A stretch of DNA of 64,000 nucleotides, taken from contig JBAYKW010000005.1 in assembly GCA_041664365.1 (NCBI GenBank), forward strand, positions 29,204 to 93,203, in the 5' to 3' direction. Below the pieces are notes generated by a model. That model was not told where the DNA came from, did no database searches, and was given only the letters and a program-made list of their open reading frames with translations. This stretch comes from Patescibacteria group bacterium. Lineage in GTDB: Bacteria; Patescibacteriota; Patescibacteriia; UM-FILTER-42-10. Both the position numbers and the translations under genes were made by a program. Position 1 is the first letter of the stretch. The number at the start of each line of letters is the position of its first letter. This document shows, piece by piece, positions 1 to 64,000 of the stretch.

Positions 1-716
1 TCAGACGAAGAATATGCCATTACTTTATTAAAATCCGGATTTGTTTCCAAAAATACCAAAGCGGTCATCATTTTTGTCAGACTGGCAATCCACCATTGTT
101 TATCCGAATTTAATTCATATAGCACTGCGCCGGTGCGTTCATCAATAGCAATCGCCGTTTCCGCCTGGATACTTGGATTGCCTGCTCCGGTAATTTTTAC
201 CGGTCCGTCCAGAACGCCGGTGGTTTCAAATACGGCGACAATCGACCAGGGAAAATGAATCGCCGCTTTAGCAATGTTGTTTGCGTAATCAATCGTGGTT
301 GGTATCGGCCGCCATTCATTCGTAATTCTGTCCCAAAAATGAATTCTCTTTTTATAAACATTCTCTGATTCAAATTTTAGGGAGATAAATACCGGCTTAT
401 CAAGTACAGTCGGATTTTGAACACGGATATCATAGACATATACCGGACTGATCAATTCTTTGGTTGACGGGATTTCGTAGTTTAAATAGTCAGATTCTTT
501 TATTTTCACCCAGGCACCCTCTGTGAATATTCCTCCGCGGATTCCGACCATAAAGTCATAATGCTTGCTCGGAACAGTGTATCCTTTTGCCATAGTGTCT
601 TGATTCAGATAGCGTGCCCGGTTTAATGTCTCTACCGCATCGGCTGGGTGTGAAAATGACAGAAATAATATTCCTGTTGCTATTATGGTTAAGCCTTTGT
701 AATTTTTGTTTTTCAT
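1..716 (-). CDS. D-alanyl-D-alanine carboxypeptidase (PBP5/peptidase S11-like), 3'-truncated at the window edge, with a roughly 180-aa N-terminal extension domain
   Basis: My own translation of the minus strand from the ATG at 716-714. It gives a signal-peptide-like N-terminus (MKNKNYKGLTIIATGILFL...) and, near the window edge, ...AIAIDERTGAVLYELNSDKQWWIASLTKMMTAL. The SLTKMM stretch is the classic SxxK active-site motif of DacA-type carboxypeptidases. The reading frame runs off position 1. Confidence 0.6.
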   Translation of the reverse strand, partial: MKNKNYKGLTIIATGILFLSFSHPADAVETLNRARYLNQDTMAKGYTVPSKHYDFMVGIRGGIFTEGAWVKIKESDYLNYEIPSTKELISPVYVYDIRVQNPTVLDKPVFISLKFESENVYKKRIHFWDRITNEWRPIPTTIDYANNIAKAAIHFPWSIVAVFETTGVLDGPVKITGAGNPSIQAETAIAIDERTGAVLYELNSDKQWWIASLTKMMTALVFLETNPDFNKVMAYSSS

Positions 717-721
717 AGTCT

Positions 722-1210
722 TTAAAATAATTGCCAAAAAAATAATCCGATCATTAACAGTCCGATAATGAATTTGATCAAAGTTCCGCTTAGAAAGCCA
801 ATAAATGTTCCCAAACCCGCCTTCAGCGCTTTGCGGTGATCTTTTCCGCTGATCAGTTCGCCGATTGTTGCTCCGATCATCGGACCAATAATCAAGCCGA
901 CCAGTCCGCCGGTAATGATTCCGATCATCATCCCAAAGATTGATCCGGCGATACCCCACCTTCCCGCTCCGAATTTCTTTGCTCCGTAAATATTCGCCAG
1001 ATAGTCAATAACGAAAGAAAAAATCATCAATAAGGTAAATATGGTCATTACCAGCCAGCCGACTTCCCGGAAATCGGTAAGGAAAGCGTAGATTAATGCG
1101 CCCAGCCAGATTAAAGGAATGCCGGGAAGCAGCGGAAAAACAATTCCAACCAAACCTACCGTAAAAAACAGTATTGCAATCCCTAGAAAAATTATTACTT
1201 CCCAGCCCAT
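722..1210 (-). CDS. Small polytopic membrane protein (DUF456-like, Gly-rich transmembrane helices)
   Basis: 162-aa ORF. Entirely hydrophobic with GxxxG-rich helices (GIAGSIFGMMIGIITGGLVGLIIGPMIGATIG). Confidence 0.45.
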   Translation of the reverse strand: MGWEVIIFLGIAILFFTVGLVGIVFPLLPGIPLIWLGALIYAFLTDFREVGWLVMTIFTLLMIFSFVIDYLANIYGAKKFGAGRWGIAGSIFGMMIGIITGGLVGLIIGPMIGATIGELISGKDHRKALKAGLGTFIGFLSGTLIKFIIGLLMIGLFFWQLF

Positions 1211-1279
1211 ATATTTGTATTATTTATTTAATATTATTATATCAAACAAAGCTGAAATAAGCACTTTTCTTAATATGTC

Positions 1280-1308
1280 TTGACGTTCGGTTTTTGTTCG
1301 GGTATACT
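1280..1308 (+). promoter_or_regulatory. Sigma70-like promoter of lexA (TTGACG, 17-nt spacer, TATACT)
   Basis: TTGACG at 1280-1285, a 17-nt spacer, and TATACT at 1303-1308, about 100 nt upstream of the lexA ATG. Confidence 0.5.
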
Positions 1309-1326
1309 GTTTATACTAGTACAACT
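1309..1326 (+). promoter_or_regulatory. Candidate LexA operator, imperfect palindrome TTATACTAGTACAA
   Basis: The perfect 8-bp palindrome TACTAGTA at 1314-1321 extends to a 12/14 palindrome TT(A)TACTAGTA(C)AA. It lies immediately downstream of, or overlapping, the lexA -10 box. Confidence 0.3.
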
Positions 1327-1410
1327 ACCTGTGGATAACTCTCTCTCCTATCCAATCCCATATTTATCTAAACCCTATACCCTAATCCCTTAATCCTAAC
1401 CCCTAAATCT

Positions 1411-2016
1411 ATGAACGAAAACATCACTAAAAAGCAAAAAGAAATCCTGGACTATATCACGGAATTCATTTCCGTAAACGGCTACTCCCCCAGTTATCGG
1501 GAAATGGCGGATTATTTCGGCTTGTCATCCCCCGCCACTATTTTTGAACATATCAAAGGATTGGAGGACAAAGGATTTATTAAAGCGGAAGAGAGAAAAG
1601 CCCGGTCCATTAAAATATTCAAGGAGAAAAAGAAAGAGATGCCCGCACTCGAACTGCCATTAGTAGGATTAATCACCGCCGGTGAACCGATCGAAGCGAT
1701 TGAAGAAAGAGAAACAATTTCCATACCGGTCGGGTTGGTTGACAGCATTAATTCCTTCGTACTGAAAGTCAAAGGCGAATCCATGATCGGCGAAGGAATA
1801 TTTGACGGAGATTACGTGGTCTGCGAAAGAAACTACTATCCGAAGAACGGCGACGTGGTTGTAGCGCTTTTAAATAATGAATACGCAACTCTCAAAAAAT
1901 ATTTCCGGGAAAAAACCAGAATCCGCCTGCAACCGGCCAATCCCAATATGAAACCGATCTTTTCCAAGAACCCGGTAATTCAGGGGATCGTCAAAGCCAT
2001 CTTCAGAAAATATTAA
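1411..2016 (+). CDS. lexA: LexA repressor (SOS regulator, S24 self-cleaving peptidase)
   Basis: N-terminal winged-helix region (EILDYITEFISVNGYSPSYREMADYFG). Ala-Gly cleavage region (LITAGEP). Catalytic Ser in VKGESM and Lys in ATLKKY. Length 201 aa. Confidence 0.9.
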   Translation: MNENITKKQKEILDYITEFISVNGYSPSYREMADYFGLSSPATIFEHIKGLEDKGFIKAEERKARSIKIFKEKKKEMPALELPLVGLITAGEPIEAIEERETISIPVGLVDSINSFVLKVKGESMIGEGIFDGDYVVCERNYYPKNGDVVVALLNNEYATLKKYFREKTRIRLQPANPNMKPIFSKNPVIQGIVKAIFRKY

Positions 2017-2040
2017 AAATTTATAATTAAAAACAAAAAC

Positions 2041-2289
2041 ATGTTCAAAACAATCAATGAAACCATCAAAGTAACCAGCTCTTTCTTTCGGGACAGGGTA
2101 ATACCGGAAAAGTTTGAATGGAACGGACAGCAACATGTGATTGAAAATTCCAAACTGGTGCACGCCGCAAAAAAAGGCGAAGGGAAAATGTTTTTCTTTG
2201 ATGTGCAGGATGACCGGGATTTATATAAACTTTCTTTTGATACCAGAAGTCTGGAGTGGGAGTTGAACCAGGTTTTTATTCAAAAATAA
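2041..2289 (+). CDS. Hypothetical 82-aa protein, first of a tandem paralog pair between lexA and dinB
   Basis: Follows the lexA stop by 24 nt. Shares the pattern TINETI..F.W.....I....L.H..K.G....YF.V.DD..YKL.F....L.W.L with the next ORF. Confidence 0.55.
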   Translation: MFKTINETIKVTSSFFRDRVIPEKFEWNGQQHVIENSKLVHAAKKGEGKMFFFDVQDDRDLYKLSFDTRSLEWELNQVFIQK

Positions 2290-2292
2290 TTT

Positions 2293-2541
2293 ATGTACGA
2301 AACGATCAATGAAACAATTGAAGTTCTGGTTCGTTTTGGCAAGCAGACTATTGCCCCCGCTGTTTTCCGCTGGCGGAATAAAATATACAAGATCGAAAAA
2401 GTTAACCTAGCACACAGTGGTAAGGTGGGAGATGAAAAATGGTACTACTTCTCCGTTTCTGATGATGCCAATTATTATAAACTTGCCTTTAACAGCACAA
2501 CTTTGAAATGGTATTTGGATGAATTATATATAGAGGGCTAA
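2293..2541 (+). CDS. Hypothetical 82-aa protein, paralog of 2041..2289
   Basis: Starts 3 nt after the stop of the preceding ORF. Same length and clear sequence similarity (MYETINETIEV... versus MFKTINETIKV...; YYKLAFNSTTLKWYL versus LYKLSFDTRSLEWEL). Confidence 0.55.
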   Translation: MYETINETIEVLVRFGKQTIAPAVFRWRNKIYKIEKVNLAHSGKVGDEKWYYFSVSDDANYYKLAFNSTTLKWYLDELYIEG

Positions 2542-2550
2542 CATAAGTGT

Positions 2551-2617
2551 AGGTGACAATGCGCCCGTCTGCCAACGTCTGAAGCCGTAGGCTGATGACG
2601 GGCAGGCATTGTCGCCT
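2551..2617 (+). other. GC-rich imperfect inverted repeat (stem about 17 bp, loop about 27 nt) between the paralog pair and dinB
   Basis: AGGTGACAATGCGCCCGTC ... GACGGGCAGGCATTGTCGCCT, followed by a T-rich run. The loop contains GAAGCCGTAGG. Confidence 0.45.
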
Positions 2618-2631
2618 GTTAGTTTTAAAAA

Positions 2632-3849
2632 ATGGAAAAAATAATATTTCATATTGATATGGATTCGTATTTCGCCACCTGCGAACAACAAGCGAATCCT
2701 TTTTTGCGTGGCAAGCCGATCGCCGTTTCCGGCCATCCGGATTCGCGTACCGTAATTTCCGCCGCATCCAAGGAAGCCAAGAAACTGGGTGTAAAATCCG
2801 CTATGCCTATTTTTGAAGCCAGGCGCATTTGTCCAGACATCATTTTTGTCCCCGGGGATTTTGAAAAATATGTGCATATCACTAAAACTATCATCAGAAT
2901 ATTTCTTTCCTTTACCGACCAAGTGGAAGTAACCAGCATTGATGAGGCATTCATGGACGTTACTCCTATTGCCAAAAGATACGGCGGAGCAATCCACGTC
3001 GCCAACAAAATAAAAGCAGAATTAAAACAGCAAGTTGGTGACTGGATGACCTGCTCGATCGGTATCGCACCGAATAAGCTGATGGCTAAACTGGCTTCAG
3101 GATTGAGGAAGCCCGACGGCATCATGTTTGTACCACAAAAAGATATCCTTTCTGTTTTAAAAACTATTGAACTTACAGACTTGTGCGGGCTGGGCCGTCA
3201 GACAGAAAAGCATTTAAACAAAATTGGAATTAAAAATCTGGCTGAACTAAAGCAATATCCCTTAATCAAACTAATCAGGGAATTCGGCCAAACGGGCTTG
3301 CAACTACATAATATGAGCTGGGGCAGGGGTTCTGACTATGTCCCCTCTTATTATGAAAGTTACCAGGAGAAATCAATGGGGCATCAGATTACCCTACCGA
3401 AAAATACCCTAGATCTGGAATATTTGAATAACACACTTTTGAAGCTTTGTGAGAAAACCGGACGCAGAATGCGAGAAGCTAAACTATCCGGTCGGGTGGT
3501 CAGCGTGTTTATCAGATACAACAATTTTGAAGGCATCTCCCGACAAAAGGCGGTAAAGATTAATGTTGACGACGGGTATCAGATTTTTGAGCTAGCCAGA
3601 AATATTTTAAAATCATTTTCATTCAAATATCCCGTGCGCTTGATTGGGGTCAGTGTTGCCAAGCTTTCCTATTCTAATCAATACGCGCTTCCTTTCGCAG
3701 ACACAAAAAAGAAACAAGCAATCCTGCAGGCGATGGATGCCGTAAATAATAAGCATGGAGAATTTACTATTCAGCGCGCTTGCCTGTTAAAAGATCTCGG
3801 GTTAAAGAGAGATTTGCCGGCACACGGGCTGATGCGTAAATACCTATAG
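2632..3849 (+). CDS. dinB: DNA polymerase IV (Y-family translesion polymerase)
   Basis: N-terminus IFHIDMDSYFATCE matches the DinB/UmuC catalytic Asp motif. A polymerase-associated little-finger region follows. Length 405 aa. Confidence 0.9.
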   Translation: MEKIIFHIDMDSYFATCEQQANPFLRGKPIAVSGHPDSRTVISAASKEAKKLGVKSAMPIFEARRICPDIIFVPGDFEKYVHITKTIIRIFLSFTDQVEVTSIDEAFMDVTPIAKRYGGAIHVANKIKAELKQQVGDWMTCSIGIAPNKLMAKLASGLRKPDGIMFVPQKDILSVLKTIELTDLCGLGRQTEKHLNKIGIKNLAELKQYPLIKLIREFGQTGLQLHNMSWGRGSDYVPSYYESYQEKSMGHQITLPKNTLDLEYLNNTLLKLCEKTGRRMREAKLSGRVVSVFIRYNNFEGISRQKAVKINVDDGYQIFELARNILKSFSFKYPVRLIGVSVAKLSYSNQYALPFADTKKKQAILQAMDAVNNKHGEFTIQRACLLKDLGLKRDLPAHGLMRKYL

Positions 3850-3870
3850 GCGAGGATGCGCATCCTCGCC
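3849..3870 (+). terminator. Perfect 22-bp palindrome immediately after the dinB stop
   Basis: GGCGAGGATGCGCATCCTCGCC. No clear U-tract follows. Confidence 0.4.
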
Positions 3871-3881
3871 TATAGACGGGT

Positions 3882-3943
3882 TTGACCCCGTTAGAGTCAA
3901 AAACTCTAACGGGGTTGACAAATCCACTGTTTTATTATAAGCT
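3882..3943 (+). repeat. Hairpin-plus-promoter repeat element, copy 1 (TTGACCCCGTTAGAG-loop-CTCTAACGGGGTTGACA, 17-nt spacer, TAAGCT)
   Basis: A 13-bp perfect stem, ACCCCGTTAGAGT / ACTCTAACGGGGT. The TTGACA at the 3' end of the stem sits 17 nt from TAAGCT. Related copies occur at 7139-7200 and 45558-45596. Confidence 0.5.
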
Positions 3944-4017
3944 GTGGAGCTTATTTGTGTGTCAATTCGGACATACAAAAAGGCAGGACTGCGTGCAACA
4001 GAAGGAGAGGAACATTA

Positions 4018-4782
4018 ATGTCCGCAACCAGAAAACCCAGCGAGGTCTACGATGGGATTTCCGTCCAGAAGGCTGCCGACTTCTTCGTCGGCAACAAGAA
4101 CCGCTGGCGACTCTACATCGGCAACCCGCCGGTCCTGATCGAAGATCTGGATTGGGAGTGTATCTCCCCGTTCGGCTCCGTCCGCAACGTCGTCGTCGTG
4201 GACGAGAACGGCCTGCCGATCTTCGACCGTCCGGAATACCGCGAGGCGCCGAACGTCAACGTCGTGGTCTGGGGACGTGATCCCGACGGCACCGTCAAGC
4301 TCGCTGTGATCACACAGCCCCGCCCGCACGCGGATCACCCGTGGCTCAAACCCGGTACACCCTGCGATCCGGTCGTGTTCTGCCAGATCGTCATGGGCTT
4401 CACGAGGAAGCTGTTCGGCGAGGACATCTTCGAGCAGTATGAGTCCGCAAAGGATGCGGCCAAGCGGGAAACCGCCGAGGAATCCGGCGCCAAGGTGATC
4501 CGGAATATCGAAGCTCCCAGCGCTCCCTGGCACAACCCCAACCCGACATTCGTCGCGACGTGGAGCAACCTGCTCTTCATCGAGGTCGATCTCGAAGCGC
4601 TGGAGGCGATCAAATCCACGCGCAACGAGCCGATCTACAACGCTGAGTTCGTAGACGTACCTACGCTTCGTAAGCGCGTTGCGGACGGCGTGGGTTCCAA
4701 TGGAGAGTTTTACCGTATGTGTACGGCCAACTCTGCGTGGTTCATTTTCGAGTGCTGCCACCCCGAGCTGTTCAAAGCATAG
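4018..4782 (+). CDS. Nudix-family hydrolase (high-GC gene)
   Basis: Start ATG at 4018 preceded by GAAGGAGAGG. Nudix-box-like RETAEESGA inside GEDIFEQYESAKDAAKRETAEESGAKV. About 60% GC, in contrast to the flanking DNA. Confidence 0.55.
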   Translation: MSATRKPSEVYDGISVQKAADFFVGNKNRWRLYIGNPPVLIEDLDWECISPFGSVRNVVVVDENGLPIFDRPEYREAPNVNVVVWGRDPDGTVKLAVITQPRPHADHPWLKPGTPCDPVVFCQIVMGFTRKLFGEDIFEQYESAKDAAKRETAEESGAKVIRNIEAPSAPWHNPNPTFVATWSNLLFIEVDLEALEAIKSTRNEPIYNAEFVDVPTLRKRVADGVGSNGEFYRMCTANSAWFIFECCHPELFKA

Positions 4783-4836
4783 CGGAACCCTGTTCCGCCC
4801 ATCCCCTGGATTCACACCCCTCGGGATTTTTTTTAT
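4782..4836 (+). terminator. Tandem hairpins with a T8 tract after the Nudix gene
   Basis: GCGGAACcctGTTCCGC, then CCCCTCGGG followed by TTTTTTTT. Confidence 0.5.
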
Positions 4837-4971
4837 TTACAAATCGATGATATCATCGAGGGTATTGACTTTTTTTTAAATCTATTGTACGATTTTTGCT
4901 CCCGTTCTTTCCCTAAACCCTGCGACCATCGTTCAGCGACCCTGAGCACGGTCAACTCATGGAGGAATCTT

Positions 4972-5319
4972 ATGACCGTCCAGCTGTACCTCACTCACTG
5001 CTCGATCGCGCTCGTCGCGCTTGCGCTCACCACTCTGTTCCAGGTCGGGCTTCTGAAGTGGGCTCGACACAACTTCGACTTCTTCTTCATGGTGAAGAAG
5101 ACACACGTGCGCAACTTCCTGGTTCTCAGGGTCTTCCAGCTCATTCTGCTGGCTCTGATCGCATGGGCGGTCCGGTCATTTCTGATCAAGGATTTTCTGA
5201 GCTCTGCGCTTCGCCCGCAGGTCATCCTGATCCACATCGGCTTCTGGCTGGTGATTCCCTATCTCCTCTACTTCGCCAACTACCGGTGGGAATTCCGGAA
5301 CAAGAACTTCTGTCGCTGA
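4972..5319 (+). CDS. Hypothetical small membrane protein (high-GC gene)
   Basis: ATG at 4972 preceded by GGAGG. 115 aa with 3-4 hydrophobic helices. Confidence 0.4.
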   Translation: MTVQLYLTHCSIALVALALTTLFQVGLLKWARHNFDFFFMVKKTHVRNFLVLRVFQLILLALIAWAVRSFLIKDFLSSALRPQVILIHIGFWLVIPYLLYFANYRWEFRNKNFCR

Positions 5320-5543
5320 AGCGACAGTCGCTCCCCTCAAGTCCAACAACAAGTATTACTTCGTTCGCGGACTTTTTTTATTACACAGGTGTTGAATATT
5401 ATGTGCTAATTATTGACAAAACTAGTCTGTTTTTGTTAAGGTATGAGACTATTTCTTCGCACATTGACTTTAGCGACATGGCGGTTTTGAGGCCAATACC
5501 GCTGTGTCATCATGGCTATGTTCAGTAGGGTAAAGGAGACCCA

Positions 5544-7019
5544 ATGAAAAAGCCTGCGTTTCTCCAGTACAGGTTCGGGCCGACCTTCTGGTCTGCCAAC
5601 GTCATGGAACTACTCGAACGGATGGGATGGTATGCCCTGTTCTCCATCATCATCCTCTTCCTCACCAACAGCAAGAAGGAAGGGGCTCTTGGTCTGACGA
5701 ATGAACAGGCAGGTACGATTCTGGGTATCGTGCCGTTCTTCCTCTACCTCGTGCCACTAGTCATGGGCACGATCGGCGAGAAGATCGGATACAAGCGCAT
5801 GTTGCTGGCATCGTTCGCGGTACTGGCCACGGGATACTACCTGTGCAGTCTGGCGACCGGATTCTGGACGTTCTTCTGGTTCTTCATGCTCGTCGCCCTG
5901 GGCGCCGGCATGTTCAAGCCGATGATTTCGGCTACGATCGGTCAGACGACCAGTGACAGCAACGAGAAGCGATCCGTCGGCTACGGCATCTTCTATGCCG
6001 TGATCAACGTCGGCGGATTCCTCGGGCCGGTCATCGCCGGTACGTTCCGACCGAGGTGCGATACCTCGGGGAATGTGATCAGCGGCAACTGGGATACGCT
6101 GTTCTACATCAACACCTGCTACATGGTGGCGATGTTTCTCTTCACGCTGTTCTTCTTCAAGGAGCCAGCGCGCAAGGGAACGGATCCCCTCGGCAAAAAG
6201 CTCCGCGAGATGGTCACGGACCTCCGCGACCCGAAGCTGAGCATTCTGCTCCTGATCCTCGTCGGGTACTGGACGAACTACGTACAGTTCTTCAACACGA
6301 TGGCCCTCTGGATCACGGAGTGGGTGGATACCAGTGCATTGGCGTCGCTGCCCTTCATCCCGGATGCCTGGGTGTCGGCTGGCCAGCTCAAGCCGGAGTA
6401 CTTGATCAACCTTAACGGGCTGACCATCATCTTGCTAGCTGTCTGGCTGACGAACAAGACTTCACCCTTCCCGATCCTGAAGACCATGAACACGGCGATC
6501 CTCATCCTCTGCCTTGCGGTGGCTGGTCTCACGTTCACGACTCCATTGGTCACGGGCGCGCTGGCACTCTGGCTGCTCATGACTCTGATCATCGTGTTCT
6601 CCATGGCGGAGATTTGCGTGAATCCCAAGAGCAACGAGCTCATGGCGAAGATCGCGCCGCCCGCGAAAGTGGCCACGTACCAGGGGTACATGTTCCTGTC
6701 GGTCGCCGGAGGATTCTTACTAGGAGGCAAGCTCGTCGGCTTGTACGGCCACTTCGCCGGAAAGACGGAGATGTACCGTAATGAGCTAACGAGACTTGCA
6801 AGCAACGTGCCCGACATCAAGGACCTCAACATCACCCAGCTGGGCATCGAGCTCCAGAAGCTCAACGTGGACCTTACGCAGTTCGATCAGCAGCTCTGGA
6901 CGACTCACAAGCCCTATCTCTACTGGTTGATCTGCGCGGCGATCGGCGTCATCTCCGTTGTCCTACTCGCTATTTACCGTCGGGCCGTTCCGATGCTCGA
7001 GAAAACCAAACGTACCTGA
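5544..7019 (+). CDS. Proton-dependent oligopeptide transporter (POT/PTR2 family, MFS)
   Basis: ELLERMGWYAL matches the POT ExxERFxYYG motif. GIFYAVINVGGFLGP matches the second PTR2 signature. Twelve or more predicted TM helices. Preceded by AAAGGAGA. Confidence 0.75.
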   Translation: MKKPAFLQYRFGPTFWSANVMELLERMGWYALFSIIILFLTNSKKEGALGLTNEQAGTILGIVPFFLYLVPLVMGTIGEKIGYKRMLLASFAVLATGYYLCSLATGFWTFFWFFMLVALGAGMFKPMISATIGQTTSDSNEKRSVGYGIFYAVINVGGFLGPVIAGTFRPRCDTSGNVISGNWDTLFYINTCYMVAMFLFTLFFFKEPARKGTDPLGKKLREMVTDLRDPKLSILLLILVGYWTNYVQFFNTMALWITEWVDTSALASLPFIPDAWVSAGQLKPEYLINLNGLTIILLAVWLTNKTSPFPILKTMNTAILILCLAVAGLTFTTPLVTGALALWLLMTLIIVFSMAEICVNPKSNELMAKIAPPAKVATYQGYMFLSVAGGFLLGGKLVGLYGHFAGKTEMYRNELTRLASNVPDIKDLNITQLGIELQKLNVDLTQFDQQLWTTHKPYLYWLICAAIGVISVVLLAIYRRAVPMLEKTKRT

Positions 7020-7082
7020 TTTGAACGAAGGAAGCCAGTACAACTGGCACATGGTGTCGGCCTCACACCATACTCCTTCCAC

Positions 7083-7118
7083 CCTTACACAACCGCGGCA
7101 TGTGTAAGGGATTTTTTT
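7083..7118 (+). terminator. Rho-independent terminator after the POT transporter gene
   Basis: CCTTACACA-accgcggca-TGTGTAAGG followed by T7. Confidence 0.7.
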
Positions 7119-7138
7119 ATTCTGATTATTATATAGAA

Positions 7139-7200
7139 TTGACCCTGTTAGAGTCTTTGACTATAGCAGGATTGACAAAATTAATTAATTTCACTAAGCT
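7139..7200 (+). repeat. Hairpin-plus-promoter repeat element, degenerate copy 3
   Basis: TTGACCCTGTTAGAGTC...GATTGACAAAAT, then a 17-nt spacer, then TAAGCTTATTT. Same architecture and near-identical ends as copy 1. Confidence 0.4.
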
Positions 7201-7268
7201 TATTTACCGTCCGCAAAGTTCAGCGGATAATAAAGAAGCCCCTCTAACTGCGAAAGGATGGTCTGATC

Positions 7269-7619
7269 ATGCCTCTTTATATCACGCTGATCCTGCACAC
7301 AATCATCGGCGGGGTGACTCTAGTCACCCTGATCTACTGGAAGGCGGTACCCAGCCTCCTTAGCCTCTTCAGGGAGAACATCAACTTTTCGTGGCCAGGC
7401 TTCGGCATCTACGCTTCCCTTTTTCTGATAGAAAGAGCAGCGCAGGCAACCATCAACTACGCGACGCAGTTCGTACTGCACATCTGGATCGGACTGCCGT
7501 ACTTCCACCAGTTGCCCGCACCGTGGTGCTGGCTGATGCCGCTCTCGTTCTTTCTCACCCTGCCTCTTTACGGCTGGGTCAGATTCTACCGTTTCACATG
7601 GCATCCGCGCCCTACCTAA
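7269..7619 (+). CDS. Hypothetical small membrane protein
   Basis: 116 aa and hydrophobic. Followed by the CCCTGCAGGG-T7 bidirectional terminator at about 7635-7660. Confidence 0.4.
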   Translation: MPLYITLILHTIIGGVTLVTLIYWKAVPSLLSLFRENINFSWPGFGIYASLFLIERAAQATINYATQFVLHIWIGLPYFHQLPAPWCWLMPLSFFLTLPLYGWVRFYRFTWHPRPT

Positions 7620-7655
7620 TCCCTCCCGAACCAATGGTTCCCTGCAGGGATTTTT

Positions 7656-8123
7656 TTATTGCAAAGATTTTAAATCATTTAACACCTCTTCCGCGTGCAC
7701 CGGGGGTTTTACTTTTTCGTAAATTTTTACTATTTTGCCTTGAGGATTTATTAAGAACGAAGTTCTGGCTATTCCCATAAACTCCTTGCCCAGAAATTTT
7801 TTCTTCTGCCAGACACCATACGCCTTCAGCATTTCCATTTTATCATCCGAAAGCAAGGTAAAAGGTAACTTATATTTTGCTTTAAATTTTTCGTGGCTTT
7901 CAATGCTGTCCTTGCTGACACCCAAAACTTCCGCTTTCAGTCTGGAAAATTTTGGAAATGAATCGCGGAGTGTGCATGCTTCAATTGTGCAACCGGGAGT
8001 ATTATCTCTCGGATAAAAATAAATCAAAATCCATTTGCCTTTATAATCAGAAAGCTTATGGATATCTCCACTCTGATCCGGCAGTGAAAATTCCGGTGCT
8101 TTTTTGTTTAATAAATCTTTCAT
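7656..8123 (-). CDS. bcp: Peroxiredoxin Bcp (thiol peroxidase, AhpC/TSA family)
   Basis: APEFSLPDQSGD...KWILIYFYPRDNTPGCTIEAC carries the peroxidatic Cys motif. Confidence 0.85.
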   Translation of the reverse strand: MKDLLNKKAPEFSLPDQSGDIHKLSDYKGKWILIYFYPRDNTPGCTIEACTLRDSFPKFSRLKAEVLGVSKDSIESHEKFKAKYKLPFTLLSDDKMEMLKAYGVWQKKKFLGKEFMGIARTSFLINPQGKIVKIYEKVKPPVHAEEVLNDLKSLQ

Positions 8124-8132
8124 ATTGAAATG

Positions 8133-8528
8133 TTATTTTATAAATTTGAAATGTTTTAAAGCCGGAATAATATTTGGTGCGATATTTTTCGGCAAATCAT
8201 TTATATCAAACCATTTCCACTCTCTAATATCTGCACCCGGCGCAATTTCGCCGATCCTATTCGCCAGGTAATGCACCAATTTTACATCACAAACCCCGTC
8301 AGCAGTTTCCTTGACATCATAAGTGATAAAGGCTTGTGGATTGTTAATTTCAACATCAATTCCCATTTCCTCTTTTGCTTCCCTCTTGGCAGTTTCTATC
8401 AGATCCTTATCACTTACCTGCATCTTTCCACCACAAACCTTCCAGAAATCAGTATCGCCATGCTGATTTAAAAGTATTTTGTTATTTTCAACAATTACTG
8501 CTCCGGAAACAATTATTACTTTGTTCAT
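8133..8528 (-). CDS. Nudix hydrolase
   Basis: Nudix box GGKMQVSDKDLIETAKREAKEEMGI. Confidence 0.8.
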   Translation of the reverse strand: MNKVIIVSGAVIVENNKILLNQHGDTDFWKVCGGKMQVSDKDLIETAKREAKEEMGIDVEINNPQAFITYDVKETADGVCDVKLVHYLANRIGEIAPGADIREWKWFDINDLPKNIAPNIIPALKHFKFIK

Positions 8529-8539
8529 AGTATTATAAG

Positions 8540-9448
8540 CTATCCTGATATCACTGATAATTTTCCCGGTATCATTTCTATTTCAAATTTTTTCATTAAC
8601 GGTAACAGTTCTCCGTCTAACTGCGCCTGCAGATTATGTCGTGATTCAATTGTAACTTTTTTTGCGGTATATGTGTGAACTTCAGGAAGTTTTAAATGTG
8701 TTCCTTTCATAATTTTTGGAATATTCCTTAAAGCATAAAATCTTCCCATTTTATCAATCTGACATACTGTGAATAAACCATCATCAATTTCTGCCGATGG
8801 CGCCACTCTAAAACCACCGCCATATTGTGTTCCGTTACATGTAGCAACTAATAATATTTTCTTTTCTAGAACAATATCGTTATCCAAAACTATTCTGGCT
8901 TCTCTGAATCTATACGTCACCAGTGTTCTAAGAACTGCTGCTAAATAACCGGGGTAACCAGGAAAGTATTTCAGATACTTTCTGACCCGTGCAGCCGCTT
9001 CACCGTCAAACCCTACGCCCATTCCATTAACAAAAATATATTCCTCGTTAACCTTACCTAAATCAACTTTCCGGATATGGCCGCGAATCAAGGTATCAAG
9101 TGCTTTATGCAGATTTTTTGATATCCCCACCATCGGGGCAAAATCATTGCCGGATCCGGTCGGCAGTATTCCCAGCACCGCGGGTGTATCATAAATCCCA
9201 GCAGCCACTTCACTGATCGTACCGTCACCTCCCACCGCCACTACAACTTCATATTCCTTTGCCGCTTCCCGTGCCAATTTTGTTGCTTCTTTAGGTTCTT
9301 TGGTCAGCACTTTCTCGTATTCCAGATTGTGCTTTCGGCAAAATACCTGCACCTCCGTAATAAATGATAGCTTTTTACCTTTCCCCGCTTCCGGGTTCAC
9401 AATAAAATAGAATTTTTTATACATTTGTTTTTCCGTATAATTTTTCAA
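8540..9448 (-). CDS. Diacylglycerol kinase-family lipid kinase (YegS/DagK-like)
   Basis: VVVAVGGDGTISEV matches the DAGK catalytic GGDGT motif. Confidence 0.8.
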   Translation of the reverse strand: MKNYTEKQMYKKFYFIVNPEAGKGKKLSFITEVQVFCRKHNLEYEKVLTKEPKEATKLAREAAKEYEVVVAVGGDGTISEVAAGIYDTPAVLGILPTGSGNDFAPMVGISKNLHKALDTLIRGHIRKVDLGKVNEEYIFVNGMGVGFDGEAAARVRKYLKYFPGYPGYLAAVLRTLVTYRFREARIVLDNDIVLEKKILLVATCNGTQYGGGFRVAPSAEIDDGLFTVCQIDKMGRFYALRNIPKIMKGTHLKLPEVHTYTAKKVTIESRHNLQAQLDGELLPLMKKFEIEMIPGKLSVISG

Positions 9449-10082
9449 ACTGATCTAATGTTAAAGCATTATTGCAGGAATATTCTCCAACTCTGCTTCG
9501 CTTCAAATATTTCAAATAGCCACCGCCTACTCCCAGTTTTTCGCCGATATTTTTCCCGAGCGATCTGATATAAACACCCGGCCCAGTAATAGCTTTAATA
9601 GTCAGCATTGGCCAGTCATAGTGTACGATATCGATCTTTTTTATTTCAACGTCACGGGCCTCTAACTCAACCGGTTTTCCTTTTCTGGCAAATTTATATG
9701 CTTCCTTGCCGTTGACCTTAACCGCGCTGTAGATTGGCGGGATTTGTTTTATCTTGCCGACAAATAATTTTATCGCTTCCTTAACTTCCGCATGCGTCGG
9801 AATAGATTTTACCGCTATCGATGTTTTTTCTCCCTCCGCATCATCAGTTGTACTTGTTACCCCTAGCATAATGGTTGTGATATATTCTTTTTCCTTTTGT
9901 ACCTCAGTACTCAGTTTTTTAGTCGCTTCCCTTCCAATACCAACCACCAGGACCCCCTCCGCTAATGGGTCCAGGGTGCCGGCGTGTCCGATTCTTTTTT
10001 CTCCGGTAATCTTTCTGAGCCTGTAAACAACATCATGCGAAGTCGGACCTTTTTCTTTATAAATTGCAAATATTCCGTTCAT
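9417..10082 (-). CDS. truB: tRNA pseudouridine(55) synthase
   Basis: GIFAIYKEKGPTSHDVV...GHAGTLDPLAEGVLVVGIG matches the TruB catalytic Asp motif. Confidence 0.85.
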   Translation of the reverse strand: MNGIFAIYKEKGPTSHDVVYRLRKITGEKRIGHAGTLDPLAEGVLVVGIGREATKKLSTEVQKEKEYITTIMLGVTSTTDDAEGEKTSIAVKSIPTHAEVKEAIKLFVGKIKQIPPIYSAVKVNGKEAYKFARKGKPVELEARDVEIKKIDIVHYDWPMLTIKAITGPGVYIRSLGKNIGEKLGVGGGYLKYLKRSRVGEYSCNNALTLDQFEKLYGKTNV

Positions 10083-10522
10083 GTAATTTGAGTGTATAAA
10101 CCAACAAGTTGCGCTTTTTCCAGTATATGCCCCTTCATTGCCTTTTCTAATTCCTTCTTACCATGCGATTTGTCCAGGTCAATTAATGTATCCAGAGCAT
10201 AAATTTTAAAAAAATACCGATGAGTGCCCGATGGCGGACATGGTCCTCCGTATTTATTATCTCCTCTGGTGTTCTTTCCTTCGACAGCACCTTCCATTAC
10301 ACAATCTTCAGCAATATCAAATGTATTACTATCAATATTCCAAACAACCCAATGGACCCAAGTTGCGCCTGGAGCATCCGGATCATCATTGATTAACGCT
10401 AAACTTTTTGTACTGGGCGGAACTTCACTAATTCTAAGCGGTGGACTGATATTATCCCCGTTGCAGGTATATTTAGACGGGATCATTTCATTATCCAGAA
10501 ATACGGGACTGGTAATTTTCAT
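10079..10522 (-). CDS. YbhB/YbcL-family Raf kinase inhibitor-like protein (PEBP)
   Basis: DPDAPGATWVHWVVWNI, CPPSGTHRYFFKIYALD. Confidence 0.75.
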   Translation of the reverse strand: MKITSPVFLDNEMIPSKYTCNGDNISPPLRISEVPPSTKSLALINDDPDAPGATWVHWVVWNIDSNTFDIAEDCVMEGAVEGKNTRGDNKYGGPCPPSGTHRYFFKIYALDTLIDLDKSHGKKELEKAMKGHILEKAQLVGLYTQIT

Positions 10523-10536
10523 AAATCCCCACCTTT

Positions 10537-11217
10537 CTAAATTACGTCCTTAAGTGTTATATTTTTGTACTGACCTTCTTTCAGGTTTCCCAGTTCCAAT
10601 TTTCCAATGCGTACTCTTTTTAATTTTGTTACACCATAGCCCATCTTTTCACACATTCTCCGAACCTGCCTTTTCTTACCTTCAATAATTACGATAGAAA
10701 ATTTTCTGACATCAGTCTGCTTAATCTTGGCAGGCAATGTTTTATATTTATTAATGTAAACTCCCGTGCTCATCATTTTCAGAAACTTCTCAGAAATATC
10801 CCTGGTTACTTCTACCTGATATTCCTTTTCTACTTTATTCTGGCCTCTTAATATTTTATTTACGACTTCTCCGTCATTGGTCAGTAAAATCAGACCGGAA
10901 CTGATCACATCCAGCCTTCCGATAGTATAGACTCTTTCGGGATACCCTACCGCGTCAATTATATTATCTTTGGCTTTCGGATCACTGGTACAGATTACCC
11001 CGACCGGTTTGTTAAAAGCCAGATAAATCTTTTCCGCGGTATCTGTTTTGACACGCTCTCCGTCAACAACAACGTCATCACCCGGCAATACTTTATCTCC
11101 GAGTTTTGCCTTTCTATTATTAATCTCTACCCTTCCCTGCTCAATCAAACGATCTGCTTCACGACGCGAACAGTAGTTGGCTTGAGTCAGGTATTTATTG
11201 ATTCTTGTTTCTTCCAT
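10537..11217 (-). CDS. Pseudouridine synthase, RsuA/RluB family, with an S4 RNA-binding domain
   Basis: N-terminal S4 domain (RINKYLTQANYCSRREADRLIEQGRV). Catalytic region ...YTIGRLDVISSGLILLTNDGE. Confidence 0.8.
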   Translation of the reverse strand: MEETRINKYLTQANYCSRREADRLIEQGRVEINNRKAKLGDKVLPGDDVVVDGERVKTDTAEKIYLAFNKPVGVICTSDPKAKDNIIDAVGYPERVYTIGRLDVISSGLILLTNDGEVVNKILRGQNKVEKEYQVEVTRDISEKFLKMMSTGVYINKYKTLPAKIKQTDVRKFSIVIIEGKKRQVRRMCEKMGYGVTKLKRVRIGKLELGNLKEGQYKNITLKDVI

Positions 11218-11317
11218 AGGAGTATCATAGCATGAGCGGTAATTATTAGAAAATAGCCTTTAAAATCCAAAAAACTGCTACACAATTGTAACAGTTTTTT
11301 TATATATACCATCAGAG

Positions 11318-11369
11318 CTTGAAAGACGACCCACACCCACATACCCGCAGTAGCGAGCCGTCTTTCAAG
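11318..11369 (-). other. GC-rich hairpin (11-bp stem, 30-nt loop) downstream of the Cys-rich protein gene
   Basis: CTTGAAAGACG ... CGTCTTTCAAG. Confidence 0.4.
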
Positions 11370-11396
11370 CATGTTTTAATACAACTTTCATCACAA

Positions 11397-11879
11397 TTAG
11401 CTTACCGGGTTGTCCATAGCGAATTTTGGTGGACAACATGTACTATTGGTAACTGGCAGACCACTATAACATAGCTTTACATCACCAAAAGTGCAATTCA
11501 CTGCAACACTATCATCTACATCTAGCGCCCCAATTGGATTGTCCATCATCTTTGGCGGGCAACATTTACTATTTGTAACTGCTAGACCGCTATAACATAA
11601 CTTTACATCGCTAAAACTGCAAACCTTTGCAACACTATCATCAATATCTAATGCCCCAATTGGATCTTCCATTTGGTACTTCGGCGGGCAACATCTACTG
11701 TTAGGATGACTACCTCCCGCGGCAACACATGCCTTTACTTCCGACATAGTGCAATTGCGAGCAGATGAATCATCGTTTGAGGCTTGTGCCGTATCAACGG
11801 AAAATGCCAATACTGACGCGCCAACGCCCACGATAAGTGCCAATAATATGCCACTTAAAAAATATTTCATAATTTTCAC
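11397..11879 (-). CDS. Secreted cysteine-rich protein with three tandem roughly 36-aa repeats
   Basis: Signal peptide. Three repeats of NCTxxxVKxCxxxGxxxxNSxCCPPKxxMxDPIGALDxDDSVA. Confidence 0.6.
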   Translation of the reverse strand: MKIMKYFLSGILLALIVGVGASVLAFSVDTAQASNDDSSARNCTMSEVKACVAAGGSHPNSRCCPPKYQMEDPIGALDIDDSVAKVCSFSDVKLCYSGLAVTNSKCCPPKMMDNPIGALDVDDSVAVNCTFGDVKLCYSGLPVTNSTCCPPKFAMDNPVS

Positions 11880-11997
11880 CCCCTTTCTTGTTTAAGATAA
11901 TTATCGAGTTCAAAATTTGAACCCTTGAGAAAATGGCGAAGGAGAATGTTAGTCTCCCCCTTCGCCGCTGATTCAAGGAATCAATGAGCAAACTCCG

Positions 11998-14886
11998 CTA
12001 CTTCAGAAGAAGCATCTTGCGCGTAATCGACCGCCCCTCCGCTTCCAGGCGGTAGAAATACGTGCCAGAGGCAACTCGTTGCCCGGAGTCGTCCGTGCCA
12101 TTCCAGACGATCTGGTGCTGACCGGAAACAACCGTTCCGTCGACAAGCGTTGCAACCAGTCCGCCACGGACGTTGAAAACCTTCAGAGAGACATGGTCTT
12201 CGCGCGTCGTGGCAAAGCGGATCGCGGTCTGTGGATTGAACGGGTTCGGGAAGTTCGTTGCCAGTGAAGTCTGGTTCGGAACTTCGTCCCCAACTCCGAC
12301 CGGAACCATGACCGGACCAAGTCTGGTCAGCGGATCCCCGATCTTCATCATGGTGTTCAGTTGCCTGATCACCCACGGCCGGTTGGCGTACAGTACCGCC
12401 ATCTCTTCTTCGGCGAGCGCAATGCTCTCGAAGATTGGCCGCATCGGATCCTCAAGAATCTTGGCCGTGACGTGGTAGCCGATAACCTTGTTCGAGGAAA
12501 GCAGCGAACCACAGCTCGGCCCGTAGAATCCCACCGCACCGGCTTCATGGAACATCATGTCTTCCACCACTGGTGTGTGGTAGTAGGCTGCGTCATCCGT
12601 CGGAGCGATAGCAGCAGTACCACAGGTCGCGCCGATGAAAAACGGATGATGATTCATGAACGGCCAAACCAGGTCCATGCTCCACACGTAGTCGCCAAGC
12701 TCGCGCTTGGAGTACATGTTGCCGGGATAGTGCGGGCCGGACTGGCTTGCGAACATGATGTTGAGGTTGGTGTGTCCGCCCATGTTCCCGTTCCATTGAT
12801 CTGCACAGATCGAGTTGCGCAGTTCGGGGTTCCGGTACACGGATTCCTTCACTTCGGAAGTCCAGTTCCCATGCGATTGGAGCAGGGTACGGACAGTGTC
12901 CGCAGAAGCTGCGGCAACCGCACCGTCTCCAGGAGCTATGTGATCCATATCGCCGACAAACAACCCGACTCCGGACGAAGTCCAAGGAGTCCAGTAATCA
13001 GTCGACTCCTGTGCCACCAGCGAAGCCGCAGCAATCTGCAACAGCTCGGTAACCGCAAGGCGCGTTACCACCGTTCCAGGCAGCTCGTATGGCTGATCAG
13101 TGCGGTAGTAAGGCCACCACCATGCAAGATTCCGCCCCCGAGGGAGGTCATCCCGCACGGTAAAGCCAGGAATTACCACATGATCCAGTTGTGGCTGGTA
13201 GCGGTACAGCATCTGCAGCCGGATCGAAGCCCAAGGCCCAGTCCAGTACTCAGACCACCGCGTACCAAGGAAGTAGTGGTAGTCGTTGTCATCTGCACAA
13301 ATGAAGTGGTACCGGGCTCCCTCTGCCGTATGGAGTGCGATGCGCGACTGCAAGTACGCAATCTGCGCGTCTTCCTCCTCCGGCGTCTGCGGATACCCGG
13401 GAACAACATCCACCAGAACAGTGTAGCCGAACAGGCGACGGTAAGCTGCGTATTGTTCCACAGCGGCCGCGAATGGCGCTACTGTGTAGCAAACCAGCGT
13501 TTCCCCGTCACCGATGTTCATCGGAAGTACCGGTACGATCTCCCCACGGTCACGCGCCGCCTGCTGGTCTGCGATCGCCTGCTCGAAGTAATCGAGTGTG
13601 CGAGGCAGTGCCTGCATTGCGGGACGAGCCAGTGGAACTGTCGGTTGCGCGTAGCCGTGGACGATGATGTTCGGCGGAATGGCGTCTCCGTTGTTATTCT
13701 CCTCCCGTTCGCAGAGACGGAACCATTCGTGACCACTGGCAAGCGCATCGCTGATATCCAGCTGGTACTCCGTGAAACCGGGCCCCTGCTCGATACCGAC
13801 GATTTCCCACGGACCATCCGTGGTAGCCGCCGACTCGACGTAGTATGCTTCAGTCCTATATTCGGATCCAACCAGCCACTTGGCGGTCTGGCCTTCAACC
13901 GAAAAATGGACGTCCGCAGCGCCGTTGGTGCCGACGAAGAATCCCCACATATCAGTCAAATGGACAATGGGAATTCCGTTGCCACTTGTGAAGTTCCCGG
14001 TAACCCAACCGGTGCCATTACCAGTAGCACAGAGTCTCGCACGGTAGGTGTGATCATCTGCCCAGGAACCTGAGCAAACTTGCACGAGCCCATCACCCGT
14101 GGGAGTTCCTGTCATGGCGCCCGTGAAGGTCCATTCAACATCAAGTCCTTCTGCAGGCACGATCAGTCCGAACTCAGGAGATTCTACGACTTCCGGTGCC
14201 AAAATCGTCGCACCTTCACCAGCTACCACAATTGAGCCGTCTCGGGAACTTGTGACAGTTGAACCACTGCCCATCGATTCCCAAAAAGTCTGTGCGTAGT
14301 TGGCGTTAGATGCGGCGAATCCGCAGAATACCCTCCGGCTTCCCCAGGAGCTTTCCCAGGTACTGGAACCACATGCCCAGTTGAAGACGAAGGTGTTGTT
14401 CGAAGTGAACTTGCTACTGATTGCTGTGCTTTTCAAGGCAATACAATAGCTTTCGGCGGTCGTGACTCTCTCAATACTGGCACTTGTCCAGCCATGAGCA
14501 AGATAGAAATCCCAGTTGTTGTCACGAACCGCCATGCTGTTCCGGTCGTACGGTTCAACGCTGATCGCACCATAGGTCCAGCCGTCGACTCCACTACCAT
14601 GGCCGTGCGTCTGGATCCACCAGACTCCATAGCTGTTGTCAAGCAGGTAGTAGAAGTCGTCCATGCCGAAGGAAGGCGCCGTGGTTCCCGGGCTAAGATG
14701 GGCCGCTTCAGTAACAACATAACCCTTGCTGGTCAATGCCGTTACATAGGCCACGCCATCATCCGTACCCCAGGTGTCCTCGTAGAATTGAGCGAGAACC
14801 CCGGTGTTTGTACCCGGAGTATCCGGAGATCCGTACCCCACGCTTGCAGCGAGGAGCAAGATCATGGTGAGCAAGAATCGCTTCAT
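11998..14886 (-). CDS. Large secreted caspase-fold (C25/gingipain-like) peptidase with a T9SS-type C-terminal sorting domain (high-GC gene)
   Basis: Signal peptide. THGHGSGVDGW and FNWACGSS form a candidate His/Cys dyad. The C-terminus FPNPFNPQTAIRF...SGTYFYRLEA...RKMLLLK is a Por-secretion-tail-like domain. The start is preceded by GGGAGGAG. About 62% GC. Confidence 0.6.
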   Translation of the reverse strand: MKRFLLTMILLLAASVGYGSPDTPGTNTGVLAQFYEDTWGTDDGVAYVTALTSKGYVVTEAAHLSPGTTAPSFGMDDFYYLLDNSYGVWWIQTHGHGSGVDGWTYGAISVEPYDRNSMAVRDNNWDFYLAHGWTSASIERVTTAESYCIALKSTAISSKFTSNNTFVFNWACGSSTWESSWGSRRVFCGFAASNANYAQTFWESMGSGSTVTSSRDGSIVVAGEGATILAPEVVESPEFGLIVPAEGLDVEWTFTGAMTGTPTGDGLVQVCSGSWADDHTYRARLCATGNGTGWVTGNFTSGNGIPIVHLTDMWGFFVGTNGAADVHFSVEGQTAKWLVGSEYRTEAYYVESAATTDGPWEIVGIEQGPGFTEYQLDISDALASGHEWFRLCEREENNNGDAIPPNIIVHGYAQPTVPLARPAMQALPRTLDYFEQAIADQQAARDRGEIVPVLPMNIGDGETLVCYTVAPFAAAVEQYAAYRRLFGYTVLVDVVPGYPQTPEEEDAQIAYLQSRIALHTAEGARYHFICADDNDYHYFLGTRWSEYWTGPWASIRLQMLYRYQPQLDHVVIPGFTVRDDLPRGRNLAWWWPYYRTDQPYELPGTVVTRLAVTELLQIAAASLVAQESTDYWTPWTSSGVGLFVGDMDHIAPGDGAVAAASADTVRTLLQSHGNWTSEVKESVYRNPELRNSICADQWNGNMGGHTNLNIMFASQSGPHYPGNMYSKRELGDYVWSMDLVWPFMNHHPFFIGATCGTAAIAPTDDAAYYHTPVVEDMMFHEAGAVGFYGPSCGSLLSSNKVIGYHVTAKILEDPMRPIFESIALAEEEMAVLYANRPWVIRQLNTMMKIGDPLTRLGPVMVPVGVGDEVPNQTSLATNFPNPFNPQTAIRFATTREDHVSLKVFNVRGGLVATLVDGTVVSGQHQIVWNGTDDSGQRVASGTYFYRLEAEGRSITRKMLLLK

Positions 14887-14889
14887 GAC

Positions 14890-15588
14890 TTACTCCTCCC
14901 GCGGATTGGGGATGGCCATCGGTCGTTCGAGACTACGAACAGCATCCTCGTGCAACATCCCGCCGTTCCAACTGAATTGCTGGGCAGCGGAAATCTCGAG
15001 ACGAGCCTTGTTCTGCTGCTGCGGATCAATCGGACTGGGCGGAATTGCCTGCCGGACTGACGACGTCACAATGATGATACAACCCTTCTCGATGTACATC
15101 TTCAGGATGCTGAGTTGCGACTCCAGAATCTCGCGCTTGGTCGCGCGATGCGCCGTGTCAACAACGAGGTAGACCTGGGTATCCGGCTCGTCAGTCCAGA
15201 GGTACCCGAAGTTGTTGTCCGACATCTGGAACGCTTTGGCGATCTGTTGATCAGCGTTCATCATCGCTACGAGCTGAGGCGTAATCTCGGCATTCGAAGT
15301 TCCGAGACCCTGCAGTTCGATCTGCTTGTCAACGACACGATTGATCAGTTCCATTTTGTGGATCTGACCAGAGGTAGCAGTGACCACGTCCTTCGGCTTG
15401 TCCGAGATTTCGGGCCACACCTGCACTCCTTTCAGAGTGATGATCTGGCCGTCCGTGGACAGATCGTTGAGAGTGACCACACCCAGGTAGTTGCCATAGG
15501 CGTAAGCCTCGGCGACCGGCTGATCCTGTGCGCTGGCGCTGACCATGCTCGCAAGCACGACCAGCAGAGTGAGAACGAAGTACCGCAT
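14890..15588 (-). CDS. Hypothetical secreted protein (high-GC gene), co-directional with and adjacent to the peptidase
   Basis: Start at 15588 (MRYFVLTLLVVLASMVSASAQ signal peptide) preceded by GGGAGAG. The stop abuts the next gene's start. Confidence 0.5.
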   Translation of the reverse strand: MRYFVLTLLVVLASMVSASAQDQPVAEAYAYGNYLGVVTLNDLSTDGQIITLKGVQVWPEISDKPKDVVTATSGQIHKMELINRVVDKQIELQGLGTSNAEITPQLVAMMNADQQIAKAFQMSDNNFGYLWTDEPDTQVYLVVDTAHRATKREILESQLSILKMYIEKGCIIIVTSSVRQAIPPSPIDPQQQNKARLEISAAQQFSWNGGMLHEDAVRSLERPMAIPNPREE

Positions 15589-16068
15589 GGTACTCTCCCT
15601 TCCGGCGTGAAACGCCTTGTGGAAACATGTAGCAAGCAGAATGCTCACTACGCCGTTACTTATGCTTCTTCTAAGTTGTCAATATGCGTGGATACACCGA
15701 ATGCTTTCGATGCTCCGGTCAATTATCCAAACTAACTGACCGCAGAATCGAACCTATAAAAAAACTACCCTAAAATAGGTAGCCGGCAAATAAATACAAA
15801 AAATTGAACTTATTTTTGCTAGAATGTCGGTTACGCTACTGGCTCAAAGCTGTCCTGTCAACCGCACATATTAATGTTTGGGACCAAGCGTCCAATTACA
15901 GACAACTCTTCATCGCCACATTCCTCCTTTATTCAGTTGTGATTTTTTGTTTTTATTTTGGTTTGGTAGCTTAGTATATTGTATAAAAAATGTCAAGTCT
16001 CTGCAAATGGAATAAAAAAATAGGGGCGGAATAGCTTCCAAAAAACCCCTATGTTGCGCAACTTAGCG

Positions 16069-16500
16069 CTAAGAACTGGACGAAGTGTGTGCCCACAAAA
16101 TCCCGTTGATCGCGTCACGGACCGTGATCAGAGTGAAGGGCTTGGGCAGATATGCTACCGCACCGAAGCGTTCTTGGAAAGCCTTGCTCAGCGCGGCGGC
16201 TGACTTCTGACTGCCATTCTGACACATGATCACGAGTGGTGTGTGAACGGTGAGTCCGCAACGCTTCAGCTCGTGTGCAAGCCACCCCCCACCCCGAAAC
16301 TGCGGGTTGTCTTCCGGAGCAAAATACTCCGCGAGAATGATGTCGGGACCTTTTCCGTCCTCTTCGATCCAAGCCGTGACGCTCTTCAGTGCAAGCGTAG
16401 CATCCGAACTGCTACGGACATCGTGCCCTTCACACTCCAGGACTTCCACGATGAATGCCTGAGTCTCGCCATTGTGGTCGAAAACGAAGACTTTGCTCAT
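16069..16500 (-). CDS. Standalone receiver (REC) domain protein with Glu at the phospho-acceptor position (high-GC gene)
   Basis: KPF motif (AYLPKPFT). PDIILAEYFAP, where the usual phospho-accepting Asp is Glu. AGGAGG ribosome-binding site. Confidence 0.55.
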   Translation of the reverse strand: MSKVFVFDHNGETQAFIVEVLECEGHDVRSSSDATLALKSVTAWIEEDGKGPDIILAEYFAPEDNPQFRGGGWLAHELKRCGLTVHTPLVIMCQNGSQKSAAALSKAFQERFGAVAYLPKPFTLITVRDAINGILWAHTSSSS

Positions 16501-16816
16501 CGAACCTTACCTCCTGTGCCGGTTTCGCTATTACCCTCATGGCAAACCGCGCTCTTAGGTTAAAGAGCTAAGCGACCAATAACGGTTTCCAATCCTCGGG
16601 CTGGACACACTACTGTGTCCTCACAGAACACTATGGGACATACTTAATGTGCATACAAAAAATCGTCTCTATATGAGACGACGCAACCAAAACACCCCCT
16701 ATTGTGTCGGTTACGTCACTGACTCCGGGCTTCCCTTGACGTCCAGATTGGGATCACCTTTCATAGTCTCACATGAAATCACTATTCGATTTCTTCCGGG
16801 GATATTAGCATGTTCT

Positions 16817-17923
16817 TTACTGCTTGTCAATACCGACAGCATGATAATCAAAATTCAACCGATCCAAAATAACACTCCCCTCCTCACTACTGGCAAATCT
16901 TGGCTGAGCATAGTCTTCAATAATTACCGGAAAGAATTCAAGCCCGCTGATTCCCTCTTTAGAAAAAGTAATTTCCGCTATCATTCCTTCCCTGGTTTCT
17001 TGAGACCACATCTGGTCAAAAACAAAATTTCCCAGGCTGTAAATAATATATCCTTTCTGATATTTTTCCATTGTCTGCACGACGTGCGGATGGTGACCAA
17101 TCACCAGATCGGCTCCGGATTCAATAGCGGCATGTGCAAAATCTTTTTGGTGCTGATCGGGCGTAAACTCATACTCATTACCATCATGCATAGATACAAT
17201 TACAAAATCGGCAGTTTCGGATGCACCAGAAACATCCTGTTTCATTTTATCAAAATCCATAAAGGCAATTGTTGGTTCCTGCTCTTCAGAATCATAATCC
17301 ATTACAGGACTGCTTGCGTAACTATATGCCAGAAATGCAAACGATATTCCATTAATCTCCTTCGTATAAGTCTGAAATGCATCCTTAACACTTTTCCCCG
17401 CCCCCATATAACCTATTCCGGATTCATCTAAATATTTAAAGGTATCGGATAATCCTTCTTTACCAAAATTCAGAGAATGATTATTGGCGAGTGTAACAAG
17501 ATCAATGCCGGCAAATTGTAATCCTTCGACAGATTCCGGATCGGAGCGAAAAACCATTTCGTTCGTATTGATTTTCCTCCCTAGTGTAATTGGAGATTCC
17601 AGATTACCAAAAGTAATATCAGCACTTTTTAATAATTCTGCTGTTTTGAGAAAAGGATAATTAAAATCACTATATTTCTGCATCTTCGTATCTACGTCTC
17701 TGGAAAGCATAATATCCCCTACTGCCATTATCGTTACAACCGGCTCGTTCTTTTCAATGTCAACAACTGGTTGATTACTATTTATCGTAATATTTGAATT
17801 GTCATGTGCATTTGAAATGTTTCTTGTCGGCTCAATAATGCTTCCGCGGAGAATAAAAAAACCGATTCCAAGAGCTACTGCTATTTCCAGTATAATATAG
17901 TACTTTTTATTGAATATTTTCAT
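16817..17923 (-). CDS. CapA/PgsA-family metallophosphatase (poly-gamma-glutamate capsule synthesis-like)
   Basis: N-terminal TM helix. VGDIMLSR...ADITFGNLESPI...IVSMHDGNEY...VIGHHPHVVQ. Confidence 0.75.
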   Translation of the reverse strand: MKIFNKKYYIILEIAVALGIGFFILRGSIIEPTRNISNAHDNSNITINSNQPVVDIEKNEPVVTIMAVGDIMLSRDVDTKMQKYSDFNYPFLKTAELLKSADITFGNLESPITLGRKINTNEMVFRSDPESVEGLQFAGIDLVTLANNHSLNFGKEGLSDTFKYLDESGIGYMGAGKSVKDAFQTYTKEINGISFAFLAYSYASSPVMDYDSEEQEPTIAFMDFDKMKQDVSGASETADFVIVSMHDGNEYEFTPDQHQKDFAHAAIESGADLVIGHHPHVVQTMEKYQKGYIIYSLGNFVFDQMWSQETREGMIAEITFSKEGISGLEFFPVIIEDYAQPRFASSEEGSVILDRLNFDYHAVGIDKQ

Positions 17924-18053
17924 ATCATAATTATATCACTTTCTGTAAAAAAACCGGGGTAGTTTCTAGATACATAAAGACTGCTTTAGTGTGCGTAATT
18001 GACTAAATACATTTAATTGTTTATTATGATTCTGATCTCTTAAAATTTGCTAT

Positions 18054-18128
18054 TGGGGAGTAGCCAAGTGGTAAGGCAACGGGTTTTGGTCCCGTGATGC
18101 GGGGGTTCGAGTCCCTCCTCCCCAGCCA
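18054..18128 (+). tRNA. tRNA-Gln (anticodon TTG)
   Basis: Cloverleaf drawn by hand. Acceptor UGGGGAG/CUCCCCA. Anticodon stem ACGGG/CCCGU with loop UUUUGGU. T-arm GGGGGUUCGAGUCCCUC. CCA encoded. Confidence 0.65.
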
Positions 18129-18237
18129 AAGGGTTATTAAAAAGAATCAACGTTACTTAAGACGTTGTTTTTATTTATATCCAACCACAACTACCAATAC
18201 GGTTTTATTATCTATTCCCTAATCCCTACACCCTAAT

Positions 18238-19155
18238 CTACACCCTCAAATACCTACTGATCGCAATCATACCGCTGATTACACTGATTACAATAGAAAT
18301 CAGAATTTGCAGACCGAGCATTGCCCAAAAATTTGCTGTGAAATACGCAAACATATTGAAATCATATCCTTCAAACAAGGTATCAATATATGGGGAGACA
18401 GCTGAAAGTAAAGGAAATAGAATCAAGATGGTAATTACACTTGCCAGAATTCCATACAAAACGCTTTCCAAAACAAACGGCAACCGGATAAACATATTCT
18501 GCGCGCCGACAAGTCGCATAATCCCCAGTTCTTCTCTCTGAGTATACATATTCATCCGTAATGTATTAAATACAACCAGGATAGCGACAAGGATAAATAT
18601 TGCACTTACGCCAAGTCCGAATTGATAAATCCGACCGGTAATTTTCGTAAGCCGTTCAATGACAACCTGATTATCCTCAAAATTCCTACTGGCAATCAAA
18701 CTGCTGTAATCCGAATTATCTAAATTCACAACGATAGTTGAATAATCCTCCAGGCGCACAGCTTTCACAATCAGAGCGGAAGGTAGTGGATTCTCCTCAA
18801 TCTCCGATAATGACTCCTGGATTTTTATATCGTCCTTATGTGCCTCTTTAAAATTCTCTAGAGCCTCATCCTTCGAAACATACTCAACACTTTTTACTTC
18901 AGAAATTGATTCCAAATATGCCTGGACAGCAAGAACTTTATCTTCCGGAACAGTAGGATCAAAGAATACATCCATATCCACCTGATCTTTAACGGATTTA
19001 ATTGCATTATCTGCTACAACATTTAAAGTAAAAACTAAACTGATAGAAAAAAGCGTCAGAACAAGAATAAATACCGTAACTAAAGATAGCCAGAAATTTC
19101 GTTTAAAATTTTGAAAGCCGAATTTTAATATTCTTCCAAGTGTTGTAAATATCAT
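18238..19155 (-). CDS. ftsX: Cell division permease FtsX
   Basis: FtsX-type topology and the C-terminal 3-TM permease region. Adjacent to ftsE. Confidence 0.85.
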   Translation of the reverse strand: MIFTTLGRILKFGFQNFKRNFWLSLVTVFILVLTLFSISLVFTLNVVADNAIKSVKDQVDMDVFFDPTVPEDKVLAVQAYLESISEVKSVEYVSKDEALENFKEAHKDDIKIQESLSEIEENPLPSALIVKAVRLEDYSTIVVNLDNSDYSSLIASRNFEDNQVVIERLTKITGRIYQFGLGVSAIFILVAILVVFNTLRMNMYTQREELGIMRLVGAQNMFIRLPFVLESVLYGILASVITILILFPLLSAVSPYIDTLFEGYDFNMFAYFTANFWAMLGLQILISIVISVISGMIAISRYLRV

Positions 19156-19157
19156 AT

Positions 19158-19838
19158 TTATAATATATATCTTCCTGATTTCTGATCAGAAATAATCTGA
19201 CCTTGATCAAGTGTAATCACCCTTTTTCTAAGACTGTTTACAATATCCGGATTATGCGTGACTAAAATTATTGTCGTGCCAAATTTATTAATCTTCAAAA
19301 GCAAATCAATAATTTCGCGGACATTGATCGCATCCAGATTTCCGGTCGGCTCATCCGCCAGCAAAATCTTCGGACGATGCACTAATGATCTGGCGATGAC
19401 CACGCGTTGCTTTTCCCCGCCCGAAAGCTGATCGGGAAATCGAAATGCTTTATCTTCCAGACCTACAACTTTCAAAACCTGCGGGACAATTGTTTTGATT
19501 TTTTTTGTCGGAGCTCCGCTGACTTCCAGCGCAAAAGCAATATTTTCAAATACAGTTTTTTTCGGCAATAGTTTAAAATCCTGAAAAACAACCCCGATCT
19601 GCCGTCTCAAAACCGGTATCTCCGAATTTTTTATATTGGTAATATCCCAGCCACCGATGATGATCTTGCCTTTTTCCGCTTTCTCCTCAGCAATAATCAG
19701 TTTTGCCAGTGTTGTTTTACCGGTTCCGCTCTGACCGACGATTGAGACAAATTCGCCCGGTTTGATATGCAAATTAACGTTTCTGATTGCAACGTGGGTT
19801 CCCGGATATGTTTTTGTTACTCCTCGGAGTTTAATCAT
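19158..19838 (-). CDS. ftsE: Cell division ATP-binding protein FtsE
   Basis: Walker A GQSGTGKTT, ABC signature LSGGEKQR, Walker B ILLADEPT. Confidence 0.9.
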   Translation of the reverse strand: MIKLRGVTKTYPGTHVAIRNVNLHIKPGEFVSIVGQSGTGKTTLAKLIIAEEKAEKGKIIIGGWDITNIKNSEIPVLRRQIGVVFQDFKLLPKKTVFENIAFALEVSGAPTKKIKTIVPQVLKVVGLEDKAFRFPDQLSGGEKQRVVIARSLVHRPKILLADEPTGNLDAINVREIIDLLLKINKFGTTIILVTHNPDIVNSLRKRVITLDQGQIISDQKSGRYIL

Positions 19839-19846
19839 AATATTAT

Positions 19847-20986
19847 TTATAATTCTTCAACACGCACACGAATAACTCCATCCATATATAAACTGGCAAT
19901 TGTACCAAAAGCCTTGCTAGTTAAATCAATAATTCTACCGGCTACAAACGGTCCTGTGGATACCACTGTAACATCCACCCATTTACCATTGGCTAAATTG
20001 GTAACTCTTAAAATAGTATCATATGGATAATCATTAGACGCTGCCCCGTTTGGATATTTACTGCTTTGATACCAGCTGGCGTATCCCGTTTCCATATAGT
20101 TACTATTTCTCAACACCACTACTTTTGCGTATTTGAGATGGATAAAGGCTCTTACCTCATCACCACCCGGGGATGTTTTTGAAGGTAAGGGAATCCAGGC
20201 TCCTTTATTACCGTCATAGTAATACATTTCCTTTTTATGGTCATCAGGTTCTGTTAATCGCATGTTTAAAATAACCGGCTTGGCAAACACAATGGGTTTG
20301 GCTGTTTTTAATTCAAAAGAATAGATATCACTTGCCTGCTCGAGACCGTCAGGAAACTGAGCATTTTCTTGAGAGTCTATTTTAAACACAATGGTAGCCG
20401 GCTGGTCAATCGTATTTGAATTAACTCCAACTTTGAAATTTGAGTCCTCATCATTTGCGACTGTATAACCCTTTTCTAAAGTTGCCCTGTCCAATCGAAC
20501 TCTGTAAGCTCTTTTTTCTAGAACAATCAGTTTTGCCGACACGGCAGTGATTTGTCCTTTGATTTTGGTATCAGAAGATTTTGAATCTATTTTCTGCCAA
20601 GAATTTTTTTCCTCATTATAATAATATAAATGCTTTGGTGTTAAATTTTCCGATTCATAATTAACAGCAACATTGACCGGATATTGAAGATCTGAGGTTT
20701 GAACACCGGAGAATGAATACTGATAAACATTACTTACCGCAGTTGTATCCTTCGGCAAAGCCGGGAAACTTTCCAATTCATTCAAATTGGCAGTCAGGGC
20801 ACCTTCATACAAACCCGCAACAACTCCGACACTGAACTGGGAATCAGCAAAATTAACGGTATATCCTTTCGCTACTGTATCAGCATCCAGGTATAAACTT
20901 GTGTCAGCAGCCAGCGTTTCATTGGAAATAAAAAAAAGGCTTGCTAACGCGATCCCGAATATGATCTTGTTTTTGGCTCTTGTCAT
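19847..20986 (-). CDS. RlpA-like septal lytic transglycosylase (C-terminal double-psi beta-barrel) with two N-terminal copies of an uncharacterised KGYTV domain
   Basis: C-terminus GYASWYQSS...YDTILRVTNLANGKWVDVTVVSTGPFVAGRIIDLTSKAF...VRVEE is the RlpA DPBB. The N-terminus has two roughly 130-aa repeats, each starting at (A/E)KGYTV. Confidence 0.7.
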   Translation of the reverse strand: MTRAKNKIIFGIALASLFFISNETLAADTSLYLDADTVAKGYTVNFADSQFSVGVVAGLYEGALTANLNELESFPALPKDTTAVSNVYQYSFSGVQTSDLQYPVNVAVNYESENLTPKHLYYYNEEKNSWQKIDSKSSDTKIKGQITAVSAKLIVLEKRAYRVRLDRATLEKGYTVANDEDSNFKVGVNSNTIDQPATIVFKIDSQENAQFPDGLEQASDIYSFELKTAKPIVFAKPVILNMRLTEPDDHKKEMYYYDGNKGAWIPLPSKTSPGGDEVRAFIHLKYAKVVVLRNSNYMETGYASWYQSSKYPNGAASNDYPYDTILRVTNLANGKWVDVTVVSTGPFVAGRIIDLTSKAFGTIASLYMDGVIRVRVEEL

Positions 20987-21025
20987 GTCAAATACTATTC
21001 TAGTATAATGTTACTGTTTAGACAA

Positions 21026-21099
21026 GCGGGTATAGTTTAGTGGTAGAACATGTCCTTCCCAAGGATAAAGTGCGGGTTCGATTCCCACTACCCGCTCCA
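21026..21099 (+). tRNA. tRNA-Gly (anticodon CCC)
   Basis: Acceptor GCGGGUA/UACCCGC. Anticodon stem UGUCC/GGAUA with loop UUCCCAA. T-loop GGUUCGAUUCC. CCA encoded. One C-A mismatch in the T-stem. Confidence 0.65.
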
Positions 21100-21212
21100 A
21101 ACAACCAAACGAGTGTATAAACTATGAGCTGTATTAGATGGGTTCTGCGCCGGAGGCGCACCCGCCTCTGGCGGAGATTCTTACTACCCCCCAAATAGGC
21201 CAAGACTTAGGC

Positions 21213-21629
21213 TTATTTTTTGTTTAAAACCTTTTTTGCTGTTTCTACCACTTCTTTCGGCAGAAAGTTTGCTTTAATCAAATAATCCACCGCTCCTAAA
21301 CTGCTGGCTTTTTTTCTGTCTTCCGGACTGTCCAGATTGGTCAGGGTAATGACCGGGATATTCTTTGTCTTTGGATCTTTTTTTAATCGTCCCAATAAAT
21401 TAAATCCTACTCTTTTGCTGAATTCTATTACTTTTCCCTCCGCTTCAGGGATAATAACATCCAATAGAACTAACGAGACACCGTTTTCCTGAGCAAGTTT
21501 TAATCCGCCGGATGCATTAGTAGCAACTAAAAGCTCATATGTGGAATTACGAAAAGCAGCCTGATACATCGAAACTAAGCTTGGCTCATCTTCCACTAAT
21601 AATATTTTTTTACCCGCCTTTGATGCCAT
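21213..21629 (-). CDS. Response regulator receiver (CheY-like, standalone REC)
   Basis: KKILLVEDE, LVLLDVIIP (phospho-acceptor Asp), KAN.. region. Confidence 0.8.
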   Translation of the reverse strand: MASKAGKKILLVEDEPSLVSMYQAAFRNSTYELLVATNASGGLKLAQENGVSLVLLDVIIPEAEGKVIEFSKRVGFNLLGRLKKDPKTKNIPVITLTNLDSPEDRKKASSLGAVDYLIKANFLPKEVVETAKKVLNKK

Positions 21630-21684
21630 AATAATTTAGTTATGTATTTATAGTACCAAAATTTGATGATGATTTCAAATAGCC

Positions 21685-23829
21685 CTATTTAATAGGTATT
21701 GTTAAAGTAAATTTACTGCCTTTGTTCTTACCCTTGCTTTCAGCGGTAATTGTTCCACCCATTGCCTCCAGCATCTTCTTGGCAATAAATAATCCCAAAC
21801 CCGTGCCGTTTGGATGGACTTGTAATATCCCCTCTCCGCGGGTGAATTTTGTGAATATCGATCTTAAGTCATTCTTGCTCATTCCGATTCCGTTATCTGT
21901 AACTTCAATCACGATCTGATTTTCTTTTCTGCGCGCCGATATGTTTACATTCCCTCCCGCAGTGTAATGAACCGCATTGTCAATAATATTTGTAATCGCC
22001 TCTTTAAGTTTGATTGGATCCGCAAGCGTTTTCGGAATTGGCCGAACCGGCTTATCAAAAACTAGTTTCACTTTTAATTGGTCCGCCAGCGGCAACAAAC
22101 CGCGCACAATTTCTTCTATAATATGTTCAATTCTGACTTTCTTGAAATCCATCCGCATTTTTTTGCCTTCCAGCTCCGTGGCATTCAGTAATTCATGAAT
22201 AATTCTTTCCAAACGGTTGATCCCCTCATAAGCCTGCGAGATAAATCTTTCCCTCTCGTCATTCGGTAGATCTTTTTCTTCAATAACAAGTGAAAGCATT
22301 CCGCGTACAATGCTGGTTGGCGTCCTTAATTGATGTGATGCAACGGTAAGAAAGTCTGACTTGATTTTCAAAAGTTCCCTCAAGCGTTTCGTCGCGTCAT
22401 CAACTTTGTATTTGAGTGTTTCATTGAAACCCTGTATCTCATTATACAACCGCGCGTTTTCAATTGAGATTGCCGCGTGGTTAGCGAGCGATTCAAGCAG
22501 TCTCATATCTTCCTGGGTATATGCGTCACGTGATATTTTTTTGCCTAGAATAATACAAGAGATTAATTCACCTTTAGAAACTAGCGGCAGTACAACAGCA
22601 ACGTCCTGGCTTTTCATCTGTTCTTTAGCATATTCAATATCTTCCTCCGAATAATTATAATTCTGTGCATTCCGAACCAGTTCGTCATAGACCAGCGGTT
22701 TTTTGATTGCGGATATAAAATCACTGCAACGGGAATTTGTAACCATCCTGGTTAGGTTTGATTCATTGAAACCAATTATCTTCATCGGTTCATAATGCTT
22801 ATTCTTTACAAAAAGACCGACATTATCCATCCTCATGGTTTGCTGGACAGTATCAACCACAACATTTGCGACTTCCGGCAAGTTGATTGTGGAAGATACA
22901 TCTTTTGAAAATTTGTCCAGCGTTTCCTGATAGTCATAAAGGCTGGCAAAAAAGTATTTATTGCTCAGTTGCTTCAGTTTTTTGCTCATAAAGACGAATC
23001 CAGCTAAAAACAAAGGTGCAAAAACAATAGCAGTCAGTAATGCGCCAAGGGTAAACGGACCACCGAAACTGGTGTAATCTGACCATGCCACCAAGTAATA
23101 TGCACTAACAACAAATATTCCCATACCAATATAAAACACCGCTTTCCTGATTACCAATCGGATATCCATCAGGCGATATTTAGTTATTGCATACGTAATT
23201 ATAACTATATAAAGTGTTACAAGAAAATTACCAAATGGGTAAAGATGAGAAATTTGCGGAAGGAAATTTGTCGATCCACCAACAAAGCCAATAGCACTTG
23301 CAATCATAACATATTTGATTTGTTGCCTTGTTACACCTGATGATTTTTTGTAGTGGATTAACAGAAATAATAACGATACTGAATTCAATACCACAAAATA
23401 TATTGGAAATAATATATATAAACTTCCGGGATTTATCCAAAACTGAAAACTCCCCAATGGTTCCACTCCCTGTTTGAATAGTGGCGAAAAACTAAATACA
23501 GATAAAAGAATTGTTATTACATATGCAAACCGAACTAATAGTCTATTCTTTTTCTCTTTATTCGATAATCTTACAACAAACTCTAAAAAGAATACTGGGA
23601 TCGCTATTGCAGAAATATCCAGAATATTTTGAGCTAATTCAGCAACTTGCCTTGAATTCGATGAAACAACAAAGAATAAACCAAAGCTCCATACACTAAC
23701 TGCAATATTTGCTTTAATCCATGAACGATTTATTAATAAATCTCGATTCTTAACAAATATAAACAAAGCTTGAGTAAGACTTAATAATGCCGTAATAAAA
23801 CTCGATATGCCAAAAGCACTAATAACCAT
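21685..23829 (-). CDS. Sensor histidine kinase (N-terminal 7TM domain, GAF-like region, HisKA, HATPase_c)
   Basis: H-box ASHQLRTPTS. N/G boxes (NAVHYT, DNGIGM, GTGLGL). Six to seven N-terminal TM helices. Confidence 0.85.
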   Translation of the reverse strand: MVISAFGISSFITALLSLTQALFIFVKNRDLLINRSWIKANIAVSVWSFGLFFVVSSNSRQVAELAQNILDISAIAIPVFFLEFVVRLSNKEKKNRLLVRFAYVITILLSVFSFSPLFKQGVEPLGSFQFWINPGSLYILFPIYFVVLNSVSLLFLLIHYKKSSGVTRQQIKYVMIASAIGFVGGSTNFLPQISHLYPFGNFLVTLYIVIITYAITKYRLMDIRLVIRKAVFYIGMGIFVVSAYYLVAWSDYTSFGGPFTLGALLTAIVFAPLFLAGFVFMSKKLKQLSNKYFFASLYDYQETLDKFSKDVSSTINLPEVANVVVDTVQQTMRMDNVGLFVKNKHYEPMKIIGFNESNLTRMVTNSRCSDFISAIKKPLVYDELVRNAQNYNYSEEDIEYAKEQMKSQDVAVVLPLVSKGELISCIILGKKISRDAYTQEDMRLLESLANHAAISIENARLYNEIQGFNETLKYKVDDATKRLRELLKIKSDFLTVASHQLRTPTSIVRGMLSLVIEEKDLPNDERERFISQAYEGINRLERIIHELLNATELEGKKMRMDFKKVRIEHIIEEIVRGLLPLADQLKVKLVFDKPVRPIPKTLADPIKLKEAITNIIDNAVHYTAGGNVNISARRKENQIVIEVTDNGIGMSKNDLRSIFTKFTRGEGILQVHPNGTGLGLFIAKKMLEAMGGTITAESKGKNKGSKFTLTIPIK

Positions 23830-25168
23830 TTAATTCACTCCAATCATATATTACCCACGACCTTTTTTGAGCAATTTTTTTTAATCTTATATCGGGATTA
23901 ACAACTATAGGATAATTTACATATTCGAGCAAAGGTAAATCAGAATGATGATCACCGTATGCGATTGAATTCATCCTATTAACATTACATTTTTCAAGAA
24001 ATCTCTGTGCAAGAATTGTTTTATTCTTACCATAGACAGCACCACTTAGAAGCTCACCACTGAATTTCCCTTCTTCTGATTTAATTCGAGTCGCTATTAT
24101 ATATGGAACATCTAAATAATTTCGTAGTGGCTCAATAAGAAAATCCCAGGATGCAGAAAACAAAACAATTATATCGCCAGTTTTTTTATGTTCAATGATT
24201 TTTTCAAAAGCTTCTTTGTGAATGTGTTTAATAATAACCTCATTAAAAAATTCATTGCTAATTCTTTTTAAATCTTCCACTCTCCACCCACTAATAACCT
24301 TATATGCTTTCTTTCTAACATCATCAACGTTTGGTAAAAGATGAAATTTATACAAAAGAAAATAAAGAGATAATTTTGTTACAATCCATTTTGAAATGTA
24401 ATGTTTAGAATTCAAATATTTTATAAACAATTTTTGAGTCTGATCATCCACAATTGTTCTATCAACGTCAAAAAAAACTACTTTCATTTCGGGACGATCT
24501 TCATTTAATAACTTAGGAACATTTCTTCTGGCATGTATATATCTTTCCTTTGATAAATCTGATATTTTATGCATCACATGATCTGTTAATTTTCTTAATA
24601 TATGATTTTCATATTCTCTACCAAAATATGGATCAAGAAAAATTGGCTCCCCAACATTAATATGACATTTTCTTAGCTTTGGAAATTTTCCTGCCTTTGG
24701 TAATATTTCAAATGTACCAACTAAACCGACTGGAATGATTGGAACTTTTGCAGTTAATGCCAAGCGAGCAACTCCCGTATAAGCTTTTCTAAGCTCTCCA
24801 TTATCTGATCTGCTCCCTTCAGGGAATATTCCGACAATTTTACCATTTCTTAACAAACCTATTGCCCTCGAAATAGCTTCCCCCTGATAGACACTTGTAT
24901 ACCGATCAATTGGAATTTGTCCCGATAGAATCATTAATGGACGCCAAGCCTTACTTTTAAAAAACTTTTCGGCTGCTAAAAAGCTAATATCTCTTTTGAG
25001 CGCCGACGAAAGTAGTAAAAAATCAAAAAAACTTTCATGATTTGATGCCAACACTAGACCACCATATTTTGGAATATTTTCAGCGCCATTAACTGATCCA
25101 ATCCACTTCCTGAATAATGGACTTATTAGGAATTTTATTACCCTCCATAATATTTTCTTTGTCTTCAT
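23819..25168 (-). CDS. Fusion protein: 1-acyl-sn-glycerol-3-phosphate acyltransferase (PlsC-like) N-terminal half and HAD-IB hydrolase C-terminal half
   Basis: NHESFFD (HxxxxD) and FPEGSRS acyltransferase motifs. The C-terminal half carries FFDVDRTIVDD, the HAD DxDxT motif. Confidence 0.7.
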   Translation of the reverse strand: MKTKKILWRVIKFLISPLFRKWIGSVNGAENIPKYGGLVLASNHESFFDFLLLSSALKRDISFLAAEKFFKSKAWRPLMILSGQIPIDRYTSVYQGEAISRAIGLLRNGKIVGIFPEGSRSDNGELRKAYTGVARLALTAKVPIIPVGLVGTFEILPKAGKFPKLRKCHINVGEPIFLDPYFGREYENHILRKLTDHVMHKISDLSKERYIHARRNVPKLLNEDRPEMKVVFFDVDRTIVDDQTQKLFIKYLNSKHYISKWIVTKLSLYFLLYKFHLLPNVDDVRKKAYKVISGWRVEDLKRISNEFFNEVIIKHIHKEAFEKIIEHKKTGDIIVLFSASWDFLIEPLRNYLDVPYIIATRIKSEEGKFSGELLSGAVYGKNKTILAQRFLEKCNVNRMNSIAYGDHHSDLPLLEYVNYPIVVNPDIRLKKIAQKRSWVIYDWSELNGY

Positions 25169-25317
25169 CTGTCGTGGTCAAATTGCAATAAATTTATTAT
25201 ACCAGATTCCTGCAAGTTTTGGTATCACAACATATTATTATTGACTTTACCTTAGCCAAAAGCTATACTGAAGCCGTCGCAATATGTATAGCCGTCTCTA
25301 ATAATTACGCTAAAATT

Positions 25318-25992
25318 ATGAAATATCACGGCATAATATTAATGGTAATTGGGATATTAGAACTAATACTTGGCATCAGTTTTCTAACAAAGAAAAGAAT
25401 TGGCGAAGCTGTGCGTTGGTACACCCTTCTCATATTTAGTGTGTCTTTGTGGGTATTGACTAATGCTGTTGCCGCACTGAATGACAGTTATGTTATCCAG
25501 CATTTTTTTATCGAAATGACTTACATTAGCGGCGGTTTTATTGCTATAACCTTTTTGCTTTTCACTTACAATTTCCCGTCAGTAAAAAAGATTATTTCAC
25601 CAATTAAAACATTTTTACTTTTCTTACCCGCAATAATTAATATTTTTATTATTTTATTGACGCATACTTATGTTAAAGGAATCGAAATTATAAATGGCAG
25701 TATACGAGAAGATTTTGATTTTATGATCTACATATTTTCGGCATATTTTTTAATTTTCTGGTCCTGGGGAATGTGGAATATTATTGATTCCTATAGAAAA
25801 GCGGATGGCTATCATCGATGGTTATTAAAATATCTCCTGGTGGGAATTGCCATATCCGCAACACTTGGAATTACTGCGGACATTATTTTACCACTCATTA
25901 ATGTTACATTCCCCGGCAGGAATTTTATAGGTGCGGAATTCTCTATCGTGTGGCTTGGTTTTACCTCATATATTCTTTATAAAAAAGCATAG
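25318..25992 (+). CDS. Standalone 7TM membrane protein resembling the N-terminal sensing domain of the adjacent histidine kinase
   Basis: Start at 25318 (MKYHGIILMVIG). Seven hydrophobic helices. The upstream promoter is TTGACT, 17-nt spacer, TATACT. Confidence 0.45.
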   Translation: MKYHGIILMVIGILELILGISFLTKKRIGEAVRWYTLLIFSVSLWVLTNAVAALNDSYVIQHFFIEMTYISGGFIAITFLLFTYNFPSVKKIISPIKTFLLFLPAIINIFIILLTHTYVKGIEIINGSIREDFDFMIYIFSAYFLIFWSWGMWNIIDSYRKADGYHRWLLKYLLVGIAISATLGITADIILPLINVTFPGRNFIGAEFSIVWLGFTSYILYKKA

Positions 25993-25994
25993 CA

Positions 25995-27002
25995 ATGCCC
26001 ACACCTCGCAAAAAAATTGGCTTAATCATCTTGGGCGGAACAGTATTATCGGAAGAAAGTTCTGATAAAAATGCTGTGACCGTCAAAGGTGATATCAAAC
26101 CCTGGCTCGCCAAAATGCCGGAGATTAATATCATGGCAGAAATCGAGCCGATTTTTATTTTGGGTGAAAAGGACAACGAACCGGATCTAAATCATTGGAT
26201 TAAGCTTGGCAAAATCATCGCGGACAGAATTGATGAATTCGACGGATTTGTTGTCACCCACCACGTCCACTCACTACTTGCGGCTGCCTGCGCGCTCTCT
26301 TTTATGCTGTTGAACGTTGCCAAACCAGTGGTATTTACCGGATCACAGATTCCTTTCATGCTAGCAAAGAAAAAAACGGACAAAAAGATTTTGAAAAAAT
26401 ATAAAGGACTGGGCATCAAGGCTAATCTGATTAACGCTCTGCAGATAGCCATCCAGGGACCGGCTGAAGTTTCCATCATGTTCGGTAACAAGCTGGTCCG
26501 GGCTAATCAGGCACATATTACAAAGAGCCTGAGTCTAAATCTGTTTGATGCTCCGTTGAAAGCCGTACTGGCAACTATTGATTTCGGTATCAAGATATCA
26601 GAGCACGCACATGCTGACAATAATGGCACTTTAATATTTAGTGCAAATTTTGACGATAATGTTTCGGTAGTAGATTTCAACTCCGAGCAAAACGCGGATT
26701 ATTTGAAATGGGTGCTCGAAAAGAAACCCAACGGCATAATTATTCAGACCCACAATCCCGAATCTGCCCTGGAACTGTTAAAAAAACTGATTCCGGAGAG
26801 CTATGACATGCCGATTGTGATCCATACCGACATACCGTATTCCAATAGTGCCAACGCCTCGTATATTCTCATTGACAATATGACTTTTGAGGCTACGCTC
26901 ATGAAGCTCAAATGGGCGCTTGGTCAAACAAAAAACCGCAAGAAAATTGCTATTTTAATGAAGGAAAATGTTGCTTCAGAATTATTGGAGGGAGAAGAAT
27001 AA
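25995..27002 (+). CDS. Asparaginase-family protein with a divergent active site (asparaginase/GatD-like)
   Basis: N-terminus IGLIILGGTV matches the asparaginase GGT motif. The second catalytic TDT triad appears replaced (GFVVTHHVHS). Confidence 0.55.
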   Translation: MPTPRKKIGLIILGGTVLSEESSDKNAVTVKGDIKPWLAKMPEINIMAEIEPIFILGEKDNEPDLNHWIKLGKIIADRIDEFDGFVVTHHVHSLLAAACALSFMLLNVAKPVVFTGSQIPFMLAKKKTDKKILKKYKGLGIKANLINALQIAIQGPAEVSIMFGNKLVRANQAHITKSLSLNLFDAPLKAVLATIDFGIKISEHAHADNNGTLIFSANFDDNVSVVDFNSEQNADYLKWVLEKKPNGIIIQTHNPESALELLKKLIPESYDMPIVIHTDIPYSNSANASYILIDNMTFEATLMKLKWALGQTKNRKKIAILMKENVASELLEGEE

Positions 27003-27003
27003 A

Positions 27004-27612
27004 ATGAAAATATATTTCTTCGGACCAACAACTGAAATAGCAAACTATAATAAAGCTTATGAGCAGATTTTGGAGCAATTAACCAAAGCTGGCTTGCAGA
27101 CTTTCTCCAAAACAGAAAGCAGTTACGTCACACCGATCGGCGAGGATAAAATGGCGGAAATTCAAGCAGCCGGCGAGAGCGTATTAAACCACGTTGACGG
27201 TATTGTGATTGAAACGACCGCGCCTGATTCTGAAGTCGGCTATCTGCTGGCACATGCCATTTTACAGAAAAAACCCACTCTATGTTTGTACCAGAAAGGC
27301 GCGCAAATCAAAAAGACATTGAGTCATCTGGGGCAGAATATCCCGCCCTTTATTATTGCCAAGGCCTATCAGAAAAGCGACCTGGAATCGATTATCGCGG
27401 AATACATTAAACTGTTTGGGATTGATCCGGAATACAACGATGTGCCGAATATTAAATTCACCCTGCGTATTTCCCAGAAGATATCCCATTACTTGCACTG
27501 GAAAACCCATAATACCAAAAAGACCAAAGCGGATTTTCTGCGCGAGCTGATCCAGGATATAATTGAAAATGATGAAAAATATAAAAAGTATATTGTAAAC
27601 CGCAAGAAATAA
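27004..27612 (+). CDS. Nucleoside 2-deoxyribosyltransferase-like (Rossmann) domain protein, hypothetical
   Basis: MKIYFFGP...DGIVIETTAPDSEVGYLLAHAILQKKPTLCLY resembles the NDT-family KIYxAGP...DSGTAFEIGYA pattern. Ribosome-binding site GGAGGGAG. Confidence 0.4.
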   Translation: MKIYFFGPTTEIANYNKAYEQILEQLTKAGLQTFSKTESSYVTPIGEDKMAEIQAAGESVLNHVDGIVIETTAPDSEVGYLLAHAILQKKPTLCLYQKGAQIKKTLSHLGQNIPPFIIAKAYQKSDLESIIAEYIKLFGIDPEYNDVPNIKFTLRISQKISHYLHWKTHNTKKTKADFLRELIQDIIENDEKYKKYIVNRKK

Positions 27613-27638
27613 GTAATAAGCAGAATTATAAAAAGAAA

Positions 27639-27665
27639 GGGCGTCCTCTGGACGTCTTTGTTTTT
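27639..27665 (+). terminator. Rho-independent terminator
   Basis: GGCGTCC-tct-GGACGTC followed by TTTGTTTTT. Confidence 0.65.
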
Positions 27666-27671
27666 ATCCAT

Positions 27672-28268
27672 ATGCACATACATCGTAACTCACAAAAAAG
27701 ATACTATTCCAGAAATTATGTATATTTTGTGACATTCAATACAGAAAATAGAATACCCTATTTTAACGAAAGAATTTTTTGCGATATCTTCATTGATAAT
27801 TTAATACTTTGTAAGCAACTTAAGCGATTTGAATTATATGCTTTTTGCTTGTTACCAGACCACGTGCACATTCTATTGAAGGCGGGAGCAGTTTATAACA
27901 TATCCAATATCATTCATTTTATAAAAAAGAATGCCAGTTACAATATTAACAAAATTATGATGTATAATCCGTTTGAATTAACCCCCAAAGGCGGGTTTGC
28001 GCAAACCCGCCTTTGCTTTGATAATAAAATGAAATATTATAAAACCGAATTTGAAAAGAAATATGGGTATGATCAAAGTTCAATTCCTCAATTCAAATGG
28101 CAGGGATCATTTCATAACCATATAATTTGTGATGTGAAAGATTTTAATAATCATTTACAGTACACAGCATATAATTTCCATAAACATAAAATACCAGATG
28201 ATTGGCAATACAGTTCCATAAATTATGGATTCATGATTGATGAATCAGATTATAATATCTATAATTAA
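27672..28268 (+). CDS. IS200/IS605-type Y1 (HuH) transposase-like protein, RAYT-like
   Basis: YFVTFNTENRIPYF...LYAFCLLPDHVHILLKAG carries the HuH motif HVH. A Tyr-containing C-terminal region (QYTAYNFHKHK). No companion tnpB. Confidence 0.6.
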   Translation: MHIHRNSQKRYYSRNYVYFVTFNTENRIPYFNERIFCDIFIDNLILCKQLKRFELYAFCLLPDHVHILLKAGAVYNISNIIHFIKKNASYNINKIMMYNPFELTPKGGFAQTRLCFDNKMKYYKTEFEKKYGYDQSSIPQFKWQGSFHNHIICDVKDFNNHLQYTAYNFHKHKIPDDWQYSSINYGFMIDESDYNIYN

Positions 28269-28299
28269 ACGCTTGACTATCTCCATGCATCTGCTAAAA

Positions 28300-28470
28300 T
28301 TTAGATAGAGATAAGCCGTCGCTAAAAATAGCGCCGTCGCATAAATCATCAAAAAGAGACTTATCCCGAAAAAATGCAAATTGCCAATTAAAAACGTAGA
28401 AAAATAAAAGCCGTCTGATTCCAGCGCCGTCGGAAGAAAGTGTGGATAGCTTTCCGCCGTCAAACTGGAA
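28300..28470 (+). repeat. Cluster of GC-rich short repeats (AAGCCGTCGC...GCGCCGTCG pairs) downstream of the RAYT-like gene
   Basis: AAGCCGTCGCtaaaaatAGCGCCGTCGC and AAGCCGTCTGattccAGCGCCGTCGG about 90 bp apart, plus CCGCCGTCA. A similar pair occurs at 25273-25300. Confidence 0.4.
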
Positions 28471-28598
28471 TATAACTTTTGCCCTCATGAGGCCTAGAAG
28501 ATGGCTCCTAAGTTCCCTCCCCCACTTTAAAAAGAGGACGCCCAATAATCTTTTTTGGGGGAGGGGCTTGGAAGCCAATCAATACAATTAAGCTGGCA

Positions 28599-29384
28599 CT
28601 ATGCCGGTTTTTTTATTAAAAACTGGTAAATTTTTTCCAAAAGCGTATCAGTCACTTCATCCATCAAAGGATCATGATAGGAATCCTTGAGCCAATAAAG
28701 CTCTTTTTCCTTTGATCCCAGCATATTGTAAATCAGTTCAGCGCTCTCAGGTGGTATAACCACATCATCCTGAGAATGAATAATTAAAGTAGGTACTAGC
28801 ACATGCGGTAGTTCGTTTTTCGTGAAATTATTGATAAAATAGATGAAACTCGCATAGCTATCAAGCGGAATCCGGTCGTATGTCCGCTTCATAAATTCGG
28901 TATCTGAACTCATATCCTTAACCCATTCTTTCTTGTAATACTTTTTGAATCTTTTGACATACGGCACAACATAGCGGTTGAGACGGGCCTTTTTTAACAA
29001 AATAGGAGTGCCGATTGTAACAATCTTATCAATCGTATCGGGATAACACCTGGTCAGGTTAAAAGCCAGATTCCCGCCAAAGGAAAGTCCGACAATTGAA
29101 ATGTGTTTGTATTTTTCTCTTACCTGATTAAAAGCCACACGTACTGATTCCTGCCAATCGCGATAATCGGTCTGCGCTAAATTTTCAACATCTGTGCCGT
29201 GACCGGCAAGCCTGACACCATAGGCGTCAATTCCCCTGTCAGCCAGAAAACTACCCAATATCCGCATGCTGAAAGGGTTGCCTGTGAATCCATGTATTAA
29301 CAAAACGGCAGAGTCTCCTCCACCGTTATATTTGAATGCTTTACCGGATTCAATAACTTGATCCTCGTTTTCTACAATTTTCAT
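28599..29384 (-). CDS. Alpha/beta hydrolase (esterase/lysophospholipase-like)
   Basis: LLIHGFTGN. Nucleophile elbow GLSFGG. C-terminal Asp/His region (SQDDVVIPPES...YHD). Confidence 0.75.
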   Translation of the reverse strand: MKIVENEDQVIESGKAFKYNGGGDSAVLLIHGFTGNPFSMRILGSFLADRGIDAYGVRLAGHGTDVENLAQTDYRDWQESVRVAFNQVREKYKHISIVGLSFGGNLAFNLTRCYPDTIDKIVTIGTPILLKKARLNRYVVPYVKRFKKYYKKEWVKDMSSDTEFMKRTYDRIPLDSYASFIYFINNFTKNELPHVLVPTLIIHSQDDVVIPPESAELIYNMLGSKEKELYWLKDSYHDPLMDEVTDTLLEKIYQFLIKKPA

Positions 29385-29447
29385 GAATGTATTAGTTGAC
29401 CTTCAGTTTTGTTTTCTGTATAGTAATAGACGCGACCTGTCTATTTC

Positions 29448-29523
29448 GCCACCTTAGCTCAGCTGGTAGAGCAATACTTTCGTAAAGTAGAGGTCGTCGG
29501 TTCGATTCCGACAGGTGGCTCCA
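29448..29523 (+). tRNA. tRNA-Thr (anticodon CGT)
   Basis: Acceptor GCCACCU/AGGUGGC. D-loop AGCUGGUAGAGC. Anticodon loop UUCGUAA. T-arm GUCGGUUCGAUUCCGAC. CCA encoded. Confidence 0.65.
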
Positions 29524-29545
29524 TAATCCCTCTTAATGAGGGATT

Positions 29546-30670
29546 TTATATTTTTACCAAACGATAGATCTTTGCTTTAGCAACTTCACCGGTTAGCCAG
29601 TCGTCAATCGACGGGAAACGTACCAGGATGTGACTTGCTTTTACCACCTCTTTAGCCTCGTCGCCTTCACCCTGCATAACCTTTTCATCAACTTTGATAA
29701 TGTGATAACCAAACTGAGTCTTAACAATCTCACTCACCCCGCCGGCCTCCAGTGCGAAGGCTGCGTCTTCAAATTCCGTCACCATTTCTCCTCTGCCAAA
29801 ATATCCGAGCTCCCCGCCGTTTTCTGCAGTAGTATCATCGCTATATTGCTTTGCAGCATCGGCAAAAGTTATTTCTCCGCTTTTTATCTTAGCTAATGCT
29901 TCTTCCGCCCTTGCTTTCGGTTCTGCAATGACTGAGGCATCTTCAGTTATTTTCGTTTCCAATTTACTGCGAAGTAAAAATTTGTACAGTACTTTGTCCT
30001 TAAACTGTTCAGGTGTCCATCCATAAAGATCCAAAATCGTTTTTTCTACCTCTTCTTTTGATGCTGCCTGGCTGACTATCAGATCAAATTCACTGTTTAC
30101 TTCTTCCTGCGTAACTGAGACCCCTTTTTGAACCGCTATTTGTGACGCTAATTCATCCTCAATTAAACGGTCCATTACATTTTTCCTTACTTCATCGACA
30201 GTGAAATCAACTGCCTGATCCGGATACAATTCCTTCTGTTTTCCGTAAAAGAATTGAAGCGCTTCAACATCCGATTGAAAATCAGAATATTTTACGATCT
30301 TGTTATTGACCAGAGCTGCCGGATAGGGCAGTGTATTTGTGATTGACTCCGTAAACTGGTTATTCCATTTGTACTTATAAACGCCAATTCCCACTGTCGC
30401 TAATCCACCTAAGATAACAACTAGAATTATAATAACAGAAAGGATAATAGCCTTTTTATGCTTCTTTTTCTTGGGTTTCAATTTTCCATCATCAACAGTC
30501 AGTTTCTTTTCTTGATCAGTGTTTACCGAAACCGGCTTCTCTTCGACAGCTTTTGTTGCAGGTTTTTTTATAATCTTTTTTTCCGGATTTTTTAGCACTT
30601 CCTCGGAATCTGACTTTTCAACTGCTTTAATATTTTCCGTTTTCTTATTTTGCGATGTCTTATTAGGCAT
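29546..30670 (-). CDS. Membrane-anchored peptidyl-prolyl isomerase (parvulin/PpiC domain, PrsA/SurA-like foldase)
   Basis: N-terminal TM helix. C-terminal parvulin motif GGELGYFGRGEMVTEFEDAAFALEAGGVSEIVKTQFGYHIIKV. Confidence 0.75.
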   Translation of the reverse strand: MPNKTSQNKKTENIKAVEKSDSEEVLKNPEKKIIKKPATKAVEEKPVSVNTDQEKKLTVDDGKLKPKKKKHKKAIILSVIIILVVILGGLATVGIGVYKYKWNNQFTESITNTLPYPAALVNNKIVKYSDFQSDVEALQFFYGKQKELYPDQAVDFTVDEVRKNVMDRLIEDELASQIAVQKGVSVTQEEVNSEFDLIVSQAASKEEVEKTILDLYGWTPEQFKDKVLYKFLLRSKLETKITEDASVIAEPKARAEEALAKIKSGEITFADAAKQYSDDTTAENGGELGYFGRGEMVTEFEDAAFALEAGGVSEIVKTQFGYHIIKVDEKVMQGEGDEAKEVVKASHILVRFPSIDDWLTGEVAKAKIYRLVKI

Positions 30671-30687
30671 TATTTTATTTTACTTAA

Positions 30688-31095
30688 TTATTGATTAAAA
30701 AAATATGCTACCCAGCGTTCAGGATTAGATAATTCCTCTACGTTTTCTGGAGCTCCCACTAATTCAGTTGCATTATCTTCTGCAACCGTTACATCAGGAA
30801 TGACTACTACCTTTTCCCCTGCTTTTGCCATCCCGAGCTTAGTGCGAGCTTCTTTTTCCTTAAAACTGTCTGTATTTAAATATTCTATTAGTTCGGATAA
30901 TTCAGTATTCTGTTTTTCTAGTTCGGCCACATCTTTTTCGAGCGTTTGGATATCTTTATTCACCTCGTAGCGTCTGATTACTTCTTTACCCAGCGATACA
31001 GAGAACAATACTAGCACGGCAATCCCAACTATTAGAAATAAGCGGGATGGTAGAAATCTTTTTAGATTATTTTTCTTGCTCACCCTCTGTCTCAT
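30688..31095 (-). CDS. Septum formation initiator (FtsB/DivIC family)
   Basis: Single TM helix followed by a coiled coil (LEKDVAELEKQNTELSELIEYL) and TKLGMAKAGEKVV. Confidence 0.7.
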   Translation of the reverse strand: MRQRVSKKNNLKRFLPSRLFLIVGIAVLVLFSVSLGKEVIRRYEVNKDIQTLEKDVAELEKQNTELSELIEYLNTDSFKEKEARTKLGMAKAGEKVVVIPDVTVAEDNATELVGAPENVEELSNPERWVAYFFNQ

Positions 31096-31732
31096 TTTGT
31101 TCTTCTGCTGTTAAAGAATTATTGTCCTGCGATTTGATGAACCTGTTAAATCTTTCTTTTCCGAGTTTTTCCTTGGTCTGCTCCAGAATATCTATCAGCT
31201 CAGCTGCCGACATTTCTTCTTTACCAACCCTTTCTTTTTGCAGCGATTCTTTCTGAATTTCCATGATTATGTCCTGGATTTTCTCCGGTTCGAACACATT
31301 ACGAATTTCCAGGTTCGCATTAGCTCCTGCAGTCTGAATCACAATAGTACCATAATTGAAAATCGTTGAAAAGACACCCTTTTTATTAAAGCTAATATCC
31401 TGAATTTTGTCATATGTTGCAACTGAAACCGTCTTATTAAAAAGACCCCGCTGGTCAAAATCGATGATTCGTTTATTCGTTATTAAAAAGGCATTGAAAT
31501 ACCAAATAATCACTGCTCGCACGGTAATGACAATTGCAACTGTTAACAGGATAAAAAATCCGATTACACCCCAAAATCCACGCTGAAACAAGGGAAAAAG
31601 AAAAAAGAACGGCAGAATTAACAATAGGATAATGATAATTATTTGAAACAAATGACTCAAAGCATATGCCCGGACTATTTTTACGGTTTCTTCCCCTTCT
31701 TTGAGATGTTTGGTAAAATATTCTTTAGACAT
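31067..31732 (-). CDS. Membrane protein with a bacterial PH (bPH_2/YdbS-like) domain
   Basis: Two TM helices followed by FLITNKRIIDFDQRGLFNKTVSVATYDKIQDISF...NYGTIVIQTAG. The chosen start is MSKEYF at 31732. An in-frame upstream ATG at 31762 is also possible. Confidence 0.55.
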   Translation of the reverse strand: MSKEYFTKHLKEGEETVKIVRAYALSHLFQIIIIILLLILPFFFLFPLFQRGFWGVIGFFILLTVAIVITVRAVIIWYFNAFLITNKRIIDFDQRGLFNKTVSVATYDKIQDISFNKKGVFSTIFNYGTIVIQTAGANANLEIRNVFEPEKIQDIIMEIQKESLQKERVGKEEMSAAELIDILEQTKEKLGKERFNRFIKSQDNNSLTAEEQNETEGEQEK

Positions 31733-31860
31733 ACAATAAACTAATAAACAAGTTATGACCAAAAAGCAAAAGAAGCTCTATCAACTAATTTGGACGGTTA
31801 TTTCAATAATTGCCGGACTCGGAATGATCTTCTTTTTGGTTTACCCGGCTTTCATGTAAA

Positions 31861-33693
31861 CTATTTTCCTTTCAATACCGACAGATACACTTTTGAAGGA
31901 ATATCAACTTTGCCGAAAGAACGCATTTTCTTCTTTCCTTTCTTCTGTTTTTCCAGAAGCTTTCTTTTTCTGGTGACATCTCCACCGTACAGCTTCGCCG
32001 TAACGTCTTTTCGGAGCGGTGATATTCTTTCAGAGGCAATGACTTTTCCACCAGCTATGTGAGTACCCTTCTGTTTTTGATATCCCAGCACTCCCTGAAT
32101 CCGGATTTCGATCAGTTGTTTCGGAATAGCATCCTTTAAAGTACTGACTACCCGGCGGGCTGTTACATGCGAGGAATCCTCATAAACAAAGGTTGCCAGT
32201 GCCTCAACCACATCCCCATTTACCACGATATCCAGTCTGCGGATTTTAGCCTCGTGATAACCAAAAAACTCATAATTCATCGAAGCATAACCTTGGGTTA
32301 CGCTTTTTAGTTTATCATAAAAATCAACAATCAGTGAAGTAAGGGGCATTTCAAAATGCAGAATAATCCTTTCCATCTCCAGATACTCAGTAGTTTCATA
32401 TGTCCCCCTTTTAGCTAAAACTAAATCCATTAAAGCACCCTGGTATTTCGCCGGAGTAACCAAATCCACTTTCATCCATGGTTCTTCAATCTGAAGGATT
32501 GTTTCCTCGTCCGGAAAATCTGCCGGACTGGTGATTGTAACTTTTTCATTGCTTTTTAAAGTAACATGATAGGCGACGGATGGGACGGATACGATTATTT
32601 CCAACCCGTATTCTCTGTTCAGTCTCTCTTGAATGATATCTAAATGCAGAATTCCTAAAAACCCGCAGCGGAATCCCAAGCCCAGTCCCGTTGATTTCTC
32701 CGGTACATAATCAAAAGCGGAATCGCTGAGATGCAGTTTTTCTAGTGCCTCCCTTAGTTTTCCGGAATCATCGCCCTCTTTAGGAAAGAAACCCGCATAG
32801 ACCATCGGTTTCACCTCTTTATAGCCCGGCAGCGGCTCCAGGTCCGGTTCATGATCCAGAAGCATGATCGTATCGCCTACCCGGCAGTCCTTGACTGTTT
32901 TAAGTCCGGTGACGACATATCCGATTTCCCCGGCAGAAAGAGATTCTTTGGAATTTAAATCAGGTCTTAGAACCCCGATATCCAGTGTTGCACCTTTTTT
33001 TCCGGTTGCCGGTAAATATATTTCGTCGCCTTTTTTCAGGGTGCCGTCAACAATCCTGATCAATGAAACTACACCCTGATACTCGTCATAGTATGAATCA
33101 AAAATAAGGGCGCGCAGAGAATCCAACTTGCTCTCTGCCGGCTCCGGAATAACTTCGATAATTCTTTTCAAAATTTCCGGAACCCCTACTCCGGTTTTCG
33201 CCGATGCTAGGATTATTTCCGCCGGATCAATACCTAGTAAATGGGATAATTCTTTTGATACTCTGTCAATGTCGGCATTCGGCAAATCTATTTTATTGAT
33301 GATCGGGATAATCGTCAGGTCCTGGTCAATCGCCTGATACAAATTGGCTAGCGTCTGTGCTTCAATCCCCTGCGTCGCATCCACCAAAAGAAGTGCCCCC
33401 TCAACGGCGGATAGTGACCGGGAAACCTCATACCCGAAGTCCACATGACCGGGTGTATCAATCAGATTTAAAATGTATTCTTTCTGATTAAACTGATAAT
33501 CCATCCTAACCGGCTGTAATTTGATGGTGATACCACGCTCCCTTTCCAGATCCATCCGGTCTAAAAGCTGCTCCTTCATTTTCCTCTTTTCCACTGTACC
33601 AGTAAATTCCAAGAGACGGTCAGCTAAAGTAGATTTACCATGGTCAATGTGAGCAATGATACAGAAATTTCTGATATTTGTTTTTTCAGTCAT
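31861..33693 (-). CDS. lepA: Elongation factor 4 (LepA)
   Basis: IRNFCIIAHIDHGKSTLADRLLE. LepA C-terminal domain. Confidence 0.95.
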   Translation of the reverse strand: MTEKTNIRNFCIIAHIDHGKSTLADRLLEFTGTVEKRKMKEQLLDRMDLERERGITIKLQPVRMDYQFNQKEYILNLIDTPGHVDFGYEVSRSLSAVEGALLLVDATQGIEAQTLANLYQAIDQDLTIIPIINKIDLPNADIDRVSKELSHLLGIDPAEIILASAKTGVGVPEILKRIIEVIPEPAESKLDSLRALIFDSYYDEYQGVVSLIRIVDGTLKKGDEIYLPATGKKGATLDIGVLRPDLNSKESLSAGEIGYVVTGLKTVKDCRVGDTIMLLDHEPDLEPLPGYKEVKPMVYAGFFPKEGDDSGKLREALEKLHLSDSAFDYVPEKSTGLGLGFRCGFLGILHLDIIQERLNREYGLEIIVSVPSVAYHVTLKSNEKVTITSPADFPDEETILQIEEPWMKVDLVTPAKYQGALMDLVLAKRGTYETTEYLEMERIILHFEMPLTSLIVDFYDKLKSVTQGYASMNYEFFGYHEAKIRRLDIVVNGDVVEALATFVYEDSSHVTARRVVSTLKDAIPKQLIEIRIQGVLGYQKQKGTHIAGGKVIASERISPLRKDVTAKLYGGDVTRKRKLLEKQKKGKKKMRSFGKVDIPSKVYLSVLKGK

Positions 33694-35300
33694 TATTTGC
33701 GTAAATTAGCGAACTGATTTTTTGCTTTTTGCAAAAACTTTTTAATAATATCAACTTCATCAAAATTAAGCTTCACCGCAAGCAGTACATACACCAGACC
33801 ACCGCCCACCAAACTGCCCGCTGTTTGGACCAGCACACCGAAAAAAGTCTGCATATCAACTAACGGTCCAATTACATACTTAAGTCCTTGAATCATCAAG
33901 CCCATAAGTAAAGATAGCAGTATAATTTTTAAAGTAGAATTAATAATCCGCTGGTCATCCAAGTCCCCTAATCTAGTACGCAGAGCGGCCAATAATAATA
34001 TCATATTAACAAAGCTTGCGATAGAAAAAGCCAAAGCGAGCCCTAAAACACCCATCGGTTGTACAAGCAGTATGGAACCGATGATATTAATAATCATAGA
34101 GATTACGCTGATAATAACCGGAGTTTTGGTGTTTTGAAAAGCATAAAAAGAACGTGCCAGCATCGGTATCAGACTCTGGGCGAACAGTGATAGTGAAAAT
34201 AATCCTAAAGCTTGAGCAGTCAGAATAGTATCATTCCAGTCAAAGTTGCCGGATCCCAACACCAGACGGACTATCTGGGCGCGCAACAGTAGAATTACAA
34301 TACTGGTCGGGATAATAATAAATAGAATTCTTCGAAAAGTCTGTGAAAAATGTAATACAAATTTCGAGGTATTGTTCTCGGTAAATGCCTGGGTAAATAC
34401 CGGAAAAGCGGAAAGCGCCAGCGATACTCCGAATACGCTGATCGGAAAATACTGCAAATTGTTCGCCAGATTGAAAACCGCAACACTCCCGACAACCAAG
34501 GTAGAAGCAATGGAAGTAATGACAACCTGGTTCAGCTGAGTAACACCCAAACCAAATGCGCGCGGTAAAACCAATTTGCCGATTTTTTTGACACCAGGTA
34601 GTGAAAAACTCATCACCATTCTGTATTTAAATCCTGACTTGTAAACTGAAGGAAGCTGAACCAGAAGATGCAGAAAAGCGCCGAGAATTACTCCATAAGC
34701 CAGTCCCATAATCCCGTACTCGGGTACAAAAAAAACGATGCCGAAAATTATTCCCAGATTATACATGATCGGCGCCAACGAATAAGCAACAAATCTTCTG
34801 AAAGAATGCAGTACTCCTGAAACAATATTACTTGCCCCGAAGAAAAGAACGCTGACGTACATAACTCTCACCAATTCTCCGGTTATCCTTCTTTTTTCCG
34901 CATCAAATCCGTATGCGATCAAAGAAACCAGTTGGTCCGTAAACAAGAAAACAAACACACCGATAATCAACAAAATAAGTGTAATTATGTTTAACAGCGA
35001 ATTTGCGATTTTGAAACTCTCAAAACTGGAATTTTTTTGCTCCTTATCCTTATTCCAATATTCGATGAATACGGGAATAAATGCGGACGATAATGCGCCC
35101 AGTACAATTATATTGAAAACGAAGTCCGGAATTTTGAATGCGGCATAATAAATATCCAAAGTTTCACCCGCGCCAAAAGTTGAAGCCAGCATCCTTTCCC
35201 GAAGCAAACCCAAAATACGACTGACAACTTGTGCCAGCCCTATAATAATTGCACCACCCATGATGGTGGTCTGAAATTTCTTGAAATCTTCACTTTTCAT
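33693..35300 (-). CDS. murJ: Lipid II flippase MurJ (MviN)
   Basis: 14-TM MOP-family protein. N-terminus GLLRERMLASTFGAGETLDIYYAAFKIPDF is typical of MurJ. Confidence 0.85.
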   Translation of the reverse strand: MKSEDFKKFQTTIMGGAIIIGLAQVVSRILGLLRERMLASTFGAGETLDIYYAAFKIPDFVFNIIVLGALSSAFIPVFIEYWNKDKEQKNSSFESFKIANSLLNIITLILLIIGVFVFLFTDQLVSLIAYGFDAEKRRITGELVRVMYVSVLFFGASNIVSGVLHSFRRFVAYSLAPIMYNLGIIFGIVFFVPEYGIMGLAYGVILGAFLHLLVQLPSVYKSGFKYRMVMSFSLPGVKKIGKLVLPRAFGLGVTQLNQVVITSIASTLVVGSVAVFNLANNLQYFPISVFGVSLALSAFPVFTQAFTENNTSKFVLHFSQTFRRILFIIIPTSIVILLLRAQIVRLVLGSGNFDWNDTILTAQALGLFSLSLFAQSLIPMLARSFYAFQNTKTPVIISVISMIINIIGSILLVQPMGVLGLALAFSIASFVNMILLLAALRTRLGDLDDQRIINSTLKIILLSLLMGLMIQGLKYVIGPLVDMQTFFGVLVQTAGSLVGGGLVYVLLAVKLNFDEVDIIKKFLQKAKNQFANLRK

Positions 35301-36076
35301 ACGAACATAGTTTATAACATAATATCATGAATTATTCAATTAATAAAGCCACTCCGTATTATTTTTTAGGTTAGGGTTCAGTCCTCCCGAAAACCCTTAA
35401 TTTTGTAATCATTACTTCATCTTATCTCGCACGTTTTCCTGTTCATTTAGTCTAGATTCCGGAATGACACAAGGCTATAAACATGTCTTTCGAGCGAAGC
35501 CGAGAAATTTTTAGACCTCTCCGCTTCTACTTAAGAATCCATTATTAATAAAGTAAAAGTCATAACAAAAATCCGTTCAGTGTTGAACGGACTTATGTTT
35601 CGAAGCAATATTCTGCTGAAATGGGTCATGTAGGTAATACGAGCTTAAGTTTGAAGTATAGGTCTTTAGCAAAACCTATGAGGAGAGAGTTTTTCATTCT
35701 TGAGTTCGATCTATATGTTTAATCCCAAGTTCAGCAGAATAATGCCTCCAAATTATTGCATAATTTATAAGAACGGAATTGGAGCGAATATGTAAAGAGC
35801 AATTAAAATTTTTCGCTCCAAATCCAGACTCACAAACATTTTTAGGGAGAAAGCTGAAGACGAATTGCAGGCCTTCAGTATTGCCAAATCCGCCTCCAAT
35901 TTTCTCCCTGAAATTTGCGTGCTCAGAAATCTGGAGGAGAACCTGTCCCGGATTTGTGATCTCGCTTGGAGATCTACCCGGGACGTGGAACATTCCGTTC
36001 AGGTAATTTCTAGCGTGAGCCAGATATTTCCTGGGATACATTCCTTTGTTCGCCCCTCCATATTTCTAAGCACTTT

Positions 36077-36720
36077 TTGTTAATGTCCCCTTATTCAGCA
36101 AACATTGACATAAGCCAATATTCGCTGGAGAAGGGGTACGAGAGAGCAGTAACGGGGGCTACTGCTCTCTCGCCCGTCGCTGAGCGCCTACTAGGCGCTG
36201 CGACGAATCGCGTGATCGATCGGCATGAGCTGCCGCTTCTTGGGATGGAACTCCCGCCGAATCGGGGGCTTGCTCGCCACCTTGCGGTGCGAACAGCTAC
36301 CACTCGACTTCGGGACATGCACCGGGATGAAGATGTGACCGACGTTACCGCCGGTGTCGTCATCACGGGAAAGCCCGCACGAGACCACCGTGTTGCGGAG
36401 GTCAACGGGTTCGAGCGTGGGCACGACGGTGGCAGCGGGATGATATCCCTCCACCAGCGCTTCTTCCCGAGCCTCGTGGTCCAGGATGCGCGTGAACACT
36501 TCGTGATGGGATGGTTCCTCCCAGCGTGAAGTGTGGTCACCGCCGAACCGGTTCTTGATCCGCTTGACCTTGCCACCGTTGTCCTGCTTGAAGACCTTCT
36601 TCATGATCGCCTGCTCCTTCTTGCGATTGAACGTTATGGTGCGACCGATACGATGCGATTCTATTGTTGTCAGGGCAGAATTGGAGGTGAGTTTCCTGTC
36701 TTGCGACAAGTTACTATTTG
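36077..36720. other. 0.64-kb high-GC block of uncertain coding status inside a 1.9-kb non-coding region
   Basis: About 62% GC versus about 38% in the flanks. The longest frame (36191..36709, minus strand, 172 aa, ...IDHAIRRSA*) has no recognisable fold. All six frames are open, as expected for GC-rich DNA. Confidence 0.3.
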
Positions 36721-37195
36721 CATAAGTTTATGACCTATAAATAGATCTACTTATGCGGGAAACATTCCATCAGGATGCTTCTAGCCGAGGCCAGTAGCGT
36801 CCTGGGATAAGTTTCGTACTCTCTCCTCCAAATCTGCCCTGATAATGAATTTAATGTGCAATCCCTGTGATATTAGTTACAAGGGATTTGGAGGAAAGAG
36901 AGACCTTAGGTTATATTTTTAAAACGGTCTCCTGTCAGCAGGTTTTCAGATCTATGTCTGATCACCCACTCCTCCAAATCTCTTGTTCCAATATGGACAA
37001 AAAAATGGACGGCATTATTCGTTGAAGAGAGTTCTTCCACTAAAACCACCCATAAGTATTGCTAAAGTTATTTCTGATTTCTCTCTCCTCAATTGTCAAA
37101 GAATTTGATTTAACTAACCAGTATATACCCAAATTAAAAATCTGTCAAGACCCGAAGGGCTTAACAGACTATATTTTGGCTAATTACAGATAAAT

Positions 37196-39460
37196 TTACT
37201 CCTGAAAGACGAACCCAATATAGCGGTCTATATTCAAAGTTGTAGTAAAAGAAATCCTTCCCGCTGATATTTCAACCGTACTGTCTTGAGGATATTGCCA
37301 GATTACATCATATTTTTCCGGGAAATTTATGGTTGCGGAAACAACCGAACCTTTCGTCCCCGACTGTTTTTGCATAAATAAACTGTAGGAATCGGACTTG
37401 CTAAATATTCCCTCCGGTTTTACCGTAAAAGGAAGTTTATATGTTGCTGAAACTTGCGATGTCTGCCCGGCTTCCGTACCCACCCAATTACCGAAAACAG
37501 TTTTGTGGAACTCGTTATTGATCCGGGTTTCTGAATTCTCATCAACAATCACCGTCCCCTGCACTTGCTCAAGTAGTTTATCTTCTTCGTATCCCTCGTT
37601 AGGATAGATAAACAACCTCGGATCAACATGACTGAATCCTTCCGCTTCAATCAAAGTACTGCCTTCTGGCACGTACATCCGCATAAAGTCCATATTCTTG
37701 ATACCGGTAATGGAATCACCTTCTTCGCCGGTATGAGTCCTGTTTACCGTCACTTTCGCCTGCACTTCCCCGTTTTCCTGGATCGTAACATTATAATCAA
37801 TTAACTCCTCAATCTCCAGATCCGTTTTACCGCCGGCGATATTTGTATTGATCACACTCAAATAATCCTTCGGCGAATCAATAATCTCCCCCGCCCAGCC
37901 GCGTTCGATGATTGATTGCTGTAGTTCATCGTCGTTAAAATACAGCATCATGTGTTTTTCTTTCAGCAAAGTATTCAAAACTCCCAATATCTGCAGTTGA
38001 TCAATGCGTTCCAGTTCCAATATTTTATTAAAAACTAAAGGGGTTAAATCCGAGATAATTTGTTTCGGTTTATTGGTATCGGAATCTTCCAGTTCGATTT
38101 GCTTGACGACAGTCCGGAAATTTTCCGCGTCCACCGTCACGCCGTAATCCGCGGTCAGATCAATCGGACCGGACAAAGAAAGTAGTGCTTCAATCACATC
38201 CGGGGTCATGGCTATTACCCCGTCAGTAGACGGACCGCCACTCTCTGTAAAAAACCACATCAGCTTTTCCGCTGAGGTCGGAAAATCCGGAAACCAGTTG
38301 GCGTCCTGGAAATACCAGTGCGGATTGACGAGGTGCAATGGTTTTGGCGCGATCACCTGCTCTTTTAACCATCCGTTCAGATCGTATGATCCGCCGCCCG
38401 GAACTTCCAGTTCTTTCATTATACCGTCATTAAAGGTCATCAATGCAAAGCTTCCGATAAATCCTCCAGTCGGACGTAATTCCGCATTGTTTTGAAATAC
38501 AAATAAATATCGCTTCATTGATCCCTGTCCTAATATGGATAACAGTAAATCAGTGAATTGATTGAACTCCTCTAGTCCGGCGCGTAGCGATGGCAGGTTT
38601 TCCTGTACAATTAAAAACTGTTCCCGGTATTCGCTGGGCAGTGATGATATAGAAATTTTCTCCACATTTTCTTCCGCGTTCTTCAGCTCCAAAACCGCCG
38701 GTTTCAGATTACCACTGGCTGAAAGCAGTGCGGTAGTAAAATTAAACGGCTCTTTCGCCTCACCTTCAGCGAGACTGACAAATGGCTCAAATGCTTTCGC
38801 GAGATAATCGCCGGCTGCCGATATTGATTGTCCGGATTTCAGTATGCGTTCGGCAGTAGATACTTCACCACTGGCTACCGGCACTATTTTAACGAGGCCG
38901 GAAACAGTTTCCAGCATCCCTTGGGCATCAACAAAGTTTTGAATTGCCGACATAAACTCCAAAGACGCGTTATTAAAATCTAACTCGGTAAATGATTGAC
39001 CGGCAGTTTGCAGATGATCATATGCCTCCCAGGATTTTCCTAATACACTATCCTTTATCCGGTCCGCCTTATAGTAAGAGGCCAACGCATAAATAGGTAA
39101 AACACACACTGCGGCTATTAATACAAAACCGATCGCTCCCCTGACTTTAGCAGTGGAGAAACTACTGAATGGGTTGTTAAAATCAAACCGGTGCCTTAGT
39201 GTAAAATTGCGTTTTTTCTTTTTCCTTTCTTCCGCGAATGAAAAAACGTCTTTTTCACTTCGATTGAATTGTGCTTTTTCATAAAAATTTAGAAAACCTT
39301 TTCTTGCCTTTTTTGAAAACACATTATCCAGTTTCTCTTTGGCTTCTTCTCTTTCCGAAGCAATTTTTTTCAAATCCAAAACATTGTCCGCCGGAACATC
39401 AAAATCCAGATGACGCTTGAAATTAACGCGGTGTTTTTCTATTTTTTCTTTTGAACCCAT
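37196..39460 (-). CDS. Large membrane-anchored extracytoplasmic protein, hypothetical (first gene of the polysaccharide locus)
   Basis: 754 aa. Lys-rich cytoplasmic N-terminus, one TM helix (GFVLIAAVCVLPIYALASYY), then a large hydrophilic body. No catalytic motif recognised. Confidence 0.5.
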   Translation of the reverse strand: MGSKEKIEKHRVNFKRHLDFDVPADNVLDLKKIASEREEAKEKLDNVFSKKARKGFLNFYEKAQFNRSEKDVFSFAEERKKKKRNFTLRHRFDFNNPFSSFSTAKVRGAIGFVLIAAVCVLPIYALASYYKADRIKDSVLGKSWEAYDHLQTAGQSFTELDFNNASLEFMSAIQNFVDAQGMLETVSGLVKIVPVASGEVSTAERILKSGQSISAAGDYLAKAFEPFVSLAEGEAKEPFNFTTALLSASGNLKPAVLELKNAEENVEKISISSLPSEYREQFLIVQENLPSLRAGLEEFNQFTDLLLSILGQGSMKRYLFVFQNNAELRPTGGFIGSFALMTFNDGIMKELEVPGGGSYDLNGWLKEQVIAPKPLHLVNPHWYFQDANWFPDFPTSAEKLMWFFTESGGPSTDGVIAMTPDVIEALLSLSGPIDLTADYGVTVDAENFRTVVKQIELEDSDTNKPKQIISDLTPLVFNKILELERIDQLQILGVLNTLLKEKHMMLYFNDDELQQSIIERGWAGEIIDSPKDYLSVINTNIAGGKTDLEIEELIDYNVTIQENGEVQAKVTVNRTHTGEEGDSITGIKNMDFMRMYVPEGSTLIEAEGFSHVDPRLFIYPNEGYEEDKLLEQVQGTVIVDENSETRINNEFHKTVFGNWVGTEAGQTSQVSATYKLPFTVKPEGIFSKSDSYSLFMQKQSGTKGSVVSATINFPEKYDVIWQYPQDSTVEISAGRISFTTTLNIDRYIGFVFQE

Positions 39461-39463
39461 AAC

Positions 39464-40591
39464 TTAAAATAATTCCTTTAAGTAAATTGAATGTGTCTTT
39501 TCGACCATCTTTATCCAACTGAACTGTTTTATGTGTTCACGTCCTTTTGCTCGCAAACTTTCCTGCAATGATTTATCCTGGATTACCGTTTTTAGTACCT
39601 GTACTATATCACTTATTTCATCCGGATGAAAGTATTTTGCCGCGTCGCCCAGTATCTCGGGCATACACGGAGCATTTGAAGATAATACAGGCAAGTCATA
39701 ACTCATTGCCTCCAGTGGTGGTAAGCCGAAACCTTCAATTGAAGACGGGAAAACATATAGCATGGCCGAACGATAAAACAATGGCAGTTCGGCATCGCTG
39801 ATAAACCCGGTAAAGATTACATTGTCGGTAATTCCATACTCTTTAACCGATAACTCCAGTCGCTCGGAGAAATAATCCCGCTTGCCGACCAAGACTAACT
39901 GCACGTCAATCTTCTCTTCTTCACGCAATTTTTTGAAAGCGATGATCAGTCTTTCCAGATTTTTGTGCGGATAGGTGTTTCCGACATACAACAGAAACGG
40001 TTTGGTAATATTATGCCTTTGGGCAATTTCAGAAAAATCTCCCTCACCCTGTCTGGGCGCGTCGCACGCTTCATATGTTACTACCACCTTTTCATCTTTA
40101 ACTTTGAAATGTTTCACTATTTCTTGTTTGGAAAACTGAGAAACAGTAATGATTCTTTCCGCTTTTTTTGCCGCCATCCAGATAACTATTTTATACCCTG
40201 TTTGTTTTGCCTTATACAGAATCGGGCCGAGCTTAGTTGCTCGTCTGGTGGGAAAATGCGTAATTATCAGATCGTGAATGGTTACTACAAATTTTCCCCG
40301 GTATAATATCGGGATGTTAAAATGAGGGAAATGCATCAGATCCACTTTTTCCTTTTTTATTTTTCCGGGCATCTTGAGCTGTTCAGCCAGCGAATACCAG
40401 CGATAATCCGCCAGCACTTTTTTAAACCTGCTGTTTTTCGGCTGAAATTCGTCCCAATTATCTTTGCGTAAAAAAACTACATACTCATTATTATCATCAA
40501 TATCCTGCAGATAATCTACGAGCTTTTGGGTATACCTACCCGGACCTGTTCTGGTCGGCCCGTAAAACCGGGCGTCTATTCCTATTCTCAT
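39464..40591 (-). CDS. Glycosyltransferase family 4
   Basis: EGFGLPPLEAMSYDLPVLSS is the GT4 E-x7-E region. Confidence 0.85.
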   Translation of the reverse strand: MRIGIDARFYGPTRTGPGRYTQKLVDYLQDIDDNNEYVVFLRKDNWDEFQPKNSRFKKVLADYRWYSLAEQLKMPGKIKKEKVDLMHFPHFNIPILYRGKFVVTIHDLIITHFPTRRATKLGPILYKAKQTGYKIVIWMAAKKAERIITVSQFSKQEIVKHFKVKDEKVVVTYEACDAPRQGEGDFSEIAQRHNITKPFLLYVGNTYPHKNLERLIIAFKKLREEEKIDVQLVLVGKRDYFSERLELSVKEYGITDNVIFTGFISDAELPLFYRSAMLYVFPSSIEGFGLPPLEAMSYDLPVLSSNAPCMPEILGDAAKYFHPDEISDIVQVLKTVIQDKSLQESLRAKGREHIKQFSWIKMVEKTHSIYLKELF

Positions 40592-40609
40592 ATTGATTCG
40601 TTTTACTAC

Positions 40610-41752
40610 CTATAAAGATACAAGATTTTGAAAAAGATTCAAAGTATCTCGTGCGCTGTTTTCCCAGGTGAATTTTTCTGCCTGCTTTCTCCCCTTTTGC
40701 GAAAGATTTTCAGATAATTGTTCATTATTCAGAACCTGCTTAAATGCTTCAACCAGCTCATCAATATTGTGAGGATCAATCAGTACGGCAGAATTTTCAC
40801 AAATCTCGGCAAGCGATGAAGAATAACTGGCGATTACCGGCGTTCCGGCTGACATCGCTTCGAGCGGAGGAAAACCGAATCCTTCATAAAACGAGGGATA
40901 GACAAAGCATTTAGCTAATTGGTAGATCGCCGGTTTGTCTTCGTTTGGGATATAACCGAGAACATGCACTCTGTTTTGTAATCCGGGCTTTGCGATGAGG
41001 CTATTGATCTGTTGTTCGCTTCCCTGCGCAGCTCCGGCTAAAACCAGGTGGCAGTCGGAATCCTTGGCAAATTCAGCGAAAGCTTCAACAACCATTTCAA
41101 TATTCTTTCTGGGCTCAAGCGCGGCTAAACTCAAAATATATTTTTCCGGCAGATTATATTTTCTGATTACATTATTTTTTATATCAGCATTTTCACTGCT
41201 GTAAAATTCATAATCAATACCCGGATAAATTCTCTGTACTTTTTCCGGCGGAACATTTAATACCTCAATTATGTCATTGCGAGTGTGGTCGGATACTGCG
41301 ATTATTTTATCAAACTGACTGACCAGTTTTTTAGCATTAATCACCTCATGCCAGAAACGCCCTTTTGCGGAATACAAACCAGGATAGAGAATAAAAGATA
41401 AATCATGCAAAGTTATTACTTTTTTCGGGATTTGTGACAATGCCAGAAAAATAATGTTGGGTTCAAAAAATATATCCACACCCCCCATCATTTTATCGAT
41501 TTTTGGTTTATGCAAAAAACGAAAACTGGCATTCAATAATTTATTTGGATACGAAAAATTCTTAAAATTCACGTTTGATTGTGTGAATTTTCCTTGAAAA
41601 AATGCTGCGGCATTTTTATAACTGTTCGAAAACAGAAAATACTCGTTCTGAGTATCTATCTGCAACAAGTTTTCTATAATTTTTTCAGTATAAACCGATA
41701 TCCCACCCGCTTTTTTTTCAAGCAGTGAGCGCACATCGATACCAATTTTCAT
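40610..41752 (-). CDS. Glycosyltransferase family 4
   Basis: YEGFGFPPLEAMSAGTPVIAS. Confidence 0.85.
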   Translation of the reverse strand: MKIGIDVRSLLEKKAGGISVYTEKIIENLLQIDTQNEYFLFSNSYKNAAAFFQGKFTQSNVNFKNFSYPNKLLNASFRFLHKPKIDKMMGGVDIFFEPNIIFLALSQIPKKVITLHDLSFILYPGLYSAKGRFWHEVINAKKLVSQFDKIIAVSDHTRNDIIEVLNVPPEKVQRIYPGIDYEFYSSENADIKNNVIRKYNLPEKYILSLAALEPRKNIEMVVEAFAEFAKDSDCHLVLAGAAQGSEQQINSLIAKPGLQNRVHVLGYIPNEDKPAIYQLAKCFVYPSFYEGFGFPPLEAMSAGTPVIASYSSSLAEICENSAVLIDPHNIDELVEAFKQVLNNEQLSENLSQKGRKQAEKFTWENSARDTLNLFQNLVSL

Positions 41753-41760
41753 AAATAGTT

Positions 41761-42390
41761 TTAAATATTTTCCTTTGCCTGCGACGGAGTTTTGAAATAT
41801 CGGATCATATATACAAAAACAATGCTCAATACTAATCCGACAATAAATCCGATAATGGTTGTCAGAATAATTTGAGGATCATTTTTCACAATTACCGGCT
41901 TTTCACCGACAATTTCAAAAAGTGCTTTATTATCCGCAGTTTGATTGATTGTAACCGCTTTTTCTTCAACGACTAAAATTACCGCCTGGGAAATTTTATT
42001 TGCTGTTTCTTCATCACGCTCGTTAAATCTGACGACGATGTTTTGTGGTGAATATTTCTTTGTTTTAAAACGATTCGCAAACTTTTCCAGCGATTCAATC
42101 TTTGGATCGACATCTCCATTTTCATATATATCCAAAAGGACTGACGGGGTAAGAAACCAACTGATCACGGTTTGAGAAAAAAGATCAGATGCCTGGATAC
42201 CGAAATAACTGTCATCATAGTACGGGGTATCCTGTTTATTTATTCTGTTCACAGCAAAAGAGATGGATGAAGCATAGGTTACCGGTCGGTAGTTAGTAAC
42301 CAAAAATGCACCCAACGCGACTAACAGTGTAAAAGTGATGATAAACACTCTGCTTTTTCTCAAAATTGATATATGCTCTTTTAATTCCAT
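41761..42390 (-). CDS. Wzz/CpsC-like polysaccharide chain-length determinant (short form)
   Basis: N-terminal and C-terminal TM helices flanking a periplasmic domain. Located within the glycosyltransferase cluster. Confidence 0.5.
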   Translation of the reverse strand: MELKEHISILRKSRVFIITFTLLVALGAFLVTNYRPVTYASSISFAVNRINKQDTPYYDDSYFGIQASDLFSQTVISWFLTPSVLLDIYENGDVDPKIESLEKFANRFKTKKYSPQNIVVRFNERDEETANKISQAVILVVEEKAVTINQTADNKALFEIVGEKPVIVKNDPQIILTTIIGFIVGLVLSIVFVYMIRYFKTPSQAKENI

Positions 42391-42395
42391 AATTT

Positions 42396-43505
42396 TTACT
42401 TAATATTAGTATTTTCAAAGTTTTTATATGCCTCTAAAACGTATGACTTAATCTTATCTTTAAATGCAGTTGTGTCAAATGTCTCTGCATGAGCCCTGAT
42501 TTCATCCTTCGAATAACTTTCCGGCTTAAAGTGGATTATCGTATCCGCCAGTGCTTCCCATGCCTGGTCAGAAAACAACTCCCCAGTTTTTCCCGGAACC
42601 ACAATTTCGCGTGCTCCGCCTTTATTGAAGGCAATAACCGGCCTCCCGGAAGCCATCGATTCAATCATTACGATGCCAAAATCTTCTTCCTGCGGATTAA
42701 TAAATGCGAGCGCCTCGCTGAATAGTTTCATCTTTTCTGTTTCCGATACTTTTCCGACAAATTCTATGTTTGGTCGGGCCATCTTTTTAAGATTATCTAG
42801 TTCCGGTCCGACGCCAAATATTTTTAATGGAATACCCAGCCGGTTAAAAGCCTGCACACCTATATCAAATCGTTTATATGATACCAGTCTTCCTCCCATC
42901 AAATAATAGTTTCCTAGACTATTACTCACCGAAAATTTCCTGATATCTACCGGCGGATGAATAATAATACTGTCACGTTTATAGTATTTTTTGATCCGGT
43001 GCTGGACAATCTTAGAATTACTGATAAATTTATCCACCCGATCCGCCGCCAGCTGGTCCCACAAACGTAATTTATGTAAAATAAACGGAACTATTTTTTT
43101 TACGACCGGCCCGTAGGCAAGCTCCTGTACATAGCTGTGTGTATCACTCCATAGAAATCTGGTCGGCGTGTGGCAATAGCAGACATGCAAAGTTTCCGGT
43201 TTGGTGATAATTCCTTTTGCAAATGCGGAAGTGCTGGACAAAACTATATCATATTCCGATAAATCATAACTTTCCGTGGCGGCAGGCATTAGTTTAATAA
43301 ACCATTTATAATGTTTAACACCTCCGGGTAATTTTTGGATAAACGATGTGCGGATATCTTTGTTGGCAAAATTAGCATTAGCCTGTTTCGGATTGTACAC
43401 AAGCACATAGGTAGGCGCCTGGGGAAAAATCTCCTGAAATGCCATCAGTACCTTTTCCGCACCTCCGTCTTGTGCTAGATGATCATGGATTAATGCTACT
43501 TTCAT
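42396..43505 (-). CDS. Glycosyltransferase family 4
   Basis: EDFGIVMIESMASGRPVIAFN. Confidence 0.85.
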   Translation of the reverse strand: MKVALIHDHLAQDGGAEKVLMAFQEIFPQAPTYVLVYNPKQANANFANKDIRTSFIQKLPGGVKHYKWFIKLMPAATESYDLSEYDIVLSSTSAFAKGIITKPETLHVCYCHTPTRFLWSDTHSYVQELAYGPVVKKIVPFILHKLRLWDQLAADRVDKFISNSKIVQHRIKKYYKRDSIIIHPPVDIRKFSVSNSLGNYYLMGGRLVSYKRFDIGVQAFNRLGIPLKIFGVGPELDNLKKMARPNIEFVGKVSETEKMKLFSEALAFINPQEEDFGIVMIESMASGRPVIAFNKGGAREIVVPGKTGELFSDQAWEALADTIIHFKPESYSKDEIRAHAETFDTTAFKDKIKSYVLEAYKNFENTNIK

Positions 43506-43522
43506 ATATTTATCATATCATA

Positions 43523-44914
43523 TTATGCCGCGGAACGCTTAGCTATAAGCGCAAACGGAGTTCTGAAAATTAACTGCAAATCCAGCATCATAGACCAGTT
43601 TTCAATATAATAGACATCCAACCTGGCTTCGTCTTCAAAGTTTAAATCAGATCTGCCTGATACCTGAGCCATGCCGGTGATGCCGGGCTTGATCGTGAGC
43701 AGTGTTTTATGATGCTTTTGATATTTACTGACTTCTTCCGGTTCATGCGGACGCGGTCCGACGATACTCATATGGCTTTTTAACACGTTCCATAACTGCG
43801 GCAGTTCATCAATACTGCTGGTCCGTAAAAACTTACCAAAACGGGTAATTCTCGGGTCATTCTTCATTTTAAATAAAGGGCCGTCGGAGCGCTCATTAAA
43901 CTGCGTCAGATCTTTCTTCATATTGTGAGCGCCCTGTACCATCGAACGGAATTTATACAAAGTAAACGTCTTCCCCCTTCTGCCGACTCTTTCCAGTTTT
44001 ACAAACACTGGGCCTGTAGAATCAAGTTTGATAATTATTCCTACTACCAGAAATACCGGCAGCAGGATAACCAGAAGAATTACAGAAATAAAAATATCAA
44101 AAACCCTTTTTAATATTTTCCCCCAGCCGTCAAGCGGAGTGCGTTTCAATTCAATCACAGGAATATCAGCAAGCGGTGTAATAACGATATTTGTAGCAGA
44201 TGTATCAAAAAGGTTTGCTACATATTTGAAGGTAATATGATATTCATTACACAAATCAATGATCTTTAAAACGTATGGTTTGTCGATATCCGAATCTGCC
44301 TGAATAACTTCATCAATCAAAGAGCTCTCGAAAGCATGTCTAATTTGCCCAATATCATCTTCACTTTTAATCTGTATATGCTCAACAATCTTATAACCCA
44401 GCGCCGGATTATCCCGCATGATTTTTACGATCCCGTTATCGGATAATTCCCGCGCAATAACCGCGACTCTGTGTGATCCAATCCCTTTTTTCAGAAGCTT
44501 GCGCTGAATAGAGCGCACAATGAATCTTTCAATGCCAATAAAGAGAATCGTCAGTATCCATCCTGTGAGCACAATAAAACGGGATGAAAATAGTTCCCGT
44601 TGAAAAAATATTACGATAATTATCACCAGTACTGCCGTTGAACACGCCAATACTATTTTTGTAAATTCTTCCACCATTTTTCTGGTGGACCGGATACTAT
44701 ACAGCCCGCTGAAAGCAAACACAATCACCCAGAGCAAACTGGCAAAAATCAGAATCGGAATAAACTCTTTCAACGGCATTTCATAGATAACCGGGCGCAG
44801 TTCAGAAACAAAAGATCCGAACCGAAGTCCATAAGATGCCAATCCGGCTAAAACTATAACAACAAAATCCAAAGGAACCAGAATTGCGCTGAATGATAGT
44901 TCCGATTTATTCAT
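43523..44914 (-). CDS. Undecaprenyl-phosphate sugar phosphotransferase (WbaP/CpsE-like initiating transferase)
   Basis: Four N-terminal TM helices, a central domain, and a C-terminal bacterial sugar transferase domain (KFRSM...DELPQLWNVLKSHMSIVGPRP). Confidence 0.85.
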   Translation of the reverse strand: MNKSELSFSAILVPLDFVVIVLAGLASYGLRFGSFVSELRPVIYEMPLKEFIPILIFASLLWVIVFAFSGLYSIRSTRKMVEEFTKIVLACSTAVLVIIIVIFFQRELFSSRFIVLTGWILTILFIGIERFIVRSIQRKLLKKGIGSHRVAVIARELSDNGIVKIMRDNPALGYKIVEHIQIKSEDDIGQIRHAFESSLIDEVIQADSDIDKPYVLKIIDLCNEYHITFKYVANLFDTSATNIVITPLADIPVIELKRTPLDGWGKILKRVFDIFISVILLVILLPVFLVVGIIIKLDSTGPVFVKLERVGRRGKTFTLYKFRSMVQGAHNMKKDLTQFNERSDGPLFKMKNDPRITRFGKFLRTSSIDELPQLWNVLKSHMSIVGPRPHEPEEVSKYQKHHKTLLTIKPGITGMAQVSGRSDLNFEDEARLDVYYIENWSMMLDLQLIFRTPFALIAKRSAA

Positions 44915-45037
44915 CCCGTAAAAATTATGAGTTATAGAATTATTAACACCGCTATATCCTTATCAATTACAGTATACCTTTCATTAGGACAGATTAGCCA
45001 AATAGAGGTTCATGTTAAGACCCCTATTTTAGAGTTG

Positions 45038-45528
45038 CCGATATCCAAGCCTATAAGCCGAATTTTGTATTCCGCATAGCGGAACGATGATTATCTATCT
45101 AGCCATGTACCGAAACGCGGCGCGTCTGGTACGTGGTCAAGCGATCAACCCGCCCCCGTTGCATTTATTGCTAAATACCCGGGGACCTATTTAATCTTGC
45201 ACCGGATAGGGTTTTTCATCCCCTTCTGTTGCCAAAAGAGGAAAAGGATTCTTAGGCCCTTACTTTTCACCCTTACCCCACCAATTACGGGGCGGTTTTG
45301 TCTCTGTGACACTATCCCTAGGACTTCCGGACATTAAAAAGTCTATAGAACTCTTCAATCCCCTTTATTCCCGGCCCGAGTTACGAGCTATCCACTTCTC
45401 CTCACACCAATATTTTGAACAGAAAAAATCAATTTATTCATAACATTGGTGTGAGGAGGGTGTTCGGACTTTCCTCCCAGTACATATGCTTTTGCAATGT
45501 TCCGGGCAATCATCCAGCTTAGATAACG
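45038..45528 (-). ncRNA. rnpB: RNase P RNA, bacterial type A (rnpB)
   Basis: Minus-strand transcript contains GGGAGGAAAGUCCGAAC (the P4 5' half) and ACAGAGACAAAACCGCCCCGUAAUUGGUGGGGUAAGGGUGAAA, close to the E. coli M1 segment ...CAAACCGCC...GGUAAGGGUGAAA. It also contains AUACAAAAUUCGGCUUAUAGG, matching ACAGAACCCGGCUUAUCGG (the P4 3' half). A long P3 hairpin is present. P1 pairs UAUCUAAGCU with GGCUUGGAUA. Confidence 0.8.
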
Positions 45529-45557
45529 GCAATGTATATCATACTACAAAACGCCAG

Positions 45558-45596
45558 ATTGTCAACCCCATTAGAGAACTTTTCTAACGGGGTCAA
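45558..45596 (-). repeat. Hairpin-plus-promoter repeat element, copy 2 (between rnhA and rnpB)
   Basis: The minus strand reads TTGACCCCGTTAGA-aaagttc-TCTAATGGGGTTGACAAT. The TTGACA lies 16 nt upstream of TATGAT, in front of the rnpB 5' end. Confidence 0.5.
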
Positions 45597-45650
45597 TTCC
45601 TATACTTACTAAATACAATCATAAAAACTAAATTGATTATTGAGATACTA

Positions 45651-46067
45651 TTAACTTCCGAGTCGCTTATCCAGACACAAATTCACCTGGGCATCAGCCA
45701 GTTTATTTTTTTCTCTCGGGATGTGATGATATTCAACAGAATCAAATTTTTGCACCAGATTCCAAACCTGGACAAAAAGCGTAGCGAGCCCGGCATCTTT
45801 CACTTTATATTTTCGGTTCAACTGGTTAACAATCAATTCACTGTCTGAATAAATTTTGATCCTGGTTCCATTCAGTTCAATAGCTTTTTTCAGCGCTAAA
45901 ATTATGGCTCGGTATTCCGCCTGATTGTTAGTTGTTTCTCCCAGATATTCAGAATATTCACCCAGTATTTTTTTATGCTCATCAAATATCACAACACCAG
46001 ATGCGGCCGGTCCGGGATTACCGCGCGCTCCACCGTCTGTAAATATTATTAATACATCATGTTTCAT
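45651..46067 (-). CDS. rnhA: Ribonuclease HI
   Basis: IFTDGGARGNPGPAASG...TNNQAEYRAIILAL...IYSDSELIV carries the RNase H D-E-D-D motifs. Confidence 0.9.
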   Translation of the reverse strand: MKHDVLIIFTDGGARGNPGPAASGVVIFDEHKKILGEYSEYLGETTNNQAEYRAIILALKKAIELNGTRIKIYSDSELIVNQLNRKYKVKDAGLATLFVQVWNLVQKFDSVEYHHIPREKNKLADAQVNLCLDKRLGS

Positions 46068-47596
46068 ATCTTCTTATTTGAGTAAATAAAATCTAGTATT
46101 TCTTTCTCAGTTAGCAATTCTACTGGTGCCTTATTGTCGTATAGTATATTTGCACTTTGGTCTTGTTGAACAGTTATAACTTTTTGTGCGACTTCTTTTA
46201 CAATATCATTTAGAATACCGATACTATTTTTTTTCTGCATGGAATCAAATTCTAAATCTTTATCAGATGCAACGACTAACCAATTGAATCCATCTCTTCC
46301 TAATGGAACAGCATAAGTATTTCGATAAACTGATTTTACAGTTTGAAGTATGCTTTGGAGAAGACGAGATTCATATTTTATGGCATTTATATTCATTGCC
46401 AGAATTCCGTTTTCATTCAAATGTTCATTAACTTCATTAAAATATTCTTGTGTTGATAAATGAAAAGGTATATAGATTTGTTGTGCATACGCATCAACAA
46501 TTATCAAATCATACTTTTTATCTGATGCTCTGAGAAAGGTTCTTCCGTCAGAAGTATAGATATTTATATCTTGATTATTCAGATCAAAATATTCTTTTGC
46601 TGCGGTAATAACACCAGGGTCAAATTCTACTCCGTCTATTTTTAAATTATATTTGTCCTCAAATAAATTTAAATACTGATGACTAATTGTTCCACCTCCT
46701 AAGCCAATCAATAAAACATCCAAATCACCCGTATTATTCTTATGTAAATATGGCAGTACAGAATAATAATCATAATAATTATCCAATATGATATTTTTAG
46801 GATCATATATTGATTGCACTCCGTGACCATCATTTATCAGTAGTAAATATCTGTCAGAATTTTCTTCCTTTACTACTTGTACATACTGATAAGGAGTTTC
46901 TTTCTCATAAACAAGTCCTTTTGATGGTTTAATAATATCTTTACTGAATAAAAATATAAATACAATCGGGATAGCCACAAATAGATAAAATAAAAATTTA
47001 TTCTTTTTCATTCCCAGTGCTCCAAGTAGTAACAAGACAGATGACGATATAAATATTGTTTCTCTAGTACCAACAAACGGAATTAACCAAAATGATGATA
47101 GAAAAGTTCCTAGGATACTACCAATAGTAGAAAATGCATAAAGATTACCTGCTGTTTTTCCACTATTTTCAACTGATGAAACGGAGATTCTAATAGCAAA
47201 AGGACTTACCATGCCAAGTAAGAATATCGGGATAAAAAACAAAATTACCATCACAAAAAAAGACCCGATGATTAACTCCGCGCCAAACAATAACCTTGCA
47301 ATAATAATTTCTATGAACTGATAGAATAAAATAGGTATAAAAGTGGCAAACAGACCAGCAACAACTAAAATAAGCATTAAACATTCAATTTCCGGGTGCT
47401 TATCAGCATATTTACCACCAATCCAATAACCTAAGGATAGCGCAATTAAAACTACACCGATTATACTTCCCCATACAAAAATAGATGTACCAAAATATGG
47501 TGCTAATAACCTAGAGGCTGCCATTTCAATAGCCATTACTGCAGCGCCAGCGCCAAACACAATTGAATAAAGGAATATTTTTTTGTCTCTATTCAT
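46064..47596 (-). CDS. Fused MFS-like membrane domain and spermidine synthase-like aminopropyltransferase
   Basis: N-terminal multi-TM region. C-terminus LLIGLGGGTISHQY...DGVEFDPGVI...DLIIVDAY matches the spermine/spermidine synthase fold. Confidence 0.75.
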   Translation of the reverse strand: MNRDKKIFLYSIVFGAGAAVMAIEMAASRLLAPYFGTSIFVWGSIIGVVLIALSLGYWIGGKYADKHPEIECLMLILVVAGLFATFIPILFYQFIEIIIARLLFGAELIIGSFFVMVILFFIPIFLLGMVSPFAIRISVSSVENSGKTAGNLYAFSTIGSILGTFLSSFWLIPFVGTRETIFISSSVLLLLGALGMKKNKFLFYLFVAIPIVFIFLFSKDIIKPSKGLVYEKETPYQYVQVVKEENSDRYLLLINDGHGVQSIYDPKNIILDNYYDYYSVLPYLHKNNTGDLDVLLIGLGGGTISHQYLNLFEDKYNLKIDGVEFDPGVITAAKEYFDLNNQDINIYTSDGRTFLRASDKKYDLIIVDAYAQQIYIPFHLSTQEYFNEVNEHLNENGILAMNINAIKYESRLLQSILQTVKSVYRNTYAVPLGRDGFNWLVVASDKDLEFDSMQKKNSIGILNDIVKEVAQKVITVQQDQSANILYDNKAPVELLTEKEILDFIYSNKKI

Positions 47597-49310
47597 TATT
47601 TACTTTTATATCAATAATTTTTAATTCCAACTCCCGATTTCCGTTCCATTCATTGACCCCAACTTCAAAGACTATATCAGCTTTTTCACCTATCTCTATA
47701 GTATCAAAGAAATCACCAAAACCAAAACCGATTGTTTTCCGAACCAGTCCCGAATCATCTCTGATCATCAACTTGAGGTGCTTCCCGGTACTGCCGACTT
47801 TCTGCATACCCGCTACCTCGGCGCCACGCACCAGAAAATACGGATTGCGGTTTCCTTCACCAAATGGCTGAAAAGAATCCAGCTGGCCGTAAAATTCCCA
47901 GTCAATATCTTTCAGACGGATATCCGCCTCCACTTCCAAAAACGGGAAAAGTTTTTTACCGTGCAATTCATCGTTCACTACTTTTTCAAAATCAATCTGG
48001 AATTGTTCCACACTGGCGACGCTTTTTAATGTAAATCCTCCTGCCTGCGAATGTCCACCCCAGCGCTCAAAATGGATCTGCGTTTTTTCCAGCGCCTCCA
48101 CAATATTAAACTCCCGGATACTCCTGCCGGATCCGGTAATTTTCCCGTCCTGTTCCGTCAGGATCAGTGTCGGACGATAAAACTCATCGGCGAGTTTGCC
48201 TGCAATCAGACCAATAATCCCCGCCGGCCAATCTTTTCCGATCGCAAATAATAATTTCTTTTCATCACCTACATCGCCGATTTGGATTTTTGCCTCCTGC
48301 ACATAATCAACAGTGATTTTCTGTCTTTCAATATTATTCATTTGCAGTTTTTCCGCCAGCTCTGCCGATTTTTCCGCCGTCTCAGCCGTAAGAAGCTGGA
48401 AAGCAAGTATAGCATGATCCATCCTGCCAGCTGCGTTGATCCTGGGCCCGATTTGGAATCCGATTGTAAATGTATCAGCTTTACCTTTGCGATTCCCGAT
48501 TGTTTCTATTAATGCTTTCAAACCGGGTCTTCTGGTTTTTTCCAGAACAATCAATCCGTATTTTACAAATACTCTATTCTCCCCAAGAAGAGGCATAATA
48601 TCAGTAACTGTGCTGATTGCCACCATATCAAGAAGCCACTTCTCAAACCCTTCGGGCAGTGTATATTCCTGTTTAGCCAGAGATTCAGTTATTAATGCTG
48701 ACGCTAATTTAAAAGCAACGCCGGATCCCGCCAGATGCTTAAAAGGATATGTCTCTCCTTTAACATTGGGGTTGATGATCGCATTCGCCCTCGGCAAATC
48801 AACCGGCGCTTCATGATGGTCGGTGATGATTACATCGACGCCGTTTTTCCTCGCCAGTTCAACTTCCGCGTGGTTAGTAATTCCGCAGTCTGTGGTAATA
48901 ATCAGATTATTCCCCTGATCAATGAAATTTTGCACCGTAACAACGTTCATACCGTATCCTTCTCGTTCACGATGTGGAAGAAATACAGATACATCCGCGC
49001 CCAGGTTTTTCAGCGTATCATATAGAACTACCGAACTGCAGACGCCGTCCGCATCATAGTCACCGTGCACCACTATCTTTTCTTTGTTTTCAATCGCTTG
49101 CCATATTCGCTTGGTTGCCTTCTTCATATCCTTAAATAAATAAGGGTCATGAAGATTATGTTTATATTCAGGATTCAAAAATTCATCAATATCATTCTGC
49201 TCGACAATATTCCGGTTATACAACAACTGTAAAATTACCGGGTTGATTTCCGGGAATTTGTTAATCAGTGCTTCCGGCACCTTCTTACTTACCACCCATT
49301 TTTTATTCAT
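47589..49310 (-). CDS. recJ: Single-stranded-DNA-specific exonuclease RecJ
   Basis: DHH motifs (VVHGDYDADGVCSS; DHH in ITDHHEAP). DHHA1 region. Confidence 0.9.
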   Translation of the reverse strand: MNKKWVVSKKVPEALINKFPEINPVILQLLYNRNIVEQNDIDEFLNPEYKHNLHDPYLFKDMKKATKRIWQAIENKEKIVVHGDYDADGVCSSVVLYDTLKNLGADVSVFLPHREREGYGMNVVTVQNFIDQGNNLIITTDCGITNHAEVELARKNGVDVIITDHHEAPVDLPRANAIINPNVKGETYPFKHLAGSGVAFKLASALITESLAKQEYTLPEGFEKWLLDMVAISTVTDIMPLLGENRVFVKYGLIVLEKTRRPGLKALIETIGNRKGKADTFTIGFQIGPRINAAGRMDHAILAFQLLTAETAEKSAELAEKLQMNNIERQKITVDYVQEAKIQIGDVGDEKKLLFAIGKDWPAGIIGLIAGKLADEFYRPTLILTEQDGKITGSGRSIREFNIVEALEKTQIHFERWGGHSQAGGFTLKSVASVEQFQIDFEKVVNDELHGKKLFPFLEVEADIRLKDIDWEFYGQLDSFQPFGEGNRNPYFLVRGAEVAGMQKVGSTGKHLKLMIRDDSGLVRKTIGFGFGDFFDTIEIGEKADIVFEVGVNEWNGNRELELKIIDIKVNNE

Positions 49311-49339
49311 TATTTCCTTGCGCTCATCACTGCTTTCGC

Positions 49340-50194
49340 TTACACCATTTTTTCAAAATTCGGTGTAAGATCTGTTTTGCCCAAAACCTGTTTGACCAGC
49401 GGACCTTTAATTCTTTGAGCTACTACGGAATTATAGGAAGGCTTTTCCTCCTGATAAAATATTCCGATCGGAATCCGCTCCCCCCATTTCATCGCCTTGG
49501 CATGCGCCTCTAGTCTGTCTTTTGGTTCGTAACCCTCCTTATTCATATCATAAATCCGCTGATTGAAATACTGGAACGTATTCAACTTGTTGAAAGTAAC
49601 GCAGTTCTGCAGGATATCAATAAAGGAAAAACCCTTATGCTGAATCGCTAGCTTGATTAGCCCAGCCAAATGATCCGCTCTGCCGGAAAAACCTCTTGCC
49701 ACAAACGTAGCATTGGCAGAAAGCGCCAGCGAGATCGGGTTTAGCGGGTCTTCAATTATCCCTGCCGGAGTTGTTGTAGTAGCCATCCCCTTCTGTGACG
49801 TCGGAGACGCTTGTCCGGTTGTCAGACTGTACAGCTGGTTATCATGAACCAAATAGGTAATGTCGTAATTATTTTTGCAGGCATGAATAAAATGATTGCC
49901 TCCTTCTCCGTATGCATCTCCATCGCCGCCGATCGCCAGCACTGTTAATTCATCGTTGGCAAATTTTATTCCGGCCGCAGCAGGTAGAGCCCTGCCATGC
50001 AGGCTATGGAAAGCATAAGTTTTCACAAAATTATTTTCATTGCCAGAACAGCCGATACCATAGCTGACCGCTACTTTATTCGGATCAAGATCCATTTCGG
50101 TTAATGCTTTTTTTAAAGCGATCCAGATACCGAAATTTCCGCAGGCTGGGCACCAAGTTGGATCATGGGGAGTGTTTAGTTCTTCTGGTTTCAT
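49340..50194 (-). CDS. 2-oxoacid:ferredoxin oxidoreductase beta subunit (TPP-binding)
   Basis: WCPACGNFG N-terminus. TPP-binding GDGD motif (IGGDGDAYGEGGNH). Confidence 0.85.
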   Translation of the reverse strand: MKPEELNTPHDPTWCPACGNFGIWIALKKALTEMDLDPNKVAVSYGIGCSGNENNFVKTYAFHSLHGRALPAAAGIKFANDELTVLAIGGDGDAYGEGGNHFIHACKNNYDITYLVHDNQLYSLTTGQASPTSQKGMATTTTPAGIIEDPLNPISLALSANATFVARGFSGRADHLAGLIKLAIQHKGFSFIDILQNCVTFNKLNTFQYFNQRIYDMNKEGYEPKDRLEAHAKAMKWGERIPIGIFYQEEKPSYNSVVAQRIKGPLVKQVLGKTDLTPNFEKMV

Positions 50195-50260
50195 AATTTA
50201 TTAGGGTTAAGGGATTAAGGATTTAGGAATTAGTGATTAATAACTAGCATATTAATTCAG

Positions 50261-52021
50261 CTAGTTTTTCAAAATGTCACTAATATAACCATGAATTTCG
50301 TTGGGGTAAAACTGTCTACCGCTGTATTTCAACAGCTTGTTTTCAATTTCTTCACCGGTAAACTCACGAATTAAAGAACCCAGCTGTGCCGTAGAATTAT
50401 TTTCAACCAGAACAATATTCTTTGCACTTTTTATTATTTCTTTTACTTTCTCACTCGGAAAAGGGAAAATATATGCTATGTGCAGGAAATTTACTTTCAG
50501 ATTATCCTGTTCGCATAATTTCATCGCCTCTATAATCGGTCCTTTAGTTGATCCCCAGGCGATTAATGTTACATCGGCATTTTTCTGGCCGTACAATAAC
50601 GGATCCGGCAATTCTTTTTCCGCCTCGATAAGTTTTAACGCTCTTTTTTCCACCATCCGGACTCTGTTCACTGCATCCTCGGAAGAATAACCAAATTCAT
50701 CATGTTCGTCCGAATTAGCATTGTGCATGCCACCCGGCTGTCCCGGTACGCTTCTTGGTGAAATTCCGGTCTCCGTAAATTCATATCTTTTAAACTCCTT
50801 AATCTTTTTCAGTTCCGCATCGGAAATTAAAGCGCCGCGTTCAATCTCCAGTTTGTCGGTCTCGAAAAATTCTTCCGATTTATTACTTTCCGACATAAAT
50901 TTATCAGAAAGAATAAATACCGGCATCTGATACTTTTCCGCCAGATTAAAAGCATGGTGTGTGGCATAAAACGCCTCTCGCACGTCACCTGGTGCGATTA
51001 TTATTCTCGGGAATTCGCCTTGAGAAGCATGGATTAAAAATTGCAGATCGGCTTGTTCCGTCCACGTCGGCAGTCCGGTGGCCGGACCCGGTCGCATCAC
51101 TTCAGCTATAACAATCGGAGTTTCAGTAATACCGGCAAGACCCAAAGCTTCCACCATTAGAGAAAAACCGCCGCCCGAAGTACCGGTCATAGCTCTTACA
51201 CCCGCGTAGCTTGCGCCCAGTGCCATAGTGATGGCCGATATTTCATCTTCCGTTTGTTTAACCAAAATATTATGTTTTTCAGCATTGGCTGTAAGATAAT
51301 GCAGAATGGTTGTGAAAGGGGTCATGGGATAAGCGGACATAAATTTACATCCGCCCGCAACAGCCCCCATACCAATAGCTTCATTAGCGGTCAGTACCAT
51401 TTGTTTCGGACTTTCAATTGGTTTCAGCTTAAATGGAAATTTCTTAACATCAAAATTATCTTTTACATAATTGAATCCCGCTTCGGCAATTTTAATATTC
51501 AAATCTACTACCTCGTCACCCTTTCTCAGGAATTCATTATGGATCATCTCTTTTAACAAACCGAAGTCATAGCCGATTATGGCAACCGAAGCGCCCAGGG
51601 AGACAGAATTACGCATTACTTTCTTACCCCCGGCTGTTTCGGCCAGCTTAGCTAACGGGATAGGAAAGAGATTATACTTTTTCGCATCAATTGCACTTAC
51701 ATCAATTTTTTTGTCTTCATTATCATAGATTAATCCGCCGCCTTCTTCCAGCTCGTCTTTATGTAAATCAATTGTCAGCTGGTCTAAGGCCACCAGTAGA
51801 TTTACGGCAATTTTAGGAGAATATTTTTCATCACTGCCGACATTGACCTGATATGTATTATGCCCGCCACGGATCAGCGACGGATATTCCGAATAGTCAA
51901 AAATGTGCAGTCCTCCCCTGGCGCAAATTTTAGAAAACATCAGTCCAATTGACTTAATGCCATAACCTGCCTCGCCTGCTATTTTCCAGTTCAGATCGTT
52001 GACAGTTGGTTTAATACTCAT
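50261..52021 (-). CDS. 2-oxoacid:ferredoxin oxidoreductase alpha subunit (gamma-alpha fused)
   Basis: 586 aa. An N-terminal gamma-like domain followed by a pyruvate/2-oxoglutarate ferredoxin oxidoreductase alpha domain. Adjacent to the beta subunit. Confidence 0.8.
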   Translation of the reverse strand: MSIKPTVNDLNWKIAGEAGYGIKSIGLMFSKICARGGLHIFDYSEYPSLIRGGHNTYQVNVGSDEKYSPKIAVNLLVALDQLTIDLHKDELEEGGGLIYDNEDKKIDVSAIDAKKYNLFPIPLAKLAETAGGKKVMRNSVSLGASVAIIGYDFGLLKEMIHNEFLRKGDEVVDLNIKIAEAGFNYVKDNFDVKKFPFKLKPIESPKQMVLTANEAIGMGAVAGGCKFMSAYPMTPFTTILHYLTANAEKHNILVKQTEDEISAITMALGASYAGVRAMTGTSGGGFSLMVEALGLAGITETPIVIAEVMRPGPATGLPTWTEQADLQFLIHASQGEFPRIIIAPGDVREAFYATHHAFNLAEKYQMPVFILSDKFMSESNKSEEFFETDKLEIERGALISDAELKKIKEFKRYEFTETGISPRSVPGQPGGMHNANSDEHDEFGYSSEDAVNRVRMVEKRALKLIEAEKELPDPLLYGQKNADVTLIAWGSTKGPIIEAMKLCEQDNLKVNFLHIAYIFPFPSEKVKEIIKSAKNIVLVENNSTAQLGSLIREFTGEEIENKLLKYSGRQFYPNEIHGYISDILKN

Positions 52022-52031
52022 AAGAATACTT

Positions 52032-52463
52032 TTAATTAATAAATTTTAACGGTTTTTTTAGTCGACTTATCGCTTTATTTAATACATCCATATGATTTTT
52101 GTGCACCAGTAATTTTTGCGCTTCCTCATATGTGCACCAGCAATACTTTTCGTGCTCCGAGGAAAGACGCACTTCTTTATCTGCTAGCCCTAAATAGTAA
52201 TCTACAGTTTTATTTACCAGATACTCATCACGAATGAAACGATAATGAGTTTTAGTTCTAAAATTTTTGATGATTTTAAAATTATCAATACCCGTCTCCT
52301 CTTTCATTTCCCTTTTCAAAGTATCAAGTTTCTCTTCACCCCTCTCTATTTTCCCCTGCGGGAATTCCCACTTCTGAATCCATTTTTTAAAAACAACCAG
52401 AACTTTATTTTCCGTATTAAACAGAATTATTCCTACCGCGTTTTCAGTTCTCTTTTTTTGCAT
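52032..52463 (-). CDS. Nudix hydrolase
   Basis: Nudix box GKIERGEEKLDTLKREMKEETGI. Confidence 0.8.
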   Translation of the reverse strand: MQKKRTENAVGIILFNTENKVLVVFKKWIQKWEFPQGKIERGEEKLDTLKREMKEETGIDNFKIIKNFRTKTHYRFIRDEYLVNKTVDYYLGLADKEVRLSSEHEKYCWCTYEEAQKLLVHKNHMDVLNKAISRLKKPLKFIN

Positions 52464-52492
52464 AATATTTCTACAGTTGGTAACTTATAATC

Positions 52493-52545
52493 AGTAATTG
52501 GTAATGGAAGTTCGAGGGGGTACAGTTTACCGATTACCAATTACT
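52493..52545 (-). other. Perfect 13-bp inverted repeat (AGTAATTGGTAAT / ATTACCAATTACT) with a 27-nt loop spanning the ackA stop codon
   Basis: Seen directly in the sequence. The right arm lies within the last codons of ackA. Related TTGGTAAT/ATTACCAA repeats occur at 58500-58592 and 59880-59930. Confidence 0.5.
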
Positions 52546-53747
52546 TTATTACCTTTTTTACTCTGCGAATTGCTGGTATTTTTCACCCGCCTTATATACT
52601 TCCATGTTTTTTGCGCTATATTAATCATTTCCCCTTCCGGTGCAATGAGTACCCGGCAGTTTTTTGGCAATCGCATATTTTTTAAAACTAGTTTTCTGAT
52701 AATCGCGCTGTTCATGCCGACCACTCCAGTAAAAACAACCGCCTGCGGATTCGCACTCATGCCAAGATACGAAGCCAAATACCTCCTGATATCATAAACA
52801 TAAACTGCCAGCGCCTGTCTGGCCAGCTTCTTCTGCCCGGCAGAATATCGAGGAGCAGATTTATATCCGGCTATTTTATATCCCGCTGCTGTCAGTACTT
52901 CCCGCAGATCGTCACTACCAAATAAACCCAGTAATCCGGATTTTTTATTGATTAATACATCAATTTCTTCCCAGGACATTTTTAACTCCTTAGCCAAATA
53001 CATCACAACAGCCACCGGTAAATCACCTGAACGCGTTGCCATTGTCAGCCCTTCGTTGGGTGAAAAACCCATAGATGTATCTTTAACACGCCCTTTTTCC
53101 AGCCAGGAAATACTACAGCCGGACCCCAAGTGCAAAGTTATTGCTGACAGCTTACTTACACTGACACCAGTTTTTTCCGCGGCATAAGCGCAGGCCATTT
53201 CGTGGCTTAGCCCGTGAAATCCGTATTTTCTGATGTTGAATTTTTCGCAATACCTGACCGGCAGTGAATACAAATACGCTTCCGGTTCCAGATCGGCATA
53301 CCAGGCGGTATCAAAACTGGCTACTATCGTAACTCTCGGCCAGGTCGTTTGTACTAATCGCGCCTGCTCCAGACTCTGAACATTGTGAAGTGGTGCAAGG
53401 TGATTATATTTGCTGATTCTATGAATCGTTTTTTTATCCAGTTTACAGCTTGCCTTAAATTCCGGACCGCCATGAACCACCCTTATGCCCACAGTCTGGA
53501 TTTCCAGATTCGCGAAGATTGTGACTACAGCCTGCCAGGCCGATTTGAGACTGTATTTTACCGGATAACTTTTCTGCAGTTTCTTTCCATAATCCCGGTA
53601 AACCAAAACTGCTCCGGTATTATAGCCGGAGTAGGAACCGTCAATAGTAATTTTTCCTACACCCTTATTGTCATATTCATAGACAGTGAATTTAAGACTG
53701 CTGGAGCCGTTATTCAGAACTAGAAGGTGCTTTTTTTTATTATTCAT
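52527..53747 (-). CDS. ackA: Acetate (propionate) kinase
   Basis: LLVLNNGSSSLKF matches the acetate kinase N-terminal signature. Length 406 aa. Confidence 0.85.
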   Translation of the reverse strand: MNNKKKHLLVLNNGSSSLKFTVYEYDNKGVGKITIDGSYSGYNTGAVLVYRDYGKKLQKSYPVKYSLKSAWQAVVTIFANLEIQTVGIRVVHGGPEFKASCKLDKKTIHRISKYNHLAPLHNVQSLEQARLVQTTWPRVTIVASFDTAWYADLEPEAYLYSLPVRYCEKFNIRKYGFHGLSHEMACAYAAEKTGVSVSKLSAITLHLGSGCSISWLEKGRVKDTSMGFSPNEGLTMATRSGDLPVAVVMYLAKELKMSWEEIDVLINKKSGLLGLFGSDDLREVLTAAGYKIAGYKSAPRYSAGQKKLARQALAVYVYDIRRYLASYLGMSANPQAVVFTGVVGMNSAIIRKLVLKNMRLPKNCRVLIAPEGEMINIAQKTWKYIRRVKNTSNSQSKKGNKVIGNR

Positions 53748-54300
53748 ATATGTAAACCTTCTGGTTATTTACTAGGCCAACTGCGTTTCCCTCATCCGTA
53801 TCCAACTGAAGTCGGGTGTCATAATCTCCGATTCGGACAACAACGTTATTCAGTATTACGGAACGATCACCCTTGATTAATACAGAAATCTTTTTTCCAT
53901 GTTTATAATTCCACGCTTTCGCCTGTCGTTCCGACAAGTGCAAATGGCGCATTGCAACAATAGCAGGGGCCGTTACTTGTCCGCGCGGACCTTTTATAAT
54001 TACCCTGCTGGAATTTTTTACCTGTCCGGAAATCTGTACAGACGGTTTAATCCCTAAATAATAGCAATCAGTAACTGACAGCTCAACTTGAGTTTTGGAC
54101 CTAATCGGACCAATGATTCTTACTTTTGAAAAACTATTACGTTTCCCAATAATTGATAATGTTTCTAATGTTGCAAATTGATGTGGTTGAGATAATTCTT
54201 TTAGCTTCTTTAGTGCATAGTTTTTACCAAAAAGTTTGTCTACATCTTTTTGGCTCAGGTGAATATGGCGCGCTGATATTTCGGCGATAATTGTTTTCAT
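53740..54300 (-). CDS. pduL: Phosphate propanoyl/acetyltransferase PduL
   Basis: Duplicated PduL motifs ISARHIHLS and AMRHLHLS. Confidence 0.8.
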   Translation of the reverse strand: MKTIIAEISARHIHLSQKDVDKLFGKNYALKKLKELSQPHQFATLETLSIIGKRNSFSKVRIIGPIRSKTQVELSVTDCYYLGIKPSVQISGQVKNSSRVIIKGPRGQVTAPAIVAMRHLHLSERQAKAWNYKHGKKISVLIKGDRSVILNNVVVRIGDYDTRLQLDTDEGNAVGLVNNQKVYIYE

Positions 54301-54304
54301 AATT

Positions 54305-55309
54305 TTATTTCTTAAATTTATTTTTTACATCTTTCCAATAAATCAAGCCGTTCTGAGCGCCGGTCTTCTGCACTAATGACGCGGTATTTAACATACATAA
54401 ATAAACAGCTTTTTTGATATTGCCATTGAAATGTATCATACCCGCGACAAACGATGAGCCGAAACAGTCCCCCGCTCCGGTTGTGTCGATAACTTTTCTG
54501 TCAATAACTTTTGAAAAATAAGAATTTTTTCCGTCATAAACATAGGCACCTTTTCTGCCGTCTGTTATCACAACAATCTTCGGTCCCCACGCCTGAATAA
54601 TTTTTGATAAAGCACGGGCATTATTAATCTGCTTTGGTATCAGCCCTGCCGATAGAACCAGTTCAATCGCTTCATCTTTATTGATAAACAGTATATCAGT
54701 AACCTTCAGCACCGGAGAAAGTTTTTTCTTTCCAGCCTTTAATTGTGTTTCACCGGGGTTCCAACCGAGCTTAGTTCCACTTTCTTTGATAAATTTTACA
54801 ATTGATTTGGCATTATTTAACCATGTTTTACCGGTTAATGAAGAAACATATAGCCACTCTGTTTTTAATATTTTAGCTGCATTCTTCGGGAAAATGGACG
54901 CGTTATTGGATCCGCGATATAAAAAGGCAACATGATCTTTTGATTTTTCCGCAATTGTGATAAATGAAAAGCCGGTAGAAAGTCCGCTGTTGCGCTGAAC
55001 GTATTTAGTATCAACACCCTCGTTTTTTAAGTCTTTAATAATCGAATCTCCCTCGCGGTCATTTCCGACCGTAATCCAGCACGCATTATTGAGACCGAGT
55101 CTGGCAAAAGAGACAGATGTATTGCATCCGCCACCGCCCAAACCGAAGTGTACTTTATCACTGATCATCTTAGCACCGTATTCAAACCCGATCAGTTTCT
55201 GTCGGGTCAGATCTTCAGGAGTATCAATTACCTGACCTTCATCAGTATAAAAAGTGATATCACGTGTAGCCCCACCCAGTGAAATTACGTCGTAAATCTT
55301 TCTATTCAT
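54305..55309 (-). CDS. PfkB-family carbohydrate kinase (ribokinase-like)
   Basis: C-terminal DTTGAGDCFGSSFVAG motif. N-terminal GG dipeptide region. Confidence 0.8.
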   Translation of the reverse strand: MNRKIYDVISLGGATRDITFYTDEGQVIDTPEDLTRQKLIGFEYGAKMISDKVHFGLGGGGCNTSVSFARLGLNNACWITVGNDREGDSIIKDLKNEGVDTKYVQRNSGLSTGFSFITIAEKSKDHVAFLYRGSNNASIFPKNAAKILKTEWLYVSSLTGKTWLNNAKSIVKFIKESGTKLGWNPGETQLKAGKKKLSPVLKVTDILFINKDEAIELVLSAGLIPKQINNARALSKIIQAWGPKIVVITDGRKGAYVYDGKNSYFSKVIDRKVIDTTGAGDCFGSSFVAGMIHFNGNIKKAVYLCMLNTASLVQKTGAQNGLIYWKDVKNKFKK

Positions 55310-55365
55310 AAGATAATTGATTATTCTCAGTTTAATTATATATTAACAAAAATTATAGACACAAA

Positions 55366-56934
55366 TTAAATCAAAGAACGGCCGGTCATCTCCGCCGGGC
55401 GATCAAAACCCAGAATCTGCAAAATTGTCGGCGCAACATCGGCCAGCATACCAACCGGACGCAAACCGGATAAATCATGGCTCTGCAAAGTATTCTGCCC
55501 CTCCCATTGTTTACCGATCAGAATAAACGGCACCGGATTTGCCGAATGCTCCTTAATAATATCTCCCGTTTGCGCATTCATCATTTCTTCAGCATTACCA
55601 TGATCTGCCGTTATTGCAACCACGCCATTCATATCGAGAGTCACCTGGACAATATCCTTTAAAGCTTCATCGACAACTTCCACCGCCTTGACCGCCGCTT
55701 TCAGATTTCCGGTATGACCAACCATATCAACATTTGCCAGATTAATAACAATCAATTTATATTTTTTTGTTAACGTTTCCTGTACAACCCGATCTTTAAT
55801 CTCCCTTGTTGACATTGCCGGTTTCTGGTCATAACTCGAAACATGTGGTGAAGGGATTAATACTCGATCCTCTCCTTCATACGCAGACTCTTTTCCACCG
55901 TTAAAAAAGAAAGTAACATGCGGGTATTTTTCTGTTTCAGCGATATGTAGCTGTTTAAAACCGTTATCGGCAATTACCTTGGAAAGCGGCGTGGTAATCT
56001 CAACCGGAGGATACGCTATGGCGCTAACCGGCAGATCTTTTTCAAATTCCGTCATTGTTACAAAAAATAGATTGCTAATTTCGCGTTTCCTAGGAAATTT
56101 TTCAAACCCGGGCAAAACAAATGCCTTTGTCAGCTGTCTGGTGCGATCCGGACGAAAGTTAAAGAAAATTACCGCATCATTATCCTGGACGGTTGCAGTC
56201 GGCTTACCATTTTCTGTAATTACAGTTGGTAAAAATTCCTCATCAAAAATATTTTGCTCATAAGATTTTTTAATGATTGCAATCGGATCATCTGCAGTTT
56301 GTTCTGAAATACCGTCTACAATTGCATTATACGATTTTTCAATACGATCCCAACGATTATCGCGGTCCATGGCATAAAATCTTCCCGCGAGTGATGCTAT
56401 TTTACCGATTCCCAAATCTTCAATTCTGCGCTTTAATTGCAGTATGAATTCTTCCGCGGTATTTTTTGCTGTATCACGACCGTCTAAAAAAGCGTGAATA
56501 AAAACATTTTGCAGTCCATTATCTTTGCAGAGCTCGAGCAGAGCATACAGATGCTCCTCTGAACTATGGACTCCACCGTCGGATACCAGACCCATAATAT
56601 GCAGAGCTGAATTATTATCCTTCACATGTTTAACTGCGGAAAGAAATGCCTCATTTTTGAAAAAACTGCTGTCAGCTATTGATTTTATTATCCTTGGCAA
56701 TGACTGATATACTATTCTGCCGGTACCGATGCTAAGATGACCGACTTCCGAATTACCCATTTCTCCCCATGGCAAACCTACCAACTCTCCGGAAGACTGC
56801 AAGGCCATCGTAGGATAAGTGGATACTATTTTATCTAAATTTGGCGTTACCGCGACACTAATTGCATTTCCACGTCGTGGCGGGGCAATACCAAATCCGT
56901 CAATAATAATCAAAGTGACAAAATCAGCGTTCAT
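55366..56934 (-). CDS. gpmI: 2,3-bisphosphoglycerate-independent phosphoglycerate mutase
   Basis: VTLIIIDGFGIAP N-terminus. Alkaline-phosphatase-like core. Length 522 aa. Confidence 0.9.
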   Translation of the reverse strand: MNADFVTLIIIDGFGIAPPRRGNAISVAVTPNLDKIVSTYPTMALQSSGELVGLPWGEMGNSEVGHLSIGTGRIVYQSLPRIIKSIADSSFFKNEAFLSAVKHVKDNNSALHIMGLVSDGGVHSSEEHLYALLELCKDNGLQNVFIHAFLDGRDTAKNTAEEFILQLKRRIEDLGIGKIASLAGRFYAMDRDNRWDRIEKSYNAIVDGISEQTADDPIAIIKKSYEQNIFDEEFLPTVITENGKPTATVQDNDAVIFFNFRPDRTRQLTKAFVLPGFEKFPRKREISNLFFVTMTEFEKDLPVSAIAYPPVEITTPLSKVIADNGFKQLHIAETEKYPHVTFFFNGGKESAYEGEDRVLIPSPHVSSYDQKPAMSTREIKDRVVQETLTKKYKLIVINLANVDMVGHTGNLKAAVKAVEVVDEALKDIVQVTLDMNGVVAITADHGNAEEMMNAQTGDIIKEHSANPVPFILIGKQWEGQNTLQSHDLSGLRPVGMLADVAPTILQILGFDRPAEMTGRSLI

Positions 56935-58499
56935 TAAAGCAGGCTTTTTAGTTTCATTAGTTTTGGCTTTTCAATATTCATAATTTCTAAAATAGTTGGT
57001 GCGACATTTCCCAATACACCTTCCGGCAGATTTTTCCTTTTCGTGATTTTTTTATCGGAACTGACTATAATAAACGGAACAGGATTGGAAGAATGTTTTG
57101 TATCAACTTCTCCGGTTTTCAGATTGATCATGTCTTCGGCATTACCATGATCAGCTGTGATGATAACCGTTCCTTTCTGTTTTTGCACCTGCTGAACTAT
57201 TCTGCCGATGCATTTGTCAGTAAATTCGACGCCTTTGACTGTCGCCTCCAGATTTCCGGTATGTCCTACCATATCCGGATTGGCAAAATTTAAGGCAATA
57301 AAATCCTGTGACTTTGTTTTGAGTTTTTGCAGAACAATACTGGTTATTTTTCCGGCACTCATTTCTGGTTTTTCATCAAAATGTTTTACGGATGTAGACG
57401 GTACGGTGATTCTATTCTCTCCGCCCACAGGATCTGAATAACCGCCGTTAAAGAAATAGGTCATATGCGCATACTTTTGCCCTTCAGCAACATATAATTG
57501 ACGTACATTCCGTAGAGCCATCGGCAATGTATCCCTGATATCCATGGAAGGATAAGCGGTCAGCATTCCCTCAAGATCGGGTCCGAAATCAGTCATGGCC
57601 ACAAAAATAATATTTTTTAAAACCTTTTTCCGCTCAAAGCTTTTTGAATTCTTTGTGTTGAATTTATTTTGGATAAATGGCTTAGCTAACTGACGCGCCC
57701 TGTCTGAACGCAGATTATAGAAAATCACCGAGTCGTTGTCAGAAATCGGTTTACCGCCTTTCATAATACTTGGCGTGACGAATTCATCCGTCTCCCCCCT
57801 GTTGTATGCCTGCAAAATTGCCTGCTGTGGACTGTCAGTTTTTAGACCTTCCCCCAATACTAGGGCGTTATATGCCCGCTGGGTAATATCCCAGTTTTTT
57901 GTCCGGTCCAAATAGTATCGTCCCATCACTGTAGAAATAATCTCATTTCTATTCAGTTTTTTTTCAATTTTTTTAATCAACTTTATAGCGAAATAGCGGT
58001 TAGAATCCCTGCCGTCCGTGAAAAAATGCAGAAAAACATTATATACTCTTTTTCGCCGCGCAAGTTCAATCAGAGCCGTCAAATGGTCCGGACTCATGTG
58101 CGGACATTGATCACCGGAGATAATACCCATTAAATGCAGATTGGATTTATATTTGTTTACATGTTGCACCGCCTCCGAAAAACCTGGATTCCGATAGAAC
58201 GTACCATTAATGATGCTTTTTGTGATAATAACAGAATCCTGATCCACAATTCTGCCGGCGCCAATATTCATATGACCAGCTTCCGAATTACCATCCTGTT
58301 TTGCCGGCAGCCCCACATACCTACCATAAGACTTTAGCTTGGTGTGCGGATATTTTTTCCACAAACGGTCCATTACAGGTGTCCTTGCCAGCTCAATCGC
58401 ATTACTTTCGGAAGCGGGAGCGATCCCCCAGCCGTCGAGCACAATTAAGACAGTAGGTTTATAATGTGATACTTTTTTTCTTTTTATCTTTGTTGGCAT
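56934..58499 (-). CDS. gpmI: 2,3-bisphosphoglycerate-independent phosphoglycerate mutase, tandem paralog
   Basis: VLIVLDGWGIAPASESNAI. 521 aa and clearly homologous to the downstream copy. Confidence 0.9.
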   Translation of the reverse strand: MPTKIKRKKVSHYKPTVLIVLDGWGIAPASESNAIELARTPVMDRLWKKYPHTKLKSYGRYVGLPAKQDGNSEAGHMNIGAGRIVDQDSVIITKSIINGTFYRNPGFSEAVQHVNKYKSNLHLMGIISGDQCPHMSPDHLTALIELARRKRVYNVFLHFFTDGRDSNRYFAIKLIKKIEKKLNRNEIISTVMGRYYLDRTKNWDITQRAYNALVLGEGLKTDSPQQAILQAYNRGETDEFVTPSIMKGGKPISDNDSVIFYNLRSDRARQLAKPFIQNKFNTKNSKSFERKKVLKNIIFVAMTDFGPDLEGMLTAYPSMDIRDTLPMALRNVRQLYVAEGQKYAHMTYFFNGGYSDPVGGENRITVPSTSVKHFDEKPEMSAGKITSIVLQKLKTKSQDFIALNFANPDMVGHTGNLEATVKGVEFTDKCIGRIVQQVQKQKGTVIITADHGNAEDMINLKTGEVDTKHSSNPVPFIIVSSDKKITKRKNLPEGVLGNVAPTILEIMNIEKPKLMKLKSLL

Positions 58500-58592
58500 T
58501 TTTTATTAGTAATCAGTAATTTGGTAATTGGTAACTGGTAATTTGGTAATAAGTAATCTGTAATTAGTAAGTAATGTGTGAATTACCAATTA
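58500..58592. repeat. Degenerate tandem TTGGTAAT-type repeats with an embedded inverted repeat (GGTAATTGGTAAC ... ATTACCAATTAC) between eno and gpmI
   Basis: Seen directly: taatcagtaatttggtaattggtaactggtaatttggtaataagtaatctgtaattagtaag...gaattaccaattacttattac. Confidence 0.5.
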
Positions 58593-59864
58593 CTTATTAC
58601 TATCGTTTACTTCCTCCTCAATCTCCATCAGTCGGTTGTATTTAACAATTCTCTCTCCTCGGGAAAGCGAACCGGTTTTAATATATTCCGAATTCACAGC
58701 AACACTCAAATCAGCAATAAAAGTATCAGCAGTTTCCCCGGAACGGTGGGATATTACAGTCTTGTATCCGTTTTCCTTCGCTAACCGGATGCAGTCCAGA
58801 GTTTCTGTCAGAGTGCCGATCTGATTCAGTTTAATCAGAATGGAGTTGGCGATTCCTTTATCAATACCCTTTTTAAACCGAGTAATATTGGTCACAAATA
58901 AATCATCCCCGACCAACATCATTTTATCCTTCAGTTTTTTAGTCATTGACTGCCAGCCGTCCCAGTCGTCTTCAGTCAGCCCATCTTCAATTGAGATAAT
59001 CGGGTAGCTTGCTTGCCAATCCGCATACATAGTGATCATATCTTCAGCCGTCATACTGTGCTGCTCCGGTTGAATCAGATATTTATTGGAAGATGCGTTA
59101 TGGAATTCTGAAGCGGCGACATCCAGTGCAAAAGAAACATTTTTTCCTATTTCGTATTGTGTTTTACTGACCGCCATCATGATTAAATTCATTGCCTCCT
59201 TATGCGACTGCACTTTCGGTGCAAATCCTCCCTCATCACCCACCATCACTGACAGTTTATTATTTTCTAACACCACTTTTAACGAATGGAAAATTTCAGC
59301 TCCCATCCGTACGCATTCTTTGAAACTGTCCGCTTTCGGCACAATCATAAATTCCTGCACGCTCAATTTATTATCGGCATGCTGACCGCCGTTGATAATA
59401 TTCATCATCGGCAAGGGAAAAGAATACTTCCCCTTTATTTTTGCTAAGTTCCGCAGATATTCATACAAAGGAATTTTTACTGATTTTGCTGATGCCCGGG
59501 CATAGGCCAGGGAAACACTCAAAATTGCATTAGCACCAAGTTTAGCTTTATTCTCTGTTGCATCCAACTCAATCATCTTTTTATCCAATTCCTCCTGTTT
59601 ACCTAAGGCAAATTCCTTCAAAACCGGAGCTATTTTGAAATTTACATTTTCTACCGCTTTTAAAACACCTTTGCCCAAATAGCGGTCCGGATCAGCATCC
59701 CGCAGTTCCAATGCCTCATAAGTACCGGTTGAAGAGCCGGATGGAATAGCGGCAATGCCGATGCTGCCGTCTGACGCAATAACCTTAGCTTCAATGGTGG
59801 GATTGCCGCGTGAATCCAGAATTTCGCGCGCAAATATTTCTTTGATTTTAACTGCATGGGTCAT
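58590..59864 (-). CDS. eno: Enolase
   Basis: IFAREILDSRGNPTIEA N-terminus. Length 424 aa. Confidence 0.95.
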   Translation of the reverse strand: MTHAVKIKEIFAREILDSRGNPTIEAKVIASDGSIGIAAIPSGSSTGTYEALELRDADPDRYLGKGVLKAVENVNFKIAPVLKEFALGKQEELDKKMIELDATENKAKLGANAILSVSLAYARASAKSVKIPLYEYLRNLAKIKGKYSFPLPMMNIINGGQHADNKLSVQEFMIVPKADSFKECVRMGAEIFHSLKVVLENNKLSVMVGDEGGFAPKVQSHKEAMNLIMMAVSKTQYEIGKNVSFALDVAASEFHNASSNKYLIQPEQHSMTAEDMITMYADWQASYPIISIEDGLTEDDWDGWQSMTKKLKDKMMLVGDDLFVTNITRFKKGIDKGIANSILIKLNQIGTLTETLDCIRLAKENGYKTVISHRSGETADTFIADLSVAVNSEYIKTGSLSRGERIVKYNRLMEIEEEVNDSNK

Positions 59865-59972
59865 GGGTTTTTGCTTAGGAGTTAGTTATTGGTAACTAGT
59901 AATTTGTAATTGGTAACTACAAGCTATTGATTAAAAATTACGATTTACTAATTACGAATTACAAGTTACTTG

Positions 59973-61214
59973 TTACAAATTCGGCAACAAAGCAACCACC
60001 GGCAGTTCTTTGCCGGACAGGAATTCTAATGAAGCGCCACCGCCGGTTGAGACGTGTGTGAATTTGCCTTCCAGATTAAACATTTTAACAATCTTCTCCG
60101 TGTCACCACCCCCTACGATAGACGTGGCACCGCTGTTTATAATGGCATCGGCAATTTCTTTCGTGCCTTTGGCAAATTCTGCTTCTTCAAACAAGCCCAT
60201 CGGGCCGTTCCAGAAAACAGTTTTTGAGGCGGAAATAATTTTCCGGTATTCTTCAATAGTTTGGGGACCGATATCAAGGTACGTCCATTTTTCCGGCAGT
60301 GTTTCTTTTTTATTAATATCCACCACTTTGTTTTCCGTCGGTGCTTCAATTGAGTTCGCAGCAACTAAATCTAAAGGTAGCTGTATAAAATCCCCTCCTT
60401 GAAATGAAGTTTTATCCGCAGTCTTTTCCAGCAGATCTTTTGCCGATTCCGAAGCAGTTTTTGTCGCATCAATCCCGACATCTTCCACAAATGACCCCTG
60501 AATATCTACATTCTGGGCTTTTAAAAATGCATTAGCCATCGCTCCGCCGATTAAAATAGAATCGGCTAGGGATAAAAGATTATTGGTAGTTTCCAGTTTG
60601 TCAGAAATCTTCGCTCCGCCCAATACCACAGTAAAAGGCCTGGCCGGATTATTCAGCATTTTGGAAAGTACATCCAATTCTTTTTCCATCAGAAAACCGG
60701 CGACGACTTCCTTGCCCTGTTTCAGAATTCCGGTTGTTGATGAATGAACGCGGTGCGCCTGTGCGAAGGCATCAAATACAATCAAATCCCCAAGACTGGC
60801 CAGCTTTCTGGAGAATTCTGCGTCTTCTTTCTGTTCTTCGGGATGAAAACGGACATTTTCCAGCATTATAATCTCACCGGGTTTCAGATCAGCCACCGCT
60901 TTTTCTACCTCCGGACCGACACAGTCATCCATCTTTTTTACCGGTCTTTTGATCAATTCTGACAGCTTTTCCGCTACTGGATCCATCCTAAATTTATCAA
61001 CTACTTTCCCTTCGGGCCTTTTTAACCACGAAAGAAGGACTAAACTGCAGTCCTTTTCTAATAAATATTCAATTGTCGGTAAAGTGGCTTTGATTCTGGA
61101 ATCATCCGGAACAATCCACTTGCCGTCTTTTTCTTTCAGTGAAATATCATATGCCACGCGCAAAAGCACCTTTTTACCCTGGACATCGATATCTCTGATT
61201 GTTTTTTTAGGCAT
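59973..61214 (-). CDS. pgk: Phosphoglycerate kinase
   Basis: KKVLLRVAYD...Rossmann. C-terminus GGGASLEFLSGKELP. Confidence 0.95.
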   Translation of the reverse strand: MPKKTIRDIDVQGKKVLLRVAYDISLKEKDGKWIVPDDSRIKATLPTIEYLLEKDCSLVLLSWLKRPEGKVVDKFRMDPVAEKLSELIKRPVKKMDDCVGPEVEKAVADLKPGEIIMLENVRFHPEEQKEDAEFSRKLASLGDLIVFDAFAQAHRVHSSTTGILKQGKEVVAGFLMEKELDVLSKMLNNPARPFTVVLGGAKISDKLETTNNLLSLADSILIGGAMANAFLKAQNVDIQGSFVEDVGIDATKTASESAKDLLEKTADKTSFQGGDFIQLPLDLVAANSIEAPTENKVVDINKKETLPEKWTYLDIGPQTIEEYRKIISASKTVFWNGPMGLFEEAEFAKGTKEIADAIINSGATSIVGGGDTEKIVKMFNLEGKFTHVSTGGGASLEFLSGKELPVVALLPNL

Positions 61215-61327
61215 AGGTTAAAAAGGCTAAATGTTCAAATAAAAAATGTGGATAATCATGTGAAATATTATCCTAATATAACAAATTTTCTGACTTATGT
61301 CACGCTGATTCCGTTTGCATTGCCAAA

Positions 61328-61357
61328 TTGACATATACACAACATGTGATTTATAAT
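61328..61357 (+). promoter_or_regulatory. Sigma70-like promoter (TTGACA, 17-nt spacer, TTATAAT) upstream of the paralog pair
   Basis: ttgacatatacacaacatgtgatttataat. Confidence 0.45.
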
Positions 61358-61520
61358 TTAAGCACAATCAAGATGAATTGGGCGTTCTCGTTGGTCACGT
61401 TTTGTGACATTGAACGCTCTTTTTAGTTTAACGGTCTGTGACGCACACTAATAGTGCTAATACCCTAGATTTCTTTCATTATTCAGCATACAATTTAAAT
61501 ATTATCATTAATATAAAATC

Positions 61521-62057
61521 ATGGATTCAACGCCTAAAATTAGAAAAATATGGCTTCCAAAACACAGCATAGTATACTGGTTTATAACTGTAATAATATT
61601 AGTAATAGTCACAATAGTTACTACCATGTTTTACCGGCATTATTTTGACCGATTTGATATCAATCACGTTACTCCTAATGATAACTTCGAATTCTCCGAC
61701 GAGATAACTTGTGAAGTTGTTTATTCCACATTTAAACCTATCCAAGAAGAGAGTTTTAAATTTTTTGAAATCCCAACATTTACACTTAGTAGACTTTCTT
61801 CCGAAAACCCAGTTATGGATTTTGATGGGAGACAATATGATCTGGAAAAAACGAAGGAAAGCAATTTCACTGCTACCTATCAAGTTAAGCTACCTGAAGG
61901 ATTTGGAGAAGATATAGTTGAAATCATCCAAGTAATAAAAGATACGGGGACATTTGTACGAACTTTTATGGGACAAAAACAATATTTCGGCGGACGAGAA
62001 GCACTTCATCCTGAAATGTTCCAATATGTTGTATCACAAAAAGGACGATGTGAATAG
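61521..62057 (+). CDS. Hypothetical membrane-anchored protein (N-terminal TM, two conserved Cys), paralog A
   Basis: N-terminal TM helix. ITCEVVYST. C-terminal TGTFVRTFMG...QKGRCE shared with the next ORF. Confidence 0.5.
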   Translation: MDSTPKIRKIWLPKHSIVYWFITVIILVIVTIVTTMFYRHYFDRFDINHVTPNDNFEFSDEITCEVVYSTFKPIQEESFKFFEIPTFTLSRLSSENPVMDFDGRQYDLEKTKESNFTATYQVKLPEGFGEDIVEIIQVIKDTGTFVRTFMGQKQYFGGREALHPEMFQYVVSQKGRCE

Positions 62058-62089
62058 TAATTTGTACTTAAATCTATGATTATAATATT

Positions 62090-62998
62090 ATGGAATCAAC
62101 CCCAGAAAGCAAAAGAGTATTCAAACTGAATAAAAGCAAGCTATATTGGACAATACTAATGATTATCCTATTTGCCATCGTTTTAATTGTTGATCGATTC
62201 TATCAAAAAGAATTCAATCGTTTTGATGATTTACAAATTTCACCAAAAGGAAGTATTAAGGATAAAGATTCAATTACCTGTCACGTAATTCATAGCACTC
62301 GCGAAAATGGGAACGCTTCATTAAACGAAGCGATTGCGGAACTCCAGACGGCAGAGACCGACGAAGATGTTACCGCAATCCTCGACCGGTATCCAAAAGC
62401 AGTGCGAGATGAGCTTCAAGCCATGGGCGAGAAAGAATCCGATTCTGTATCCACAGAACCCGAACCGTGGACCGGACCAGCCGTCGACGCGGTTATGGAA
62501 ACTTTCGGCAAGAGTCGAAACGAGATCATTGCAGTTCAGAGGATGGATATTCTGGAAAACGGCGTTCCTGTCGACAGCGTGGAAGCGGTGATCACCGACA
62601 AAGAGGAGTGGTACTACTACCGCATCGCTGACGGCACACTCAGCACAGAACTGCCAACAAGCAGGGCGGACACTACTAAGATCGACACCTATGACACTGA
62701 GATTGATGAATACAAAGAACCTCTCGACCGCTGGGATTATCAATGGCAGTATGAGTTTCCTGGTTTTGAAATAGTTGGTCTAAATTCAGACGTTGTACAG
62801 CTTGTAATAAATGGAAGACCGTGGGGCACATGGTATGTACAACACAACAGTGAAGGCTATATCACATTAATGAGTGAACCATACTGGAATATGGATTCAA
62901 TCGGCATAAGTAAAACTACCGGCACATTTGTGCGAACGATGCACGGCATAAATGGTGAAGAACAATACGCCATCGCTCAAAAAGGATGGTGCGAATAA
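62090..62998 (+). CDS. Hypothetical membrane-anchored protein, paralog B, with a roughly 430-bp GC-rich acidic insertion
   Basis: Same N-terminal module (ITCHVIHST) and C-terminal module (TGTFVRTMHG...QKGWCE) as paralog A. The middle 62330-62760 is about 55-60% GC and encodes an acidic hydrophilic segment. Confidence 0.5.
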   Translation: MESTPESKRVFKLNKSKLYWTILMIILFAIVLIVDRFYQKEFNRFDDLQISPKGSIKDKDSITCHVIHSTRENGNASLNEAIAELQTAETDEDVTAILDRYPKAVRDELQAMGEKESDSVSTEPEPWTGPAVDAVMETFGKSRNEIIAVQRMDILENGVPVDSVEAVITDKEEWYYYRIADGTLSTELPTSRADTTKIDTYDTEIDEYKEPLDRWDYQWQYEFPGFEIVGLNSDVVQLVINGRPWGTWYVQHNSEGYITLMSEPYWNMDSIGISKTTGTFVRTMHGINGEEQYAIAQKGWCE

Positions 62999-63039
62999 AT
63001 AGTAGTGCCCATTACGAGTCCTATCCGCCATCGGCGGAA

Positions 63040-63101
63040 GGCGAAGCAATCCCGATTCCTAACAAATCATGATTACCATTGTTGAGCGGGATTGCTTCGC
63101 C
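63040..63101 (+). other. GC-rich hairpin (perfect 15-bp stem, 32-nt loop)
   Basis: GGCGAAGCAATCCCG ... CGGGATTGCTTCGCC. Flanked by smaller hairpins CCGCCatcGGCGG and CTCGCtaaGCGAG. Confidence 0.45.
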
Positions 63102-63145
63102 TCGCTAAGCGAGACTCGCAATGGTTGCTGTTTATTACGCTAAAT

Positions 63146-63177
63146 AAAAAGCGCGGATAGAAGTCCGCGTTTTTTAG
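63146..63177. terminator. Bidirectional rho-independent terminator
   Basis: AAAAA-GCGCGGAtagaagTCCGCG-TTTTTT between convergent genes. Confidence 0.7.
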
Positions 63178-63191
63178 AGTTAGAAATATAT

Positions 63192-63929
63192 TTATAGGTT
63201 ATTCTCAAAGAAACCGTTCACCTTCGCCTCATACAATGTTTTCTCATTGAAATAAGCCTCGCCATGATCCGCACCTTCAATTTCCCATAGTTCCGAATTA
63301 CCCTGGGACACTCCAAAAATTTGCCTGGAGTGTTCAACCGGAATCTCCTGATCGGCTGTCCCGTGAATTAACAGCAATGGTGTTTTGCTTTGTGCTGCCG
63401 CTTTGATCGTCGAGACATCACCAGGTTTTATCCCAATCCGCCAATTCGCCCACTGTTCCAGAGACCAGATCATCGGTTGCTGGAGAAAACCGAACTTTGC
63501 AAACATATTATTTACCAATAAATCCAAAGAAGCATAGGCGCTGTCGGCAACAATCGCTTTGATTCTGGGATCGACACTACCATGCATAATTCCGACCGCA
63601 CCGCCCATGGAAAATCCCATCACGCCAATTTTCTCCTGGTCAATATCGGTACGCGTGTTTAAATAATCAACCGCCGCCTTAAGATCCTTTTTTTCATTCC
63701 AGCCAATTGTTGTATATTTTCCTTCGCTGGATCCGAAGTAACGGAAATCAAACAGTAAAACATTATACTTATCTTGCAGGAACAGCGACCAGTTTAAGGC
63801 ATCCGCTTTATTAGCCGGATAACCGTGCATAACAATTATCGTACCCCGCGCGTCTAATCCTGCGGGCAAAAACCAGCCCGCTAATCTCAAATTATCTTCT
63901 GTTTGAAAATATACGTCTTCATAAATCAC
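63192..63929 (-). CDS. Alpha/beta hydrolase (dienelactone hydrolase/S9-like)
   Basis: Nucleophile elbow GFSMGG. C-terminal HGTADQEIP and ADHGE. Confidence 0.7.
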   Translation of the reverse strand: MIYEDVYFQTEDNLRLAGWFLPAGLDARGTIIVMHGYPANKADALNWSLFLQDKYNVLLFDFRYFGSSEGKYTTIGWNEKKDLKAAVDYLNTRTDIDQEKIGVMGFSMGGAVGIMHGSVDPRIKAIVADSAYASLDLLVNNMFAKFGFLQQPMIWSLEQWANWRIGIKPGDVSTIKAAAQSKTPLLLIHGTADQEIPVEHSRQIFGVSQGNSELWEIEGADHGEAYFNEKTLYEAKVNGFFENNL

Positions 63930-64000
63930 GTTGTAATTGGCAGGTGTTATTGTATAATCTGTTTGCCTGGGGTGAGTAACATTGTAATACGCAAAAAATG

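What the first reader, a model, noticed from the sequence alone, without database searches (positions are those of the whole stretch)
1..716. Shared uncharacterised roughly 130-aa KGYTV domain fused N-terminally to two different peptidoglycan enzymes (DacA-like carboxypeptidase and RlpA-like transglycosylase)
**What the sequence shows**
- The N-terminal extension of the PBP5-like protein at 1..716 aligns with two tandem repeats at the N-terminus of the RlpA-like protein (19847..20986).
- The aligned PBP5-like segment is AKGYTVPSKHYDFMVGI ... VYVYDIRV ... PVFISLKFESENVYKKRIHFWDRITNEWRPIP ... AAIHFPWSIVAVFE.
- The two RlpA-like repeats are each (A/E)KGYTV ... F.VGV ... VY.Y.F ... P..I.L.YES.N ... 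YYYD..KN.W..I.SK ... A.I...AKVVVL.

**Interpretation**
- A common targeting module on two septal or cell-wall enzymes suggests a lineage-specific cell-wall or divisome-binding domain.
Basis: seen in the sequence. Interest (0 to 1): 0.6.

Follow-up and report, generated by a model that had tools for sequence, protein, structure and literature searches.

The report
ZU5-like domain on cell-wall enzymes
Two cell-wall enzymes of a Patescibacteria-type bacterium share a real, previously uncatalogued ~140-residue N-terminal domain with the ZU5/GAIN fold but no self-cleavage motif, and the RlpA-like genes that carry it usually sit just upstream of the division genes ftsE-ftsX, which suggests it is a targeting module for division-site wall remodelling.

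Summary
The N-terminus of the truncated DacA-like gene (716->1, minus strand) and two tandem segments of the RlpA-like gene (19847..20986, minus strand) are homologous (BLASTP E 2e-17, 8e-15, 1e-10). The domain ("X") defines a real family with 384 cluster representatives in an exhaustive HMM search. In about 140 of the top 150, it lies N-terminal to a DPBB (RlpA-like) domain, a Peptidase_S11 (DacA-like) domain, or both. No Pfam, NCBIfam or PDB sequence model covers it.

An AlphaFold2 model (pLDDT 95) matches ZU5 domains of ankyrin and UNC5 and the GAIN domains of adhesion GPCRs (TM 0.65-0.73). The X profile also hits repeats in S-layer-type surface proteins that end in the canonical H[LF]T-x-FAV self-cleavage motif. 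In X that turn is mostly H[LF]P, and the three window copies read HFP, HLK and TAV. X is therefore a predicted non-cleaving ZU5-superfamily domain.

In 8 of 10 independent lineages, X-bearing DPBB genes are immediately followed by ftsE-ftsX. X-less DPBB genes (0 of 74 loci) and X-S11-only genes (0 of 4) are not.

Best reading: X is a targeting or docking module for FtsEX-linked wall remodelling. Its ligand is untested. I rate it a new variant of a known kind, of moderate interest.

The parts
1..716 (-). Gene A: signal peptide, X domain, then Peptidase_S11 (DacA-like DD-carboxypeptidase). The C-terminus is cut by the window start.
   Evidence: Translation. Pfam S11 5e-13 over aa 178-225. NCBIfam DacA/PBP3-type partial hits.
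636..716 (-). Gene A signal peptide (aa 1-27, ...HPADA|VE)
   Evidence: Read directly from the sequence; coordinates.
207..635 (-). Gene A X domain (aa 28-170). The KGYTV motif is at 573..587. The degenerate GPS-like turn HFP is at 249..257.
   Evidence: BLASTP and tblastn. AF2 model pLDDT 95.4. Foldseek matches ZU5/GAIN. Motif counts.
3..185 (-). Start of the Peptidase_S11 domain, with the SxxK active-site motif SLTK at 72..83
722..1210 (-). DUF456 membrane protein gene. It ends 5 bp before the gene A start, so co-transcription is possible. This neighbour is not conserved in other X-S11 loci.
   Evidence: Pfam DUF456 2.9e-43. Other X-S11 contexts.
19847..20986 (-). Gene B: signal peptide, X, X, then DPBB (RlpA-like), 379 aa
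   Evidence: TIGR00413 rlpA partial hit, 36.6 bits.
20507..20908 (-). Gene B X copy 1 (aa 27-160). KGYTV is at 20855..20869. The turn reads TAV.
20087..20506 (-). Gene B X copy 2 (aa 161-300). KGYTV is at 20459..20473. The turn HLK is at 20132..20140.
19850..20086 (-). DPBB (RlpA-like) domain. Asp354 in RIIDLT (19925..19927) is conserved. The 'NDRGP' Asp is replaced, giving VSTGP.
   Evidence: PMC9712689.
19158..19838 (-). ftsE (ABC ATPase). Its start lies 8 bp after the gene B stop codon.
   Evidence: Pfam ABC_tran 4.4e-36. Synteny.
18238..19155 (-). ftsX (FtsX_ECD plus FtsX permease domain)
   Evidence: Pfam 7.8e-17 and 1.2e-15.
18148..18167 (-). Terminator-like hairpin just downstream of ftsX (weak, consensus scan only)
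20997..21025 (-). Promoter-like site just upstream of gene B (weak, consensus scan only)

Best explanation
**What X is.** X is a ~140-residue all-beta domain of the ZU5/GAIN-GPS superfamily.
- It has lost the self-cleaving H-[L/F]-[S/T] turn. Pro occupies, or a one-residue deletion removes, the nucleophile position.
- This part is shown or directly inferred from sequence and the structural model.

**Where it sits.** In Patescibacteria-type bacteria, X is placed directly after the signal peptide of an RlpA-like (DPBB) lytic transglycosylase and of a DacA-like (S11) DD-carboxypeptidase. These two enzymes are either separate, as in this window, or fused as X-DPBB-S11.

**What I think it does (inferred).** X is a non-catalytic targeting or docking module.
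- It would hold these secreted enzymes at the site where the FtsEX complex governs wall remodelling during division.
- The most likely mechanism is protein-protein contact with the extracellular domain of FtsX or another divisome component.
- In that role X would replace the coiled-coil domain of known FtsEX partners (EnvC, PcsB, CwlO, RipC) and the SPOR domain of proteobacterial RlpA.
- Keeping X on each enzyme when the fusion is split would bring both activities to the same place.
For: **A real family**
- Pairwise E-values are 2e-17, 8e-15 and 1e-10.
- The profile search found 384 representatives.

**Architecture**
- X is N-terminal to DPBB and/or S11 in about 140 of 150 representatives.
- X subfamilies track architecture in a nearest-neighbour test: X-S11 34/40, X-DPBB 31/43, X-DPBB-S11 17/24. 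The pairing is therefore old and maintained.

**Fold**
- The AF2 model has pLDDT 95.4 and pTM 0.88.
- Its top 25 Foldseek PDB hits are nearly all ZU5 (ankyrin, UNC5b) or GAIN (BAI3, BAI2, CD97, CELSR1), the exceptions being two axonemal doublet-microtubule chains. Best E is 4.6e-6, TM 0.65-0.73, probability 1.0.

**Sequence bridge to cleaving ZU5-type repeats**
- The X HMM hits three repeats each in the SLH surface proteins P0084 and P0113 at 1e-12 to 1e-17. These repeats end in VEVDH[LF]T[KQ]FAV[LM].
- One such repeat is the only sequence here that gives a Pfam ZU5 hit, and that hit is sub-threshold.
- Bacterial ZU5 autopeptidases on surface proteins are described in PMC3482391 and PMC11488536.

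**Loss of the cleavage motif**
- At the turn between the last two strands (positions 128-130) the family reads HLP 42, HFP 15, PFP 12 and so on.
- Only 3 of 141 sequences read H[LF]S.
- The window copies read HFP, HLK and TAV.

**Link to FtsEX**
- The X-bearing DPBB gene is directly followed by ftsE(-ftsX) in the window, in L005/L006 (30% identity), and in L007, L084, L085, L087, L093 and L094. That is 8 of 10 independent lineages.
- None of 74 loci with X-less DPBB genes has FtsE or FtsX within 5 kb.

**Other support**
- E. coli keeps rlpA and dacA adjacent (mrdA-mrdB-rlpA-dacA). This supports a functional pairing of the two enzyme types.
- The DPBB catalytic Asp is retained.
Against: - No binding data exist. 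Synteny links the whole X-DPBB protein to FtsEX, not X specifically.
- X-S11-only genes are not next to ftsEX (0 of 4: window, L082, L095, L096).
- Two DPBB-bearing loci (L090, L092) lack ftsEX downstream.
- All characterised FtsX partners use coiled coils, not beta-sandwiches (established knowledge).
- Pfam ZU5 does not match X at any threshold, so superfamily membership rests on a predicted structure plus one sequence bridge.
- G19, T21, S64 and W109 are also conserved in the cleaving-type repeats. They are probably fold determinants rather than a ligand site.
- Only one relative carries an organism name (Patescibacteria).
Confidence: 0.45

Rival explanations
1. X is a peptidoglycan- or glycan-binding retention module. 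It would be a functional substitute for SPOR in RlpA and for the C-terminal anchor of PBP5, keeping secreted enzymes on the wall of a single-membrane cell without touching FtsX.
For: - Both host enzymes act on peptidoglycan, and gene B has no SPOR, LysM or lipobox.
- X-S11 relatives (about 430 aa) have no domain after S11.
- X-S11 genes are not linked to ftsEX.
- One relative combines X with PG_binding_1 (P0132).
- The conserved aromatic and polar residues Y20, T21, S64, K97, D103 and W109 could line a sugar-binding site.
Against: - ZU5/GAIN-type domains are known as protein-interaction or self-processing modules, not lectins (established knowledge).
- Carbohydrate-binding modules match the model poorly (TM 0.2-0.4, E>0.02).
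- Several of the conserved residues are shared with cleaving-type repeats, so they look structural.
- X domains are mostly acidic to neutral (median pI 5.0-6.6). That is a weak argument against electrostatic wall binding.
- This reading does not explain why only X-bearing DPBB genes sit beside ftsEX.
Confidence: 0.3
2. X is still an active ZU5-type autopeptidase or a removable pro-domain. The enzymes would be secreted as inactive precursors and released by self-cleavage.
For: - X is homologous to repeats that carry the canonical H[LF]T motif.
- The literature describes bacterial ZU5 as a processing autopeptidase of surface proteins.
- Three family members keep H[LF]S.
Against: - His at position 128 is only 48% conserved.
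- Position 130 is Pro in 71% of sequences and Ser or Thr in about 9%.
- None of the three window copies has a nucleophile at that turn.
- In GAIN and ZU5, cleavage leaves the last strand embedded in the domain, so it would not release a domain located N-terminal to the enzyme (established knowledge; inference).
Confidence: 0.07
3. X is an inert structural spacer or stalk with no specific ligand. On this reading the ftsEX adjacency reflects only the DPBB enzyme's role.
For: No ligand has been identified, and X copy number varies from 1 to 3.
Against: - X has been maintained for a long time as architecture-specific subfamilies, with several nearly invariant residues.
- X is retained on both halves wherever the DPBB-S11 fusion is split.
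- X-less DPBB genes are never beside ftsEX.
Confidence: 0.1

Closest known systems
ZU5 superfamily: ZU5 of ankyrin/UNC5/PIDD, GAIN-GPS of adhesion GPCRs, and the bacterial 'ZU5 autopeptidase' of surface proteins and polymorphic toxins (Zhang et al. 2012, PMC3482391)
   Same: - The predicted beta-sandwich fold is the same (Foldseek TM 0.65-0.73).
- The last two strands are joined by a tight turn at the position of the H-L|T cleavage site.
- There is significant profile similarity to bacterial repeats carrying H[LF]T-x-FAV.
- Both occur on secreted or surface proteins with enzymatic domains.
   Different: - Pfam ZU5 does not detect X.
- The nucleophile is replaced by Pro or deleted, and the His is only 48% conserved. 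Self-cleavage is therefore not expected.
- X has its own signature (K-G-Y-T-V, K97, P130).
- X is attached specifically to DPBB and S11 wall enzymes rather than to toxins, adhesins or signalling proteins.
FtsEX-controlled cell-wall hydrolase partners (EnvC-amidases, PcsB, CwlO, RipC)
   Same: - The partner is a secreted wall-cleaving protein with a non-catalytic N-terminal domain ahead of the catalytic domain.
- It is genetically coupled to ftsE-ftsX; here it lies in the same apparent operon in 8 of 10 lineages.
   Different: - The N-terminal module is an all-beta ZU5-like domain, not a coiled coil.
- The catalytic domains are DPBB (lytic transglycosylase type) and S11 carboxypeptidase, not LytM, CHAP or NlpC/P60.
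- Physical interaction and regulation are untested.
RlpA (septal-ring lytic transglycosylase) and the proteobacterial rlpA-dacA gene pair
   Same: - The DPBB domain keeps the catalytic Asp (RIIDLT against E. coli RVISLS).
- RlpA and DacA are adjacent in E. coli and fused or co-equipped with X here.
   Different: - There is no lipobox and no SPOR domain.
- The score is below the TIGR00413 cutoff (36.6 against 82.15).
- The 'NDRGP' Asp is replaced, giving VSTGP.
- The targeting element is N-terminal (X) rather than C-terminal (SPOR).

Membership tests
ZU5 / GAIN-GPS superfamily | ZU5/GAIN-B beta-sandwich fold | tested here: met
   AF2 model pLDDT 95.4. The top Foldseek PDB hits are almost all ZU5 or GAIN, with E down to 4.6e-6, TM 0.65-0.73 and probability 1.0. 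This rests on a predicted structure, not a solved one.
ZU5 / GAIN-GPS superfamily | Sequence match to the curated ZU5 model (Pfam PF00791) above its gathering score | tested here: not met
   The window proteins and 56 family members give no ZU5 hit. Only a related SLH-protein repeat gives 15-17 bits against a cutoff of 21.
ZU5 / GAIN-GPS superfamily | Sequence-level homology to bacterial ZU5-type repeats that carry the H[LF][ST] motif | tested here: met
   The X HMM against repeats in P0084 and P0113 gives domain E 1.7e-12 to 7.7e-17. These repeats end in VEVDH[LF]T[KQ]FAV.
ZU5 / GAIN-GPS superfamily (autopeptidase members) | H-[L/F]-[S/T] cleavage motif in the turn before the last strand | tested here: not met
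   The window copies read HFP, HLK and TAV. Across the family the counts are HLP 42, HFP 15 and PFP 12, and only 3 of 141 read H[LF]S.
ZU5 / GAIN-GPS superfamily (autopeptidase members) | Demonstrated self-cleavage | not testable with these tools
   This needs intact-mass or SDS-PAGE analysis of the recombinant protein.
RlpA family (gene B) | DPBB domain | tested here: met
   Pfam DPBB_1 scores 35.5 bits against a cutoff of 28.8. PDB 4avr (PA4485) matches at 1.2e-7.
RlpA family (gene B) | NCBIfam TIGR00413 rlpA above its cutoff | tested here: not met
   36.6 bits against a cutoff of 82.15.
RlpA family (gene B) | Catalytic Asp. P. aeruginosa RlpA has D168; E. coli RlpA has a Ser and is inactive. 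| tested here: met
   RIIDLT aligns to E. coli RVISLS. D354 is invariant in A3 and A4. The role of this Asp is taken from PMC9712689. Which Asp is meant is my inference from the Ser in the E. coli sequence.
RlpA family (gene B) | SPOR domain and lipoprotein lipobox | tested here: not met
   There is no SPOR hit in Pfam. The signal peptide has no Cys.
Peptidase S11 / PBP5-DacA (gene A) | S11 domain with the SxxK motif | tested here: met
   Pfam scores 49.5 bits against 27.6, covering profile positions 5-52 only. SLTK is at aa 212-215.
Peptidase S11 / PBP5-DacA (gene A) | SxN and KTG motifs; PBP5 C-terminal domain | not testable with these tools
   The gene is cut by the window start. The full-length relative P0008 has S11 but no further Pfam domain.
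FtsEX-regulated hydrolase partners (EnvC/PcsB/CwlO/RipC type) | Coiled-coil domain that binds the FtsX extracellular domain | tested here: not met
   The X model is all-beta with one 6-residue helix.
FtsEX-regulated hydrolase partners (EnvC/PcsB/CwlO/RipC type) | Physical and functional dependence on FtsEX | not testable with these tools
   Only conserved adjacency is shown, in 8 of 10 lineages.
SPOR / carbohydrate-binding modules | Sequence or fold match | tested here: not met
   There are no Pfam hits. CBM32 and glycoside-hydrolase-associated modules reach only TM 0.2-0.4 with E>0.02.
Kelch repeat | Kelch blade repeats forming a propeller | tested here: not met
   Only the single hairpin Y-x-[FWY]-D-x(5)-W matches weakly (Pfam E>=0.0067 in 5 of 56 members; PDB Kelch hits cover about 20-30 residues). 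The fold is a sandwich, not a propeller.

The most novel reading that the evidence does not exclude
The ZU5-like X domain is the receptor that plugs wall enzymes onto the extracellular domain of FtsX. That would make it the first non-coiled-coil FtsEX partner. It would also be the first case in which FtsEX governs a lytic transglycosylase and a DD-carboxypeptidase rather than an amidase or endopeptidase. Such a system could be the main cell-separation machinery of the ultra-small Patescibacteria. The tandem X-X form might engage both FtsX subunits of the FtsE2X2 complex.
Probability: 0.3. Interest if true: 0.75.

Novelty: new variant of a known kind. Interest (0 to 1): 0.55.

Why it matters
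- Patescibacteria (CPR) make up a large share of bacterial diversity, yet how they divide and remodel their wall is almost unknown.
- This work identifies a widespread, uncatalogued domain that marks their RlpA-like and DacA-like enzymes. It assigns the domain to the ZU5/GAIN superfamily in a degenerate, non-cleaving form.
- It also shows a conserved operon with ftsEX. That gives a concrete, testable model for FtsEX-coupled wall cleavage in this group.
- If the docking model holds, it would broaden the known repertoire of FtsEX partners and of bacterial uses of the ZU5 fold.
- A profile for the family would improve annotation of several hundred protein clusters that at present are recognised only through their catalytic domains.

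Tried and rejected

- The search for homologous proteins returned nothing with the 3-sequence and the 56-sequence alignments. This is a limit of its word index, because the exhaustive HMM search found 384 representatives.
- The single-sequence AF2 model of gene B was useless (pLDDT 31).
- The viral fold library gave no hit at E<=1e-3.
- The genome-contig scan returned only one close relative.
- The metagenome scan mostly returned X-less DPBB genes. I used these as a negative control.

**Leads considered and rejected**
- Kelch: only a hairpin motif matches.
- SPOR, CBM and PBP5_C: no sequence or fold match.
- DUF4369: a chance hit at E 0.15.
- P0034: a low-complexity false positive.
- A conserved DUF456 neighbour of X-S11: not reproduced in other loci.
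- The ABC ATPase after X-S11 in L095: a generic ABC protein, not FtsE (1e-31 against about 1e-100 for orthologues).

**Unresolved point**
- The Jorgenson 2014 RlpA paper is not held. I inferred which Asp is catalytic from PMC9712689 plus the E. coli sequence.
Full report
**1.

- Window 716->1 (minus strand) is an ORF truncated by the window start.
  - It has a signal peptide at aa 1-27.
  - A ~140-aa segment follows, starting ...LNQDTMAKGYTV... and ending ...AAIHFPWSIVAVFE.
  - From aa 178 it carries a Peptidase_S11 domain (Pfam 5e-13) with SLTK as the SxxK motif.
- Window 19847..20986 (minus strand) encodes a 379-aa protein: a signal peptide, two tandem copies of the same segment, and a C-terminal DPBB (RlpA-like) domain.
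- BLASTP gives 2e-17 (Dac against copy 2), 8e-15 (Dac against copy 1) and 1e-10 (copy 1 against copy 2).
- Nineteen columns are invariant across the three copies.
- There is no fourth copy in the window.

**2. It is a real, sizeable family that current libraries miss**

- Pfam, NCBIfam and PDB sequence searches find nothing for the segment.
- The only weak matches are to Kelch models. They cover one hairpin (Y-x-[FWY]-D-x5-W) and do not reflect the fold.
- The word-indexed protein search returned nothing.
- The exhaustive HMM search of 1.84 billion cluster representatives found 384 proteins at E<=1e-3 and 186 at E<=1e-10.
- I classified the top 150 with local profiles, checked against Pfam:

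| Architecture | Count |
|---|---|
| X-DPBB | 43 |
| X-S11 | 40 |
| X-X-DPBB | 30 |
| X-DPBB-S11 | 23 |
| X-X-DPBB-S11 | 2 |
| X-X-X-DPBB | 1 |
| X-DPBB-other (P0089) | 1 |
| X-DPBB-S11-GH114 | 1 |
| X only (probably fragments) | 6 |
| Large SLH-type surface proteins with three copies | 2 |
| Low-complexity false positive | 1 |

- X is always N-terminal to the enzyme domains and usually follows the signal peptide directly.
- X domains cluster by architecture. The nearest neighbour has the same architecture in 34/40 X-S11, 31/43 X-DPBB and 17/24 X-DPBB-S11 cases. The arrangement is therefore ancient and maintained, not recent shuffling.
- The one named relative (72% identical to gene B) is a Patescibacteria MAG.

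**3. Fold**

- With a 56-sequence alignment, AlphaFold2 gives a confident all-beta model (pLDDT 95.4, pTM 0.88).
- Foldseek against the PDB returns almost only ZU5 and GAIN structures at the top:
  - ZU5 domains of ankyrin R/B/G and UNC5b;
  - GAIN domains of BAI3, BAI2, CD97, CELSR1 and GPR56.
  - E reaches 4.6e-6, TM is 0.65-0.73 on the query, and probability is 1.0.
- Carbohydrate-binding modules appear only far down the list with TM 0.2-0.4.

**4. A sequence bridge to self-cleaving bacterial ZU5 repeats, and loss of the cleavage motif**

- The X profile hits three tandem repeats in each of two large surface proteins, P0084 (SLH domains) and P0113. Domain E-values are 1e-12 to 1e-17.
- Five of those six repeats end in ...VEVDHFTKFAVM...VEVDHLTQFAVL or ...VRVEHFTKFAVM; the sixth (P0113 repeat 2) reads ...VQVDNTAKFAVM and lacks the H[LF]T triplet.
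  - This is the H-[L/F]|[S/T]-x-F-A-V pattern of GPS/ZU5 autoproteolysis. That recognition comes from established knowledge of GAIN and ZU5.
  - One of these repeats is the only sequence here with a Pfam ZU5 hit, and the hit is sub-threshold.
- Aravind and colleagues have described bacterial ZU5 autopeptidases on processed surface proteins and unified ZU5, GPS and Nup98 domains (PMC3482391, PMC11488536).
- In the X model, the corresponding turn between the last two strands is residues 128-130.
  - Across 141 X domains it reads HLP (42), HFP (15), PFP (12) and many other variants.
  - His is 48% conserved and Pro is 71% conserved.
  - Only 3 of 141 sequences read H[LF]S.
  - The window copies read HFP, HLK and TAV.
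  - Whichever register is used (a one-residue deletion, or HMMER's ungapped register), no Ser/Thr/Cys nucleophile is in place.
- X is therefore best described as a degenerate, predicted non-cleaving branch of the ZU5 superfamily.
- G19, T21, S64 and W109 are the most conserved X residues (88-99%). They are shared with the cleaving-type repeats, so they are probably fold determinants. K18, Y20, K97 and P130 are specific to X.

**5. Genomic context**

- In the window, gene B is followed after 8 bp by ftsE and then ftsX. A terminator-like hairpin lies after ftsX.
- The same order (X-bearing DPBB gene, then ftsE, then ftsX) recurs in several loci:
  - close relatives L001-L004;
  - a 30%-identical orthologue, L005/L006;
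  - L007;
  - loci of other architectures: L084 (X-DPBB-S11), L085/L086 (X-DPBB), L087 (X-X-DPBB), L093 (X-DPBB-S11, contig ends inside ftsE) and L094 (X-X-X-DPBB by the local profile; Pfam also places a PG_binding_1 hit at aa 245-283).
- Two DPBB-bearing loci lack it. L092 has no ftsE in the 560 bp available downstream, and L090 has an FtsW/RodA gene nearby instead.
- Controls:
  - None of 74 metagenomic loci with X-less DPBB genes has an FtsE or FtsX homologue within 5 kb.
  - None of four X-S11-only genes is next to ftsEX.
- E. coli keeps rlpA and dacA adjacent after mrdA-mrdB. This echoes the DPBB-S11 fusions found here.

**6. State of the catalytic domains**

- Gene B keeps the Asp of RIIDLT (D354), which is invariant among orthologues.
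- That Asp aligns with the Ser of E. coli RVISLS. PMC9712689 attributes the inactivity of E. coli RlpA to an Asp-to-Ser change at the catalytic position.
- The other conserved Asp, in 'NDRGP', is replaced, giving VSTGP.
- Activity is therefore plausible but not certain.
- Gene A has the SxxK serine. The rest of the domain lies outside the window.

**7. Interpretation**

- Shown:
  - X is a genuine, widespread domain.
  - It has a ZU5/GAIN-like predicted fold.
  - It has lost the cleavage motif.
  - It is dedicated to RlpA-like and DacA-like enzymes.
  - The DPBB-bearing forms are conserved neighbours of ftsEX.
- Inferred: X is a targeting or docking module.
- I favour contact with the FtsX extracellular domain or another divisome protein (about 0.4-0.45), for four reasons:
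  - ZU5-type domains are protein-interaction modules.
  - Every characterised FtsEX partner has a non-catalytic FtsX-binding domain N-terminal to its catalytic domain.
  - In the minimal X-DPBB proteins, X is the only non-catalytic domain.
  - Only X-bearing DPBB genes are linked to ftsEX.
- The main rival is direct wall binding (about 0.3). That reading fits the X-S11 genes being unlinked to ftsEX. The mostly acidic pI of X and the poor CBM matches argue weakly against it.
- An active autopeptidase or pro-domain role is unlikely (about 0.07).

**8. Novelty**

- Bacterial ZU5 domains are known.
- This family, its degenerate turn, its exclusive association with DPBB and S11 wall enzymes, and the ftsEX operon are not in Pfam or NCBIfam. 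They also do not appear in the searched literature: no paper combines ZU5 with FtsX, or CPR with FtsEX and peptidoglycan.
- I rate it a new variant of a known kind, of moderate interest.

Noticed in passing
window 2041..2289 and 2293..2541 (+): Two tandem, clearly paralogous 82-aa ORFs lie between lexA (1411..2016) and a 405-aa ORF (2632..3849) that I took to be DinB-like from its sequence alone (not scanned). Neither has a Pfam match. They may be a small SOS-associated gene pair.
   Followed up: partly
window 11998..14886 (-): A 962-aa protein combines Peptidase_C25, FlgD_ig and a Por_Secre_tail/CHU_C (type IX secretion-style C-terminal sorting) domain. This is unexpected in a Patescibacteria-type genome.
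   Followed up: no
window 37196..44914 (-): A surface-polysaccharide-type cluster. It contains a DUF4012 protein (754 aa), three GT4 glycosyltransferases and a Bac_transf priming transferase.
   Followed up: partly
L091 (E. coli K-12 NC_000913.3 662000-668000): E. coli has mrdA-mrdB-rlpA-dacA in a row. The RlpA and DacA pairing that is fused in many X-DPBB-S11 proteins is therefore also a conserved gene neighbourhood in a distant phylum.
   Followed up: partly
window 19850..20086 (-), gene B DPBB domain: The conserved 'NDRGP' Asp of RlpA-like DPBB domains is replaced (VSTGP), while the RIIDLT Asp is kept. Most X-X-DPBB orthologues share this. P0005 keeps DRGP.
   Followed up: partly
P0005, P0046, P0067 (family members, not in the window): Three X domains retain a canonical H[LF]S turn. 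They might still self-cleave and could be evolutionary intermediates between cleaving ZU5 repeats and the degenerate X family.
   Followed up: no
L089 (GCA_016841645.1 contig JAENYS010000003.1), 6001..9951: A 1316-aa surface protein has three H[LF]T-type ZU5-like repeats. It sits in a cluster of surface proteins carrying Fn3_assoc/CHB_HEX_C/Shr-like_HID/Cu_amine_oxidN1 domains, next to a Metallophos (ShfP-like) gene. This matches the ZU5-containing surface proteins described in PMC11488536.
   Followed up: partly
window 21213..23829 (-) and L001, L003, L004: A 7TM-HisKA_7TM/GAF histidine kinase and a stand-alone receiver protein lie just upstream of gene B-ftsE-ftsX, separated by a tRNA-Gly gene on the opposite strand. 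They are syntenic in the close relatives only.
   Followed up: partly
window 16817..17923 (-): A PGA_cap (CapA-like) gene lies downstream of ftsX, beyond a tRNA-Gln gene and a terminator-like hairpin.
   Followed up: no
L090 1141..6208: An X-DPBB-S11-GH114 four-domain protein (822 aa) is followed two genes later by an FtsW/RodA-family gene rather than by ftsEX.
   Followed up: no

Follow-up and report, generated by a model that had tools for sequence, protein, structure and literature searches.

The window analysed here, a 64-kb stretch of DNA from a Patescibacteria group bacterium, contains three copies of a short repeat, at positions 3882–3943 and 7139–7200 on the plus strand and 45558–45596 on the minus strand. 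All three had been noted in a sequence-only reading and are present as it described them, with the common layout TTGA, palindrome, TTGACA. The neighbours named in that reading, dinB, a POT/MFS transporter gene and the RNase H gene rnhA, are confirmed by Pfam, whereas its label "Nudix" for the gene at 4018–4782 found no support, as this gene has no Pfam match. The palindromes are perfect or near-perfect, of the form CCCCGTTAGA...TCTAACGGGG, 27–29 nt long, with TTGA direct repeats on either side. The features of the three loci, and of one site without a palindrome that is considered below, are as follows.

3844–3875, plus strand: resident hairpin at the end of dinB, outside the element; it overlaps and follows the dinB stop codon (3847–3849)
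3882–3885, plus strand: left TTGA of copy 1, putative target-site duplication; the relatives L242, L243 and L246 have a single TTGA here, inside TTGACA
3886–3914, strandless: palindrome of copy 1, CCCCGTTAGAGTCAAAAACTCTAACGGGG, 29 nt, stem of 12–13 bp
3915–3920, plus strand: predicted −35 box TTGACA at copy 1, formed by the right TTGA duplicate and the resident CA
3938–3943, plus strand: resident −10-like hexamer TAAGCT at copy 1, after a 17-nt spacer; it would serve the 254-aa gene starting at 4018
7082–7118, plus strand: terminator of the POT/MFS gene, resident and of the canonical intrinsic type, with the stem CCCTTACACA/TGTGTAAGGG and then a T run; outside the element
7139–7142, plus strand: left TTGA of copy 2, putative target-site duplication
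7143–7171, strandless: decaying palindrome of copy 2, CCCTGTTAGAGTCTTTGACTATAGCAGGA, 29 nt, with 11 predicted pairs, one internal mismatch and −12.8 kcal/mol
7172–7177, plus strand: predicted −35 box TTGACA at copy 2, formed by the right TTGA duplicate and CA
7195–7200, plus strand: resident −10-like hexamer TAAGCT at copy 2, after a 17-nt spacer; it would serve the small membrane protein gene at 7269–7619
16802–16830, minus strand: unoccupied target, TTGACA (16830–16825), 17 nt, TAATAT (16807–16802)
45038–45525, minus strand: RNase P RNA gene (Rfam RF00010, 163.5 bits), predicted to be driven by the promoter that hosts copy 3
45538–45543, minus strand: resident −10 box TATGAT of the predicted rnpB promoter, after a 16-nt spacer; the promoter matches the consensus at 11 of 12 positions
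45560–45565, minus strand: predicted −35 box TTGACA of the rnpB promoter, formed by the right TTGA duplicate of copy 3 and CA
45566–45592, strandless (reads 45592–45566 on the minus strand): palindrome of copy 3, CCCCGTTAGAAAAGTTCTCTAATGGGG, 27 nt, with one G–T pair
45593–45596, minus strand (reads 45596–45593): left TTGA of copy 3, putative target-site duplication

The RNase P RNA starts 13 nt past the end of the −10 box of copy 3. Copies 1 and 2 have about five of 17 spacer bases in common, and their TAAGCT matches TATAAT at three of six positions (T1, A2 and T6). The pattern TTGAC-N24–32-TTGACA occurs three times in the window against 0.35 expected, and none of 100 shuffled sequences reaches three. 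A search of the 64-kb window revealed no further copies or solo arms. No Rfam family was found at the element, either in a gathering scan of the window or in an E-value scan of positions 3800–4050, which returned noise only.

Several known kinds of elements were considered and rejected. A stem as in an intrinsic terminator is there, but it is followed by TTGACA(A) and not by a T run, and the terminator scan detected no same-strand terminator at the three sites. Separate resident terminator-like hairpins stand upstream of copies 1 and 2, and some copies in other genomes lie between two genes that diverge. An operator of a dimeric transcription factor does not agree with the variable spacing of the half-sites (3–10 unpaired loop bases and 2–5 apical pairs per arm) or with the lack of a regulon among the downstream genes. 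The REP/RAYT assignment fails since the flanks are direct repeats of the TTNA type and there is no GTAG. Finally, integron attC sites were considered because of GTTRRR/YYYAAC-like cores; these stand in the opposite order, however, and the element, besides having a target duplication, is much shorter than an attC site.

The distribution of the repeat was assessed in two scans. In the scan of 185,579 species genomes the left arm and TTGACA were specified, and the right arm was left free. It yielded 95 stretches, making 100 instances with the window included. The complementary right arm TCTAACGGGG, although unspecified, is present in 83 of these 100 instances, and the remaining 17 are close to the chance expectation, roughly 24 by our own calculation. 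In the metagenome scan the right arm and TTGACA were specified, and the left side was free; among the matches listed, the left flank is TTGAC in about 85% of 107 unique copies. As each scan fixed one arm, the mirror changes needed to compare G–T with A–C mismatches, and so an RNA with a DNA structure, were unobservable. Overall, the copies number more than 200, and by their record titles nearly all come from assemblies of Patescibacteria (CPR). There are three copies in the 64-kb window, at least nine in the assembly CAZQTS01, and five on the 15.9-kb contig behind L133. The genome-wide count, which the sequence-only reading had proposed as a check, thus demonstrates a recurrent unit with hundreds of copies, and not a chance similarity restricted to three loci. 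In the literature searched, the 10-mers CCCCGTTAGA and TCTAACGGGG occur only in unrelated uses, for example in primers, and no paper came up that deals with Patescibacteria MITEs or with MITEs in combination with TTGACA. The TIGR-Tas system, which surfaced in the literature search, is unrelated.

As a background control, viral contigs were scanned with the palindrome only. In genomes of 26–65% GC it picked up 21 hairpins whose 10-nt arms are the same; hence an arm of this length can recur by chance, and one could imagine that the copies are ordinary terminator hairpins that happen to share it. However, the viral hairpins continue their stems into the flanks and lead into T tracts, which makes them ordinary terminators, and none of them has the TTGA/TTGACA flanks, while the CPR copies are flanked by direct repeats and form a family in the hundreds. 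We consider the chance likeness hardly credible, as it is refuted by orthologous sites that differ by exactly the palindrome and four nucleotides.

These sites were compared in syntenic loci of related genomes, reached via RnhA homologues for copy 3 and via DinB homologues for copies 1 and 2 (DinB is 93% identical in L242 and L243). The copy 3 locus is empty in L234, where RnhA is 92% identical, and in L238 and L239, where it is 74% identical. These three have the recJ-rnhA-rnpB arrangement with TTGACA, 16 nt and TATGAT kept, and with a single TTGA, but the palindrome is absent. In the alignment, the window reads GGAA-TTGA[27 nt]TTGACAAT, against GGGAG-TTGACAAT in L234 and CCGGC-TTGACAAT in L238. 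As the site is empty in two outgroups, the window has gained copy 3. The copy 1 site in L242, L243 and L246 is also empty and reads ctataggggggaTTGACAaacc, followed by TAAGCT as in the window; the site after dinB is empty in the more distant L244 as well. The copy 2 site in L242, L243 and L246 reads cactggaTTGACAaaaac, followed by TACGCT. The resident hairpin at 3844–3875 is conserved in these element-free relatives, an equivalent of the POT/MFS terminator is present in L242, and both resident terminators are intact in all three.

In the fourth pair the two states are exchanged. The target at 16802–16830, unoccupied in the window, is filled in its orthologues in L007 and L194, which read TTGA[28 nt]TTGACA; the difference is exactly the palindrome and 4 nt. 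A match resembling the c-di-GMP-II riboswitch lies downstream of the promoter at 16802–16830. Altogether, presence/absence polymorphism is observed at four orthologous sites, the empty ones carrying the tetranucleotide once. Close relatives differ at every examined site, and the filled and empty states are seen again in assemblies made independently (JGI, ENA, NCBI and Logan). The outgroups settle the choice between insertion and precise loss for copies 1 and 3 only.

The ends of the element are inverted repeats that begin with CCCCGTTAGA(A/G) and match over 11–19 nt, the invariant core being 11 bp, ACCCCGTTAGA/TCTAACGGGGT. The short form, 27–36 nt, is little more than two ends joined by a loop of 3–4 nt. 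Its stem has the invariant 11-bp base followed by 2–5 variable yet complementary apical pairs, the loop is mostly 3–4 nt, and the stem energies are −16 to −25 kcal/mol. Conservation is far stronger in the arms than in the flanks. The same ends also bound members of 59–132 nt, with inverted repeats of 13–19 nt and AT-rich, mutually unrelated interiors. Thus the family ranges from 27 to 132 nt and has no coding capacity. At the copy 1 site, L240 has a 57-nt member that, minus 28 internal nucleotides, is exactly copy 1 of the window. Hence at least the copy 1 hairpin looks like a remnant of an internal deletion, and at this site the short form was probably derived from the long one. A 27-nt element made of two abutting ends may be unable to move by itself.

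The flanks were assessed in 41 copies that no search pattern had selected. Identical 4-nt flanks are seen in 18 of the 41, whereas the adjacent control tetranucleotides are identical in none of them (binomial p = 8e-33). The 18 duplicated flanks are TTCA/TGAA (6), TTGA/TCAA (4), TTTA/TAAA (3), CTTG (2), TTAA, TATG and TGAG; that is, the flanking repeats are roughly T-T-N-A, and TTNA fits most unselected copies. The terminal base pair of the element co-varies with the base following the right duplicate: it is C–G with TTGA|C, TTAA|C, TATG|C and TGAA|C, and T–A with TTCA|T. A plain 4-bp duplication does not account for this co-variation.

We consider it quite probable, at about 80%, that the repeat is an inverted-repeat element mobilised in trans, inserting at TTNA with a 4-nt stagger, in the manner of miniature inverted-repeat elements (MITEs). 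Five of six features expected of a MITE were found: inverted repeats, target duplication, small non-coding size, dispersed copies, and presence/absence polymorphism. The copies, as compared here, appear to form a previously undescribed family of MITE-like elements in Patescibacteria (CPR) that duplicates 4 bp of its target. Insertion at T-T-N-A would be carried out in trans by a transposase making a 4-nt staggered cut, and gap repair would duplicate the four target bases. If the target is TTGA^CA, the right duplicate together with the resident CA would rebuild TTGACA, and the left duplicate together with the first C of the element would produce the second "TTGAC". The rebuilt hexamer would keep its register relative to the −10 box, leaving the core promoter intact and making the insertion tolerable. 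The sole change for the gene would be that the DNA upstream of the −35 box is displaced by about 32 bp of GC-rich palindrome. The element may move by cut and paste, with a DDE-type transposase that could be of the IS1380/piggyBac kind. A point against the MITE model is that the interiors of the mid-size members are non-homologous, which is unusual for MITEs derived from one IS. In 1.54 Mb of element-bearing DNA we found no transposase gene bounded by the element ends with a matching duplication, that is, no autonomous copy or parent IS, and pairs of ends 0.3–4 kb apart in the same DNA never have matching flanks. The solo ends are mostly degenerate hairpins; few long ORFs adjoin them, and none among the ORFs listed is bounded by a second end.

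The hairpin form and the co-variation of the terminal pair may also be explained by a single-strand mechanism with an HUH (Y1) enzyme, as in IS200/IS605 or REP/RAYT systems. The element would then insert 3' of TTGAC and bring its own 3' TTGAC, and there would be no duplication by gap repair. The short form is indeed a near-perfect hairpin with a 3–4 nt loop, the fifth base usually appears duplicated as well (TTGAC, TTAAC, TATGC, TGAAC, TTCAT), so that the co-variation hints at base-specific recognition of the flank, and the target of ISDra2 is TTGAT. Moreover, the loops of the orthologous copies in L013 and L046 are reverse complements of each other. However, in the members of 59–132 nt the interiors are non-palindromic and the terminal inverted repeats classical, and identical direct-repeat flanks of many different sequences fit a staggered cut, while IS200/IS605 elements and REPs make no duplication. 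Besides, no Y1 transposase is seen on inspection of the ORFs listed beside solo ends. We regard the single-strand mechanism as unlikely and prefer the mobile inverted-repeat element with a staggered cut.

Whatever the enzyme, each TTGACA stands 16–17 nt from a −10-like hexamer, as had been noted earlier. Among 83 family members, T, A and T occur at positions 18, 19 and 23 after TTGACA in 52, 54 and 55 cases, respectively, which bears out the assignment of the −35 box. TAnnnT is found 16–18 nt after the element-linked TTGACA in 121 of 169 cases (72%), compared with 117 of 225 (52%) for other intergenic TTGACA and 87 of 730 (12%) for those within ORFs. A TTGACA-like −35 box, a 16–18 nt spacer and a TAnnnT −10 box are all present at the resident sites. 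By these sequence signals, the element-linked TTGACA is a genuine, if predicted, −35 box of a σ70-type promoter. The upstream TTGACC was considered as a second promoter and rejected, having no −10-like hexamer 16–18 nt downstream.

The spacer and the −10 box vary among copies of one genome. Relatives without the element keep the −35 box, the spacer, the −10 box and the upstream terminators at all three sites, and therefore the element carries neither a promoter nor a terminator. The predicted promoter is resident and not a part of the repeat, the conserved unit stopping at TTGACA. A cassette of promoter and terminator like the PeSLs of phages is rejected on the same grounds: neither the spacer nor the −10 box is related from one copy to the next, and the promoters stand alone in relatives. 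The module proposed earlier needs to be revised accordingly. TAAGCT, which it had included, is resident, as the element-free relatives have TAAGCT or TACGCT at these sites. The suggestion that a single element acts both as a terminator and a promoter does not hold, given that there is no T run and that promoters and terminators are intact where the element is absent. In the proposed mobile promoter cassette, mobility is retained, on the evidence of the filled and empty sites, whereas the promoter is not: the element is an insertion into a pre-existing promoter. Capture of a promoter by acquired genes is contradicted by relatives that lack the element and have the same promoters at all three sites. 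The high-GC block is associated with the copies by coincidence, and it is not a cargo between copies 1 and 2, its genes being syntenic in relatives where the sites are empty.

The position of most known copies directly upstream of a −35 box could also mean that the palindrome is a selected regulatory module, be it an insulator or terminator, a cruciform driven by supercoiling, or a regulator binding site, its mobility being secondary, as in PeSLs. The stems have −20 to −25 kcal/mol, and the arms do not differ between lineages in which the identity of the flanks is only about 75%. Orthologous copies show compensatory changes, C–G to T–A in L022, L079 and L080, and CCAC..GTGG in L222. PeSLs provide a precedent for units of a stem-loop and an early promoter that matter (PMC2839356, PMC4122927). 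On the other hand, the promoters appear to function without the palindrome, relatives that lack it keeping the same −35 and −10 boxes before the essential rnpB. The stem is not followed by a T run, and copies 1 and 2 already have resident terminators upstream of them. As the distance between half-sites varies, a rigid dimer could not bind them on duplex DNA. The downstream genes are a mixed set with varied housekeeping genes (rplS, groES, secG, an xerC-like gene, rnpB and 74 singletons) and form no coherent regulon, and copy 2 is decaying. Finally, the unselected copies include those at TTCA, TTTA and TATG sites that are not promoters. A selected regulatory function as the primary explanation seems to us improbable, slightly more so than the single-strand mechanism.

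Under the preferred reading, that of a MITE-like insertion, copies might build up at −35 boxes because the element favours TTGAC(A) as a target and because purifying selection acts on a genome of which about 90% is coding. The window offers 776 TTGA, 106 TTGAC and 30 TTGACA. Since all three window copies and all four pairs of filled and empty sites are in TTGACA promoters, and such sites are few, a preference for TTGAC(A) beyond TTNA is likely. The −35 preference is in part an effect of ascertainment: TTGACA was a requirement in both large scans, and the unselected copies show TTGA as just one target among several. A stronger version, in which the family homes to the σ70 −35 hexamer, the enzyme recognising TTGAC(A) or DNA held by the sigma factor or RNA polymerase, cutting the hexamer and regenerating it, with the palindromes perhaps co-opted as promoter insulators throughout the candidate phyla radiation, is a tentative suggestion that we rather doubt. 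Were it true, the −35 box would be a "safe haven" for the element where hardly any DNA of the genome is dispensable, and 27 nt would be the smallest transposable unit described.

The signature of a hairpin followed by TTGACA in Patescibacteria may easily be mis-annotated as a terminator, an operator, a structured RNA or a promoter cassette. The family documents active mobile DNA in genomes that are usually held to be streamlined and repeat-poor. Its persistence in a genome with about 90% coding sequence would be understandable if the element lands where its own target duplication mends the damage, that is, at the −35 box. The filled and empty sites are ready-made strain markers, and they point to promoters, experimentally unmapped, in uncultivated bacteria, including those of rnpB, the riboswitch, rplS, groES and others. 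The enzyme would be of interest in its own right if it is of the IS1380/piggyBac kind or truly targets promoters.

Among the known systems, T4-like phages have PeSLs, repeated stem-loops directly upstream of a σ70-type promoter that are tied to differences in gene content (PMC2839356, PMC4122927). The PeSL unit, however, includes the promoter and spreads by homologous recombination, whereas the palindrome unit stops at the −35 box and would arise by insertion with duplication of four bases. REP/BIME elements with their RAYTs resemble the family as extragenic palindromes of about 30 nt with many copies and hairpin-based recognition, and the IS200/IS605 elements share a specific target of 4–5 nt. 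But REPs, with GTAG on the 5' side, lack a flanking duplication, as do IS200/IS605 elements, whose two end hairpins differ. The palindrome family has inverted ends proper, interiors that are not palindromic, and direct-repeat flanks that vary.

The GC clusters of yeast mitochondria, 30–50 bp long and mobile, are also GC-rich palindromes in an AT-rich compact genome, with a short duplicated target. They differ in sequence, host and target, and have no tie to promoters.

The flanks TTGA, TTCA, TTTA, TTAA and TATG recall the target set of piggyBac, which duplicates TTAA and rarely TAAA, TCAA or TATG, and whose ends start with CCC (PMC10813416). In the palindrome family the third target base is free, with G or C preferred over A. 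The DDE/DDD transposases of the bacterial IS1380 family are related to that of piggyBac, a eukaryotic element, and a duplication of 4–5 bp is common to both. IS1247 of the IS1380 family has a direct repeat of 5 and inverted repeats of 16/13 (PMC3281130). Both the target and the end features of the IS1380/piggyBac type are seen here: TTNA flanks in most unselected copies, and ends that are CCCC or TCCC. The CCC ends and the TTNA duplication offer a lead, by analogy, to an enzyme of this type. The piggyBac end CCCTAGAAAG resembles CCC-cgt-TAGAAAG of some palindrome copies; this resemblance may be due to chance.

The nearest textbook case is that of the Correia elements (CREE) of Neisseria. They are 100–155 bp long, with 26-bp repeats, duplicate TA, and have −35/−10-like boxes of their own. 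Both families are short and non-coding, with inverted repeats, a short duplication and many intergenic copies, polymorphic, hairpin-forming and found near promoters. In contrast to the Correia elements, the Patescibacteria family, which is without a known parent IS, goes down to 27 nt, has T-T-N-A flanks, and brings no promoter box, the resident −35 box being rebuilt. Units as small as 27 nt and insertion that preserves the promoter are the unusual features of this palindrome MITE family.

The MITE-like palindromic element has been separately active in each lineage, since the relative L246, reached via a DinB homologue, lacks it at the first two window sites, yet has its own copy elsewhere, upstream of a DEAD-box helicase gene:

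~19870-19935 of L246: degenerate element copy, ~55 nt, reading TTGA, then CCCCGTTATAG...CTCTATTGGGG, then TTGACA

Two related genomes have orthologous copies of the element (L013 5090-5127 and L046 7921-7958). Their arms are identical and their loops are reverse complements (AAAT vs ATTT), while flank identity is only about 75%; together these features suggest either that the element inserted again at this site or that it inverted by way of its arms.

The ends of the element co-vary with its flanks. One subfamily, contrasted here with the other mid-size copies, has the ends TCCCGTTAGA...TCTAACGGGA, with the terminal pair T-A where the other subfamily has C-G:

L089 3604-3705: T-A copy
L131 3148-3225: T-A copy
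L158 1572-1687: T-A copy
L217 2646-2725: T-A copy

All four are flanked by TTCA followed by T, and in the C-G subfamily the base after the duplicate is usually C. This co-variation is not accounted for by a simple 4-bp duplication. As for the promoters themselves, three in the window share the -10-like hexamer TAAGCT 17 nt past TTGACA, at 3938-3943, at 7195-7200 and, on the minus strand, after TTGACA at 15992.

In one case the insertion also alters a coding region. In the relative L007, the element at 6058-6095, orthologous to window 16825-16830, overlaps both the final PGA_cap codons and the -35 box, and the protein C-terminus is changed from ...AVGIDKQ to ...AIGVDPVRENSLTGLTISKEHANLP, each followed by the stop. 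The window promoter at this site serves a riboswitch-like leader:

16802-16830, minus strand: promoter of the leader
16696-16780, minus strand: c-di-GMP-II riboswitch match (RF01786)
~16655-16690: T-run terminator closing the leader
16069-16500: downstream 143-aa gene

The match scores 38.4 bits (E = 3.9e-7), below the gathering score of 53.5. It lies within a leader of about 150 nt, which is more conserved relative to L007 than the adjoining coding sequence and has a folding z of -2.8.

Outside the Patescibacteria, to which the element is otherwise restricted, at least nine copies occur in the assembly CAZQTS01, titled "uncultured Gammaproteobacteria" (L004, L005, L014, L016, L032, L035, L048, L060), and bins under various other titles, among them Nitrospirota, Elusimicrobia and Planctomycetota, contain single copies. 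Mislabelling or contamination of these bins is the likely explanation.

The window contains blocks of 52-59% GC against a genome background of about 40%:

4000-7000: GC-rich block
12000-16500: GC-rich block
36000-37000: GC-rich block

They encode a POT/MFS transporter, a 254-aa protein without a Pfam hit and a C25-peptidase-like protein of 962 aa that has a type IX secretion sorting tail. Relatives L240-L243 and L246 keep the gene order of the 4-7 kb block, and FlgD_ig or C25 hits are found for genes at the edge of the stretches L242-L245; the GC mosaic is therefore old rather than a recent private acquisition.

Two other loci in the window have features of their own:

2041-2289 and 2293-2541, plus strand: tandem paralogous 82-aa ORFs between lexA and dinB
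45038-45525, minus strand: RNase P RNA

No Pfam family was found for the tandem ORFs, which are kept in all relatives examined (L240-L246) and may be SOS operon members. L244 has an additional GIY-YIG ORF in this interval. At 488 nt, the RNase P RNA exceeds the 367 positions of the class A model and therefore contains sizeable insertions.

Follow-up and report, generated by a model that had tools for sequence, protein, structure and literature searches.

A large structured RNA predicted to host a passenger reading frame between a DUF4012 gene and murJ in Patescibacteria

To our knowledge, only a handful of bacterial structured RNAs exceed ~500 nucleotides (nt) besides rRNA, RNase P RNA, tmRNA and introns. 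Those described, namely OLE, GOLLD, ROOL, HEARO/omega RNA and raiA, have each proved biologically or structurally unusual, and the function of such large RNAs is mostly unknown. OLE acts in a membrane-associated ribonucleoprotein (RNP), and the RNAIII of Staphylococcus aureus encodes delta-haemolysin. Patescibacteria/CPR genomes, in which the RNA considered here is found, are typically ~1 Mb. Recent cryo-EM work has addressed the OLE, GOLLD and ROOL RNAs (PMC12286853).

The locus is a 1.9-kb interval (35301-37195) of a 64-kb window, meaning the whole stretch of DNA analysed, with murJ on one side and a DUF4012 gene and polysaccharide locus on the other. A first-pass annotation had placed it between murJ and the polysaccharide genes, in agreement with gene positions and Pfam, and had described it as the longest non-coding stretch. 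The two largest stretches of the window without an open reading frame (ORF) of at least 120 aa are indeed found here, 35301-36076 (776 nt) and 36710-37195 (486 nt), but a conserved gene lies between them; the third largest is the RNase P RNA gene. The minus strand of the interval is one predicted transcription unit of ~1,549 nt, running roughly from 37113 to 35565, in which a near-consensus promoter is followed by a 5' structured domain, a 137-aa ORF, a 3' structured domain (~630 nt) and an intrinsic terminator (Table 1). This unit probably encodes an independently transcribed, highly structured RNA of ~1.55 kb that belongs to a new family and hosts a passenger ORF, the transcript itself being a prediction.

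Table 1 Features of the interval and its flanking genes (positions in the window)
Feature	Positions	Strand	Description
DUF4012 gene	37196-39460	-	Ends the glycosyltransferase/Wzz locus
Terminator-like hairpin and U-run	37142-37167	-	CTGTTAAGCCCTTCGGGTCTTGACAG then ATTTTT
Sigma-70-type promoter	37148-37120	-	TTGACA-17 nt-TATACT; 11/12 consensus matches
5' leader	36998-37113	-	Purine box and stem, then U7
Helix domain H1	36879-36986	-	Closing stem ACAAGAGAUUUGGAGG / CCUCCAAAUCCCUUGU; inner UAGAUC hairpin
Helix domain H2	36670-36842	-	Module copy 1; closing stem CAGGGCAGAUUUGGAGGAGAGAG / CUCACCUCCAAUUCUGCCCUG
Shine-Dalgarno (SD) and 137-aa ORF	36191-36619	-	AAGGAG within 36619-36605; ATG 36604; stop 36193-36191
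GC-rich hairpin directly past ORF stop	36139-36173	-	First helix of 3' domain
Hairpin CCAGCGAAUAUUGGC-UUAU-GUCAAUGUUUGCUGAA	36094-36128	-	Invariant in close clade
Helix domain H3	35919-36073	-	Module copy 2, paralogue of H2; helices 4-9
Helix domain H4	35839-35913	-	Helices 10-11; homologue in L026, L027
Helix domain H5	35774-35827	-	GGAUUUGGAGCGAA / UUCGCUCCAAUUCC; helix 12, 5 double-change pairs
3'-terminal domain H6	35598-35752	-	Covariation in 9 sequences; model R2
Intrinsic terminator	35594-35564	-	11-bp stem, 4-nt loop, UUUUUGUU; predicted RNA 3' end
Spacer from RNA terminator to murJ	35301-35563	-	Poorly conserved; outside the RNA
murJ	33693-35300	-	Pfam MurJ, E 8.7e-97

The DUF4012-RNA unit-murJ arrangement occurs in at least 10 Patescibacteria lineages and holds on every contig containing both flanks; on contigs too short for both, the RNA unit still comes after DUF4012. 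Neighbouring genes in 8 loci encode glycosyltransferases, Wzz, DUF4012, MurJ, LepA, bPH, DivIC and SurA-like proteins, and the constancy of this neighbourhood is suggestive of a role connected with the cell envelope. Compared with the closest relatives, identity in the non-coding parts is 84-91% (37160-36720) and 90-97% (36160-35565), against 72-85% for the flanking genes and 66-85% for the ORF. Since a 1.55-kb RNA is costly for ~1 Mb genomes and is better conserved than its housekeeping neighbours, an important function is implied in this little-understood lineage. The RNA family is restricted to a Patescibacteria clade and was previously undescribed. Literature searches found no description of such an RNA, and a scan of the genome collection with the invariant hairpin of the 3' domain returned only two species representatives, both from lineages already known.

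The evidence for a folded RNA comes from both sides of the ORF. Minus-strand minimum free energies (MFE) give z-scores against shuffles of -8.65 (37115-36600) and -11.24 (36195-35560). In alignments comprising ~6-9 independent lineages, 96.1% of cells are paired in the 5' domain and 97.1% in the 3' domain, with 20 and 33 double-change pairs, respectively; shuffled alignments gave 8.6 ± 1.9 and 20.1 ± 2.4 (0/500 as high in both cases) and slid ones at most 6. For H6, nine sequences including distant ones are paired in 93.6% of cells with 17 double-change pairs (shuffled 8.2 ± 1.8, 0/500; slid at most 6). The signal is also strand-specific. On the minus strand, the consensus fold has an energy of -113/-235, on the opposite strand one of -101/-183. 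The ratio of G-U to A-C cells is 81:13 and 132:15, and the covariance models reach 92-103 and 134-174 bits with the RNA strand but at most 27 and at most 56 bits with the other. By compensatory changes, stability beyond shuffles and strand specificity, the two domains are thus conserved structured RNA. Several key helices, among them the GGAGG/CCUCC closing stems and the pairing between the 5' and 3' boxes described below, are invariant, so covariation is no test of these. A large structured non-coding RNA had been among the candidates of the first-pass annotation, and it is strongly supported by these conserved, covarying and strand-specific flanks, bracketed by promoter and terminator.

Most of the at least six helix domains, H1-H6, share a closing helix of the type AUUUGGAG(G)/(C)CUCCAAAU. 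The helices are 55-175 nt long, mostly branched, and end in (A/G)AUUUGGAG(G/C) and (G/C)CUCCAA(A/U)U. The inverted repeats listed previously are present (I2, I3, I4, I6, I9), the hairpin named first among them being H5, and the recurring motif CTCCAAAT is real, as all 5 ATTTGGAGS sites of the 64 kb lie within 35745-36979 (1.66 expected). The description of the hairpins as GC-rich does not extend to the structured domains outside the central block, which have a GC content of only 0.41-0.43. Covariation also favours other pairings over two of those proposed, CAAATCCG...CGGATTTG and CTCTCCTCCAAATC...GATTTGGAGGAAAGAGAG, the latter linking the 3' arm of H1 with the 5' arm of H2. Both compete with supported helices (H1, H2 and H3-P5), and they could represent alternative conformers, given that neighbouring arms have closing sequences in common and can therefore be swapped.

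In H1 (helices 5-7), the stem that closes the domain never varies, and the helices within it contain 7 double-change pairs. H2 (helices 9-14) has one long irregular hairpin and two more hairpins, and covariance model R1 gives 96.2 bits for 36753-36846 on the minus strand, compared with 20 bits on the plus strand. The same module recurs in H3, a paralogue of H2, which scores 98.9 bits with R1 and contains a strongly covarying P5 hairpin with UAGAUC, as well as helix 8 with double changes in 6/9 pairs. Upstream of H3, the hairpin next to the ORF stop has 4 double-change pairs and is kept in the L014 lineage despite the deleted 3' end of the ORF, and L027, which has no ORF, shows a hairpin at the equivalent position. 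The following hairpin (36094-36128) has 14 never-varying pairs including 3 G-U, and recurs with some bases changed in two distant lineages, L026 and L027. For H6, model R2 reaches 171.9 bits on the minus strand, as against 54 on the plus strand, and it detects L034, absent from its training, with 45 bits (E 4e-9). A covariance-model search of the 64-kb window located neither the module nor H6 at any further site. A 115-aa ORF called by the gene caller on the minus strand within the 3' domain (35694-36041) is spurious, as its frame is lost between lineages (the counterpart in L032 departs from it past ~20 codons, and the other lineages have no call) and it overlies covarying helices; the annotation is corrected in this respect.

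The hairpin 37142-37167 is terminator-like and would end the upstream DUF4012/polysaccharide operon; its stem shows compensatory changes between lineages, and its 3' arm contains the -35 box of the RNA promoter. The position of this promoter is the same in all lineages examined, down to 42% DUF4012 identity, and transcription is predicted to start at ~37113. The leader contains an invariant purine box, UGAGGAGAGAG (GAGGAGAGAG), at 37091-37081, and a stem (37053-37046 / 37012-37005) followed by U7 that resembles an attenuator, the counterpart of which in L023, L027 and L034 is a canonical hairpin with a U-run. A leader peptide was rejected, as its frame is broken by a 1-nt indel between lineages. 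At the 3' end, the intrinsic terminator shows compensatory changes in other lineages, and sequence conservation falls steeply right past it; promoter and terminator are both kept across lineages. The conserved exceptions in the spacer beyond are a short hairpin-like block and a promoter-like TTGAAT...TATAAA (35339-35310) just upstream of murJ. Within H6 lies an invariant unpaired pyrimidine box, CUCUCUCCUCA (CUCUCUCCUC), at 35689-35679. The 5' purine box and this 3' box are both conserved and mutually complementary (though an 11-nt complement in 1.9 kb would arise by chance in about half of cases), and they probably pair, closing the RNA molecule.

Between the two domains, the central GC-rich block is real, with a GC content of 0.60-0.64 over 36100-36600 versus 0.42 for the whole window. 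The interval is not ORF-free as once claimed, however, since a conserved 137-aa gene is embedded at 36604-36191 (annotated at NCBI as hypothetical protein WCW66_04220), and the 172-aa minus-strand reading reported for the block is this gene with an upstream TTG extension. Homologues are found in 7 lineages, all of which keep the frame and stop, with indels of 3 nt and 126 nt, and an SD 6-9 nt upstream. GC1/2/3 is 0.64/0.43/0.77, synonymous changes occur within conserved motifs, and dN/dS is 0.2-0.7, with one pair at 1.04. By frame, SD, periodicity and synonymous changes, the GC block is a protein-coding gene. It was rejected as part of the structured RNA, as its consensus fold, at -39 kcal/mol over 435 columns, contains many broken pairs and its covariation term is unfavourable; the MFE z-score of the ORF is -2.34, compared to the far lower values of the flanks. 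An exhaustive HMMER search with the ORF gave 7 matches, of which 5 are true members (E 1e-14 to 1e-75), while P0007 and P0008 were rejected as repeat-driven false positives. In line with the first-pass annotation, sequence searches of Pfam, PHROGs, NCBIfam and PDB matched no domain, and the AlphaFold2 model from a 6-sequence alignment (pLDDT 56.8, pTM 0.15) was too poor for use. The earlier suggestion of a degraded gene disagrees with the conserved frame, SD and stop, and no known family was matched. With a GC3 of 0.77-0.86 versus 0.41-0.44 in host genes, the ORF is foreign in composition, and it evolves much faster than the surrounding RNA.

The coding content of the unit varies between lineages. 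In L014, the 3' third of the ORF is lost and the RNA is kept. L023 has an unrelated ~62-aa ORF past H2, apparently a membrane peptide, and L026 an unrelated 163-aa ORF past H3 with a signal-peptide-like N-terminus. In L027 (DUF4012 59% identical) and L034 (45%), the promoter, helices and H6 are present and ~0.9-1.5 kb of conserved structure is retained without a credible ORF, both loci being single short Logan contigs that may be incomplete or misassembled; L034 also has the terminator, and the L027 contig stops shortly past H6. A lineage at 42% identity (L030/L031) shares the promoter and one GGAGG/CCUCC hairpin but has no alignable RNA, and here the same promoter precedes small membrane ORFs. 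The conserved function probably resides in the folded RNA itself, which would most likely be a stable structural or ribonucleoprotein RNA like OLE, ROOL and GOLLD. The 137-aa ORF would be a horizontally acquired passenger that entered the linker separating H2 from the 3' domain, where an insertion is tolerated; its translation would start from its own SD, on a transcript from the strong promoter of the RNA. The gene neighbourhood and the analogy to OLE-like RNAs suggest an envelope or RNP role.

Searches against known families returned no relative of the element. An Rfam 15 cmscan of the whole window at gathering thresholds found only RNase P and 3 tRNAs, all elsewhere, and with the cut-off relaxed to E up to 10, positions 35100-37400 yielded nothing beyond sub-threshold chance matches, none above 26 bits; in L023, L026 and L027, which are distant homologues, the element likewise had no Rfam match. 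No covariance model of OLE, GOLLD, ROOL, HEARO, raiA, the group I and II introns or any other Rfam 15 family was thus matched, and this includes all families named for comparison in the first-pass annotation. Regarding group II introns, the ORF has no reverse transcriptase or other Pfam domain, and the element has its own predicted promoter and terminator and sits between intact genes. Regarding group I introns, there are no flanking exon halves, and the neighbours murJ and DUF4012 are complete. For tmRNA, SRP RNA and 6S RNA, ARAGORN finds no gene in 35000-37500 and Rfam none. It had also been envisaged that the region might be absent from related genomes or be a known gene in decay; related genomes conserve it, and no known gene was returned.

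The locus could also be a structured mRNA or dual-function RNA, in which the folded 5' and 3' regions control translation, stability or localisation of the embedded ORF. As the helix that closes each module is formed by an SD-like GGAGG and a CCUCC resembling an anti-SD, its opening or closing would free or occupy a CCUCC strand able to mask the SD of the ORF, following a riboswitch, thermosensor or protein-controlled logic; the 5'-3' fold-back could be as in hok-type mRNAs, or the whole could resemble S. aureus RNAIII. The closing helices are invariably GGAGG/CCUCC, the terminator-like leader hairpin and a competing upstream GGAGAGAG box resemble an attenuator, and the same promoter drives small membrane ORFs in the 42% lineage. 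In addition, this window, L023 and L026 each have an ORF 35-70 nt past a module copy, the three ORFs being unrelated, and this pattern fits cis-regulation at least as well as passive hitch-hiking. Yet, the structure persists in L027 and L034 without a credible ORF, the kind of ORF differs among lineages, and the RNA flanks are far more conserved than the ORF they would serve. Furthermore, H3-H6 (~480 nt) in this window come after the ORF and ahead of the terminator only, and no known riboswitch or leader family was matched in the Rfam scans. Overall, such cis-control of the ORF is considered unlikely. It is very improbable that the RNA is instead a giant cis-acting leader of murJ (and lepA), gating expression of the lipid II flippase by conditional readthrough of the 35594-35564 terminator from the promoter at 37148. 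While the RNA and murJ share their strand and keep their order on every contig that contains the downstream flank, the terminal terminator could be conditional and the spacer contains a short conserved block, murJ has its own conserved promoter-like element and the intervening spacer is poorly conserved. Moreover, the terminator is a strong conserved hairpin with a U-run, a 1.5 kb leader would have no known precedent, and in L014 the RNA is intact though an IS fragment (rve_3) replaces murJ downstream.

Even less probable is a feature acting at the DNA level. This would be what is left of a mobile element or intron, an integron-like cassette array in which the hairpins serve as sites of recombination, or a set of shufflon-like invertible repeats varying expression near the surface-polysaccharide locus. 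Variable ORFs of foreign composition do lie between conserved hairpins downstream of a strong promoter, the short sequence GATTTGGAGG occurs many times in both orientations, many metagenome contigs break within the region, and the L002 and L004 sequences show no difference on one side of the ORF yet have diverged on the other. However, no integrase, recombinase or reverse transcriptase was found among the genes called ~6 kb either side of the ORF or DUF4012 gene (8 loci for recombinases such as an integron integrase); the nearest transposase-type genes are a Y1 transposase ~5.4 kb beyond murJ on the contig of this window and the rve_3 fragment past the RNA in L014. The hairpins are orthologous, individually distinct and multi-branched instead of similar short attC-like sites, and direct reading of the sequence found no attC core sites (RYYYAAC/GTTRRRY) at helix ends. 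Conserved G-U pairs are numerous in them, and the strand asymmetry is strong. The loci are all collinear, none of them showing an inverted arrangement, and the intron models are unmatched. The decayed mobile element or intron remnant of the first-pass annotation is likewise at odds with a stable synteny, the lack of any transposase, integrase or reverse transcriptase in the element and of repeats elsewhere in the window, and 0 matches in phage and plasmid searches (DNA and protein) and in viral-contig scans with two patterns.

The chances are slightly below even that the RNA is the founding member of a CPR-specific class of very large (0.9-1.6 kb) ornate RNAs, self-sufficient as structural RNAs or RNP components, closed by the two boxes and built from tandem domains with SD/anti-SD-like closing helices, that also serve as a landing pad and expression platform for foreign small ORFs. 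The cargo of such a landing pad would be soluble, membrane or secreted proteins inserted between helices, and the combination of a large non-coding RNA with exchangeable coding cargo would be one not described for bacterial RNAs. The locus makes it testable whether a large non-coding RNA scaffold can accept and express exchangeable foreign ORFs. It is also a new and well-delimited target for structural biology, with many confidently predicted helices.

Compared with known systems, the conserved fold tolerating a peripheral protein-coding insertion is like that of group I/II introns and the HEARO/omega RNAs that neighbour IscB/TnpB, and as in these the ORF differs in composition and evolves faster than the RNA. 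Unlike these, the RNA matches none of their models, has no domain V and no reverse transcriptase, maturase, homing endonuclease or nuclease ORF, interrupts no host gene, and has its own predicted promoter and terminator with no sign of mobility. Integron cassette arrays resemble it in the strong upstream promoter and the variable ORFs of foreign composition between conserved hairpins. They differ in their integrase, which has no counterpart here; the hairpins of the RNA are large, branched, distinct and orthologous without attC core sites and show RNA-type G-U pairs and a strand bias, and some lineages are free of any cassette. Like RNAIII (RF00503), the RNA would place a translated small ORF within a single transcript, here predicted, between two regions rich in conserved stem-loops, and has pyrimidine-rich, anti-SD-like elements; unlike RNAIII, it is three times larger with no match to the model, its CCUCC is found in stems rather than loops, and its ORF is optional and interchangeable between lineages. 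Finally, the RNA is similar to OLE (RF01071), GOLLD (RF01998) and ROOL (RF03087) in being an independently transcribed (here predicted), unusually large and multi-domain RNA with many conserved covarying helices, a narrow phylogenetic range and a constant genomic neighbourhood, in the present case of envelope genes. It has no sequence or structure match to their models and is, in this window, 2-2.5 times the length of OLE or ROOL. In contrast to these families, its host phylum is Patescibacteria, its tandem helix domains share one closing helix, and between its helices it carries lineage-variable protein-coding ORFs, of which we know no example in OLE, GOLLD or ROOL.

The best-supported reading of the element between the DUF4012 gene and murJ is that it represents an undescribed family of RNA genes, very large and structured, in which the ORF is a passenger; its conservation, covariation, strand and predicted transcription signals are established at the level of sequence, and favour the large structured non-coding RNA that the first-pass annotation had listed among its candidates. 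The Rfam scan suggested there, run with Rfam 15 on the window and distant homologues, gives no match at gathering thresholds or at E values up to 10. Likewise, ARAGORN reports nothing on the element, phage and plasmid collections and viral contigs hold no similarity to it, and full-text literature searches return no description of such an RNA.

All genes surrounding the element are carried on the minus strand, and homologous loci with both flanks on the contig show the order DUF4012, ~0.6 kb, ORF, ~0.9 kb, murJ, while on shorter contigs the unit of RNA and ORF comes after DUF4012. A single public contig, ena:ERZ27249449:k141_487972, 180 kb in length, carries the window's murJ product. The DUF4012 operon ends in a hairpin and U-run, whose 3' arm contains the -35 box of a promoter, TTGACA-17-TATACT (11/12 matches), that keeps its position in all lineages examined, including distant ones. 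The sole good predicted terminator, an 11-bp hairpin followed by UUUUUGUU, coincides with the end of conservation, and its stem (helix 17 of the 3' domain) displays compensatory changes. Promoter and terminator therefore predict an RNA of ~1,549 nt, from ~37113 to 35565. Between this terminator and the promoter-like element of murJ, a short block in the spacer is kept across lineages amid diverged surroundings, and may form a small hairpin or bind a protein. Further upstream, the window encodes a bacterial class A RNase P RNA (163.5 bits), which at 488 nt against a 367-position model contains sizeable insertions; its position upstream of the polysaccharide locus is unchanged in the distant locus L027 (423-927).

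Features of the RNA locus and its neighbours (window positions, in the direction of the minus strand)
Feature	Position	Strand	Detail
RNase P RNA	45038-45525	minus	bacterial class A
GT4 glycosyltransferases	beyond DUF4012 gene	minus	
DUF4012 gene	37196-39460	minus	
Hairpin + U-run	37167-37142	minus	end of DUF4012 operon
RNA promoter	37148-37120	minus	
Purine box (leader)	37091-37081	minus	UGAGGAGAGAG, invariant
Stem, then U7 (leader)	37053-36999	minus	
H1	36986-36879	minus	
H2	36842-36670	minus	
SD + ORF	ATG 36604	minus	after H2, before GC hairpin
GC hairpin	36173-36139	minus	
Hairpin	36128-36094	minus	invariant within close clade
H3	36073-35919	minus	
H4	35913-35839	minus	
H5	35827-35774	minus	
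H6	35752-35598	minus	
Unpaired box in H6	35689-35679	minus	CUCUCUCCUCA, invariant
RNA terminator	35594-35564	minus	
Spacer block	~35375-35400	minus	GGGUUUUC(G/U)GGAG(G/A)(A/G)CUGA(A/C)CC
murJ promoter-like element	35339-35310		
murJ	33693-35300	minus	
lepA	31861-33693	minus	
Y1 transposase gene	~27690-28270		IS200/IS605-type

The conserved entity at the locus is the non-coding flanks. In a three-way alignment of the window and its closest relatives, they are 84-91% (37160-36720) and 90-97% (36160-35565) identical, compared with 72-85% for the coding flanks and 66-85% for the ORF, and identity collapses directly past 35565. In the more distant lineage L007, identity is 72-77% for the non-coding parts, on a par with murJ, lepA and DUF4012 (74-77%), and only 56% for the ORF. 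Two homologous loci, L002 and L004, share 100% identity over the 3' RNA domain, from its start, and on through murJ (window ~36100 to 33693 and beyond), but only 62-93% across the ORF, 5' domain and DUF4012; this reflects either recombination with a breakpoint at the ORF or a chimeric assembly.

Folding on the minus strand greatly exceeds chance (z = -8.65 for 37115-36600 and -11.24 for 36195-35560), and the plus strand of both flanks has weaker folding energy. RNAalifold on seven sequences yielded 123 pairs in the 5' domain and 205 in the 3' domain, with 96.1% and 97.1% of cells paired; for H6, the 3'-terminal domain, aligned from nine sequences of which two are distant, 93.6% are paired. Changes on both sides were seen in 20, 33 and 17 pairs, respectively, versus 8.6 ± 1.9, 20.1 ± 2.4 and 8.2 ± 1.8 after shuffling, with 0/500 shuffles as high in each case, a control that is not a probability, as the alignments comprise few related sequences, and the independent lineages among them are few. 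Covariation is also silent on several key helices, since these do not vary. The slid controls (at most 6 in each case) and the per-helix pattern, with compensated pairs numbering 6/9 in H3-P5, a hairpin inside H3, and 9/21 in the H6 outer stem, argue for the pairing being real. The two consensus folds reach -113 and -235 kcal/mol on the minus strand versus -101 and -183 on the opposite one, and G-U versus A-C cells number 81:13 and 132:15. Moreover, covariance models of the module common to H2 and H3 (R1) and of H6 (R2) score 92-103 and 134-174 bits on the RNA strand, and at most 27 and 56 on the other. All evidence thus points to the minus strand as the RNA strand.

In most domains the closing helix is a variant of AUUUGGAG(G)/(C)CUCCAAAU, a sequence as in the SD/anti-SD duplex. 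As the arms of these helices are alike, neighbouring ones could swap partners, e.g., the 3' arm of H1 with the 5' arm of H2. The inverted repeats of the first-pass annotation are all present, yet the third hairpin joins just these two arms across neighbouring domains and may be an alternative conformer. The recurring motif CTCCAAAT was also recovered; in its minus-strand reading, ATTTGGAGS, it has 5 sites in 64 kb, all within 35745-36979 (1.66 expected). One module occurs in two paralogous copies, H2 and H3, and a degenerate pattern for it matches only these two sites in the window (0.00 expected). The 5' purine box and the unpaired pyrimidine box in H6 are complementary, and both are kept as far as the distant locus L034; the two invariant boxes may pair, though within 1.9 kb an 11-mer complement arises by chance fairly often. 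TAGATC sites are scarcer in the window than expected (14 versus 28), yet 5 of the 14 fall within the RNA (1.6 kb), chiefly in stems or hairpin loops of H1, H2, H3 and H6. ORFs called within the 3' RNA domain, of 115 aa (window 35694-36041, minus) and 92 aa (L032 9444-9722), are almost certainly spurious: they have a common start, diverge in frame after ~20 codons and lie on covarying helices.

The region does include the window's two longest stretches without an ORF of at least 120 aa, but it is not ORF-free as first described, since the supposed 172-aa ORF without recognisable domain is really a conserved 137-aa gene with AAGGAG ahead of its ATG ('MAG: hypothetical protein WCW66_04220 [Patescibacteria group bacterium]' at NCBI). 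A word-indexed search gave two homologues (64-66% identity), exhaustive HMMER searching across 1.84 billion representatives added three more (~40%), and a seventh family member was read from locus L032; neither search found homologues outside Patescibacteria, and two further HMMER hits were repeat artefacts. The protein matches nothing in Pfam, PHROGs, NCBIfam or PDB, and its AlphaFold2 model is poor (pLDDT 57). Frame, stop and SD are kept among homologues, indel sizes are multiples of three, synonymous differences occur inside invariant motifs, e.g., VVSCG and PPIRREF, GC by codon position is 0.64/0.43/0.77, and dN/dS, mostly 0.5-0.7, indicates fast evolution. The high-GC block is real (0.60-0.64 across 36100-36600 versus 0.42 for the window), and GC3 of the ORF is 0.77-0.86 versus 0.41-0.44 in murJ, lepA and DUF4012. 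The ORF is therefore coding and foreign in composition, and a degraded known gene, as once considered, is excluded. As RNA, the ORF is unremarkable (MFE z -2.3), with a weak consensus fold and an unfavourable covariation term.

Distant members were found through a module-pattern metagenome scan and DUF4012 homologue look-ups; a scan of species-representative genomes returned two species only, both 'Patescibacteria group bacterium'. L027 (DUF4012 59% identical) retains promoter, leader, H1, the 36128-36094 hairpin in a form with base changes, an H3-like domain, H4, H5 and H6, and L034 (45%) retains in ~930 nt the promoter, GGGGAGAGAG box, leader hairpin, GGAGG/CCUCC helices, H6 core and terminator. 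Both are single short contigs, L027 with no credible ORF and L034 with none. R2 detects the H6 core of L034, outside its training set, at 45 bits (E 4e-9), whereas its score on L027 is not independent, as that H6 is in its source alignment. In L023 (57%), promoter, H1 and H2 are followed by an unrelated ~62-aa ORF, apparently a membrane peptide, while L026, whose DUF4012 falls outside the stretch examined, has the 36128-36094 hairpin and H3, an unrelated 163-aa ORF with a signal-peptide-like N-terminus, and then H4-H6. The L014 lineage (79%) has a complete RNA and has lost the 3' third of the ORF, and L030/L031 (42%) hold only the promoter and one GGAGG/CCUCC-type helix with two small membrane-protein-like ORFs. 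This distribution implies that the RNA would be the ancestral, constant component and the ORFs lineage-specific insertions, always between helix domains; judged by these sequences, the ORFs are dispensable and variable.

In L030, a ~130-nt repeat (TTCTTCGACTAAATCTCGAGCGAAGTCGAGAGGTGCATGGAGAAG...) occurs in two direct copies (~8890-9020 and ~10425-10550), one on each side of the small ORFs that separate DUF4012 from murJ; it resembles a miniature mobile element or the boundary of a cassette. An rve_3 integrase-core fragment follows the RNA in L014 (7205-7417) in place of the murJ side, and the window's Y1 transposase gene lies ~5.4 kb past murJ (L001, the window's own contig, 13033-13608). Unusually many metagenome contigs break inside or beside the RNA locus, at differing positions (L003, L005/L020, L012, L015, L016, L018, L019, L021, L028, L029), which suggests strain-level heterogeneity or recombination rather than a single repeat.

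Under the main rival reading, the ORFs embedded in the element would have the folded parts as their regulatory UTRs: the GGAGG/CCUCC closing helices and the repeated arrangement of module then ORF fit a translational switch; however, ORF-less lineages exist, and 480 nt of conserved structure lie 3' of the ORF. Less likely is a leader of murJ, a gene with its own promoter-like element downstream of a poorly conserved spacer, and so is a DNA-level cassette or inversion system; in the loci read, the ~6 kb on each side of the ORF or of the DUF4012 gene contain no integrase, recombinase or reverse transcriptase. In the new RNA family, function probably resides in the fold, the RNA serving as a stable structural or RNP species like OLE, ROOL and GOLLD, and its link to envelope genes may be a functional one.
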